Below are positions 1-35,352 of a DNA stretch of 35,352 bases, in pieces (the first letter of the stretch is position 1; each line of letters opens with the position of its first letter). The notes below the pieces were generated by a model. It did not search any database. It was not told the DNA's origin and saw only the letters and a program-made list of their open reading frames with translations. Source of the stretch: an uncultured Patescibacteria group bacterium (GTDB lineage Bacteria > Patescibacteriota > Minisyncoccia > Phycocordibacterales > UBA918); assembly GCA_934699595.1 (NCBI GenBank), contig CAKUWT010000001.1, forward strand, positions 419,033 to 454,384. The letters run 5' to 3'. The translations under genes and the position numbers were made by a program.

Positions 1-941
1 ACGCTTCTAATTAAATCAATATGTGCTTTTCGCACCCCAATATCCTCCAAACGAGAAACCCCTTCGGACACATCCAAAATACGCATCACCACCTTCTCTC
101 CGTTGGTGGTCGGTAAAAATGAGACACGAAAGTCAATCTGCCGACCGTCGAAAGTGGCTGAGAAGCGACCATCCTGTGGCTTACGCTTCTCGTCCAAGCG
201 GGTGGAGGTTAGAATCTTAATCCTGGCAATCACCGCATTTTTAGTATTATTTGGCAATTCTAAACTAGTGGTCAAGGCACCATCTAAGCGATATCGAACC
301 AAGACCTTATCATCAGCTGGCTGGATATGAATATCAGAAGCCTTGGCATCAACGGCATAACGCAGAATAGTAGCAACAATTTTAGTAATCGGAGCATCTT
401 CTTTGATATGCTCCATCTCTGGCACCTTATCACCTCGACTTTCAGCCTGCTTAGCTTTAATGTCAGCGTCTAGCTGGTCCTCAAGTGATACCAAGGCATC
501 ACTGACATCCCCTTTTAGGTTAGCGTAAAAACTCTGAGCCCTGCGCAAATCAGCCGAAGAAATATAATAAATCTTGAACGGTAAATTATATTTTGTACTG
601 ATGAAATTCAAGACCTCACGAATCTGCAAATTATCGGGATTATTGGTCCCGACTTGCAACACTCCATCTTCCACTCCCAACGGAATAATCTGATAATGTA
701 AAGACGACTCTTCCGGGATATAGTTTAAAACTTCCTGATTGATAGAAAAGTCTTCGTTAATGAAAAAAGCTGGAACCTGGTAATAACCTGCCAACCAACC
801 GCTAACGGTTTTTGCGTCCACACCTGCTGCTAAAAGCGCACTCTCTACTGTCTCTTCCCGAGACTCAATTAGAGGCGACAGCTCCGCTATGGCTTTGTCC
901 TCTAAGAGCCCTTCAGAAACTAGATATCGTAAAATATCCAT
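1..941 (-). CDS. pilB: Type IV pilus assembly ATPase, PilB/GspE family, N-terminal ~313 aa (gene runs off the window start)
   Basis: Absent from the ORF track because it has no stop in the window. Hand translation of the minus strand from ATG 941-939 gives MDILRYLVSEGLLEEDKAIAELSP...EDAPITKIVATILRYAVDAKASDIHIQPADDKVLVRYRLDGAL...RKPQDGRFSATFDGRQIDFRVSFLPTTNGEKVVMRIL. This is a GSPII_E N-terminal domain followed by the start of the secretion ATPase core. The start lies 2 nt after the stop of the upstream pil-operon ORF. Confidence 0.8.
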   Translation of the reverse strand, partial: MDILRYLVSEGLLEDKAIAELSPLIESREETVESALLAAGVDAKTVSGWLAGYYQVPAFFINEDFSINQEVLNYIPEESSLHYQIIPLGVEDGVLQVGTNNPDNLQIREVLNFISTKYNLPFKIYYISSADLRRAQSFYANLKGDVSDALVSLEDQLDADIKAKQAESRGDKVPEMEHIKEDAPITKIVATILRYAVDAKASDIHIQPADDKVLVRYRLDGALTTSLELPNNTKNAVIARIKILTSTRLDEKRKPQDGRFSATFDGRQIDFRVSFLPTTNGEKVVMRILDVSEGVSRLEDIGVRKAHIDLIRS

Positions 942-943
942 AG

Positions 944-1285
944 CTACTCTTGATTATCTTCATTCACTTCAACTCTAGGCACAGCGGCACGAGTGTCGTA
1001 AGGTGAGAACAGGTTGTTCTTACCAACATTTTGTTCTGGTACCGGAGTCTCAAATGACTGCAAAAGACTGAAGCGAGGATCTTCGAAGATTCTAGTGTCT
1101 AATGTAATAGAACGTAATTCTGCCTGACGACTGATATAAACTTGAGTACGAGACAATAACTCTACTGAGACTGGGTTTGTCTCTAATGACAAAGCATCTC
1201 CTCCTCGCTGCATAAAGAAGTATGCTCCAGCAGCTAGCAGCAAGAGCAAGGTGAGAACAGTAAGAGTAATTTTAACTATCTGCAT
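944..1285 (-). CDS. Hypothetical membrane-anchored protein in the pilMNO-pilB operon (occupies the PilP-like position)
   Basis: 113-aa ORF with an N-terminal hydrophobic helix (LTVLTLLLLLAAGAYFF). It is tightly packed between the pilO-like gene and pilB. No recognisable catalytic motif. Confidence 0.5.
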   Translation of the reverse strand: MQIVKITLTVLTLLLLLAAGAYFFMQRGGDALSLETNPVSVELLSRTQVYISRQAELRSITLDTRIFEDPRFSLLQSFETPVPEQNVGKNNLFSPYDTRAAVPRVEVNEDNQE

Positions 1286-1294
1286 ATAAGATTC

Positions 1295-1897
1295 TTATTC
1301 ACTAATAATTTGACTATCACTTACTGATAATGATCGGCTGCTTTTGGTCTTCAAACTGTATACGTTGGCCGTGATTTCAAAGTCAATGCCCCCAGTATCA
1401 CTGGCTTCAATCATCAAATTAGCAATATCAAACTGATACTTATTTTTTTCTAGATTACGTAAATAATCTTTGATATTATCGTAAAAACCGTTGCCGCTCA
1501 CAATAAATTCGTGAGCTACTAGCTCCTCATCGTCCAAATTCTCAACATCATTATAGTTTATTACATCGTCAGCCTCTTCGTAAGTCAAACTTTCAATCAC
1601 CACTCCCGAGAGTTGGGCGATGTTCTTCAGGTCTTTCATGACACTAGCCGAATCCACCTCGTCAGGCAAATAGGTAATTAGATCTTGCTGCTTACTTGTA
1701 GGCACAGAATTAACTTGGGCCAACAGATTAGCTAGCTGGTCATTAACAGTCTTAACTTTCGTCAACTCTTGATTATACAAAGCAATATTATCTTGAGTGA
1801 CGCCAATTTCTTTAAGAGTAGGAACGATGTAGAGGAAAAAAATTGCTACAGAGATAGCCATCAGCGCAAATTTTGATATTACCGAAGAATCTTTCAT
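1295..1897 (-). CDS. pilO: PilO-like type IV pilus assembly protein
   Basis: 200 aa with an N-terminal TM helix followed by a coiled-coil-like segment (QDNIALYNQELTKVKTVNDQLANLL). It follows the pilM and pilN-like genes with a 3-nt spacing. Confidence 0.6.
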   Translation of the reverse strand: MKDSSVISKFALMAISVAIFFLYIVPTLKEIGVTQDNIALYNQELTKVKTVNDQLANLLAQVNSVPTSKQQDLITYLPDEVDSASVMKDLKNIAQLSGVVIESLTYEEADDVINYNDVENLDDEELVAHEFIVSGNGFYDNIKDYLRNLEKNKYQFDIANLMIEASDTGGIDFEITANVYSLKTKSSRSLSVSDSQIISE

Positions 1898-1900
1898 ACA

Positions 1901-2701
1901 CTAATCATTATTATCAACTTCTAAATGTTCACTGCTATCAGGAATTTGTTCATCATCAAATTCAAAGCCACTCTCTTCATCAAGCACCTCATCAGTATCA
2001 CTGATCGTAAATGTTTGCTGCTCCAAATCAGGGATGTAAGCAATATTACTAGGCTTTAGGTCAACCGTTAATGAGTAACTTACCTCATCGATGATGGCGG
2101 CAGATCCACCGTCAACTGCTTCGGTCGATCCAAAGCTAATTTCCCCAAAGACTGGACCGAGGACTGGGTCAATCTGCTGTCGATACGGACTCCGCTGAAA
2201 GATTAAAGCATCAATATTTGCTGCCACCACTTCACCAGTTAATCTGATACCAGCGTTACTCTTCTCGATCTCAATACTATTAAATCTGGCTGAGCGTACT
2301 GTACTCTCCTCAAGCTGTGTTAGTGCTTGCACCAAAGAGACGTGTTGCCCTACCAATTTACCCGTCTGTTTCAAACGACGATCAAAGCTGGTCACTCGAA
2401 GCATATCCTTATCACTAAAGCTGGTGGCGGCAGTGTCTAAATTGGCAACAGCTTGATTAAAAGTCTTATCGACGTAGCGTCCATAAAAAAAGACAAAGGC
2501 CGAAGCGAGGATGGTGGCTAAAAAAAGACCTGTACTGATTACTACCAACGGTATCACGCTAGTCTGGGCTCGTCTGCGCTTACTGGTCTTTTGCGAACTT
2601 TGTCTTGGAATAAAGGAACTTTGATTGGGGTTTTCTGGCATAAAGCAATTATAGCTTTGACTTGCTAAAAAATAAGCTACGTGCTGTGGACAGGTGGGCA
2701 A
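1901..2701 (-). CDS. pilN: PilN-like type IV pilus assembly protein (fimbrial assembly family)
   Basis: Short basic cytoplasmic N terminus, one TM helix (VIPLVVISTGLFLATILASAFVFF) and a periplasmic-type domain, immediately downstream of pilM. The track start at 2701 is TTG. An ATG at 2641 (MPENPNQ...) is an equally plausible start. Confidence 0.55.
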   Translation of the reverse strand: MPTCPQHVAYFLASQSYNCFMPENPNQSSFIPRQSSQKTSKRRRAQTSVIPLVVISTGLFLATILASAFVFFYGRYVDKTFNQAVANLDTAATSFSDKDMLRVTSFDRRLKQTGKLVGQHVSLVQALTQLEESTVRSARFNSIEIEKSNAGIRLTGEVVAANIDALIFQRSPYRQQIDPVLGPVFGEISFGSTEAVDGGSAAIIDEVSYSLTVDLKPSNIAYIPDLEQQTFTISDTDEVLDEESGFEFDDEQIPDSSEHLEVDNND

Positions 2702-2744
2702 GCACCCGTAAGAACTGAGGTGAAGATTCTACTTATCACCTATC

Positions 2745-3824
2745 TCACTCAAAATAGCGAAGGGCGGCACCGATGGCCGGAGTGAAGATTGTGCCAATTT
2801 CCTGAAGAGTATCAGCCATAAAAGCTGGGTACGCGACCTTGTCAAACGGCGTGGCAAAAATAACTTCTCGACTCATTCCCTCGTTCACAATTCTATCTAA
2901 ATCAGGAAAACTAGCCGCGCCACCGGTTAAGACAATCTGTTTCACCACCGCTCCAGAGCGCGCTTCGTACTCCTCCAGCACTTGTCGGAATTCGCGCAAG
3001 GAGCGCCCAAGACCAATTTCGGCTTGTCGAAAAGCTAACGGAAAATCAGCACTCTCCTTATCTAAACCTTGTTTCAAAATCTCAGCTTCAAGAAAACTAA
3101 GGTCTTTTTCTTTAGCTAAACGTATCGTCAGGTTACTACCTCCGTCCTTGACGCGATACATTCTTTGAAGCATCCCATCATGCACTATGTAGAACTTAGT
3201 AGTCTGAGCACCAATATCGATAATGGCTATGTCGGGGGTTCTGGCGGAATACAAACTCCGGATAGTGCTGAAACACTCAATCTCTGTCGGAGGTTTGGCG
3301 AAGTTAAGAGACTCCAGCAAGACTTTAAAGCGGTTAAGTGCATTATTTTGAATGGCTGCCACTAAAATATCTCGTGAGGTCTTACCGACCGCTGCCTTAG
3401 TATCCACCTCAGCCCAATCAAGTGTCACTTCAGAAATGGGGACAGGAATATACTTCCTCGCCTCTACTCGTACCCGTGAGGACACATCTTCTTTTTCCAG
3501 AGCCGGTAAAGACATTGTGGTCACAAAACTTGAGGCGAGCGGCATCGCAAAAACGGCATTTTGTGCTTTCACTGCCGACTCACGCAAAATATCGACCATC
3601 GCCTGTCTTTCCGCTTCCGATGATAACGACGCTGTTTCTCCCACCACCTTATCCTCATAGGGACCAAGTTGTAATTCGCCGTAAGTATTGAGTGTAATGA
3701 TACCGTTTTTATCTTGTAACTCAACGACCTTAATTGAGGACGATCCGATATCGATACCGACAACTCGACCGTCGTCAGTAGTTTTACTATTTGAGAATAT
3801 TGAAAGAAACTTTTCGAAGGCCAT
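2745..3824 (-). CDS. pilM: Type IV pilus assembly protein PilM (actin-like ATPase fold)
   Basis: 359 aa with VGIDIGSSSIKVVEL near the N terminus and a second phosphate-binding-like segment IAIIDIGAQTTKF, typical of PilM/FtsA-like proteins. The gene ends at TGA. Confidence 0.85.
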   Translation of the reverse strand: MAFEKFLSIFSNSKTTDDGRVVGIDIGSSSIKVVELQDKNGIITLNTYGELQLGPYEDKVVGETASLSSEAERQAMVDILRESAVKAQNAVFAMPLASSFVTTMSLPALEKEDVSSRVRVEARKYIPVPISEVTLDWAEVDTKAAVGKTSRDILVAAIQNNALNRFKVLLESLNFAKPPTEIECFSTIRSLYSARTPDIAIIDIGAQTTKFYIVHDGMLQRMYRVKDGGSNLTIRLAKEKDLSFLEAEILKQGLDKESADFPLAFRQAEIGLGRSLREFRQVLEEYEARSGAVVKQIVLTGGAASFPDLDRIVNEGMSREVIFATPFDKVAYPAFMADTLQEIGTIFTPAIGAALRYFE

Positions 3825-3881
3825 ACTAAATCTACTTTGTATTTTATTTTAGCATAAAATTAAATTATACTAGGAGAAATC

Positions 3882-4505
3882 ATGCACATTTGGCAAGTAG
3901 TTCTTGATATCTTTTTTCCCCCTCGTCCAGAAGAGATTATTCTTCGGAGAGCAAGTACTTGGATAGTCCTCGCTAACTACCAACCGTATGAGCTTCCGGG
4001 TGGACATTACTCACTTTTCCACTATCAGAACCCTATAGTACGGGCACTTATTAAGGAAAACAAATTCCATCACTCTCCACTAGCGATTAAGCTACTTGGC
4101 AACCAACTTCAAGCCTGGTTGAAAAATGATCTCGGGGGAACTGAAACTTTTTGGCTAGTCCCTATCCCCCTCTCTGCTCAACGAGAAAAAGAGCGCGGTT
4201 ATAACCAAGTGACTGAGGTCATTAAAGCTACTAGTTACAGACAGTGTCTACTACCACTTCTACACCGCCAACGACACACCCGTCCTCAGACCAGTTTGAA
4301 GAAAGATGAACGTGAGAAAAACCTTCATGGAGCTTTTGCCATTGATTACAACTCTTTAAAGAAACTACTTGCCGTGGGACCCGGAAAAATTATTCTAATC
4401 GACGACGTTTATACAACCGGCACCACCCTGAATGAGGCCTATCGCACTCTTAAGACTAATCTGCCGAAAGACTGCCCACTAACAGCCGTTGTCTTTGCGC
4501 ACTAA
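3882..4505 (+). CDS. comF: ComF family protein (phosphoribosyltransferase domain, DNA-uptake associated)
   Basis: 207 aa with a C-terminal PRTase motif ILIDDVYTTGTTLNEA and the ComFC-like segment ERGYNQV...RPQTSL...R..NL.GAF. It is divergent from the pil operon. Confidence 0.8.
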   Translation: MHIWQVVLDIFFPPRPEEIILRRASTWIVLANYQPYELPGGHYSLFHYQNPIVRALIKENKFHHSPLAIKLLGNQLQAWLKNDLGGTETFWLVPIPLSAQREKERGYNQVTEVIKATSYRQCLLPLLHRQRHTRPQTSLKKDEREKNLHGAFAIDYNSLKKLLAVGPGKIILIDDVYTTGTTLNEAYRTLKTNLPKDCPLTAVVFAH

Positions 4506-4575
4506 TTAATTGGCAAAAACATTGAAACCTGCTAGATTATCTCTGTTCATCGTTCTTTAACTATGGAGGAAAGTC

Positions 4576-4902
4576 ATGGCTTCAGATATTAAGATGCCGA
4601 CACTGTTGAGGCTCTGTCATCAGTACAAACTGGCACTGATGGCACAGGGCATCAGTGCCACCAGTTATCCACTCAACCAAGCATCTCCAACCACTGATCA
4701 GGCTCTGGCCCACGCGAGTCATATGATCACCAAAATAGAAAAGTTTATAACCCTTATCGATCTCCTGCCGCCCCAAGAGACACTCACCATGCTAGAGAAG
4801 CTTAATCGCTGGCTGGGTTTTGTTCAATGTGTGTTCTGGACGACCGGTCAATATACGGTTGATGAACTGCGCGAGCACATCATCAATCTCTATCAAGAGT
4901 AA
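4576..4902 (+). CDS. Hypothetical protein (108 aa)
   Basis: ORF preceded by GGAGGAAAGTC before the ATG and followed by a strong terminator. I recognise no motif with confidence. Confidence 0.4.
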   Translation: MASDIKMPTLLRLCHQYKLALMAQGISATSYPLNQASPTTDQALAHASHMITKIEKFITLIDLLPPQETLTMLEKLNRWLGFVQCVFWTTGQYTVDELREHIINLYQE

Positions 4903-4938
4903 CCCTTCCCAATAAGAGACAATCTTGGGACAAAATGA

Positions 4939-4975
4939 CGTCGCACTCTTTCAGAGTGCGACGCTTTATTTTTAT
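4939..4975. terminator. Bidirectional intrinsic terminator between convergent genes
   Basis: 11-bp perfect stem cgtcgcactct/agagtgcgacg with a 3-nt loop, followed by a T-rich tract (ctttatttttat). Confidence 0.7.
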
Positions 4976-4983
4976 ACTCTTTT

Positions 4984-5919
4984 CTACTTCGACACGGTCG
5001 CAACCTCCTTGGTCGGAATAGCTACCGAAAATGCGCTAACAATGGCCAAGATGGAGAGAATGACGAGCAGAGAATCTCCAGGACTAATGACGTACCAATG
5101 TTCAGCAAAGAATTTTCCACCGATAAAGACCAGTACTAAGCCAAGACCGTAGTTCAGGAAACGTAATTTATCGAGAAGGAACTCCACCACAAAGAAAAGC
5201 GAGCGGAGTCCGAGAATGGCGGCTACGTTGGCTGTCAAAATAATATACGGGTCTTGAGTAATAGCAAACGCCGCCGGAATGGAATCCAGCGCAAAGACTA
5301 CGTCACTCAGTTCAATCATAATCAAGGCAAAAGCTGACATCGTCAGCACCCAACGCCCATTCAACTTCACCACAAAGTGCTCATGGTGTCCCGTCTTTAC
5401 GTGAGGAATCCGTCGATATAACCAAGCTACTACTCGATTCTCTTTCAGCTCCTCGGCATCGCCATGTTCATTCTTAATCAAAATTTTTAACCCCGTGAAG
5501 ACCAAGAAGGCAGCGAAAAGATACATTACCCAGGAAAAGGTTTCAATTAGAGCAGCACCAGCAAAAATAAATACTAGTCTAAATACGATCGCTCCGAGAA
5601 TACCGAAAAACAGCACCCGGTGCTGATACTCCCGCTCAATCTTAAACAAACCAAAGATAAGCAACATCACAAACAGGTTATCTAAAGACAACATAGCTTC
5701 AGTGACATAGACAGCTAAATAGGTGCTAGCTTCCGTAGTAAATCCGTAAAACCACAGCGCCGCCGCAAAAGATACGGCTAGCACTACCGCTAAGCCAGCT
5801 TCAAGCAAAGTGGAGCTAATATGCGGCTTATGTGCTCGACGATTAAAGAGGAGCAAATCAAAGGCAACAAACGCTACGAACAGCACTGTGAATGCTTCAT
5901 ATAAAAAAGTAATCGACAT
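4984..5919 (-). CDS. TerC family integral membrane protein
   Basis: 311 aa, multi-pass, with both duplicated TerC signature segments EAMLSLDNLFVMLLIF and ELSDVVFALDSIPAAFAIT. Confidence 0.85.
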   Translation of the reverse strand: MSITFLYEAFTVLFVAFVAFDLLLFNRRAHKPHISSTLLEAGLAVVLAVSFAAALWFYGFTTEASTYLAVYVTEAMLSLDNLFVMLLIFGLFKIEREYQHRVLFFGILGAIVFRLVFIFAGAALIETFSWVMYLFAAFLVFTGLKILIKNEHGDAEELKENRVVAWLYRRIPHVKTGHHEHFVVKLNGRWVLTMSAFALIMIELSDVVFALDSIPAAFAITQDPYIILTANVAAILGLRSLFFVVEFLLDKLRFLNYGLGLVLVFIGGKFFAEHWYVISPGDSLLVILSILAIVSAFSVAIPTKEVATVSK

Positions 5920-6050
5920 GGCGCTTATTTTACCATGATTTAAGATAAAATTATGTAACCGTAAGAACGGGGGTATATTATGTTAGAGGAAAAAACGTAC
6001 ATTGGGACAAGCTCAAGAGAATTGGCGCTAATGTTATGGAAATAGCAGCC

Positions 6051-6153
6051 AAAGAGGAGAATCTTAAAACAAATTAACGTTGCTCTATCCTCACATTTAA
6101 CTATTTATAAGATTAATCTATATTAACTCCTGCGTAGTAGCGACACCTCTTTT
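6051..6153 (-). promoter_or_regulatory. Candidate yybP-ykoY (Mn2+) type leader upstream of the TerC-family gene (weak match)
   Basis: The minus strand reads AAAGAGGTGTCGC...(about 90 nt)...AAGATTCTCCTCTTT. AAAGAGG and CCTCTTT can close a P1 helix around a 103-nt element. The 5' segment matches 10/13 of my recollection of the conserved AAAGGGGAGUAGC, and the 3' side resembles ..AAGACCUUU. TerC-family genes are a classic target of this riboswitch class. The L3 motif UUGACAUA is matched only poorly (TTAATATA). Confidence 0.3.
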
Positions 6154-6372
6154 ATCCGAAACAAAACAAAATATATACACCCGGGTAGATTGACTAGACT
6201 CAAGGATTCTAACTCAACTTGTCTAGACCACCCTCCATCCCCCAAATACCACAAAGGCCTTCACTTTTATTAAAATCCAACTAAGGTACTGCTCCTAGTT
6301 CAGGGCTAGGTCTTAATAACCATTTCTAAACTTTTGTTATACTTACCTACTGAAAAGTAGTTTGTTGTTACT

Positions 6373-7056
6373 ATGAGAGACTTCACCAACTCATTCCTCT
6401 ATAATTTCAAACGCTCTTTTGTCGGGCGTAATATTTTTTGGCATCTACTGGCCGTTCTCCTTACTGTCGTCATTACGGCTTCCAATTTAGACTGGCATTA
6501 TTTTCTTTCAGTACAAAACCAAACTCTTCACCAGCTTTTCTCTCTCGCTATTCCTGCCGGTTATATTATCCCTATTTTTCTACCACCAATCCTCATTGCT
6601 CTGGGCTGGTGGCGACGGGATAAAATTGCTGAAATTTACGGACTGGCTTTAATGCAAGCCGCGGCCGTCGGCTGGGTTATTTCCGCTATTTACAAAGCCT
6701 TCACCAACCGTGTTCCGCCAGATATTTTTGACCAACTGATCAATTACAGCCGCGAGTGAAACTTTGGCCTCCTAAAGCAAAGCGTCTACTGGGGCTGGCC
6801 CTCTTCCCATACTACGGTAGCTTTTGCTATGGTGGACACCCTCATCGTTCTTCTTGGTAAAAACCGCCCCCTCACCCGCTGGGTAGCTCTCGTCTATACT
6901 TTTTATATCGGCATCGGTATCTCTTTTAGCGCCCACTGGTTATCTGAATTTGTCGCCGGCATTATTATCGGTACCGTAACCGGCGTTACTGTCGGCCAAT
7001 GGTGGAAAGAACATTTACCGACCTCACCCACTGGCGAAGATACACCCCGGCTTTAA
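6373..7056 (+). pseudogene. PAP2-superfamily phosphatase-like membrane protein interrupted by an in-frame TGA (6757-6759)
   Basis: ORFs 6373-6759 and 6829-7056 share one frame. Reading through the TGA gives ...YKAFTNRVPPD...YSRE*NFGLLKQSVYWGWPSSHTTVAFAM...SAHWLSEFVAGIIIG. These are the K..R.P, PS(G/S)H and H...(D/E) PAP2 motif positions, spread across both halves. Confidence 0.6.
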
Positions 7057-7063
7057 TCAGCAT

Positions 7064-7083
7064 TACATAGGACGGTCCTATGT
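7064..7083. repeat. Palindrome tacataggacggtcctatgt (copy 1 of 2), probable hairpin/terminator
   Basis: 9-nt arms acataggac/gtcctatgt. A related copy at 7953-7972 has compensatory central changes. Confidence 0.6.
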
Positions 7084-7222
7084 CGCTGACAAGTACATCC
7101 ATGATATAACAGACAGGAGTAGCTCAAACTCCCCAAGGGTTTACACCCTTACTGTATTTCGAATGCGACGCTTTCCACCTATACTACTTGAAGTCGTAAA
7201 ATATTCTAACGTATAGCCCAAC

Positions 7223-7888
7223 CTACCGCCAATCAATCGCCACCCCACCTTGTCCCTCCAGGTATTTATTCGTCTCACTAAAGTGATGGTGGCCGTGGAA
7301 AAAGCGTGCCGATAGCGGTGACGGGTGTCCACTTTCTAGGACCAGGTTTTTAGTGCGGTCGATATGGGCGCCTTTTTGCTTAGCGTAGTTACCCCAGAGC
7401 AGATAGACAATCCCTTCCCGCTCGGCGTTCAGCTTGGTAATAACGGCATCGGTAAATTGTTCCCAGCCTTGTCCTTGGTGAGAAGCGGCCTCGTCCGCTC
7501 GGACGGTCAGGACGCTGTTTAACAGCAATACTCCCTGCTCCGCCCAGCGAGAAAGATCAGGAGATGGGTCTGGCTCAATACCGAGATCTTGCCTAATCTC
7601 TTTAAAAATATTGCGGAGCGAGGGCGGCGTAGCTACCCCTTCACTTACCGCAAAAGCTAAGCCGTTCGCCTGCCCCTCTCCATGGTAAGGATCTTGCCCC
7701 ACAATCACCACCCGCACTTGCGCAAACGGGCACAAATCAAAAGCTCGAAAAATATTTTTTGGTACTGGGTACACCACTTGACGCCCGTACTCCCCCTTAA
7801 CAAAATCTGTCAGTCTCGCCCAATATGGTGCGCGGAATTCTATCCCCAATGCTCGTCGCCAAGAGTCGTCAATTCGCACCGTTCTCAT
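7223..7888 (-). CDS. ung: Uracil-DNA glycosylase, family 1
   Basis: 221 aa with the GQDPYH water-activating loop (VIVGQDPYHGEGQANGLAF) and HPSPLS (ESGHPSPLSA). Confidence 0.9.
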   Translation of the reverse strand: MRTVRIDDSWRRALGIEFRAPYWARLTDFVKGEYGRQVVYPVPKNIFRAFDLCPFAQVRVVIVGQDPYHGEGQANGLAFAVSEGVATPPSLRNIFKEIRQDLGIEPDPSPDLSRWAEQGVLLLNSVLTVRADEAASHQGQGWEQFTDAVITKLNAEREGIVYLLWGNYAKQKGAHIDRTKNLVLESGHPSPLSARFFHGHHHFSETNKYLEGQGGVAIDWR

Positions 7889-7952
7889 AGTTAGGGTATT
7901 TTAGCATTTTTACCCAACCTACCGCAGCTGCGAAGAATTACCTTTCACACAA

Positions 7953-7972
7953 TACATAGGTCGGACCTATGT
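7953..7972. repeat. Palindrome tacataggtcggacctatgt (copy 2 of 2)
   Basis: Same outer arms as 7064-7083. The central GGAC.GTCC is changed to GGTC.GACC, so pairing is preserved. It lies between the tRNA-Thr 3' end and the ung start. Confidence 0.6.
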
Positions 7973-8020
7973 GTAAAGATCTATATAAACCGAGGCGACT
8001 TATCCTGCCCATGCTACATG

Positions 8021-8093
8021 AGCCACCTCGCAGGATTGAACTGCGGACCTTGTCGTTACGAGTGACACGCTCTACCAACTGAGCTAAGGTGGC
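8021..8093 (-). tRNA. tRNA-Thr (anticodon CGU)
   Basis: Minus strand gccacct ta gctc agttggta gagc g tgtca CTCGTAA cgaca aggtc cgcag ttcaatc ctgcg aggtggc t. This is a canonical 73-nt cloverleaf with U33, A37 and an A31.C39 mismatch. CCA is not encoded. Confidence 0.8.
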
Positions 8094-8234
8094 TTGCTCA
8101 AGTCCGATTACTATAACAAAATTTAGCGGTAAATTTAAGTTTAACCAGAGAGACCGTCTAGTATTAGAAAAACTATTTTTTTATGGTAAACTGACGCTAC
8201 TTATGGTTTTATCATAAGTAGAAAGTTTATATTG

Positions 8235-8257
8235 ATGAAGACGTGGCTGAGTGTTCA
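8235..8257 (+). repeat. Fragment copy of the tRNA-Ser 5' end (3 upstream nt plus positions 1 to about 20)
   Basis: atgaagacgtggctgagtgttca versus atggagacgtggctgagtggtcg at 8353-8375. The core agacgtggctgagtg (15 nt) is identical. Confidence 0.7.
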
Positions 8258-8354
8258 ATGAAGAAAGAGGCTTTTAAAGCAACTATTCTGAATTAATGAT
8301 TAATACTTAACCATACCTCTTGCTGTTAAAAGGGTTGTAATGTAAAGCATACAT

Positions 8355-8441
8355 GGAGACGTGGCTGAGTGGTCGAAAGCACCTCACTGCTAACGAGGCA
8401 GGGTCTAAAAGCCCTCGGAGGTTCGAATCCTCTCGTCTCCG
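8355..8441 (+). tRNA. tRNA-Ser (anticodon GCU), class II with long variable arm
   Basis: ggagacg tg gctgagtggtcgaaagc a cctca CTGCTAA cgagg cagggtctaaaagccctc ggagg ttcgaat cctct cgtctcc g. CCA is not encoded. Confidence 0.9.
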
Positions 8442-8506
8442 CTAAGTCTGTGACTAAATATAATTAAGTTACAAAATCTTAAAAACAAACCGCACTCTGT
8501 TTGGGC

Positions 8507-8531
8507 AAAAACAGTCTGGGAGACTGTTTTT
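8507..8531 (+). terminator. Intrinsic terminator after tRNA-Ser
   Basis: aaaaacagtct ggg agactgttttt. Perfect hairpin with flanking A and T runs. Confidence 0.7.
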
Positions 8532-8668
8532 GAGAATTAGTACCACCAGGGCATTTCTATTTTTATAGTCGGACTAGAGTCCTCCTTAAAAATAAGTCAA
8601 AAGGTTGCCAGCTATTTTGCGAAGCGATAGCGAGTAGAAATAGCGACAACCTGTACTGAACATGTAAT

Positions 8669-8690
8669 GTTCGAATCCTCTCGTCTCCGC
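8669..8690 (+). repeat. Exact 22-nt copy of the tRNA-Ser 3' end (T-loop to discriminator+1), here followed by CA so that it reads ...ctccGCCA
   Basis: gttcgaatcctctcgtctccgc is identical to 8421-8442. The 5' strand of the T stem is absent, so this is a fragment and not a gene. Confidence 0.8.
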
Positions 8691-8698
8691 CAAATAGG

Positions 8699-8729
8699 AA
8701 AACCGCCCGAGTACCACTTGGGCGGTTTT
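8699..8729. terminator. Bidirectional intrinsic terminator (serves the GNAT gene on the minus strand)
   Basis: aaaaccgcccgagt acc acttgggcggtttt. 10-bp stem with one G.U pair and A/T runs on both sides. Confidence 0.7.
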
Positions 8730-8751
8730 GCGATCCGCAAGGATTCATTCA

Positions 8752-9198
8752 TCAGAGGGTAATTGACGCCTTGAGGCGATACACGTTCGTATCATATCGC
8801 TCAAAGCCCAACTTTTGGTACAGATGATTGGCAGCCGCTCGACCCGACGAAGAGGTCAGATCAATCTGACGTGCCTCGTGAAAATCAAAGCCGACTTCAA
8901 TAAGTTGCTCCATAATTCTCTGGGCGACACCCTGACCGCGATAATCCTTAAGCACCACAACATCGTGGATGACGCACTCAGTAGCGCCGAGTACGTACAG
9001 GGGACAGATGGTCCCCATGCCGATAATCTGGCCAGCAGTGGTGGTGGCAATCACCACAGTAGTATCACTGTAGTTGAGAAGCTTCTCAATATCCGCCTCA
9101 CAAACCTGACGTTCCGAACTCGGCAGCAGGGACAACAACCGATTGATGTCATCCACAATACAGTTGTCCATGTCGAGAATATCAATCGCATATTCCAT
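8752..9198 (-). CDS. GNAT family N-acetyltransferase
   Basis: Acetyl-CoA binding motif A VVVLKDYRGQGVAQRIMEQL. The track ORF starts at GTG 9240, but the ATG at 9198 (MEYAIDILD...) is preceded by GGAGGAAAATGAG and is the likelier start. Confidence 0.8.
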   Translation of the reverse strand: MEYAIDILDMDNCIVDDINRLLSLLPSSERQVCEADIEKLLNYSDTTVVIATTTAGQIIGMGTICPLYVLGATECVIHDVVVLKDYRGQGVAQRIMEQLIEVGFDFHEARQIDLTSSSGRAAANHLYQKLGFERYDTNVYRLKASITL

Positions 9199-9256
9199 CT
9201 CATTTTCCTCCAGATCTCTATCTGTGGCTAAAAATACCACAAAAGTTTCTATTTTG

Positions 9257-10420
9257 CTACTTACCCTTCGTCACCGCGCTCGAGACTGCCTTTACCAAGC
9301 CTGGGGTATCAATCGGAGGAATAACATTCTCGGCAGTCGGTTTTTTTACCAATCCAGCCAATTTTTTAGCCGCTTTTAGTTTCATCTCAGTCGTAATAGC
9401 AGACACTTTTTTGTCTAGAGCCCCACGGAAAATCCCTGGAAAAACCAGCGAGTTATTAATCTGATTTGGAAAATCTGAGCGACCAGTTGCCACCACCGCC
9501 GCCCCAGCTCGCTTAGCATCTTCCGGCATAATTTCCGGAATCGGATTAGCTAGAGCAAAAACAATGGCTTTGTCTGCCATAGTTTCAATATGAGCCTTCG
9601 CAATCGTACCTGGACCCGAAACACCAATCAGAGCGTCTGCTCCAGCTACCGCGGTCAACACATCGCCTTGAGTTTTTTCTGGATTAGTCATTTCTGCCAA
9701 CTCTTTTTTATAGCCTTTTAAGTCGGGTCTACCGCTGTAAATCACGCCGCGGCTATCCGAAACAATTACCTCCTTAACTCCAGCCTGGTACAGTAACTGA
9801 GTAACAGCACGGCCGGCCGCGCCGGCTCCTACAATTACCACCTTCATTTGTTCTAGTTTTTTCCCCACTACTTTGGCAGCGTTGATCAAACCAGCCACCA
9901 CTACAATGGCAGTACCATGCTGATCATCATGGAAAACGGGGATATCCAACTCCTTCTTTAATCTTTCTTCGATAATAAAACACTGTGGGGCGGCGATATC
10001 TTCCAGATTAATTCCACCAAATCCAGGAGCAATGGCTTTTACGACCGCAATAATCTCTTCCGGCTCGTGGACACTAAGCACCAGTGGCCAAGCATCAATA
10101 TCCGCCATAGCTTTAAAAATATTCGCCTTCCCCTCCATCACCGGCAAGGCTCCGAGCGGACCGATATTTCCGAGACCCAGCACCGCCGAACCGTCAGACA
10201 CCACCGCTACTGAGTTACCCTTACTGGTATACTGATGCGCTTGGCTTGGATGCTTTGCCAAATGTGTCGAGACCGCTGCTACTCCCGGAGTATAGAGTGT
10301 GCTCCAGTCGTCTTTGGTTTTTAGCGGCGCTTTATTAGTGAGGGTAATTTTACCCCGCAACTTTTTATGTGTACTTAGAGCTAGTTTGTTATAGTCCTTC
10401 TTTACTGGTGATTTTGCCAT
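9257..10420 (-). CDS. NAD(P)-dependent malic enzyme (short, about 390-aa type)
   Basis: 387 aa. LRGKITL...LYTPGVA N-terminal region, a Rossmann motif VVIVGAGAAGRA and the ANPIPEI segment are typical of the small bacterial malic enzymes. Confidence 0.85.
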   Translation of the reverse strand: MAKSPVKKDYNKLALSTHKKLRGKITLTNKAPLKTKDDWSTLYTPGVAAVSTHLAKHPSQAHQYTSKGNSVAVVSDGSAVLGLGNIGPLGALPVMEGKANIFKAMADIDAWPLVLSVHEPEEIIAVVKAIAPGFGGINLEDIAAPQCFIIEERLKKELDIPVFHDDQHGTAIVVVAGLINAAKVVGKKLEQMKVVIVGAGAAGRAVTQLLYQAGVKEVIVSDSRGVIYSGRPDLKGYKKELAEMTNPEKTQGDVLTAVAGADALIGVSGPGTIAKAHIETMADKAIVFALANPIPEIMPEDAKRAGAAVVATGRSDFPNQINNSLVFPGIFRGALDKKVSAITTEMKLKAAKKLAGLVKKPTAENVIPPIDTPGLVKAVSSAVTKGK

Positions 10421-10620
10421 AGGATCTCGGAAGATGATTTAAAATATTAATAACGGACATTAGTATAGCACCACCCACCATTGGTTGGCTAAAAACAATC
10501 ATCACTATTATCAATAAAGAGAGTAGGGTCCTAAGCTACCAAATAAATTACCCAAAATATCAAACCCCGGCTTTTTCAAGCCGGGGCACCTCTTCAGTTT
10601 TACTGGAAAAATGAGGAAGA

Positions 10621-11193
10621 TTATTTCCCAGTAGCGGCCATGTTCATCCGAGCCCTCTGAAAATGATAACGCCCAAGAGTTCCTTGACCGCGACAATCCC
10701 TGTCCGGAGTCGTTTGTACTGGCGACGGCCCATCATTGCCACGCAGTCGACCGCGAAACCCAGCAGTCTGGGGCAGTAGACGGACTTTCTCCACCTTCCC
10801 CTCCGAGTCCAGGACATAGGTACAGAGTGCCCCTTCCCGCACTCGCGGATCTCCAGCATCGTCGCCCAGATCCTCCGTAGTAAAGAGGAGGTTTCCTCTC
10901 TTATCTTCCGGCTCGATGCTCCCGCAGTTTCGGCGAGGGGAGAAAAAGTGAATCCTTCCATGCAAGATAGATTCCTCAAAGTCCTCCTCTTCCAGAATCT
11001 TGATCACCACTAGGCGGCCAGAAGCAGCGTATTCCACCCGCACCAGAATAACCATGTCGAGTGCGAGTCCAGGATTATCATCCAAGATATCAGGCGGAAT
11101 GATCACTTCTGTGTCATTTCCAGGAAGAACCTGCGCGGCCTGGCCGCAGACCGAACCCAGACTAGTGATTTTTACTCGCATGACTTCCGCCAT
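10621..11193 (-). CDS. Hypothetical protein A: AbrB/MazE-like N-terminal segment plus cold-shock/OB-like segment (GC-rich orphan)
   Basis: 190 aa with its own RBS (GGAGAAGGTA ATG) and terminator (ccccggc ttttt caa gccgggg at about 10565-10587). HGRIHFFSPRRNCGSIEPEDKRGNLLFTTEDL...GALCTYVLDSEGKVEKV resembles a CSD (G.v.wF....GfI.....g.dvF.h...). EVIIPPDILDDNPGLALDMVILVRVE..GRLVV resembles a swapped-hairpin AbrB-type segment. About 60% GC. Confidence 0.6.
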   Translation of the reverse strand: MAEVMRVKITSLGSVCGQAAQVLPGNDTEVIIPPDILDDNPGLALDMVILVRVEYAASGRLVVIKILEEEDFEESILHGRIHFFSPRRNCGSIEPEDKRGNLLFTTEDLGDDAGDPRVREGALCTYVLDSEGKVEKVRLLPQTAGFRGRLRGNDGPSPVQTTPDRDCRGQGTLGRYHFQRARMNMAATGK

Positions 11194-11319
11194 TACCTTC
11201 TCCAGTTCTTGCTGTTTTCGAGAACAAATCTCTAATCAGCAATATAACAGACCTACCACAAAAAGCAAAAACCCGGCTAGTTCACTAGCCGGGATGAGAA
11301 TCTTTATTCTTATAGCGCT

Positions 11320-11805
11320 TTAGCGCTGACGTAGTACTTGAGCAAGACCAGCTCGTTCCATCGCCCAGGGTGGCCGGATTTCAATTGCCCGACCAGAACC
11401 ACCAATGCGAAAACGCACAGGTGCTCCCGGTCGATGAAAGCAACCCGGAAGATACTCCTCAGCGATATTCACACTGAAGAGGACCAATCTGTTCTCCCCT
11501 TCCGGACAAATAGAGCCCATATTCTTGCCCCATTCGTATATTATCCCCCGAAAATAGGGCGACCCCTCACCTCTCGTTGCGGGCAGAGCTACGCCAAAAA
11601 TACTGAGGACCTCCTTAGTCTCAGGATTGACACGCGCTTCCAACTTCGTCCCCACCGGGACATGCCCACCCAGGAATCTGAGCAAGTCATGTTGGATTTG
11701 GACAGTGCTCTTCACACTCTCCCAGTACGCCTCGACACAATCCATGATCGTGTTACTTCGCACAACTGTCAATTTGGCGACATTGCCTTTTTTGTTTTTT
11801 TTCAC
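11320..11805 (-). CDS. Hypothetical protein B, distant paralog of protein A (same two-part layout)
   Basis: 161 aa with a GTG start preceded by AAAGGAGAAGGCA and a terminator cccggctag ttca ctagccggg at about 11273-11294. FRGIIYEWGKNMGSICPEGENRLVLFSVNI...GAPVRFRI parallels the CSD-like part of A. VQIQHDLLRFLGGHVPVGTKLEARVNPETKEVLSI parallels its AbrB-like part. Confidence 0.6.
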   Translation of the reverse strand: MKKNKKGNVAKLTVVRSNTIMDCVEAYWESVKSTVQIQHDLLRFLGGHVPVGTKLEARVNPETKEVLSIFGVALPATRGEGSPYFRGIIYEWGKNMGSICPEGENRLVLFSVNIAEEYLPGCFHRPGAPVRFRIGGSGRAIEIRPPWAMERAGLAQVLRQR

Positions 11806-11924
11806 TGCCTTCTCCTTTTTTGGAACGTCTGCAAAAAATATACCTCACAAACTGAGAGTTAGCAATAGCTACCCGTCTGAAGTGCCCTCTACCATTTGCT
11901 ACAATGATACAGTTACACCTTACT

Positions 11925-14123
11925 ATGCAACCCCACGACCTCCTCACCAAACACCTCCGCATCGATACTCCGCACCAAAAGGCGCTTGCGCGACTACAAA
12001 TCAAAACCGTCCAGGATCTGCTCTACCACTTCCCTAGCCGTTACGAGAACATCGACGATATTCAGTCTGTGCAGAGTTTAACCAAAGACCAAGAAGCTAT
12101 TGTGTATGGTCAACTTTCTGGACTAAAAACCAGAAAAGCTTGGAAAAGTAAGCGGCCGATTGCCGAAGGTTTTATTGAGGACGGTACCGCTAAAATAAAA
12201 ATCATGTGGTTCAACCAACCCTACCTCGCTAAAATGTATCAGGATGGCATGCTAGTGAAACTAGTTGGAAAAGTAACCGGCAGCGAAGGCAAGCTCTACA
12301 TCGCCAACCCTGAAGTGGAGAAGCTCGACTCACTTCCACTAGATCGTCATGACTCCATTTTTAACCAGACCGAAAGTTTAGAAGAAGCAATTTATCCAAT
12401 CTATAAAGAAACCAAAGGCGTTACCAGTCGCTGGCTCTACCATACTGCCCTCAAGTGTTTTGAAGCCGGCATTTTGGAGAACATTATCGACCCTCTACCC
12501 GAAGCGGTACGCACGCGCTATCATCTCCCCGTCCTCAAGGACGCTCTGGTATGGATTCACGCGCCTAAAAAACTAGAACATGCTAAAGGTGCTCGGAAGC
12601 GGTTTGCTTTTGAGGAAGTCTTCACCATTCAAGTACAAAAAGCGGCCGAGCGCGCGGCAGCGGCAGCGAGTAATACTTACGAAGTAGTCAGCACTAAGGC
12701 GGCTCTTAAGTCTTTTACCGATCGCTTCCCCTTTACGCTCACCAAGGCACAGACCAACGCCATCACCAATATCATTACCGACCTCAAGCAACCCAGTCCT
12801 ATGGGTCGATTACTGGAGGGTGATGTGGGCAGTGGTAAAACGGCCGTGGCGGCCAGTGTGGCTTACACGGTGGCCACTAGCCGTCCGCCCGAAGGCAAGA
12901 AAACCGAAGCGACCGGTAAAACTAAAGATCTAGCTTTTGGTAATCTCCAGGTCGCTTACATGGCACCAACCGAAATACTCGCCAAGCAGCATTTTGAAAG
13001 CTTCATTGAATACTTTAAACACTTACCTATTCAAATCGGTTTAGTAACAGGCTCTGGCTGTCAAAAATTCCCCTCCAAAAGTAACCCCCATAAACCAACC
13101 AAAATTTCCAAAAACCAACTACTCAAGTGGGTACAAAATGGTGAGATTCCTATTCTTATCGGCACGCACGCTTTGATGTACAAAAAAGTAGAATTTAAGC
13201 ATCTGGCCCTGGTGATCATTGATGAGCAGCACCGGTTTGGTACTAACCAGCGAAAAGCACTTGCTAAGAAGGACAATCGTCTGCCACACCTCCTCTCCAT
13301 GACAGCCACCCCCATTCCCCGCACCCTTGCTCTTACCCTCTATGGCGACCTAGACCTCACCATTCTGGACGAAATGCCCACGGGTCGGAAACCGATCATT
13401 ACCGAGATTGTCGGACCAGGACAAGAGGCTAAGATGTACGATCACGTTCGTAGTGAACTGGCGACAGGCCGCCAGGCATATGTTATTTGTCCTCGCATTG
13501 ATGAGCCAGACCCAACCAAAGAAACAGCGCTACAAACCAAAAGTGTTATGGGCGAGGTAAAACGCTTGCAAGCCAGTGTTTTTTCTGGCTACCGGATTGG
13601 TGCTCTGCATGGCAAAATGACTCCTGACGAAAAAGATAAAACCATGGCACGCTTTGCCAACCATGAACTGGACGTGCTGGTAGCCACCTCAGTGGTGGAG
13701 GTCGGTGTTAATGTCCCCAACGCCACCAATATTATTATCGAAGGGGCTGAACGGTTTGGACTAGCCCAGCTGCATCAGCTACGTGGTCGCGTTTTGCGTG
13801 GTACTCATCAGCCGTATTGTTTTGTGGTAACTAGCAGCAAAAGCGACAAAACTAGGGAGCGCTTGCATGCTCTGCACACTGCTCGCACTGGTTTTGATTT
13901 AGCCGAATATGATTTGCAATTTCGCGGCGCTGGTGAGCTTTACGGCGGCAAGCAATCCGGACTGACCGATATGGGAATGGAGGCTTTGAAAAACCTAAAG
14001 TTGGTCGAAGCCGCACGTGACGAAGCGAGACAACTAGTGCAAACCGATCCGCAATGGCAAGAAAACTATCCCGAGCTCTCGCGCGCGGTAGCTAAAATGA
14101 CCAATGATTTACACTTAGAATAA
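11925..14123 (+). CDS. recG: ATP-dependent DNA helicase RecG
   Basis: Wedge/OB N-terminal region, Walker A GDVGSGKT, DEQH box IIDEQHRFG, TATPIPRT and QLHQLRGRVLRG. The ATG at 11925 (MQPHDLL) is preferred over 11904, which overlaps a TACAAT -10-like box. Confidence 0.9.
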   Translation: MQPHDLLTKHLRIDTPHQKALARLQIKTVQDLLYHFPSRYENIDDIQSVQSLTKDQEAIVYGQLSGLKTRKAWKSKRPIAEGFIEDGTAKIKIMWFNQPYLAKMYQDGMLVKLVGKVTGSEGKLYIANPEVEKLDSLPLDRHDSIFNQTESLEEAIYPIYKETKGVTSRWLYHTALKCFEAGILENIIDPLPEAVRTRYHLPVLKDALVWIHAPKKLEHAKGARKRFAFEEVFTIQVQKAAERAAAAASNTYEVVSTKAALKSFTDRFPFTLTKAQTNAITNIITDLKQPSPMGRLLEGDVGSGKTAVAASVAYTVATSRPPEGKKTEATGKTKDLAFGNLQVAYMAPTEILAKQHFESFIEYFKHLPIQIGLVTGSGCQKFPSKSNPHKPTKISKNQLLKWVQNGEIPILIGTHALMYKKVEFKHLALVIIDEQHRFGTNQRKALAKKDNRLPHLLSMTATPIPRTLALTLYGDLDLTILDEMPTGRKPIITEIVGPGQEAKMYDHVRSELATGRQAYVICPRIDEPDPTKETALQTKSVMGEVKRLQASVFSGYRIGALHGKMTPDEKDKTMARFANHELDVLVATSVVEVGVNVPNATNIIIEGAERFGLAQLHQLRGRVLRGTHQPYCFVVTSSKSDKTRERLHALHTARTGFDLAEYDLQFRGAGELYGGKQSGLTDMGMEALKNLKLVEAARDEARQLVQTDPQWQENYPELSRAVAKMTNDLHLE

Positions 14124-14130
14124 TTAATGA

Positions 14131-14162
14131 AAAACGGGCGCGAATAAATTCGCGCCCGTTGT
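14131..14162. terminator. Bidirectional intrinsic terminator between recG and the convergent small ORF
   Basis: aacgggcgcgaat aa attcgcgcccgtt. 13-bp perfect stem. Confidence 0.7.
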
Positions 14163-14172
14163 ACCCACCCCA

Positions 14173-14457
14173 TCAACAAACCCACAGCATCACCATCTCT
14201 GATTGTTGGAACCAATCCTTGAGACTTTGTTGACTACGAGTAATAACACAAAGTTCAGCAGTCATCGGATTGAAAGCTCCCCAAACTATCTCGCCAAGAC
14301 GGCAACCTGGGATTCGCGCCAACTCTGAAGCTCTTAGCCGTCGCACAAACAGACACCGCTCCGGCAAAAAACTTCTTTGCAGCAATAGTGACGGCTGTTG
14401 CTGTCGCTCTTTCTCCATCAAGGCCAGCAAAGAAGTAGTGCTGCGCAAATTTTTCAT
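14173..14457 (-). CDS. Hypothetical protein (94 aa, GC-rich orphan)
   Basis: Good RBS (AGGAAGGAG, 8 nt before the ATG) and a shared terminator with recG. No recognisable motif. A plus-strand ORF overlaps it, so the strand call rests on the RBS. Confidence 0.4.
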   Translation of the reverse strand: MKNLRSTTSLLALMEKERQQQPSLLLQRSFLPERCLFVRRLRASELARIPGCRLGEIVWGAFNPMTAELCVITRSQQSLKDWFQQSEMVMLWVC

Positions 14458-14513
14458 GACGGCGACTCCTTCCTACTGAATGACAAATCTAATTTTAGAG
14501 TAGCATTTTTTTA

Positions 14514-14553
14514 GTAAAGAAAAAGCCGCTCCGAATGTACAAATTCGGAGCGG
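14514..14553 (-). terminator. Intrinsic terminator inside the leader upstream of the 94-aa ORF
   Basis: On the minus strand: ccgctccgaat ttgtac attcggagcgg followed by CTTTTTCTTT. Confidence 0.6.
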
Positions 14554-14832
14554 ACTTGCTTGCTCAGCTAAGCAAAAGTGGGCCGAGGGCAGGACAACCA
14601 TCGGGTCGAGGTCTCTTAGTGTGGCATCCGCCACTGCCTCTGTGTTTTTGGATCACCTCCCTTCAGTTGTGGATATGAACACCGACAGATACAAATTGGC
14701 ACATCTCATCCTCCCTCTCTGAAAAGAAGTGCTCACCGCGAGAACCTCTTTTAATAGTAAAGCTTGTTCCATCTTTTTTGTCCAGGGGTAGCTTGCTGAT
14801 ATCATAAACCTCTCTTTCTCGGCAAAAATAAA

Positions 14833-14861
14833 TTGAAACTGTGCTACTTTTACCGTATAGT
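14833..14861 (+). promoter_or_regulatory. Sigma70-like promoter for tRNA-Ile
   Basis: TTGAAA, 17 nt, TATAGT, about 30 nt upstream of the tRNA 5' end. Confidence 0.5.
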
Positions 14862-14893
14862 AAACGCACTTCTGGCTTACAGTTAGAAGTAAT

Positions 14894-14967
14894 CCGCATG
14901 TAGCTCAGTTGGTTAGAGCACGGAGCTTATACCTCCGTGGTCCTTGGTTCGAATCCAAGCATGCGGA
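14894..14967 (+). tRNA. tRNA-Ile with anticodon UAU (reads AUA)
   Basis: ccgcatg ta gctc agttggtta gagc a cggag CTTATAC ctccg tggtc cttgg ttcgaat ccaag catgcgg a. Fully canonical cloverleaf with U8, G18G19, TTC loop, U33, A37 and a C1-G72 pair. Confidence 0.85.
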
Positions 14968-14973
14968 CTAGTT

Positions 14974-15018
14974 AAAAACTCTCGGCGCGGGCCTCCAGGC
15001 CCGCGCCGAGAGTTTTTC
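14974..15018. terminator. Strong bidirectional intrinsic terminator
   Basis: actctcggcgcgggcc tcca ggcccgcgccgagagt. 16-bp perfect stem flanked by AAAAA and TTTTT. Confidence 0.8.
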
Positions 15019-15114
15019 CGCCTCTACTCATTTTCACTCCACTACCTACCAAAACAGAAAAACCACGAGGTTAGCCTCATGGTTTTTACTACAACATTCT
15101 TCTGGTGGTAATTA

Positions 15115-17202
15115 TTAGCTTCCTTCTTTATCCTCCAGTAAGGAGGCTGTGATATTTTCAGGATCAGCGTAAGCATCCTGTATTTCTACCCCACACTCTT
15201 TCAGTAGCGCCTCATATTCTCCCCGCTCTAAAGTTTCCACTTCCATTAAACGTTTAGAGATAGTATCTAGAGCTTCACGATATTCAGTGACAATTTTAAT
15301 GGCTTTATCTTTCGCTTCAGTGATAATCAGATTAACCTCCTCATCAATCGCCTTGGCAACTGGAGCGGAATAACCACGACTCTCATTGAGCTCGCCACTA
15401 ATTAACCGGCCGCCACTAGCTTCAAAAGCAATCGGCCCGAGCTTACTCATTCCCCACTTGGTCACCATATCCCGCGCCAAACCCGTGGCCACCTGCAAAT
15501 CATTTGAAGGTCCCGTAGTTAGATCATTAAAAACCATTTCCTCCACCACGTAACCACCGAGCGTCATGGCAATATCATCCAAGAACTCTTTGCGAGTTTG
15601 CATCTTACGATCCTCGTCAGGCAACTTAAGCGTATAGCCAGCAGCCCGACCGCGAGAAATAATTGAAATCTTATGAACAGGATCAGCATATGGCAAAACC
15701 GAGGCCACCAAGGCGTGTCCCACTTCGTGATAAGCAGTCACTTCCTTCTCTTTTTCAGACAACACGTGACTCTTGCGCTCTGGCCCAAGCATGACCTTTT
15801 CAATTGAACGAATGATATCAAATTGTCCCACAGTTTTTCGACCCTCCCGAGCAGCCAGGATCGCTGCCTCGTTCATTAGGGAATACAAGTCAGCGCCCGA
15901 AAAACCAGGTGTTCGAGTCGCCACCAAAGCCAAATCTACATCCTCCGCTAAGGGCTTCTTACGAGAATGTACCGCCAAAATAGCCTCACGATCGCCACGG
16001 TCTGGCAAATCAATAGTTACCCGACGATCAAAACGTCCTGGACGCAGCAACGCGGGGTCCAACACATCTGGGCGATTAGTGGCAGCAACTACAATCACTT
16101 TAGCGTTGGGTTCAAAGCCATCCATTTCTACCAGGATTTGATTCAAGGTCTGTTCTCGCTCATCGTTCCCGCCACCAACACCAGTTCCACGTACACGCCC
16201 GACCGCATCAATCTCATCCACAAAAATAATCGCGGGGGCGCTTTTTTTGGCCATCGAAAATAAGTCTCGAACTCTAGAAGCCCCTACCCCGACAAACATC
16301 TCCACAAATTCCGAACCGGAAATAGAGTAGAACGGCACACCCGCCTCACCAGCCACCGCCCGGGCCAGTAAGGTCTTCCCCGTTCCGGGTGCCCCCATCA
16401 TCATCACCCCCTTCGGGATCTCTGCCCCAATCTCAATAAACTTCTTAGGATTTTTCAAAAAATCTACCACCTCTTCCAGCTCCTGCTTAGCTTCCTTGGC
16501 ACCAGCCACATCTTTGAAAGTAATTTTTTTACTTTCATCGTTAGGATCGATCATCCGTGCCTTACTGGCCCCGAAGGTGAAGGCTTGCATACCGCCCGAA
16601 CCCTTAACTGAGCGAGTCAAAAACCAGATAATCACTCCTAGCAAAATTAGAGGGAAAAGAAAAGGCAGTAAATTACCCAACCAAAAAGCGAAACCGGTTT
16701 CCTTTTTAATATCAATATTCACCTCTCCCAGTTGTTCAGCCGTAACTCCTAAGTTAGTTAAAGTTTCAGTAATAGAAGCATCAGTTTCTCTTTTAGCTAC
16801 TCCAGGAGCACGACTATCGTCATTGTAAGTGACCTCCAATTTGCTGCCTCGCACCACAATCTCTTTCACTTCATGGTTGCGCACTTGAGAAACGATCTGT
16901 GTCAGCGACACTTCTTCTGGCTTCACTCGATTATCTGTAATGTAGCTGAAAGTAATCGTAATCAAGACCAATACCATCACCGTGGTGAGCATATTGTTCC
17001 AGAAATTTCCCGGACCTACTGGCGGTTTTTTACTAACACGACTTATACGATTTAAAATAATATTTTTTCCTTTATTTTTTTCAGCTCCAGGAGCCACCTT
17101 CGGCTTTTCCGTTGACGAATTACCAGACGTCGGCTCTGGATTCGTTTTATTCTGATCTGAGTTAAGTTTAACTTCAGTTTCTTGCTTATCCTTTTCTTGC
17201 AT
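15115..17202 (-). CDS. ftsH: ATP-dependent zinc metalloprotease FtsH
   Basis: 695 aa with Walker [12 protein letters not shown], the second region of homology, and the zinc motif HEVGHAL. It has a low-complexity N-terminal extension of about 60 aa. Confidence 0.95.
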
Positions 17203-17329
17203 AATACAGGCATTATACAGAAAAAGCCCAGTTTTTAAAGCTTTGAGAAACTATTTGCAGAAACCTGACCCCAAATCAGACCCTCATCTATTAGATGAAT
17301 CCTAATTTTTCTATTATAGTGTAGTGAAG

Positions 17330-17800
17330 ATGACCAAGAAAAGAACCCAACAGAAACTAGTTAAGGAGATTCTCAATCGTCAAGCACGCTTTAATTATGA
17401 GTTGTTGGAAAATTTTACCGCTGGAGTGGTCTTGTCTGGTGGTGAGGTCAAAGCTTTGCGCGCCGGCAAAGCTCATCTCAACAGCGCTTATGTCACCCTC
17501 ACCCCAACTGGCGCTCTTTTAAAGAACGCGTACATTGGCCCCTACCAGGAAGCCAATACTCCAAAAGACTATGAGCCAAACCACGACCGCGCGCTGTTGT
17601 TGGGTAAAAAAGAACTAGCCACCCTCCGTCGCGAACTCAATACCGCCGGCTTGACAATAGTGCCATTAAAGTGGTACAATGGTCGCAGAGTAAAACTCGA
17701 GATTGCCTTGGCCCGTGGAAAAAAGAAGGCTGACAAACGTCAAAGCCTCAAAACCCGGGACACCAAGCGTGATATCGAGCGCACTTTAAAAGCAAGTTAG
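17330..17800 (+). CDS. smpB: SsrA-binding protein SmpB
   Basis: NRQARFNYELLE..AG.VL.GGEVKALRAGK..L..AYV, with a basic C-terminal tail. The track start at 17324 is GTG, and an ATG follows at 17330. Confidence 0.9.
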   Translation: MTKKRTQQKLVKEILNRQARFNYELLENFTAGVVLSGGEVKALRAGKAHLNSAYVTLTPTGALLKNAYIGPYQEANTPKDYEPNHDRALLLGKKELATLRRELNTAGLTIVPLKWYNGRRVKLEIALARGKKKADKRQSLKTRDTKRDIERTLKAS

Positions 17801-17812
17801 GAAGGAAACCCG

Positions 17813-17932
17813 ATGCTGATTTGGGTTTGCGTGATTGGAATTTTGGGTTTCATCGCTTTCACCATTGTTCACCTGACCTTTGCAGTCGTCTGCGGACTAC
17901 TGCAGTGGCTCGAATCGCGAAAGGAGAAATGA
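17813..17932 (+). CDS. Candidate small hydrophobic protein (39 aa)
   Basis: Below the ORF-track size cutoff. GGAAGGA lies 6 nt before the ATG. Translation is MLIWVCVIGILGFIAFTIVHLTFAVVCGLLQWLESRKEK*, one TM helix plus a short basic tail. Confidence 0.35.
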   Translation: MLIWVCVIGILGFIAFTIVHLTFAVVCGLLQWLESRKEK

Positions 17933-17933
17933 G

Positions 17934-18191
17934 ATGATATGGCTGGAGATAACCTTTATGACCATCGCTTTTGTCGCAATGGTCATTACTATCGGCGTCA
18001 TGGCGTACGCTATCTTCCACAGGAAGATAGGCTCACCAGCAACGGACACCTCGGTTCGCCACACGGATGTCGTGGAAAACGACCACCGCTTGGTAGAGGT
18101 CGGCGTCTCGTCGCAAATCGAAGACGACCCGGCGATCGCACTATCGGAATGCGTGCCACCCTTCTGCAACGTTGAAGGAAGGCGGCCATGA
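17934..18191 (+). CDS. Candidate small membrane protein (85 aa)
   Basis: AAGGAG lies 7 nt before ATG 17934, in frame with track ORF 17880-18191. MIWLEITFMTIAFVAMVITIGVMAYAIF is one TM helix followed by a soluble tail. Like the preceding ORF, it starts M-(L)-I-W. Confidence 0.45.
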   Translation: MIWLEITFMTIAFVAMVITIGVMAYAIFHRKIGSPATDTSVRHTDVVENDHRLVEVGVSSQIEDDPAIALSECVPPFCNVEGRRP

Positions 18192-18196
18192 GCTCA

Positions 18197-18236
18197 GGGC
18201 GGCCAGCAGGTTCCCTGCTGGCCGCCCCTCACTTTT
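18197..18236 (+). terminator. Intrinsic terminator after the small-ORF pair
   Basis: gggcggccagcagg ttc cctgctggccgccc, a 14-bp GC-rich stem, followed by ctcacttttta. Confidence 0.75.
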
Positions 18237-18316
18237 TATCTTATACTGAACTTAAGAGATACGATCATCTTTCCCGAATCCTCTTAATCTGTCCTTTGAA
18301 AATTAAGCACATACTT

Positions 18317-18384
18317 CCCAGCCCCACTTTTTTCTTGGTGCATTTTAATATTCCAACACTTGTGGAGAAAAAAGTGGGGCTGGG
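18317..18384. repeat. Perfect 18-bp inverted repeat whose right arm overlaps the tmRNA 5' end
   Basis: cccagccccacttttttc (18317-18334) and gaaaaaagtggggctggg (18367-18384) are exact reverse complements, separated by a 32-nt AT-rich loop that contains TAATAT. Confidence 0.8.
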
Positions 18385-18790
18385 GATGCTAGGCCTTGAC
18401 GGTGTTTCGTCATCCCAGTGTGCAATGCGAGAGCTGCTCGAGACTCTCTATACCCCTCGAGCAATCTGTACATGCAAAGAATAGTGTACCTAGCCCATTT
18501 GCGCGAGCTTTTGGGTTCGCTCCAGCTTACGCGTAGATTTTTAATCCGCGAGCTTTCGAGCGACATGGTTAATCGGCTCGTTTAAGACCGATTAGTTCCA
18601 TGCTTATAGCCTCTTAAACTAGAGTCTAGACAGCCGTTTTCTGTCCTGACTCGATATTCTTAAAACTCGAAGTAATGATGTTTGGTTATTTTTCTAGTCA
18701 TTACTTTTAAATCCAAAAAGATAACTAGGCATTGTAGACTCCCTGGTGATACCAGCACTCGGACGCGGGTTCAATTCCCGCCATCTCCAC
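18382..18790 (+). ncRNA. ssrA: tmRNA (SsrA), standard one-piece form
   Basis: The 5' end GGGGATGCTAGGCCTTGACGG resembles E. coli GGGGCUGAUUCUGGAUUCGACGG. The 3' end cggacgcgggttcaattcccgccatctccac gives a T arm GCGGG/TTCAATT/CCCGC and an acceptor CATCTCC that pairs with GGGGATG, including the G3.U alanine identity pair. Candidate tag frame GCA 18474 to TAG 18534-18536 encodes AKNSVPSPFARAFGFAPAYA*. Confidence 0.85.
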
Positions 18791-18796
18791 TTGCTG

Positions 18797-18829
18797 AAAA
18801 TACCCCTATTTTATAGGGGTATTTTCTTT
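18797..18829 (+). terminator. Intrinsic terminator after ssrA
   Basis: aaa atacccctat ttt ataggggtat tttcttt. Confidence 0.75.
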
Positions 18830-18858
18830 GTAGATATTGGGATATATTGAACCAGATA

Positions 18859-18886
18859 TTGACTTTTTATATATTTGGTGTATTAT
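18859..18886 (+). promoter_or_regulatory. Sigma70-like promoter for the 90-aa ORF
   Basis: TTGACT, 16 nt (ending in TG), TATTAT. GAAGGAG RBS downstream. Confidence 0.5.
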
Positions 18887-18941
18887 GTAATTCAAACTCC
18901 ACGACCAATCTATTCACAAACATCGAAGGAGAGTTCTTCAA

Positions 18942-19214
18942 ATGTCAAACACCGCACACGATTTCCTGGTTGGAGATATCGTCGAATACACTCCCGAGTG
19001 GAAAGGGCTTTTCGCCAGCTTCGATGAAGCCCAACGTTACGACGGCACGTTTACCGTGAAAGCCGTCAAAGTGGTTCCACTGGCGGACCACGACCCGTTT
19101 TCGTCCGACTATATGGGCGAGTGCGCTGGTCGTGAAGCCGTCAGACACCACCAATTGGTGACTCTCGAGGGTCACGATGGCGAAGTCAGTGGTAAGCACC
19201 TTCAGCCCGTCTGA
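18942..19214 (+). CDS. Hypothetical protein (90 aa, GC-rich orphan)
   Basis: Has its own promoter, a GAAGGAG RBS and a terminator (cctcacgag...ctcgtgggg followed by a T run at 19227-19272). No recognised motif. Confidence 0.55.
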   Translation: MSNTAHDFLVGDIVEYTPEWKGLFASFDEAQRYDGTFTVKAVKVVPLADHDPFSSDYMGECAGREAVRHHQLVTLEGHDGEVSGKHLQPV

Positions 19215-19536
19215 CGTTTTAAACGCCTCACGAGGAGTCCCGCAACTCACACTCGTGGGGCTTCTTTTTTTTCTAGACTGTTCAATACCATACTTGTGAC
19301 TGTTTATCTCTACACTATCAAGCATTTGCAAGCACTTTTTGAATAGCAGGTGACGAGTTGTAATACTTCCAAAAGTCTTTCAAGTAGGTTTTTAATCGGT
19401 TCGAAGTATTACCTGTTATGTCCACAATCTAAAGTAAAAACGCCCCTAACCAGGGTGTTTTGACTTTTTAAACAATCTCTTAATCCTTGACCGCCCGCTT
19501 ACTTAAATAGTAATCCCCAGCTCCCCCTCCCCTAAC

Positions 19537-19565
19537 TTGACTTTTACACAAAATAAGAGTATAAT
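19537..19565 (+). promoter_or_regulatory. Near-consensus sigma70 promoter
   Basis: TTGACT, exactly 17 nt, TATAAT. Confidence 0.6.
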
Positions 19566-19629
19566 AGGGGGAGTTAAGGTCTTTGAGAACTAGCTCTAGA
19601 CCACTCACACCAATCAATAGGAGGTGGCG

Positions 19630-20298
19630 ATGCTTCGTATGCTGACTACCTCGCCGACCGCGAGGGGCCTGACCGGAATTCGAATCCAGCATGACGAGGC
19701 GGCGCTGTTGCGTCACCCCGTCTGCACCACCATGAACATGGTCGTCTTGCTGGTCGCCACATTCATCTGGGTGGCAGTGGCCGATCAGTTTACTCGCGGC
19801 CAGCACGCCTACTTCGCAGCCCTGGTATGGCTGTACGGTTGTTCGACCGTTTACCACACCCTACCACGGACCCACTCCTGGGCTCGAGTGGCTAGGTTCC
19901 TGGACCAGACCGCCATCGGCTGGTTCATTCCGGCTACCGCCCTACCCTTTGTGTGGGGAGTGAGCAGCGAGGCGGTACTGGCACTCCTGATACTGATGGC
20001 GACACAGCCCATCTTCAAGTGGTTTGACGCCATGAGAAGGCTCGCCTCCCGTCGCCTGTTGTCGCTTACCTTTCTCATCAAAGGTATGGCGGCAGGTGGA
20101 CTGACCCTTCTCTACAACGAGATTGGTCTGGCGAGTGATCCGGTCTTCTGGATCGCCTCGAGCTGCTTCGTTCTCCAGCTAGCGATTTTTCATCGCAACT
20201 GGCTGAACTTGAGTCGAGCCTGGGCGAACGCCGAGAGCTATCACGCCATCCTCGCGATTGGCATTGTGGCTCTCACCGCTCTGGTGTTGAGGCTGTAA
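19630..20298 (+). CDS. Multi-pass membrane protein, weak hemolysin-III/PAQR-like features (GC-rich)
   Basis: AGGAGGTGGCG precedes the ATG. There are about 6-7 hydrophobic helices. The segments S..YH (STVYHTLP), D...I (FLDQTAIGWFIPAT) and a C-terminal His (AESYHAILAIG) sit where PAQR motifs lie, but the match is loose. Terminator gtggccgtttcc ttgg aaacggccac at about 20318-20345. Confidence 0.5.
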   Translation: MLRMLTTSPTARGLTGIRIQHDEAALLRHPVCTTMNMVVLLVATFIWVAVADQFTRGQHAYFAALVWLYGCSTVYHTLPRTHSWARVARFLDQTAIGWFIPATALPFVWGVSSEAVLALLILMATQPIFKWFDAMRRLASRRLLSLTFLIKGMAAGGLTLLYNEIGLASDPVFWIASSCFVLQLAIFHRNWLNLSRAWANAESYHAILAIGIVALTALVLRL

Positions 20299-20435
20299 TG
20301 GAGAACAGCGCAACTTAGTGGCCGTTTCCTTGGAAACGGCCACTTTTTTATTTACCGTCCGTCATAAAATAAAACCGGCCTCATTCAGCACCACGACGGT
20401 CAAACAACTATGTTATACTGCCCGATAAATTGACC

Positions 20436-20852
20436 ATGCAGCAACCAGCTCTAGAAAATTTCCTCCGCAAAAAAACTGCCTCCGGCTTAGGATTGTTTAC
20501 AAAAATACCGTTCACTAAAGGTGATTTTGTCCTGGAATACACTGGCGAAAAAATCAGTGACGCTGAGGCCGACCGTCGCGGTGGCCGCTACCTCTTCCGC
20601 CTCAATAAAGACTGGCTACTAGATGGTAAAGATCGTTCTCATCTGGGTCGCTATCTCAACCATAGTTGTAGACCAAACTGCTACGCTGAGATTGATGAAA
20701 ATGAAGAGCATATTTATTTCTACGCCAAGAAGAAAATCCGCGCTGGTGAAGAGCTTACTTTTAACTATGGCAAGGAGTACTGGCGAGAGTACATTGAGCC
20801 ATACGGCTGTAAATGTGCCACCTGTCTAGCCAATACTGGCCGTCCCAACTAA
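20436..20852 (+). CDS. SET-domain protein-lysine methyltransferase-like protein
   Basis: GLGLFT..., YLNHSCRPNC, ELTFNYG and a Cys-rich post-SET CKCATC. The track start at 20430 is TTG, and an ATG follows at 20436. Confidence 0.85.
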   Translation: MQQPALENFLRKKTASGLGLFTKIPFTKGDFVLEYTGEKISDAEADRRGGRYLFRLNKDWLLDGKDRSHLGRYLNHSCRPNCYAEIDENEEHIYFYAKKKIRAGEELTFNYGKEYWREYIEPYGCKCATCLANTGRPN

Positions 20853-20858
20853 ATCTGG

Positions 20859-20887
20859 TTGATTTTTAAGACTTTTGGTGGTAGAAT
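20859..20887 (+). promoter_or_regulatory. Sigma70-like promoter of the infC-rpmI-rplT operon
   Basis: TTGATT, 17 nt, TAGAAT, followed by a leader of about 130 nt. Confidence 0.5.
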
Positions 20888-21019
20888 TGACGGCACTATT
20901 GGAGATATTAGGGTCTTTATTTATATGTAGTTACTTAAGTTTAAATATTTTCCACTCGTAACTTTACGTTACTGCGACCCCCTTTTTTTCTTTTAATTAT
21001 CCAACTAAGACTTTATAAT

Positions 21020-21688
21020 TTGCGAAATAATAACCGACAAAAAACTTACCAAGACCGTACTCGCATCAACCAATCAATTCGTGCTCCTGAGCTACGAGTA
21101 GTAGGTGCTAAAGGCGAAAATCTAGGAGTCCTCTCTCGAGCCGAAGCGTTAGCTGAGGCAGAAAAGGCTAACTTAGATCTAATTGAAATCTCTCCCAAGG
21201 CCAAGCCACCCGTTGCCAAGATTATGGACTTTGGCAAGTACCGTTACAACACTGGTCGCAAGGCTCGTGAGGTGAAAGCCAAATCAAACGTTACCGAGAC
21301 CAAGAGTGTCCAAGTAAAAATCGGTACTGGCGAACATGATCAGCTACTTAAAGCCAAGCGGATTGCCGAATGGCTTGATGAGGGACACCGCGTTAAAGTC
21401 GACCTCTTTCTCTGGGGGCGATACAAATACATGGAGCCTGCTTTCCTTAAAGAACGTCTGGAGCGCTTTTTGAAGATCATCCCCTATGAGTACAAACTGG
21501 CTGATGAAATCAAGAAAAGTCCCAAAGGATTCACTGCGACATTGGAACGTCTTCCAGGTATCAAGCAGAAAAAACCCAAAACCACTACCGAAACCGCTCC
21601 CGGAAGCTCCCCTGCAGAGGAGAAAAATAACTTTGTCAAAAATAAACAAAAGTCTCTCGATGACTTATTGGCCGAAGGGATGATTTAA
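21020..21688 (+). CDS. infC: Translation initiation factor IF-3 (with a C-terminal extension of about 45 aa)
   Basis: INQSIRAPELRVVGAKGENLGVLSRAEALAEAEKANLDLIEISPKAKPPVAKIMDFGKYRY. A non-ATG start (TTG at 21020, exact start uncertain) is usual for infC. Confidence 0.85.
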   Translation: MRNNNRQKTYQDRTRINQSIRAPELRVVGAKGENLGVLSRAEALAEAEKANLDLIEISPKAKPPVAKIMDFGKYRYNTGRKAREVKAKSNVTETKSVQVKIGTGEHDQLLKAKRIAEWLDEGHRVKVDLFLWGRYKYMEPAFLKERLERFLKIIPYEYKLADEIKKSPKGFTATLERLPGIKQKKPKTTTETAPGSSPAEEKNNFVKNKQKSLDDLLAEGMI

Positions 21689-21772
21689 TTAGGCAGCAGC
21701 TTGCTAAATTAGTCCGAGTACGTTATAGTAGGCAACGCAGAAGACGCTCTTGTGGCGACTAAAGAAAATACC

Positions 21773-21964
21773 ATGAAGACAAATAAATCTTATACCAAAC
21801 GAATCAAAGTAACCAAAAACGGCAAGTTAGTGGCTCGTCGCCCTGGCCAAAACCACTTTAACGCTCGCCAAACTGGTCGTCAGAAGCTCCAGAAGCGTCG
21901 CACTCAACTACTAACCTTGAGTAAGCGCATCACTCGTCGCTTCCTACCACGTACTGGTGCGTAA
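21773..21964 (+). CDS. rpmI: 50S ribosomal protein L35
   Basis: MKTNKSYTKRIKVTKNGKLVARRPGQNHF.... The track offers GTG 21752, but ATG 21773 fits the family N terminus. Confidence 0.85.
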   Translation: MKTNKSYTKRIKVTKNGKLVARRPGQNHFNARQTGRQKLQKRRTQLLTLSKRITRRFLPRTGA

Positions 21965-22000
21965 GTATTTTTATCAGCTAAAGGAATTTAATTTTTAACT

Positions 22001-22345
22001 ATGGCAAGAGTAAAAGGAGGATTGATGGCCCAAAAGCGTCGTCGTAACATCCTCGCCCAAGTAAAAGGCTATCGCCTCCAACGATCAAAGAAGAAGCGCG
22101 CAGCTCGTGACGCTATCTTCCACGCTGAAAGTTACGCTTTTGCGCATCGTCGCAAAAAGAAAGGTGACTTCCGTCGTCTGTGGACAGTACGCATCAACGC
22201 GGCCCTGTCTAACCTAGATATGAAGTACAGTCACTTTATTAAGGCTTTGGCTGACAAGAATATTAAACTGGATCGCAAGATCTTGGCTACCCTAGCTAAG
22301 GATCATCCGGAATCCTTCACCCGTGTGGTGAATGAGGTTAAATAA
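22001..22345 (+). CDS. rplT: 50S ribosomal protein L20
   Basis: MARVKGG...KRRRNILAQVKGYR...R...A...A..YAF.HRR.KK.DFR.LW..RINAA. Confidence 0.9.
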   Translation: MARVKGGLMAQKRRRNILAQVKGYRLQRSKKKRAARDAIFHAESYAFAHRRKKKGDFRRLWTVRINAALSNLDMKYSHFIKALADKNIKLDRKILATLAKDHPESFTRVVNEVK

Positions 22346-22362
22346 ATAAGGAACAGAAGAGT

Positions 22363-22396
22363 AAAAGGTCCCGAGGCATCAGCCTCGGGACCTTTT
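22363..22396. terminator. Bidirectional intrinsic terminator (rplT versus the convergent nuclease gene)
   Basis: aaaaggtcccgagg catcag cctcgggacctttt. Confidence 0.75.
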
Positions 22397-22433
22397 ACTT
22401 ATAACCGCTCTTCCTAAGTGACCATAATTGAGT

Positions 22434-23795
22434 TTAAAAATCAATCTCCTCACTCTCGCCTAGAGCTGGAGCGGTAGCATTCAGACCTAAGTAATCTCGC
22501 AAGCGCTGCACCAGAAATAGCGACGCCCGCTCCTCCCCCATAGTGACAAACACCCGCTCCGCTTTTCCTCCCCCCTGGGCCACCAAATCCAGCAACTGGT
22601 CGCGGTCGGCGTGTCCAGAAAAGCCGGCAATAGTGGCAATTCGTGCCCGCACCTTCACCGGAACATCATCAATCACCACTTTATTAGCACCATCTTGCAG
22701 CAATCGCCCCAAACTCCCAACCGTCTGATAACCAACCAGTAGTACTGTATTCTTACTGTCGCCAAGATACTTTTGTTCGTGTCGCCGAATCCGTCCACCA
22801 TGACTCATTCCCGAACCGGCGATGATAATTTTAGCGCCAGTCGTCTCCTCTATTTTATTTGACTCCTTGAGGGTTTGAGTAAAGGCCAGTCCAGGAAAGG
22901 CAAAAATATCGTCACCGGCTTTGATTTGCTTCTGAACAGCATCTTTTAAGTAATCTAAATGTCGACGGTAAATTTCCGTGACTTTGATGGCCAGCGGCGA
23001 GTCCAAAAATACCGGTAAGGACTTAATGGTGCCGGTCTCTACAAAATTATTAATTTCAAATAGTAAGGCCTGCGTACGCTCGAGTGAAAAAGCAGGAATA
23101 ATCAAGGTGCCCCCAGTTTTCTGCACTCGCTTGATTTCGCTCAGCAGCAACTCATTTCTTTCGACTACCTGTTCGTGTAACCGGTCACCATAAACACTTT
23201 CCATTAACAAATAGTGGTAATCGGTCGGTACCACCGGCGGATTCAGCAATGGTTGTGGTACATTACCCACGTCTCCAGTAAACACCATCTTTCTGCCGCC
23301 TCGCTCCACACTTACCATACCCGAACCAAGGATATGTCCTGCATCAGTAAATCTAGCCATCACATCGTCAGGCAGGTTAATCGGCTCCTCGTAGCCTACC
23401 GTCTGCCACAACGCCAAAGTTGCATCGATGTCTTCCTCCTCATAAATCAATTGGCGACCGAAGCGCTCATACTCATAGCGCATAATATTTAGAGCGTCGG
23501 CAAACATCACCGCCGCCAATTCTTTAGTCGGTAGCGTTGAGTAAATTTTGCCCGCAAATCCTTCTCGTACCAATTTAGGAATCCGACCAATATGATCAGC
23601 GTGGGCATGGGTCACCAGAAGAGTATTAACTGTGGTCGGATCATAAGCAAAAGGGGTCGCATTGGCCGTTTCTGCAAATTGCCCCCCTTGAATCAAGCCG
23701 CAATCAACTAGAATTTTAGACTGTCCGGTATCGAGCATAAAGTTAGCTCCGGTGACTGTTCCTGTCCCCCCATAAAAATGAATCGTGCTTTTCAT
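22434..23795 (-). CDS. MBL-fold beta-CASP family hydrolase (CPSF73/YSH1-like RNA-processing nuclease)
   Basis: 453 aa with the HAHADHIG metal motif, later Asp/His motifs (FTDAGHILGS, GFSGHADRDQL) and a size typical of bacterial beta-CASP proteins. Confidence 0.75.
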   Translation of the reverse strand: MKSTIHFYGGTGTVTGANFMLDTGQSKILVDCGLIQGGQFAETANATPFAYDPTTVNTLLVTHAHADHIGRIPKLVREGFAGKIYSTLPTKELAAVMFADALNIMRYEYERFGRQLIYEEEDIDATLALWQTVGYEEPINLPDDVMARFTDAGHILGSGMVSVERGGRKMVFTGDVGNVPQPLLNPPVVPTDYHYLLMESVYGDRLHEQVVERNELLLSEIKRVQKTGGTLIIPAFSLERTQALLFEINNFVETGTIKSLPVFLDSPLAIKVTEIYRRHLDYLKDAVQKQIKAGDDIFAFPGLAFTQTLKESNKIEETTGAKIIIAGSGMSHGGRIRRHEQKYLGDSKNTVLLVGYQTVGSLGRLLQDGANKVVIDDVPVKVRARIATIAGFSGHADRDQLLDLVAQGGGKAERVFVTMGEERASLFLVQRLRDYLGLNATAPALGESEEIDF

Positions 23796-23865
23796 AATTT
23801 AGTATTTTCCACTGATGTCTTTTTAGTATAGCAGACTGGTGTCACCAATTAGATACTGAGTAATA

Positions 23866-23897
23866 GAAAAACCAAACGCAGGAGCGTTTGGTTTTTC
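23866..23897. terminator. Bidirectional intrinsic terminator
   Basis: gaaaaaccaaacgc agga gcgtttggtttttc. 14-bp perfect stem. Confidence 0.75.
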
Positions 23898-24130
23898 TAT
23901 AGGAGTCACAAAGCGCATGCTCCTAGAAGAGACTAGGTGGGCACCTTTTCCAAAAATGGTCTGAAATCTCTTGCGAGTTCTCATATATTTTTGAGACTAC
24001 GGGCAGCCCTGAGCATACAATTAAGCGGAACATGCGAATTGCGACTCCTGTTACTATATTAACACCAATTAGAAAATAAAAAAGTCTCCTTAACTTGACG
24101 AGTTCCCACCGAGAGGACTCTTATAAATAT

Positions 24131-27100
24131 TTATTTACCCAACAGACCAAGGAAACCTTGCAAAACAGCAATAAGTTCTGTAACTAAAGTACGATTAGCC
24201 TCAGTCACAATCACCTGGGGACGATTAGTGGTAGAAAGATTCTTCTTGAATAAATCAGGGAACTTAGCTTCTAAGCGAGCCGCCTCGTCTTGATTACCCT
24301 GACTCCTTAATAGTGAGACCCGTGATAAAACTGAGAGACTTCCAATAACTCGTTTTTTGGCTGCAGGAGTTGTCTCTGGTTCAGAATCTGGATCAGGCTG
24401 AGAAGACTGCGGAGTCACACTGCTGGAAGGCAAGGAGCTTGGCGACGCACCGACATCATTGATAGCTATAACGGTAAACGTGTAAGTAGTACCATTACTT
24501 AATCCGGTGACCGTAAGGGGTGAACCGGATCCTGTGACAGTGCGACCCTCAGGATTACTGGTAACAATATAGCTAGTAATGGGACTGCCACCGTCGTCTA
24601 ACGGCGGGTTAAAACTAATGGTAGCATTACCATCCCCGGGAGTAGCGATGACATCACTGGGCGCACCAGGAAATACTGGAACTGGAGTTGTTACAGTAAT
24701 CATTAACGACTGCGTGGCCGTACCCCCCAGTCCAGTACAGGAAATTTCGTAAGTGGTGGTTGTGGTCGGACTGACTACCTGGCTACCGCTGGAGTCAGTG
24801 GAGCTAGTCCAAGACGCGGCACAAGAAGTAGCATTAGTACTACTCCAGTTAAGAGTGGTGTTATCTCCAACAATAATAGGATTACTACTAGCCGAAAGGT
24901 TAATAGCTGGAACTGGGTCAGGAGCCGCATTTACTACCACCGTGGCACTTTGAGTATCAGTGCCACCTAAACCTATACAAGTTAATGTATAAGTATAATT
25001 ACCAGAAGTAAGCACTCCAGTACTCTGACTACCACTAACAGATTGGGACCCACTCCAAGATCCACTTGCTGTACACTCGGTAGCATTTACAGTACTCCAA
25101 TTAAGGGTGGTGGCACTACCACTCTCTATGACACTATCTTCAGTCGAAATGCTAATAGTGGGAGCTAGGTAACCAACACTAACCGTAGTGGTAGCTATAG
25201 CTGTCCCACCAGGGCCAGTACAGGAAATTCCGTAGGTAGTGGTGGCGGTAGGGCTCACTGCTTGACTACCGCTCGAGTTAGTGGAACTAGTCCACCCCTC
25301 ATCAGCAGCACAGACTGTAGCATTGGTACTACTCCAAGAAAGAGTAGCCGATTCTCCTAAGTTAATATCTGTCGGACTAGCGTTGAAACTGACGGTTGGA
25401 GTCGGATGGTTTACCGTTACAGTTACTGACTTACTAACTGGCCCGTAATCTCCAGTACAATTTAAAGTATAGGTAGAAGTAGTAATCGGTGCCAGACCTT
25501 CGTTACCACTAGTTTCTTTTGCGCCAGCCCAGTCTCCAGACGCGACACATCCATCTACCAGGTCCGCACTCCAAGTGAGAGTCACCGTGTCTCCGGCAGT
25601 AATTTCGGGAGAGGAGGAGATAAAATCAAGAGTTGGTGTCGGTACAGAAGCGTCAAAAAATTTGACACGGTTACCAGTCTCCTCGACTACCAATAAGTAA
25701 TTATTATCAGGATCGTAAGTCAAACCAGTAGGAGTATTTAATTTATCCTGAGCATCACCAGCCGTATTAGACACCCAGTCACTCTGACCGAGGACATAGC
25801 TGGCATTCATACCGTTCGTGATAGTACCTGAAAGGTCGAATGCCTTGACGCGGTGACTAAATTTTTCTGAGACGAATAGGCGTCTGTGTTCGGAGTCATA
25901 AGCCAGGCCGTTCGGACTGCTCAACTTGTCCTGAGCATGACCGGCTGCTGACCCTGACCAGTCCACTTGACCTAGGACATAGCTAGCGGGCATACCGTTC
26001 GTGATTCCACCTGAGAGATCGAAGACCTTAACACGGTTGCCACCCGCTTCAGCAACAAAAAGATAGTCGACAGCTGAATCAAAAACCAAACCTCGTGGAT
26101 TAAACAGTTCACTTTGAGTATTACCACTAGCTGATCCAGTCCAGTCTGACTGCCCCAGCACATAGCTCGCATTCATACCATTCGTGATACCGCTGGAGAG
26201 ATCGAAGACTTTGACGCGGTTGCCGCTATTCTCAGCCACAAATAACAACTCACTATTAGCATCAAACTCTAGACCCATTGGATACTTAAGCTTATCCTGA
26301 CTATCTCCAGAAGTTCCTGATGTCCAATCAACCTGCCCGAGCACATAGCTCGCATTCATACCGTTAGTAATGCCGCTGGAGAGGTCAAAGACTTTGACGC
26401 GATTGCCACTGGTTTCAGAAACAAAAAGATACTTATTGGCCGCATCGAAAGCCAATGCCTCCGGATAATATAAACCTGATTGGGTACTAGTAGCTAAGGC
26501 GCTATTAAAGTCAGGTTGTCCTAGAACATAATCTGGAAGGTAGTCTATCAATTTATTATTACTGTCTAGCTGATGAATAATAACCCGATGACTGCTTCTA
26601 TCAGTAATAAAGAGTCTGTGATTATCTAAGTCATAAGTAACTCCTGTAGGGCTTGAAAAACCTCTCATATTGGGTCCGTTGTAGGAACGATAGGAGCTGC
26701 CACTTTCACCTTTTGAATAGTCAATGATCAGGTTGTCAATATCAGAAAACTGCCCCATCAAATCAGATGCGGGCATATTGTTAATAATTCCTTCTGAGAG
26801 ATCGAAGATTTTGACACGGTGGGCGCCCTCAGCAACGAACAAGGTTGAAGAAACAGGGTCGAAAGCTACATCGGTTGGGCCATTTAGTCCGTTTTGTGTA
26901 TTACCGACAGCCAAACTTGTCCAATCTGTTTGTCCCAAAACGTAACTGGCATTCATACCGTTGGTGATGCCGCTGGAGAGGTCGAAGACTTTGACGCGGT
27001 TACCCGAACTCTCAGCAACAAATAGTCGGTTGTTATTATCTAGAGTTAATCCTGTTGGTTGATTTAGTTTGTCCTGAGCATTACCAGCGGCAAACCCCGT

Positions 27101-28036
27101 CCAGTCAGACTGTCCCAGCACATAGCTGGCATTCATACCGTTCGTGATAGTACCTGAAAGGTCGAAGATTTTGATGCGGTTAGACTCAGCCACAAATAAC
27201 CTTGAAGTGGCAGGATCAAATACCAAACCTCTGGGTTGAGTAAATCGATTTTGAGCATTAGCATTAGTACTACCCGTCCAGTCTGACTGTCCCAGCACAT
27301 AGCTCGCATTCATACCGTTCGTGATAGTACCTGAAAGATCGAAGATTTTGACACGGTGGGCGCCCTCACTGACAAACAGTCGTGAAGTGGCTTCGTCATA
27401 GGCGAGACTGTTTGGATTAGATAATTTATTTTGAGCATCACCAGCTGTATTAGACACCCAGTCACTCTGGCCTAACACGTAACTGGCATTCATACCGTTC
27501 GTGATTCCTCCTGAGAGATCAAAGACTTTGACTCGGTTAGCATTAACCCCCTCAACAACATAGAGGTATTTTTTTGCCTGATCATATTCGATATCAAGAG
27601 GAGATCTCAATCCAGACTGCGTATCGTTTGCAGCTATGGTAAAGAAGTCTGTCTGTCCAAGGACATAGTCTGCCTTATAATCCAGAAGTTGATTATTGTT
27701 GTCTAATTCGTGTATAAGAATGCGGTTGCTGTTAGTATCACAAATATATAAATAATGATTAATTGAGTCTAGATATGTGCAACCAATAGCCCAATAAGTA
27801 CTTTCATTTGCGCCTCCATTAAAACTTCTGCCAGTATACGAAGGAGTAGTATATCCCCCGTTTTCATACTGTCCAATCAGATCAATGGCTGGAGCACCAT
27901 TGCTAATTTCTGCTTCGGCTTGATTAAAGTTAATCCCAGAATAAATAACTGATAAAATTAATAATAGCAAACCAACTATCCCAAAAATGATTCGCTTTGG
28001 TGACCGGACTTTTCGAGTGACAAGGACAAGACTCAT
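24131..28036 (-). CDS. Giant secreted/surface protein: signal-anchor, two six-bladed NHL-like beta-propellers, four Ig-like repeats, one fibronectin type III domain, Pro/Asp/Ser linker and a helical C-terminal domain of about 75 aa
   Basis: 1301 aa. The N terminus is KVRSPKRIIFGIVGLLLLILSVIYSGI...AEA. There are 12 repeats of about 59-61 aa of the type NRVKVFDLSGGITNGMNASYVLGQSDW...L..P.GL.-D....LFVAE, and 4 repeats of about 80 aa of the type T.G...TL.WSS.NAT.C.AS..WS.S...SGSQ...P...TTY.L.C.G.GG. The Fn3 domain reads PGAPSDVIATPGDGNATISFNPPLDDGGSPITSYIV...GLSNGTTYTFTVIAINDVG. Confidence 0.9.
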   Translation of the reverse strand: MSLVLVTRKVRSPKRIIFGIVGLLLLILSVIYSGINFNQAEAEISNGAPAIDLIGQYENGGYTTPSYTGRSFNGGANESTYWAIGCTYLDSINHYLYICDTNSNRILIHELDNNNQLLDYKADYVLGQTDFFTIAANDTQSGLRSPLDIEYDQAKKYLYVVEGVNANRVKVFDLSGGITNGMNASYVLGQSDWVSNTAGDAQNKLSNPNSLAYDEATSRLFVSEGAHRVKIFDLSGTITNGMNASYVLGQSDWTGSTNANAQNRFTQPRGLVFDPATSRLFVAESNRIKIFDLSGTITNGMNASYVLGQSDWTGFAAGNAQDKLNQPTGLTLDNNNRLFVAESSGNRVKVFDLSSGITNGMNASYVLGQTDWTSLAVGNTQNGLNGPTDVAFDPVSSTLFVAEGAHRVKIFDLSEGIINNMPASDLMGQFSDIDNLIIDYSKGESGSSYRSYNGPNMRGFSSPTGVTYDLDNHRLFITDRSSHRVIIHQLDSNNKLIDYLPDYVLGQPDFNSALATSTQSGLYYPEALAFDAANKYLFVSETSGNRVKVFDLSSGITNGMNASYVLGQVDWTSGTSGDSQDKLKYPMGLEFDANSELLFVAENSGNRVKVFDLSSGITNGMNASYVLGQSDWTGSASGNTQSELFNPRGLVFDSAVDYLFVAEAGGNRVKVFDLSGGITNGMPASYVLGQVDWSGSAAGHAQDKLSSPNGLAYDSEHRRLFVSEKFSHRVKAFDLSGTITNGMNASYVLGQSDWVSNTAGDAQDKLNTPTGLTYDPDNNYLLVVEETGNRVKFFDASVPTPTLDFISSSPEITAGDTVTLTWSADLVDGCVASGDWAGAKETSGNEGLAPITTSTYTLNCTGDYGPVSKSVTVTVNHPTPTVSFNASPTDINLGESATLSWSSTNATVCAADEGWTSSTNSSGSQAVSPTATTTYGISCTGPGGTAIATTTVSVGYLAPTISISTEDSVIESGSATTLNWSTVNATECTASGSWSGSQSVSGSQSTGVLTSGNYTYTLTCIGLGGTDTQSATVVVNAAPDPVPAINLSASSNPIIVGDNTTLNWSSTNATSCAASWTSSTDSSGSQVVSPTTTTTYEISCTGLGGTATQSLMITVTTPVPVFPGAPSDVIATPGDGNATISFNPPLDDGGSPITSYIVTSNPEGRTVTGSGSPLTVTGLSNGTTYTFTVIAINDVGASPSSLPSSSVTPQSSQPDPDSEPETTPAAKKRVIGSLSVLSRVSLLRSQGNQDEAARLEAKFPDLFKKNLSTTNRPQVIVTEANRTLVTELIAVLQGFLGLLGK
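24676..25645 (-). repeat. Four tandem Ig-like coding repeats of about 240 nt
   Basis: Recurring ...TL[ST]WS[SA]...C.A......SGS[QE]...TTY.[LI].C.G.GG...TV.V units seen in the translation. Confidence 0.7.
25650..27800 (-). repeat. Twelve tandem NHL-like coding repeats, period about 177-183 nt, with near-identical 40-70 nt DNA cores
   Basis: The core gcattcataccgttcgtgatagtacctgaaaggtcgaa recurs at 25803, 27129 and (with 1 mismatch) 27308. Related cores occur at about 25985, 26168, 26351, 26947 and 27487. Confidence 0.85.
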
Positions 28037-28094
28037 ATCTTCTTATGCTACATCAAAAAAGGTCAAAATTTATTCAAAAAATGTGGACAGGAGG

Positions 28095-28136
28095 AAAAAC
28101 AAGAGTTAACCGCAGGGCGCCGTCGGCGCCCTGCTG
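28095..28136 (-). terminator. Intrinsic terminator after ndk
   Basis: gcagggcgcc gtc ggcgccctgc hairpin. On the minus strand ...cttgtttttcc follows. Confidence 0.6.
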
Positions 28137-28165
28137 TTAATTCTTTTCCACAAAGAAAGTTTTAA

Positions 28166-28771
28166 CTAGTCCGGAGTACCATCAAGGTTGATGTCGTACA
28201 TAATCCGCTCTTGAGCTGTCACGTACTCGTTGAGCTCTTCGGGTTTAAACCATAGTGCCATCTCCCGATCAGCTTCTTCAACGGATTCTGAACAATGGAT
28301 TAAGTTGCGGACAGCGCGATTCTCGTAGGAAGAATGAGCATAAGAATCAAGGGTAAAATCTCCTCGAATAGTACCAACGTCTGAGGTGGTAGGCTCAGTT
28401 GTGCCGACTAATTTAGTTACCACAGCGACAGCTTGATTCCCTTCCCAAACCATTGCCACCACTGGTGCCACTGTCATATAGTTCACAATAGTACGAATAA
28501 TATCTTTTCCATATTCAATTGGCTCACGATCAATGGGGCGGCCTTGGGACTTCAAATCCTCAACAATCCTAGTCCCCTTACTAAGGAACCATTCATCATC
28601 TTTATTATAGTGTTTGAGTAATGTCTCCTGATCAGGAACCACCATCTTCATACCAACACACTTTAGACCAACACGTTCAAATCGACTAATCACTTCTCCA
28701 ATGAGAGATCGTTGGACAGTGTCGGGCTTCAGCAACACAAGGGTCTGTTCTTGGTTTGGATGTTTAATCAT
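28166..28771 (-). CDS. ndk: Nucleoside diphosphate kinase (with an internal insertion of about 35-40 aa and a C-terminal extension)
   Basis: TLVLLKPDTVQRSLIGEVISRFERVGLK, GTIRGDF, and the catalytic His in NLIHCSES. ATG 28771 (MIKHPNQEQ) is preferred over the upstream alternative start at 28924, which would overlap a terminator hairpin. Confidence 0.85.
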   Translation of the reverse strand: MIKHPNQEQTLVLLKPDTVQRSLIGEVISRFERVGLKCVGMKMVVPDQETLLKHYNKDDEWFLSKGTRIVEDLKSQGRPIDREPIEYGKDIIRTIVNYMTVAPVVAMVWEGNQAVAVVTKLVGTTEPTTSDVGTIRGDFTLDSYAHSSYENRAVRNLIHCSESVEEADREMALWFKPEELNEYVTAQERIMYDINLDGTPD

Positions 28772-28834
28772 AAAATAATGTCTATTTATTAACTTAATAA
28801 TCTGAGTTGCTGGCAGTATAGCCCAGTTTGTCTT

Positions 28835-28878
28835 AAAAAAAAAGCCCGCAAGCCACCTCACCATGAGGGACTGCGGGC
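28835..28878 (-). terminator. Intrinsic terminator in the map-ndk spacer
   Basis: On the minus strand: GCCCGCA GTCCCTCATGGTGAGGTGGCT TGCGGGC followed by TTTTTTTTT. Confidence 0.6.
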
Positions 28879-28952
28879 AGTTGCGGTCGAGGGACAGTGG
28901 TACGTCCAGCTGGTGACCAACCAACCAGACGCGTATATACTACCAAAAAATC

Positions 28953-29723
28953 TTACTTTGTCAATATTTTTGCACCGTCTGGAGTAATTGCTACCGTGTG
29001 TTCAAAGTGCGCCGAGATAGAGCCATCTTCAGTATAAACAGAGTAGCCGTCACCCTCATCATCAAACCATACTTCTTTTCCTCCCAAGTTAACAATTGGC
29101 TCAATGGCGTAGACATGCCCCACTTCAATCTTTGGCCCCGTCCCTGGTCGACCGAAATTTGGTACCAGTGGCTCCTCGTGAACCCTGTAACCGACCCCAT
29201 GACCGCTTAGCACCTCCACCACTGACAGCCCTCGACTTTTTACAAAAGTCTCGATAGCATGGCCAATGTCACCAATGTGATTGCCTGGCTTAGCCGCTTT
29301 AATCCCAAGAGCGAGCGCCTCCTGCGTCACGGCTAGTAATTTTTTGGCATCGTCACTAATTTCTCCTACCCCCACCGTGATGCCGGAATCAACAATTAGC
29401 CCCTGGTAATCGATCGCGGAATCAAGGTTAACCACGTCTCCTTCTTGAAGAATCAAATCAGCGCTAGGAATACCGTGCTGCACACAATTATTTACCGAAA
29501 TACAAACCGCGGCCGGATACGGATATGGGGCAAAATCAGGATGATATCCAAGCAAAACTGGTTTTACCTCAGCCGCCTCCATTAGCTCCATAGCCATATC
29601 GTCAAGATCAAGAGTAGATACTCCAGGTTTAGCTGCGACTCCAAGTTGTTCGAGGATATTCGCCAGAATCTTACCTGCCTCAGCCAACACTTCGATGTCG
29701 GCCGTCGTTTTTTTGGTGATCAT
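28953..29723 (-). CDS. map: Type I methionine aminopeptidase
   Basis: 256 aa with metal ligands in context: VNLDSAIDYQGLIVDSG, HGVGYRVHE, IEPIV and FEHTVAIT. Confidence 0.95.
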   Translation of the reverse strand: MITKKTTADIEVLAEAGKILANILEQLGVAAKPGVSTLDLDDMAMELMEAAEVKPVLLGYHPDFAPYPYPAAVCISVNNCVQHGIPSADLILQEGDVVNLDSAIDYQGLIVDSGITVGVGEISDDAKKLLAVTQEALALGIKAAKPGNHIGDIGHAIETFVKSRGLSVVEVLSGHGVGYRVHEEPLVPNFGRPGTGPKIEVGHVYAIEPIVNLGGKEVWFDDEGDGYSVYTEDGSISAHFEHTVAITPDGAKILTK

Positions 29724-29724
29724 T

Positions 29725-30321
29725 TTATAGGTTTAAAGCTCTAATAATAATATGCTGTACCTCATTAACATTCAGAGACCCATCAATATCAATCACCCGC
29801 GTGGCTGGCCGAGTTCGATAAAAATCTAGAACAGGCAGAGTTTGCTCCCGGTACCAAGCGAGACGCTTCTCAATACCCGCAGCAGTATCATCCGCCCGGC
29901 CACGACCAGCCATCCGTTTCAAAATAATCTTTTCTGGTGTATCTAAGTTTATCACCACCAACTCCCTTCTCCGATAGAACTGCCATACCCCCTCCATTAA
30001 TTCCGCCTCGGCTAAATGTCGTGGGGAACCTTCAATTAGGAAATGCTTCTTGTCGTCTCCCTGTTTTCGCAATAATTCTGTCCAGAGGCTGGCGGCCAGA
30101 AACAAGGGCTGCAACTCTCCATTGACAATATCCTCCTGTACTTTTTTGGTACTATAGGTCTTTTCACCAGCAAAAAATTCCCGAAATAAATTACCAGTTT
30201 GAATTTCTAAAATGCCTGCCGAGTTCTCAGTAGCTTCCAAAACTGATCGTAAGAGGCCTATTTGGGTCCCTTTGCCACTGCCTTGGGGTCCGATAAAAAT
30301 AACCGTTAATGGGTTTGTCAT
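29725..30321 (-). CDS. adk: Adenylate kinase (short-lid type)
   Basis: P-loop IGPQGSGKGTQ and lid/arginine segment MAGRGRADDTAAGIEKRLAWY. 198 aa. Confidence 0.85.
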   Translation of the reverse strand: MTNPLTVIFIGPQGSGKGTQIGLLRSVLEATENSAGILEIQTGNLFREFFAGEKTYSTKKVQEDIVNGELQPLFLAASLWTELLRKQGDDKKHFLIEGSPRHLAEAELMEGVWQFYRRRELVVINLDTPEKIILKRMAGRGRADDTAAGIEKRLAWYREQTLPVLDFYRTRPATRVIDIDGSLNVNEVQHIIIRALNL

Positions 30322-30333
30322 AATGCGAATTGA

Positions 30334-30909
30334 TTAATTGTTAGTACTTAAATGAGAATTAATTTCGGCTTGTACCATCTCGGGGGTGAGCGATCCATCA
30401 ATATTCACCAACTTACCGGTACTGGCAAAAATATTAATCGACTCTGCTGTAAATTGATGATACTCGGCTAAGCGCTTTTCAATAATCTCTGGAACATCCA
30501 CCTGATCTCGAGCACGCGCCTGACTCCGTACACGCACTAAATCATCACTGATATCAAGGTTAAAAATGATGTATGGTCGCTGTAGCCACTCATGAATTTC
30601 GATAAACAATTTAGCCTCATCAGGTTTCTTAGCAACGGCCTCAAAAATAATCCGTTCCTGACTGTATTTATTGACCAAAGCGTCGGTCATCCAGTACGAA
30701 GCAATCCACTCCGGGATTAGCAAACCCCCTTCGTAGCAAGTCTTAACATTCTGACCAAATGGAGTAGGCTCTTTTATGGCGGAGCGAACATTATCACCAT
30801 TAGAATACATCACTCCCCCGTAATCCTTAATAATCCTTTCTGCTTGAGTACCTTTACCGGAGGCAATTTTGCCCATCAGGACAATACTTTGGTAGGGAGT
30901 TTTTGACAT
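30334..30909 (-). CDS. Adenylate kinase-like NMP kinase paralog
   Basis: P-loop MGKIASGKGTQAERI, LIPEWIA and RARDQVDVPEIIEKRLAEY. It is divergent from the neighbouring adk, and its substrate cannot be assigned from sequence. Confidence 0.65.
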   Translation of the reverse strand: MSKTPYQSIVLMGKIASGKGTQAERIIKDYGGVMYSNGDNVRSAIKEPTPFGQNVKTCYEGGLLIPEWIASYWMTDALVNKYSQERIIFEAVAKKPDEAKLFIEIHEWLQRPYIIFNLDISDDLVRVRSQARARDQVDVPEIIEKRLAEYHQFTAESINIFASTGKLVNIDGSLTPEMVQAEINSHLSTNN

Positions 30910-30955
30910 GACTACTAGAGATTATCAAGTTTCTTACAGCTTAGCAACTTTGGAA

Positions 30956-30997
30956 GTTAAACAAAAGCGGTCTCGTACGAGACCGCTTTTGTTTAAC
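30956..30997. terminator. Strong bidirectional terminator between secY and the kinase genes
   Basis: gttaaacaaaagcggtctc gtac gagaccgcttttgtttaac. 19-bp perfect palindrome. Confidence 0.75.
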
Positions 30998-31019
30998 TCC
31001 GCCACTCTCCTGAGAAAGC

Positions 31020-32291
31020 TTAGAATTGTCTCATCGAAATCTGAGCGTCCAGACGACGGAGGATGTCCATAATTACCTGCACTACAATCAAGACGGCCGT
31101 TCCTCCAATAGCGAGAGCGGCAATGCCGGTAGCGGCCTGAAGACCGACCGGTAAGACCGCAATCGTGGCCAAGAAGAAGGCGCCAACCAGAGTGAGACGC
31201 GTCACTAGATTACCCAGGTACTCAGCCGTATGTGTTCCCGGACGAATGCCTGGGATATACGAACCACTACGCTGTAAGTTCTTGGAAATAATATCTGGGT
31301 CAAAAGTCACTCCGGTGTAGAAGTAAGTAAAGGCAAAGACTAAGAGGAAGTAAACACCGCCGTATAACCAATAATTATTGATGAAGGAGTCAACCGCCAC
31401 AGCCGCACTCGCTGCCCAAGACAAATCAAAGGCGGACAGGACATTTAGAATCATCTGCGGTGACAACATGATCGACAACGCGAAGATGATCGGAATCACC
31501 CCGGCTTGATTCAGCCGTAGTGGCAAGTAAGACTGGCTAGAACCATAAGTTTGCATACCACGGCTTTGTTTAGCCTGGGTAATAGGTACTGGTCGCTCTG
31601 CCTCATCCATCACTACTACCGAGTACACAATCGCCAATGCCAGAGCAGTAAAGCCTAGGTAGAAAGGCAGTTGCGATGGATCGTAAGCAAAGAGGAGCTG
31701 TGAAGCGGTAGTAGGCAGAGTAGCCACAATACCAGCAAAGATAATGATGGATACGCCGTTACCGATACCGTACTCAGTCACCAGTTCCCCGATCCACATC
31801 AAAAGAAATGAACCACCCGTGACCAACACCACATTCGTGGCAAACTCAAACGGTGACAAACCAGAGATTACTCCTTGGCTTTGTAACAGGGTCAAAAAAC
31901 CAAAAGCCTGTAAAACTGCCAACGGCAAGGTGAGGTAGCGGCTGTATTGTGTGAATTTTGCTCGACCGGCCTCTCCCTCTTCACTCTGCAAACTTTTCAC
32001 CTTAGGTGACATTACAGTAGCCAACTGCATAATAATAGCCGCCGTAATGTACGGCCCCACACCAAGCATCACCAGTGAAAGGTTGGCGAGTCCGCCACCA
32101 GAGAACATATTTAAGAGTCCTAGGAATTCATTGTTGCTAAAGAATTGCGCTAAGACCGCTTGATCAACCCCAGGAATCGGAATAGAAGCCAAGAATCGGA
32201 AAGCCACCAGCGCTCCCAACACAAAGAGCACCCGGTTACGAATCTCTGGTTCAGTGAAGACGACTTTTAATTTACGGAAGAATAATTGCAT
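31020..32291 (-). CDS. secY: Preprotein translocase subunit SecY
   Basis: 423 aa, 10-TM pattern, and a conserved N terminus ...RNRVLFVLGALVAFRFLASIPIPGV. Confidence 0.95.
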   Translation of the reverse strand: MQLFFRKLKVVFTEPEIRNRVLFVLGALVAFRFLASIPIPGVDQAVLAQFFSNNEFLGLLNMFSGGGLANLSLVMLGVGPYITAAIIMQLATVMSPKVKSLQSEEGEAGRAKFTQYSRYLTLPLAVLQAFGFLTLLQSQGVISGLSPFEFATNVVLVTGGSFLLMWIGELVTEYGIGNGVSIIIFAGIVATLPTTASQLLFAYDPSQLPFYLGFTALALAIVYSVVVMDEAERPVPITQAKQSRGMQTYGSSQSYLPLRLNQAGVIPIIFALSIMLSPQMILNVLSAFDLSWAASAAVAVDSFINNYWLYGGVYFLLVFAFTYFYTGVTFDPDIISKNLQRSGSYIPGIRPGTHTAEYLGNLVTRLTLVGAFFLATIAVLPVGLQAATGIAALAIGGTAVLIVVQVIMDILRRLDAQISMRQF

Positions 32292-32310
32292 ATTGGATGA
32301 TTAGTGATAT

Positions 32311-32763
32311 TTATAATACCACTTTACCACCAGCCTCCTCAATTTTGGCTTTGGCAGTAGCGGAAACGGTGCAGTTCTGAACAGTAATCTTTTTAGTCAA
32401 TTCACCCTGACCCAGAATCTTTACCAACGGGTTTTTCTTACCTTTAGCTTTGATGATGCCAGCAGCCACAATGGAAGCTGGGGAAACAGTTGCGCCAGCG
32501 GCAAAGTGCCTCTCAAGCATATTAAGATTGACCGGAACAGCAAGCTTACGCTCAGCATTCACCACATCAGCCCGATTGACACCATGCCCGCGTAGTTTAG
32601 GCAACTTCTTGATGATGTCGCGCATCTCTGGACGAGTGCTATTACCAGCACGGGCCAGTTGGCCTTTGTGTCCACGACCTGAAGTCTTTCCTCGCTTACC
32701 GCCTCGACCAATCCGCTTAGCGGTTTGTCGAGATGAGTGAGCGGCTAATTCATGTAATTGCAT
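32311..32763 (-). CDS. rplO: 50S ribosomal protein L15
   Basis: MQLHEL....R..AKRIGRGGKRGKTSGRGHKGQ.AR.G. Confidence 0.9.
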   Translation of the reverse strand: MQLHELAAHSSRQTAKRIGRGGKRGKTSGRGHKGQLARAGNSTRPEMRDIIKKLPKLRGHGVNRADVVNAERKLAVPVNLNMLERHFAAGATVSPASIVAAGIIKAKGKKNPLVKILGQGELTKKITVQNCTVSATAKAKIEEAGGKVVL

Positions 32764-32768
32764 AATAA

Positions 32769-33404
32769 TTATTTAGTGTCAGACACGCCTTTGAGGGCGT
32801 CTTGACTCTTAAGCTGCTTAAGCGCTTCGACTGTAGCGCGAGCATTATTTAATTTATTCTTGCTTCGTGAAAAGATTTTGGCCGTCACATCCTTGACACC
32901 CGCTAATTCCAAAACAGTACGCACTGAAGAACCAGCGACTAATCCACGACCAGCGGCTGGAATAATCATCACCTCGCTAGACGTGAACTTGGCATGCACA
33001 TCATGTGGTAAGTGACTGTCTTTATTCATCGAGACAGTAATCATATTCTTCTTGGCGTTGCGCACAGCTTTTTCAATAGCTAGCTGTGTATCGCCCGCTT
33101 TACCTAGGCCAACACCCACTCGCCCCTTCTTGTCACCGATCACCATCGCGACCGAGAAACTAAAGCGGCGTCCACCCGCCATCACGCGAGTTACGCGACG
33201 GATACTGATAATTTTTTGATCAAATTCTGGACGAACCCGACCACGCTCCCGTCCCCGACGAGGACGCCGCGGTCGACGGTTATTGTCGCCAGCTGGTTGT
33301 CGACGTCGTGGTTCAGCAGGTGCATCGGTTGCAACAGCTTCTGTAGCCCCTGCAGTTTCTGGGATTACCCCAGTTGTAGCTTCCGGCTGATTTGTTTCAG
33401 ACAT
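32769..33404 (-). CDS. rpsE: 30S ribosomal protein S5 (with an Arg/Pro-rich N-terminal extension of about 60 aa)
   Basis: ...IISIRRVTRVMAGGRRFSFSVAMVIGDKKGRVGVGLGKA...AIEKA. It ends only 5 nt before rplO, so no L30 gene lies between them. Confidence 0.9.
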   Translation of the reverse strand: MSETNQPEATTGVIPETAGATEAVATDAPAEPRRRQPAGDNNRRPRRPRRGRERGRVRPEFDQKIISIRRVTRVMAGGRRFSFSVAMVIGDKKGRVGVGLGKAGDTQLAIEKAVRNAKKNMITVSMNKDSHLPHDVHAKFTSSEVMIIPAAGRGLVAGSSVRTVLELAGVKDVTAKIFSRSKNKLNNARATVEALKQLKSQDALKGVSDTK

Positions 33405-33455
33405 AAACTTAACTTAAAATTTTAATAACTAATCTTCTTGATAATAAACAACCAT

Positions 33456-33809
33456 CTAGAAGACCAAACCTCCTTCACGGGCAGCGTCAGCCAAGATAGC
33501 GATGACGCCATGGTACTTAAAACCGCCGCGGTCAAAGACCACTGTGTCAACTTTCTTTGCCTTAGCTAATTCTGCTACCTTACTTCCAAGCGTTTTCGCA
33601 GCCTCAGTCATAGTACCCTTAATACCGCGTGAATCAGCGGCCGCCAAGGTGACACCCGCCTCATCATCAATTAGCTGCACATATAGGTAGTGATTGCTCT
33701 TAAAAACCGATAGTCGCGGTCGGGTCGCGGTACCAGAAATGCGTGCACGAATACGGTCTTGACGACTGCGGCGCTGTACAACTTTGTTTTGCTTTTTTTT
33801 CATATTCAT
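33456..33809 (-). CDS. rplR: 50S ribosomal protein L18
   Basis: ...[31 protein letters not shown]...[27 protein letters not shown]. Confidence 0.9.
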
Positions 33810-33821
33810 TTCCAGGAGAGA

Positions 33822-34352
33822 CTAAACAGCCTTCTTACCTTGCTTACGAATAATAAACTCGTCACGATAACGAATTCCCTTACCTTTGTAAGGCTCTGGC
33901 GGGCGTACCTTGCGAATATTGGCAGCAAACTGACCCAAGGAATCCTTATCAGGTCCAGTGATAGTGATAGATGATTTTTCCACCACTGCAGTCAAGTTTT
34001 CCGGAATGGTTAGCACGACTGGGTGAGAGTAGCCCACGTTTAACACAACCTCATTACCCCGTACCTCAGCTCGGTAACCCACCCCTTCAATATCGAGGAT
34101 TTTGGTAAAACCATCGGTAACACCTTTGATCATATTGTGCAGATGAGCAGCGTAAGTACCCCACAACGCCTTAGCGTTATCAGTTTCTTGCGGTACTAAT
34201 TTTACCTCACCGTTCTCGATCATTACGGCCACATCATCTTTAATCATTCGTGAAAGGGTACCTTTCGGTCCTTTCACCTTCAGCTCCTGATCCACAAAAG
34301 TAATTTCTACTCCAGCAGGGACAGTAACTGGTAGTTTTCCTAATCGACTCAT
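33822..34352 (-). CDS. rplF: 50S ribosomal protein L6
   Basis: MSRLGKLPVTVPAGVEI...VKGPKG.L. The ATG at 34352 is preferred over the TTG at 34361. Confidence 0.9.
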   Translation of the reverse strand: MSRLGKLPVTVPAGVEITFVDQELKVKGPKGTLSRMIKDDVAVMIENGEVKLVPQETDNAKALWGTYAAHLHNMIKGVTDGFTKILDIEGVGYRAEVRGNEVVLNVGYSHPVVLTIPENLTAVVEKSSITITGPDKDSLGQFAANIRKVRPPEPYKGKGIRYRDEFIIRKQGKKAV

Positions 34353-34354
34353 AC

Positions 34355-34750
34355 TTACCAAATTATGAAAAGTTGCTCTCCACCAACATTTTGCTGACGA
34401 GCTTCCTCGTTGGTCAAAATTCCGGCTGGTGTCGACAAGATCATATGACCGTGTCCAAACTTTACTCGATTAATGTCCGTTACCTTAGTATACAAGCGTC
34501 GACCAGGCTTGGAGACTCGCTTCACACCGTTGATACAGTGCTGGTCTGCCTCATACTTAAGAGTAACTTCTAGTGTCTTGGTAGCTGGAGTTTTTCCTTT
34601 TACCTCAACGCTTTGCAGGTAACCCGCTGCCACCAACTTGTCGGCAATGGCATGGCGAAGACGAGAGTAAGGCACACTGACCACCTCGTGTCCAACCGCT
34701 CCGGCATTCTTCAGGCGAATAATAAAATCGCCGATCTTATCGCTTACCAT
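34355..34750 (-). CDS. rpsH: 30S ribosomal protein S8
   Basis: [16 protein letters not shown]...G.I.IW, with an ATGGTAA overlap with the rpsN stop. Confidence 0.9.
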
Positions 34751-34929
34751 GATGATTTCTTAACGCCTGGTATATGACCTTCGTGCACCGCTTCACGGAA
34801 ACAGATACGACAAAGATCAAAGTCTTGTAAATAGCCATGCTTACGCCCACACTGGTTACAGCGACGGACGACACGGCTTTTGAATTTTGGTGGGCGACTA
34901 GCGCGCACCTTAAGTGATGTTCTTGCCAC
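34744..34929 (-). CDS. rpsN: 30S ribosomal protein S14, short zinc-ribbon (type Z) form
   Basis: 61 aa with a GTG start and [23 protein letters not shown] (CxxC...CxxC). Confidence 0.9.
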
Positions 34930-35058
34930 TAATTATTTTGGTTATGAGGCCGTATCATGTAGAAATTCATGACGTGCCCCTTTAATAAATCGCCCCCATT
35001 GCTGGTTGGCGGCTGGTTGAGATTGACAAACTTATCAGAACCCAACGGAAGCTCCGCT

Positions 35059-35086
35059 AGTATAGCTTTTTTAGCAGGAAAATCAA
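35059..35086 (-). promoter_or_regulatory. Candidate sigma70-like promoter for the rpsN-led ribosomal operon
   Basis: The minus strand reads TTGATT, 16 nt, TATACT, about 125 nt upstream of the rpsN GTG. Confidence 0.4.
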
Positions 35087-35277
35087 GCGAATGAAACCTA
35101 AATAAGTATGCCTATATGAGTAGTCTTTCGACTACTCGGAACACCCCTCTCACATAAGCTGTGCCCATGTGAGAGGAGAGGGAGGCTGTTCACCTCATCA
35201 CCACCACCCCCTCGCAAGCTTTACTTGCAAAAGATGGTGGTCAGTATCAGTAAAAACTACTTAGGGCGATCTTTAAC

Positions 35278-35352
35278 CTACTTAACCCCCAACAACCCCA
35301 AGAACACCTGGAGTACAGTGATTAACTCTTGCACCAAGGTCTTGTTCTCTTC
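35278..35352 (-). CDS. 3' end (last 24 codons plus stop) of an unidentified gene that carries the same C-terminal motif as the giant surface protein
   Basis: Hand translation of the minus strand from 35352 gives EENKTLVQELITVLQVFLGLLGVK*, with TAG at 35280-35278. It is absent from the ORF track because it has no start in the window. Confidence 0.6.
   Translation of the reverse strand, partial: EENKTLVQELITVLQVFLGLLGVK

Follow-up and report, generated by a model that had tools for sequence, protein, structure and literature searches.

Two genes in the window analysed here, a stretch of 35,352 nucleotides in which all positions below are counted, end in nearly the same peptide, which raises the question of whether their products carry a common signal for display on the cell surface. 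The anchoring of giant adhesin-like proteins on ultra-small, host-dependent CPR bacteria is poorly understood. We find that the shared tail is genuine and under selection, that it is longer than the peptide first noticed, and that it probably keeps surface proteins at the cell envelope. With just two gene families known to carry it, there is as yet no sign of a new system for sorting proteins. The features of both genes are collected in the table.

Table. Features of the two tail-bearing genes, with positions counted from the first letter of the window.
Feature	Position	Strand	Basis
Gene for 1301-aa surface protein, complete	24131..28036	-	ORF list and translation; stop codon 24131-24133
N-terminal export signal or signal anchor, residues 1-43	27908..28036	-	Read from translation
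Head: NHL-repeat beta-propeller region, about residues 45-795	25652..27904	-	Pfam and homologs
Stalk: four Ig-like repeats, residues about 798-1117	24686..25645	-	BLASTP against P0121; global alignment
fn3 domain, residues 1125-1205	24422..24664	-	Pfam PF00041, E 2.7e-13
Acidic Pro/Asp/Ser/Glu/Thr linker SSVTPQSSQPDPDSEPETTP	24365..24421	-	Translation; pLDDT <50, predicted disordered
Tail block 1: helix-turn-helix SVLSRVSLLRSQGNQDEAARLEAKFPDLFKK, residues 1235-1265	24242..24334	-	Alignments; AF2
Variable Ser/Thr/Pro linker within tail, NLSTTNRP	24218..24241	-	Alignment; pLDDT <50, predicted disordered
Tail block 2: QVIVTEANR, amphipathic helix TLVTELIAVLQGFLGLLG and Lys	24134..24217	-	Translation, alignment, AF2
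Second carrier gene, 3' end, EENKTLVQELITVLQVFLGLLGVK and stop 35278-35280	35278..35352	-	Cut by window/contig end

Translation of the first gene gave a 1301-aa protein whose C terminus, EANRTLVTELIAVLQGFLGLLGK, runs directly into the stop codon, and translation of the gene at the window edge gave EENKTLVQELITVLQVFLGLLGVK, again followed by the stop. Aligned without gaps, these end peptides are identical at 17 of 22 positions, and a one-residue gap that pairs the terminal Lys of both brings the count to the 18 identical residues that the preliminary description had reported. In 1,000,000 composition-preserving shuffles the identity never exceeded 12/22, so the 17/22 match is not due to chance. 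The same codon is used at only 2 of the 17 identical residues and the terminal Lys codons differ as well (AAA/AAG); the earlier count of different codons at 16 of 18 identical residues is thus correct. Nucleotide identity over the end peptides is 38/66, which together with the differing codons supports the view that neither a recent DNA duplication nor an assembly repeat explains the match. Nor was there any nucleotide-level match between the giant gene and the gene for P0121, a full-length relative of the edge gene, and synonymous sites are saturated; the differing codons and this saturation support purifying selection on the peptide.

The 1301-aa protein is a modular surface protein in which Pfam recognizes NHL repeats, an SGL/lactonase-type propeller and fn3. 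Its N terminus consists of a basic n-region and the hydrophobic IIFGIVGLLLLILSVIY, followed by ...NQAEA/E; the hydrophobic core spans 17 residues, and this signal is the most hydrophobic 19-residue window of the protein (KD 2.56). From its sequence, the signal may be cleaved. The 1087 homologs that we retrieved cover about 58% of the query: the head is the only part with many homologs, and those of the NHL head all come from CPR/Patescibacteria bacteria. The stalk repeats are about 80 aa each and carry a conserved Cys pair (TLSWSSxNATSC ... Y.L.C.G).

The edge gene is harder to follow, as the assembly breaks 27-138 nt ahead of its stop codon in all assemblies examined. Another assembly (L001) added 64 bases and extended the product to 45 aa. 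We therefore took P0121 (1235 aa), a close ortholog from a related organism, as a full-length proxy; the ends of the two genes are 88% identical in nucleotides. P0121 comprises a beta-helix, PKD, LamG, five Ig-like repeats and the tail, and when its ORF was extended to an upstream Met it began, like the 1301-aa protein, with a basic n-region and a hydrophobic core. By eye and hydropathy, both full-length carriers thus have a hydrophobic signal or anchor at the N terminus; they match only NHL, fn3 and NosD-like models in Pfam and NCBIfam. The translations bear out the earlier placement of the peptide at the extreme C terminus, and the signals mark its carriers as exported proteins.

The peptide turned out to be only the final third of a longer C-terminal module, of about 77 aa. 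In this module a helix-turn-helix block (SVLSRVxxLRSxGNxxExARLEAKFPDLFKK) is joined through a variable linker to a terminal helix (VTExN[KR]TLVxELIxVLQxFLGLL, followed by 1-3 residues of which the last is K/R). The segment first noted, 24134-24202, lies within block 2. The linker that the preliminary description placed before it does exist, but the Pro/Asp/Ser/Glu linker lies about 70 residues upstream; between the two stand the conserved helical-hairpin block and a second short linker, whose counterpart in P0121 reads TVTAPATPTT. Similarity is likewise not confined to the final peptide, because the longer assembly shows PDLFKK...QITVTE upstream in the edge gene too. The V-T-E-x-N-x-T directly before the terminal helix is invariant, and the polar positions of the helix, Glu and Gln among them, are like its Gly positions invariant or near-invariant in the three-sequence alignment. 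In all three sequences the module sits at the extreme C terminus and ends 1-3 residues past the helix; these last residues vary (GK-stop and GVK-stop in the window genes, with one Lys each, and RGR-stop in P0121, with two Arg) yet stay basic.

How much of this conservation is specific to the tail depends on the rest of the proteins. By BLASTP, the 1301-aa protein and P0121 share about 500 C-terminal residues made up of the Ig-like repeats and the tail. The repeats are 32-45% identical, and blocks 1 and 2 are the best-conserved windows in the shared region: no 22-aa window is better conserved between the paralogs than block 1 (18/22), and block 2 stands at 17/22. Overall, conservation of the tail is about double that of the repeats (62% versus 32%); the evidence for conservation comes from one ancient paralog pair and one close ortholog. 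The possibility of full-length paralogy raised in the preliminary description therefore holds in part: the carriers are partial paralogs over about 500 residues, but their N-terminal halves are unrelated, NHL propellers in one and beta-helix/PKD/LamG in the other. The tail might still reflect ordinary paralogy, as the part of a duplicated C-terminal half that has been kept best; it could be, say, an element for folding or stability, with no targeting meaning. The paralogy itself, the tiny size of the family and the failure to find function-linked neighbours all favour such a reading. We consider it unlikely, as the tail is better conserved than the repeats despite saturated synonymous sites, its exact C-terminal position is kept in both lineages while the end residues vary but remain basic, and the same cassette sits on unrelated heads. 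Joining one cassette to unrelated heads implies a functional unit.

Searches for further carriers indicated that the module is rare. In an exhaustive HMMER (phmmer) scan of 1.84 billion cluster representatives, P0121 was the sole true relative; six further matches were repeat or TPR proteins that scored through summed repeats, and we rejected them as homologs. The preliminary description had named an absence of further carriers as an outcome that would refute it, and this is largely what was found, the one addition being the edge-gene ortholog. At E <= 1, no family in Pfam or NCBIfam matched the 85-aa tail; these sets include LPXTG, PEP-CTERM, PGF-CTERM and GlyGly-CTERM type models, in agreement with the earlier statement that it belongs to no known tag class. 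Word-indexed protein searches with a 93-aa tail and with the three-sequence tail alignment returned nothing, a weak negative given that this search also missed P0121 and the 1301-aa protein, both in its collection. No confirmed locus came from scans with degenerate peptides (PDLFKK... and Q[IV][TI]VTE...) of IMG/VR, the JGI metagenomes and the representative genomes of GTDB. At the DNA level, a degenerate pattern for ELIxVLQxFLGLL matched 8 times in GTDB and 8 times in the JGI metagenomes; every match was rejected as an out-of-frame or non-terminal chance match, mostly at one Capnocytophaga locus. Because the GTDB and JGI collections did not return the known carriers, these scans show that the tail is rare in other lineages, but they do not show it to be absent from the source genomes. 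Two carriers lie within 11 kb of one genome in the window, and a further 9 kb of the same contig held no additional one. Promoter and terminator scans around both gene ends were uninformative.

AF2 predicted helices in block 1 at residues 1233-1245, 1249-1258 and 1260-1263 (pLDDT 84-92) and a 19-residue terminal helix at 1282-1300 (pLDDT about 82-87), with no confident compact fold of the tail (pTM 0.35-0.41 in two runs, shallow alignments). Since the helices lack confident packing, a bundle and an extended arrangement are not separable in these models. Foldseek found no match below E 2; TPR proteins appeared only among its non-significant top matches, and we do not take block 1 to be homologous to TPR. 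A sequence search of the PDB likewise gave no significant match, and a likeness to the start of TM2 in AcrB/MdtF was rejected as homology on the same ground (E 0.055).

The two helical blocks raise the possibility that the hairpin and the terminal helix form a soluble bundle, within or between chains, that multimerises stalks or plugs into an S-layer, pilus or partner protein while leaving the membrane untouched. That conservation falls in two helical blocks rather than one would suit such a docking or oligomerisation domain, as would the 4-3-4-3 hydrophobic spacing of the terminal helix with its adjacent second stripe, typical of bundle cores, and the invariant polar and Gly positions. Block 1 also draws TPR-type hairpin matches by sequence and by fold, none significant alone: in the exhaustive scan, LLRSQGNQDEAARLEAKF was aligned to TPR repeats in proteins from fungi and bacteria. 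Unlike TPR proteins, however, the tail has a single hairpin, the scores are inflated by summed repeats in the targets, and there is no Pfam TPR match. Against a bundle stand the low pTM of the monomeric models, the disordered and variable linker between the blocks, and the failure to find a partner. On balance we regard this as a real but secondary possibility.

The terminal helix is the second most hydrophobic segment of the 1301-aa protein and is amphipathic (KD19 1.41, Hessa sum +6.3 kcal/mol, muH 0.25-0.39), with Leu, Ile, Val and Phe on one wide face and small or polar residues (T,T/E,A,Q/G,G,G/K) on the other. Its uncharged flank-to-flank stretch is 17-18 residues long with Glu and Gln inside. 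For a single-pass stop-transfer TM anchor, which calls for an unbroken hydrophobic helix of about 19 residues or more with a basic cytoplasmic tail behind it, these values are borderline, and just 1-3 residues follow the helix. The homologs offer a point of reference: the tail is absent from all 120 best NHL homologs, of which about 25 end in PG_binding_1-type domains and 6 in a TM segment with a basic tail, the remaining ends including SLH and SH3 (SH3_3) domains and aromatic ends. CPR NHL-repeat proteins evidently swap their C-terminal attachment cassettes, among them PG-binding, SLH, SH3, TM and the present tail. As this position often holds known envelope-attachment cassettes, an anchor role is expected for the tail as well, an argument that is one of guilt by association.

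The reading we favour, tentatively and ahead of the others, is that the tail is a lineage-specific, uncleaved module for envelope retention or docking, borne on a shared stalk. At least two Sec-exported surface proteins have the Ig-like repeats and the tail in common as a "stalk cassette" under different heads, with the tail as its base; once the N-terminal signal has directed export, the tail would stay on and hold the protein at the envelope. Its terminal helix may lie in the outer leaflet of the cytoplasmic membrane, or span it only marginally, or it may, alternatively or in addition, pack against a conserved partner. The near-invariant polar and Gly positions in the alignment point to a specific contact between helices and not simply to greasiness. 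Two observations sit uneasily with retention by membrane contact. Compared with classical in-plane anchors the helix is more hydrophobic, yet for a standard single-span anchor it is too polar, so that neither mode fits cleanly: it has Glu and Gln inside, and its Hessa sum compares with at most +2.4 in the real C-terminal anchors of homologs (-0.7 to +2.4, KD about 2.0-2.1). In addition, an anchor leaves the conservation of the hairpin block unexplained.

Should the module prove to be an anchor, it would join the other cassettes listed above and provide a handle of about 77 aa for localisation experiments or surface-protein tagging in the lineage. What can be gained is restricted by a very narrow distribution, with two gene families in two metagenomic organisms that are related, and no sign of dedicated sorting machinery was found either in the 35-kb window or across the 24 kb surrounding P0121.

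Among known systems, the tripartite C-terminal sorting signals (LPXTG/sortase, PEP-CTERM/exosortase, PGF-CTERM/archaeosortase, GlyGly-CTERM/rhombosortase and MYXO-CTERM/myxosortase) are the natural comparison, as VTExN[KR]T, the helix and the basic end could be recognized by a dedicated enzyme resembling a sortase, exosortase or rhombosortase, which would cleave there and then attach the protein to the envelope. Measured against the attributes set out by Haft (bioRxiv 10.1101/2023.06.07.544157), the tail shares several of them: it lies at the extreme C terminus of all three sequences (attribute 1), its carriers have N-terminal signal peptides, as judged by eye and hydropathy (attribute 6), and the 120 NHL homologs all lack it and have other C-terminal ends (attribute 8). 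The invariant V-T-E-N-T right before a hydrophobic helix, the basic last residue, the RGR end of P0121 and the presence of at least two carriers within 11 kb point the same way. The tail differs from such signals in that conservation is not limited to a short motif before the helix (attribute 3), the hairpin block beginning about 55 residues earlier; its helix is short and weakly hydrophobic; it ends in 1-2 basic residues without an Arg cluster, instead of a cluster of 2-5 (attribute 5); and in place of many otherwise dissimilar carrier pairs (attribute 7) there are homologous carriers with about 500 residues in common. Moreover, no sorting-signal model in Pfam or NCBIfam matches, a single other carrier cluster emerged from the 1.84 billion representatives, and no candidate processing enzyme (sortase, exosortase, rhombosortase or CPBP type) was found in the window or around P0121. 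A cleaved sorting signal is thus improbable, and the self-contained short tag on otherwise unrelated proteins proposed at first gives way to the last of two equally conserved blocks on paralogous carriers. We give just as little credence to the broader idea of an undescribed, lineage-restricted CPR/Patescibacteria surface-display system, in which a membrane protein would recognize the tail, bind and possibly cleave VTExN[KR]T and the helix; that this protein would fix interchangeable heads to the envelope, with further carriers elsewhere in the genomes, is similarly far from likely.

The envelope-retention reading finds its nearest counterpart in Escherichia coli PBP5, a Sec-exported protein anchored to the membrane by an uncleaved C-terminal amphipathic helix; in the PBP5/DacA, PBP6 and PBP4 type, the last 18-20 residues bind the enzyme to the cytoplasmic membrane at its outer face (PMC2909392). 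The predicted 19-residue helix of the tail, with its clear polar/small face, occupies the same stretch of a Sec-exported protein. The two share no sequence similarity, and unlike the PBP5 class the tail has a more hydrophobic helix with putative membrane binding, a conserved hairpin before it, and giant modular carriers from a presumably monoderm CPR-like bacterium. The PG_binding_1, SLH, SH3_3 and TM-plus-basic-tail cassettes of CPR NHL-repeat proteins are unrelated to the tail in sequence and predicted structure, but they occupy the same position, after a propeller and an Ig-like stalk.

The giant protein (1301 aa) and the edge gene, a second reading frame cut by the contig end, terminate in closely similar peptides: 17 of 22 residues are identical without gaps, and 18 once a one-residue gap aligns the terminal Lys, while 1,000,000 composition-preserving shuffles of this comparison gave a maximum of 12/22. 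The preliminary description had proposed this shared tag and had argued from codon usage against a DNA duplication, and both points held: the same codon is used at only two identical residues (Phe TTC and Leu TTG), and nucleotide identity over the tag is 38/66. The similarity is old and selected, and a DNA repeat is excluded. In L001, another assembly of the edge-gene locus (ENA ERZ27286916), the gene is longer by 21 codons (PDLFKKTVSAPSTPTTQITVTEENKTLVQELITVLQVFLGLLGVK-stop); this extension and the giant protein have PDLFKK and Q-I/V-x-VTE in common, so the similarity starts well upstream of the tag.

When the C-terminal 85 aa were searched exhaustively with phmmer against 1.84 billion cluster representatives, a single convincing relative was returned: P0121, a 1235-aa protein of a related organism (ENA ERZ28614527). 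The match (E 6e-18) lies at the very C-terminal end of P0121 and has 61% identity across 80 aa. The final 67 nt of its gene are 88% identical to the edge gene, indicating that P0121 is the edge-gene ortholog, and we let it stand in for the truncated gene. The six remaining matches, TPR or other repeat proteins, were rejected as homologs because their scores sum many weak matches to the helical-hairpin part. In the whole alignment of the giant protein and P0121, the best-conserved 22-residue windows were RSxGNxxExARLEAKFPDLFKK (18/22) and VTExNxTLVxELIxVLQxFLGLL (17/22). A Ser/Thr/Pro linker of variable sequence separates the two conserved blocks of the tail, and the terminal 1-3 residues vary (GK, GVK, RGR), the final one always being basic.

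Ordinary full-length paralogy, which the preliminary description had set against its tag, was found only in part: about 500 C-terminal residues are common to both proteins, comprising a stalk whose four or five Ig-like repeats have a conserved Cys pair and are 32-45% identical, and then the tail (~62%), but the two proteins have unrelated N-terminal halves (NHL beta-propellers in the giant protein; beta-helix, PKD and LamG in P0121) and the tail is conserved better than the stalk. With the shared stalk on one side and these differences on the other, plain paralogy without targeting meaning seems rather improbable. A self-contained short sorting tag was not borne out either, as the tag belongs to a longer tail on a shared stalk cassette; a lineage-specific C-terminal domain of that cassette is the better description of the feature. 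The tail is real, selected and without a described family.

No Pfam or NCBIfam model matched the tail at E <= 1, a PDB sequence search gave only a non-significant similarity to the start of TM2 in AcrB/MdtF (E 0.055), and Foldseek gave no match below E 2. GTDB species representatives, JGI metagenomes and IMG/VR were scanned for peptide and DNA patterns; the scans yielded chance matches only and missed the known carriers as well. Negatives from a word-indexed protein search were discounted for this lineage, as it misses P0121 and the giant protein in a collection holding both; the 90% cluster containing the 1301-aa protein is represented by an unrelated 42-aa fragment, and in the exhaustive phmmer search a carrier matching only the last 20-odd residues would fall short of significance. 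The 120 best NHL homologs all come from CPR/Patescibacteria-type bacteria and lack the tail, and no further carriers lay within the ~68 kb read from the two organisms. It is safe to state that the module is restricted to a narrow lineage, its known carriers forming two gene families only. A private surface-display system with a so-far undescribed partner or enzyme would be an outside chance.

Both full-length proteins begin with a basic stretch and then 17-21 or so strongly hydrophobic residues, predicted signals through which they are probably exported. In the giant protein, the signal is followed by NHL propellers, four Ig-like repeats, fn3, an acidic Pro/Asp/Ser/Glu linker and the tail. AlphaFold2 (two runs on three-sequence alignments) predicted tail helices at residues 1233-1245, 1249-1258 and 1260-1263, a disordered stretch, and a terminal helix at 1282-1300. 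The tail might be a soluble docking or oligomerisation bundle, which we consider unlikely; beside helix pLDDT of 82-92 stands a pTM of only 0.35-0.41, which gives no confident compact fold. Among all 19-residue windows of the giant protein, the terminal helix ranks second in hydrophobicity, yet it is marginal as a membrane span: it contains Glu and Gln, and its KD is 1.41 and its summed Hessa scale +6.3 kcal/mol, compared with ~2.0-2.1 and -0.7 to +2.4 for genuine C-terminal TM anchors of homologs. It is amphipathic (muH up to 0.39): Leu, Ile, Val and Phe make up a broad face, and Thr, Glu, Ala, Gln and three Gly a narrow one.

Homologous NHL proteins frequently carry recognised envelope-attachment cassettes at the C-terminal position: a PG_binding_1-type domain in ~25 of the 120, a TM helix plus basic tail in 6, and SLH or SH3 domains in others. 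Together with one stalk-plus-tail cassette joined to two unrelated heads, and a tail at the exact C terminus in both carriers and conserved above the stalk, this leads us to favour, tentatively, an uncleaved envelope-retention module. In such a module, the terminal helix would attach to the membrane at its outer face or span it marginally, and the invariance of Glu, Gln and Gly positions suggests that it may make an additional specific helix-helix contact.

Other C-terminal ends were seen among the 120 best NHL homologs. In twenty-four (among P0001-P0020, P0027, P0031, P0035, P0073 and P0120; mostly ~1900 aa, from Peribacteria-like genomes), a Gly/Asp-rich stretch precedes a terminal F[HY]F[FY]G[FWY]-stop, and about ten more have short aromatic ends (..PGYE, ..FFFGP, ..MMFP). 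These could be a strand closing the last propeller, or a C-terminal tag far more widespread than the tail studied here.

Features of the window and their coordinates
Feature	Position	Strand	Remark
Type IV pilus gene cluster	944-3824		continues past the low end in L021 (another assembled locus) 10613-20603
tRNA-Ile, anticodon UAU	14894-14968	+	
tmRNA; adjoining smpB	18382-18790; 17324-17800	+; +	tag peptide AKNSVPSPFARAFGFAPAYA
Giant protein, 1301 aa	24131..28036	-	C-terminal end QVIVTEANRTLVTELIAVLQGFLGLLGK-stop (ORF, translation)
S14(Zn)-S8-L6-L18-S5-L15-SecY-Adk-Adk-Map-Ndk	28166-35352	-	ribosomal cluster
Adenylate kinase paralogs, 198 and 191 aa	29725-30321; 30334-30909	-	in tandem between secY and map
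Two perfect hairpins, 8-bp and 10-bp stems	35118-35137; 35146-35176		between edge-gene stop codon and S14
Edge gene reading frame	35278-35352, where it leaves the window	-	C-terminal end EENKTLVQELITVLQVFLGLLGVK-stop (translation)

The two tail-carrying genes bracket the ribosomal block, the giant gene directly after ndk and the edge gene directly upstream of S14 (34744-34929), at the usual place of L5. L30 is absent between S5 and L15, a known CPR trait; this and the taxonomy of the NHL homologs indicate that the organism is probably CPR-like. The two best tail matches in a window-wide control were at chance level; one of them was to the adenylate kinase C termini (9 identities). The hairpins lack a T-run and were not called as intrinsic terminators; they may end transcription or form a leader for the ribosomal genes. 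Three independent assemblies (window source contig, ENA k141_368053, Logan ERR7738460_175316) end 27-138 nt upstream of the edge-gene stop (L001 1-139; L003, a further contig, 1-30), which suggests that short-read assembly breaks at a repeat or strain-variable region lying immediately upstream.

At 8419-8690, an extra tRNA 3'-end copy (GGTTCGAATCCTCTCGTCTCCGC) and a conserved non-coding block adjoin tRNA-Ser(GCU). This region is 75-89% identical to 9271-9473 of L012, a contig of the related organism, just upstream of the P0121 gene; by alignment that organism apparently has three copies of the 3'-end sequence, and only one intact tRNA was called there in each of the window and L012, which also encodes a large serine recombinase (20165-21448). 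The extra 3' ends may be scars of tRNA-associated integration or an unrecognised RNA. The UAU anticodon of the tRNA-Ile is uncommon in bacteria. In the pilus cluster, PilM is followed by two ORFs, one of them with a weak PilO-like match; the cluster further encodes a pair of PilB/PilT-like ATPases of the T2SSE family, a PilC-like protein of the T2SSF family, a response regulator, a prepilin peptidase and pilins. Clusters of this kind are typical among CPR episymbionts, and no relation to the tail is apparent.

Measured against Haft's attributes of tripartite sorting signals (bioRxiv 10.1101/2023.06.07.544157), the tail is alike in its C-terminal location, in the predicted N-terminal signal peptides of its carriers and in the alternative C-terminal anchors of their homologs. 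It departs from them in having no strongly hydrophobic TM segment, in ending in one or two basic residues where a cluster of 2-5 is listed, and in carriers that are also similar outside the tail. The cleaved sorting signal of the preliminary description appears quite improbable. For the favoured retention module, the proposed parallel is PBP5, a Sec-exported enzyme whose C-terminal 18-residue amphipathic helix associates with the membrane (PMC2909392); the terminal helix of the tail may likewise be a membrane tether on an exported protein. We class the tail as a candidate member of the C-terminal envelope-attachment modules of surface proteins, a kind already known.

Follow-up and report, generated by a model that had tools for sequence, protein, structure and literature searches.

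A candidate surface-binding protein with two NHL propellers on an Ig-like and Fn3 stalk, encoded in an otherwise fixed gene block of a Patescibacteria genome

The window analysed here is the whole stretch of DNA, 35,352 nucleotides in length. It was found that its largest ORF lies on the minus strand at 24131-28036, starts with ATG, ends with a stop codon at 24131-24133, and encodes 1301 amino acids. It takes up 3906 of the 35352 bases (11%), and the runner-up ORFs encode 739 and 695 amino acids, in agreement with the size, rank and share given in the initial annotation. The parts of the gene and its flanking elements are as follows.

24131..28036, minus strand: CDS of the 1301-aa protein with its stop codon (ORF call)
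27908..28036, minus strand: N-terminal signal peptide or signal anchor, aa 1-43 (hydropathy scan)
26762..27889, minus strand: first six-bladed NHL beta-propeller, blades 1-6, aa ~50-425
25652..26761, minus strand: second six-bladed NHL beta-propeller, blades 7-12, aa ~426-795
24671..25639, minus strand: four Ig-like units of ~80 aa each with Cys pairs, aa 800-1122
24407..24670, minus strand: fibronectin type III domain, aa 1123-1210 (matches to Pfam fn3 and titin Fn3)
24353..24406, minus strand: acidic/proline linker rich in Ser/Pro/Asp/Glu, aa 1211-1228 (sequence reading; pLDDT <50)
24134..24352, minus strand: conserved helical C-terminal tail, aa 1229-1301, 73 aa (comparison with P0365, model)
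~24070..24118, minus strand: weak hairpins followed by UUUUUUAUUUU (U run), directly past the stop codon; the sole candidate terminator of the gene itself
23902..24048, minus strand: separate structured sRNA of 147 nt, a neighbour and not part of the gene
28101..28145, no strand assigned: strong GC-rich palindrome between ndk and the NHL-propeller gene, read as the ndk terminator

The gene is flanked by housekeeping genes, among which no signalling partner occurs; they are 66-81% identical to genes of Paceibacteria and Kaiserbacteria metagenome-assembled genomes (MAGs), which bears out a CPR/Patescibacteria origin of the DNA. The block map-ndk-sRNA-beta-CASP is kept in 34 loci of related Paceibacteria/Kaiserbacteria, none of which has an NHL gene. 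As an accessory gene specific to the lineage, the NHL-propeller gene is inserted between ndk and the sRNA gene, and the block is otherwise fixed. The 147-nt sRNA is conserved and supported by covariation, with no match in Rfam; it has a -10-like box at 24056-24062, and its terminator is a perfect 17-bp hairpin at 23863-23900. It had been claimed that the large gene has its own terminators on both sides. The weak hairpin and U run at ~24070-24118 may serve it, but the palindrome at 28101-28145 follows ndk, and the hairpin at 23863-23900 ends the sRNA.

The N-terminal head consists of 12 repeat units anchored on [VL][LM]GQ. The anchors of the first set are at aa 53, 125, 187, 247, 306, and 366 and those of the second set at aa 426, 504, 565, 626, 687, and 748. 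Successive anchors are 59-62 aa apart; only the opening units of the two sets, at 72 and 78 aa, are longer and divergent. Pfam NHL (PF01436) matches with 92.9 bits (cut-off 20; E 5.2e-27), and a phmmer search against solved NHL domains returned SOQ1, NHLRC2, TRIM71, Thin, and Brat with a best E of 6e-15. AlphaFold2 predicted 12 four-stranded blades in two sets of six for aa 40-800 (pLDDT 92.8, pTM 0.85), and Foldseek matched this model to tandem propellers. The initial reading of 2 x 6 NHL-like blades is upheld, both in the blade number and in the fold. The solved NHL domains (SOQ1, NHLRC2, TRIM71/LIN-41, Brat, Thin) share the blade motif P.GlayD, lfVad, nRV.vFd and likewise have four strands per blade and six blades per propeller. 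However, they are single propellers, mostly intracellular and eukaryotic, whereas the present protein has two in tandem at the N-terminus of a bacterial protein predicted to be exported, with blades of 59-62 aa carrying a long conserved loop, LSGxITNGMNAS. From general propeller topology, the variable inter-blade loops would lie on the canonical 'top' face.

Is the head a catalyst? Pfam also reported Arylesterase (E 1.8e-20), SGL (E 5.9e-13), and Lactonase (E 9.9e-10), which would suit a secreted lactonase, arylesterase or gluconolactonase-like enzyme, or a scaffold for the breakdown of host envelope polymers. These matches, however, are confined to single blades (aa 457-487, for instance, corresponds to profile positions 50-80 of 86) and thus reflect shared blade sequence, with no full catalytic domain. 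The NCBIfam matches are far below their cut-offs (the best, ScyF, reaches 74.8 bits where 350 is required), and the nearest solved relatives by sequence are NHL domains of mostly regulatory or RNA-binding proteins (TRIM71, Brat, Thin). An enzymatic function is therefore improbable, and the head, lacking a full-length profile match, was not assigned to the lactonase/arylesterase/SGL propeller class.

The head is followed by four Ig-like units (aa ~808-886, 887-966, 967-1049, and 1050-1122) with Cys pairs at 830/860, 909/939, 988/1020, and 1072/1100, 28-32 residues apart. Across 37 aligned relatives, these Cys residues are invariant or nearly so. The units are not covered by any Pfam family (DUF5979 gives E 0.12). 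The structure model has a pLDDT of 90-97 over aa 800-1120, and Foldseek matched it to Ig arrays in the PDB with E values of 1e-13 to 1e-9; the fold of the units resembles that of Ig arrays of extracellular proteins. Its best structural match is GhpA, the Aureispira grappling-hook protein (PDB 9g8b, 9flx, 9flu; E 7.5e-13, 18-20% identity), likewise a rod of Ig-like domains but far larger (residue numbers >5000) and without an NHL head; the low TM-scores over the whole model (0.22-0.31) stem from a different orientation of the domains towards one another. The next region matches Pfam fn3 (PF00041) with 50.4 bits against a cut-off of 25 (E 2.7e-13; aa 1125-1205, profile positions 2-82 of 84), and its sequence matches titin Fn3 domains. 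The initial description of four Cys-pair Ig-like units followed by Fn3 thus agrees with the alignment, the model, Foldseek, and Pfam. The structure model of the Fn3 domain and the C-terminal tail is of low confidence.

How might such a protein leave the cell and be held there? A hydropathy scan revealed a basic n-region, a hydrophobic core at aa 16-35, and then AEA before E44. This segment is either a signal peptide for the Sec route or a signal anchor, with AEA as the putative cleavage site by the A-x-A rule. If it were an uncleaved anchor, the propellers would adjoin the membrane with the stalk pointing outward, and the model proposed below would be reversed. All ten cysteines of the protein are positionally paired, and Ser, Thr, and Asn make up 30% of the residues. 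A regular-expression scan of the whole protein found neither a lipobox nor an LPXTG motif with a hydrophobic segment and a basic tail, and the protein was not assigned to the sortase-anchored adhesins or the lipoproteins. Neither the whole protein nor the tail alone gave a Pfam match to PG_binding_1 (PF01471), and no SLH domain was found. The protein is thus not of the CPR NHL type anchored by a C-terminal PF01471. The last helix of the tail is of borderline hydrophobicity.

A structural envelope component, forming an S-layer-like coat without a specific ligand, was also considered. The large size, the Ser/Thr/Asn content, and the beta-rich repeats would suit such a coat; SLH domains occur in some homologues, and a Deinococcus S-layer protein is found among the fold matches of the stalk (rank 41). 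Nevertheless, a core component would be expected to be conserved, and the gene is missing from the locus in all 34 related genomes. Since Pfam detects no lattice-forming domain of the SLH or any other type in this protein, I regard a mere coat function as very unlikely.

The blades are also related at the DNA level. The longest repeats are as follows.

25794..25840: 47-nt exact repeat, blade 12 copy, encoding FDLSGTITNGMNASYV
27120..27166: 47-nt exact repeat, blade 5 copy
27285..27337: 53-nt repeat with one mismatch, blade 4 copy; the partner is 27108-27160 in blade 5, 177 nt apart
25749..25786: 38-nt tract with one mismatch, blade 12, paired with 27432-27469 in blade 3

In addition, 32 nt are exactly shared by three sites (25803, 27129, and 27306) and 33 nt by two (26799 and 27336). 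The longest repeat grows from 47 nt (exact) to 53, 67, and 79 nt when one, two, and three mismatches are allowed. It had been stated that several blades share cores of 40-70 nt that are identical or differ by one base; such cores do exist at the coordinates that had been named, but the upper end was overstated, since 67 nt requires two mismatches. No direct repeat longer than 22 nt was found in the remaining 24 kb of the window. Whole blades are 60-71% identical in DNA, and Tandem Repeats Finder reported no array in the gene; with 47 nt as the longest exact repeat, the gene does not belong to the tandem-repeat type of contingency locus. The stalk contains a single long pair of diverged repeats (24717-24811 and 25200-25294), 79% identical and with substitutions of all kinds. 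Since these are not adenine-specific and no reverse transcriptase was found among the window ORFs examined, the gene is unlikely to be a target of a diversity-generating retroelement.

Do the blades exchange sequence? A run test for conversion gave a global p of ~0.001 for blades 5 and 12 and ~0.012 for blades 3 and 12. Blades within the protein are 64-72% identical to one another versus 40-50% to the same-position blade of 41 homologues. The 38-nt tract shared by blades 12 and 3, which covers the otherwise variable loop QSDWVSNTAGDAQ, is likely a gene-conversion tract. These results show that the blades have been partly homogenised by past intragenic gene conversion. On the other hand, the search for variant alleles found none: 3 contigs carry one and the same 1301-aa protein, and the 90% cluster holds no full-length variant. 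Of the blade gain, loss or conversion suggested in the initial annotation, the past exchange is thus backed by the run test, the blade identities, and the 38-nt tract, but present-day gain or loss is not.

These observations bear on whether the protein is a fast-varying adhesin, in which recombination between blade cores would cause in-frame loss, gain or conversion of blades in populations and alter the binding specificity or antigenicity. RecA-dependent exchange in E. coli requires a minimum of ~25 nt. The in-frame repeats, exact over 47, 33, and 32 nt and with a single mismatch over 53 nt, exceed this length, the blades bear the signals of past conversion, and homologous genes have still longer exact inter-blade repeats (103, 85, and 75 nt). 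Against this stand the identical protein on 3 contigs, the lack of a full-length variant in its 90% cluster, the diverged blade DNA without an array, and the blade counts in the family, which are near multiples of six and point to change by whole propellers. If a crossover joined the two 47-nt copies, 7 blades would be lost and 5 left, a misfit with the six-blade unit kept in the family. Fast variation is hence highly doubtful.

The protein has more than 1000 homologues, and all of those with a source name are from CPR. Among the matches listed, the layout seen most often is the double propeller, with 10-12 blades detected; larger members have ~18, 24 or 30 blades. A full-text literature search on NHL or NHL repeats in CPR/Patescibacteria found nothing relevant. 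I conclude that the protein is a new member of a large uncharacterised family of CPR surface proteins. Other CPR proteins, such as P0036 (annotated as 'peptidoglycan-binding protein [Candidatus Paceibacterota]'), P0037, P0043, and P0047, share the 2 x 6 N-terminal head with 44-49% identity over ~58% of the query. Proteins of the P0036 type end in PG_binding_1, SLH or SH3, whereas in the present protein their place is taken by four Ig-like units with Cys pairs, Fn3, and a helical tail of a rare kind, and no wall-binding domain is recognised. In the family, the C-terminal partners include PG_binding_1, SLH, SH3, Fn3, He_PIG, and HATPase_c, which indicates that the head lies outside the cell and is used in both anchored proteins and sensors.

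It was also assessed whether the protein may itself be an extracellular sensor or receptor, whose double propeller would detect a soluble or surface signal and relay it via partner proteins. In about 10 of the best 120 homologues, the double propeller is fused to HATPase_c, and the sources name these proteins histidine kinases; EsrA, a beta-propeller on an Ig-like filament, has been proposed as a threat sensor in Actinomycetota (PMC13622651). However, the present protein has no kinase, transmembrane signalling module or cytoplasmic part past its signal segment, and its housekeeping neighbours offer no signalling partners. A sensor is therefore unlikely.

Another relative, P0365 (1235 aa, ENA metagenome contig), resembles the stalk and the tail of the protein. 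It has a run of similar Cys-pair Ig-like stalk units (38-45% identity), a similar linker style, and a C-terminal tail with 65% identity and the same end point; the tail is thus not a truncated PF01471 domain. In contrast, the head of P0365 is entirely different (beta-helix, PKD, and Laminin_G_3), Fn3 is lacking, the genomic context is another one, and there is no similarity to the present gene at the DNA level. Since the tail is shared by proteins with different heads, the stalk and the tail look like a common chassis. It might be speculated, though I think it unlikely, that surface proteins of this CPR lineage are built on an exchangeable chassis of a Cys-pair Ig stalk and the rare helical tail, on which heads are swapped (in the present protein a double NHL propeller, in P0365 a head of the beta-helix/PKD/lectin type), and that the double propeller sets the host specificity, which is retuned by blade conversion, including the transfer of top-face loops between propellers.

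Taken as a whole, the explanation that I somewhat favour is a modular cell-surface protein that a Paceibacteria-type CPR exports, in which a stalked double propeller binds a ligand of a partner or host. An extracellular binding role fits the N-terminal signal, the ten paired cysteines, and the Ig/Fn3 stalk, and it also fits the homologues with PG-binding, SLH or SH3 wall anchors or with the double propeller as the outer domain of a histidine kinase. An adhesin or host-contact role is plausible from the architecture. The signal peptide would be cut after AEA, and the C-terminal tail might, as a guess, hold the protein to the envelope or assemble it. The five beta-sandwich domains would form a stalk of ~18-20 nm (~3.5-4 nm per domain) that lifts the double propeller off the cell. 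The propellers would bind the ligand, most likely a glycan or a protein on the surface of the partner or host cell, via the variable 19-residue inter-blade loops. Blade conversion would move these loops occasionally, on an evolutionary time scale and not as a fast switch.

To my knowledge, all cultivated CPR (Patescibacteria) live attached to other microbes, and I am aware of almost nothing known about their host recognition beyond type IV pili. The present gene is a candidate for this function, although its value is limited by the very large size of the family. It is a reasonable one to test because it combines an exported architecture of the binding type, a lineage-only presence in an otherwise fixed block, and putative binding loops that have been shuffled.

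Comparable proteins are known from epibiont-host systems. In Paceibacteria co-cultures, exported Ig-like/PKD/PG-binding proteins were among the top-expressed genes of unknown function, and host adhesion was proposed for them (PMC10936435). EsrA of Schaalia odontolytica combines a Sec signal with an N-terminal beta-propeller and an Ig-like repeat filament (PMC13622651), and in the Saccharibacterium TM7x the beta-propeller of the pilin PilX2 is required for efficient host binding (PMC11623550). By analogy, EsrA may be likened to the present protein as a stalked propeller surface protein in an epibiont-host system, although it is a host-side sensor with MoxR/vWA partners. PilX2, a pilin bearing a seven-bladed propeller, may be compared by the role of its propeller. 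The propellers of EsrA and PilX2 belong to the WD40 and RCC1 classes, whereas that of the present protein is of the NHL class.

The ORF at 24131-28036 (minus strand) is intact and codes for 1301 amino acids. As the initial annotation had stated, no other ORF in the window is as large, and this one takes up 11% of the window; its base composition is unremarkable. The 5′ neighbours encode SecY, two adenylate-kinase-family proteins, methionine aminopeptidase (Map), and Ndk, and the 3′ neighbours encode a beta-CASP metallo-beta-lactamase-fold protein, L20, and IF3. The adjoining genes are housekeeping genes. Further genes in the window code for RecG, FtsH, malic enzyme, PilM, TerC, UDG, and SmpB, as well as for three tRNAs and a tmRNA. 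MAGs labelled Paceibacteria, Kaiserbacteria, Parcubacteria, or Minisyncoccia have beta-CASP, Ndk, and Map proteins with 58-81% identity to those encoded here. Thus, the organism is a CPR/Patescibacteria bacterium of the Paceibacteria type, as had been guessed from the sequence.

Several features of the other genes were recorded. The adenylate-kinase-family genes after secY stand in tandem (29725-30321 and 30334-30909, minus strand), and the pair is kept in related beta-CASP/ndk loci (L005-L007). The longest ndk ORF (28166-28924, minus strand; 252 aa with a TTG start) is probably too long, since the call on the source contig has 201 aa and the homologues have about 200 aa; translation likely begins at the internal ATG that precedes MIKHPNQEQ. 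A PilM-type type IV pilus assembly gene and small neighbouring ORFs lie at 944-3824 (minus strand), and a SET-domain protein, a type that occurs in relatives too, is encoded at 20430-20852 (plus strand). ARAGORN found a tRNA-Ile with the anticodon TAT (UAU) at 14894-14968 (plus strand). Bacteria rarely have this anticodon; in most of them AUA is read by a modified CAU anticodon. The last 22 nt of tRNA-Ser(GCT), GTTCGAATCCTCTCGTCTCCGC, are exactly repeated 248 nt downstream (8421-8442 and 8669-8690). The repeat looks like an attachment-site duplication that may have come from an integrated element, of which only about 226 nt would now be left.

The 1301-aa protein is exported and has several domains, with propellers in its head and Ig-like and Fn3 domains in its stalk. 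Its N-terminus, with a basic n-region (R8, K9, R11, K14, and R15), a hydrophobic core (residues 16-35), and AEA preceding E44, is predicted to be a Sec signal peptide or signal anchor. A lipobox and an LPXTG motif were both absent. The head consists of 12 repeat units anchored on [VL][LM]GQ and arranged in two sets of six. The first unit of each set is long and divergent (72 aa in set 1 and 78 aa in set 2), and the link between this unit and the second takes a distinct form, IHELDNNNQLLDY vs IHQLDSNNKLIDY; the remaining units are canonical, with 59-62 aa. The initial reading of 2 x 6 NHL blades is right: Pfam NHL scored 92.9 bits against a cut-off of 20, phmmer matched the head to NHL domains of known structure (SOQ1, NHLRC2, TRIM71, Thin, and Brat), AlphaFold2 with 41 homologues gave twelve blades (pLDDT 92.8, pTM 0.85), and Foldseek with the modelled head returned tandem propellers. 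Pfam also matched Arylesterase, SGL, and Lactonase, which might suggest a secreted enzyme, but these matches cover single blades only and carry no indication of an enzyme, so that this reading is very unlikely.

The stalk was likewise as first described, with four Cys-pair Ig-like units followed by an Fn3 domain. The four units of about 80 aa (24671-25639) were modelled as beta-sandwiches (pLDDT 90-97), and every unit carries a Cys pair with a spacing of 28-32 residues that is conserved across 37 relatives. The structure that they match best is the Ig-like rod of GhpA, the grappling-hook protein of Aureispira. No Pfam model covers the Cys-pair unit, whose consensus is ...TLTWSSxNATSCTASGxWSGxKxxSGSxSTGxLxxxTTYTLTCTGxGGSAxQSxTVTV, and it is present in more than 2000 proteins of a large protein collection. 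Many of the matches listed for the unit are without any Pfam annotation. The substitution pattern of the stalk repeats led to the rejection of a diversity-generating retroelement target.

After the stalk come a Ser/Pro/Asp/Glu-rich linker and a 73-aa tail predicted to form four helices. When the tail was searched against 1.84 billion representative proteins, one convincing relative was found, a 1235-aa protein (P0365) encoded on another small-genome contig in a different genomic context (L039, 6001-9708). Over its last 76 residues it is 65% identical to the tail, with the same end position, and ahead of these residues stand a linker of the same kind and a run of the same Cys-pair Ig-like units. 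The head is different and consists of a right-handed beta-helix with PKD and Laminin_G_3 domains. Thus, the stalk and tail look like a shared chassis that bears different heads. The two proteins are 65% identical in the tail vs 38-45% in the stalk, and the tail is thus very likely functional in itself; its role may be attachment to the envelope or assembly. A weak match (P0072) had raised the idea that the tail is a truncated PG_binding_1 domain, but no continuation was found in any frame past the stop codon, and the idea was ruled out by the tail of P0365, which has an identical end point. Three other candidate relatives (P0364, P0366, and P0367) are TPR or other repeat proteins that match in many stretches, and were set aside as helical-repeat noise. 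Recent transfer between the genome of P0365 and that of the window was rejected, as the tail-coding region has no DNA similarity.

What could such a protein do? Some homologues have a C-terminal PG_binding_1, SLH, or SH3 domain, which suggests that the C-terminus would face the cell and the head would point outward. That the protein serves as an envelope coat was also considered, and is quite improbable. In about ten homologues among the best 120 listed, the same head is the outer part of a histidine kinase. The 1301-aa protein might accordingly be regarded as an extracellular sensor, an unlikely reading; the use of the head in histidine kinases would make it a ligand-binding module. Judging from secondary structure and general propeller topology, a long conserved loop (LSGxITNGMNAS) would connect strands three and four of a blade, and a variable 19-residue loop (GQxDW...AQ..L) would connect strand four to the following blade, on the usual ligand face. 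Taken together, the outward head, the ligand-binding module, and the placement of the loops suggest a stalked binding protein with a reach of about 20 nm, whose partner is probably on another cell. In Paceibacteria-archaea co-cultures, exported Ig-like/PKD/PG-binding proteins are among the most expressed genes of unknown function (PMC10936435). In TM7x, a propeller-bearing pilin is required for efficient host binding (PMC11623550). On the host side of such a partnership, a propeller on an Ig-like filament has been proposed as a sensor (PMC13622651). Full-text literature searches on NHL or NHL repeats together with CPR or Patescibacteria names returned nothing relevant. The family of CPR surface proteins to which the 1301-aa protein adds a new member is very large and uncharacterised.

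The DNA repeats named in the initial annotation exist. Blades 12 and 5 share a 47-nt exact repeat (25794-25840 and 27120-27166), blades 12, 5, and 4 have 32 nt exactly in common, and 33 nt are identical at 26799 and 27336. The adjacent blades 5 and 4 share 53 nt with one mismatch, 67 nt with two, and 79 nt with three. The remainder of the window has no repeat longer than 22 nt. In a Sawyer-type run test with 114 polymorphic sites of the eight canonical blades and global permutation p values, blades 5 and 12 had a run of 18 matching sites (p ~0.001) and blades 3 and 12 a run of 15 (p ~0.012). These runs suggest that blade 12 is a mosaic: its conserved core matches blade 5, while its loop QSDWVSNTAGDAQ, which is variable elsewhere, equals that of blade 3 at 37 of 38 nt. 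At positions with the same amino acid, some pairs use the same codon well above what codon usage predicts, such as blades 4 and 5 (25 vs 13.5 expected), whereas the counts are at expectation for others, such as blades 9 and 11 (10 vs 13.7) and blades 2 and 8 (8 vs 12.5). In protein sequence, the canonical blades are 64-72% identical to their best partner within the protein, and on average only 40-50% identical to the same-position blade of 41 homologues that have the same 2 x 6 layout. Such higher identity within the protein is the signature of concerted evolution. The run test, the codon identity, and the within/between comparison all point to past gene conversion among the blades.

Homologous genes show the inter-blade repeats more strongly, with exact repeats of 103, 85, and 75 nt. 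The best full-length matches (44-48% identity) are the multi-propeller proteins P0018 and P0028. Of their genes (L002, 6001-12600, and L004, 6001-11664), one has exact repeats of 103, 85, and 69 nt, and the other has one of 75 nt. They were rejected as orthologues, as they lie in a GroES-GroEL-[gene]-RF1 context. They are positional orthologues of each other with unequal lengths (2199 vs 1887 aa), and no gene is called in about 1 kb upstream of the shorter one. No close relative of the 1301-aa protein was found in the genome or metagenome contig collections, and thus no orthologue for comparing blade numbers. Among the matches listed, the detected blade counts lie near 12, 18, 24, and 30, which points to a family that changes by whole propellers rather than by single blades.

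Is the gene still varying? Nothing here points to present-day variation. An identical 1301-aa sequence is recorded on three contigs (NCBI and ENA sources), and the 90%-identity cluster contains no further full-length sequence; its 42-aa and 37-aa members have no visible similarity to the protein. Whole blades are only 60-71% identical in DNA, Tandem Repeats Finder detected no array, and a crossover at the 47-nt pair would remove seven blades and leave five. The conversion signals would suit a fast-varying adhesin, but the uniform sequence and the divergent blades make this reading very unlikely. Thus, the description of the gene as recombination-prone is supported for its evolutionary history, but not for its population dynamics.

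The gene had also been credited with its own terminators on both sides. The upstream palindrome (28101-28145) comes after ndk, however, and all that comes directly past the stop codon is a weak hairpin with a run of U. The 335-nt spacer before the beta-CASP gene folds far better than shuffled sequence (z = -8.0), and it was found to contain an sRNA gene:

23902-24048, minus strand: sRNA gene, 147 nt, within the 335-nt spacer
24056-24067: extended -10-like box of the sRNA
23863-23900: the sRNA's own 17-bp terminator

I compared 34 loci, taken from around the closest beta-CASP homologues and from 31 species-representative genomes found via the conserved sRNA motif. In all 34, the gene order is map-ndk-sRNA-beta-CASP as far as the sequence extends, and tblastn with the 1301-aa protein gave no match in them at E < 1e-8. 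The fixed order and the lack of a match mean that the 1301-aa gene is a lineage-specific insertion, placed after the ndk terminator and ahead of the sRNA promoter. In one relative (L037, 1429-3399, minus strand), the gene for a 656-aa subtilase with Fn3 domains is inserted between map and ndk, so that this conserved operon end has gained genes for exported proteins more than once. Another locus (L027) has a 5.8-kb insertion of small genes between map and ndk. The insertion, the evidence of blade conversion, and the apparent stalk-tail chassis are additions to the first reading of this gene.

The same sRNA lies between ndk and the beta-CASP gene in 34 other Paceibacteria/Kaiserbacteria loci, each with a promoter-like box and a terminator, and the terminators vary in sequence between loci. 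An alignment of 29 sequences has 37 consensus pairs, which are 98.5% paired and 19 of which show compensatory changes; the covariation score was 0.345, vs 0.153 for shuffles and 0.05-0.08 for slid controls. Rfam, including 6S RNA, gave no match for the sRNA at gathering scores or at E up to 10 on 551 nt and 158 nt, and none for eight other sRNA loci at E up to 1; full-text literature pairing "6S RNA" with CPR or Patescibacteria names held nothing relevant. The fold of the sRNA starts with an 18-bp closing stem. An AU-rich single strand of 18 nt then faces a small hairpin, and an inner stem-loop follows. In this rod-with-bubble shape the sRNA recalls 6S RNA, as a resemblance only.
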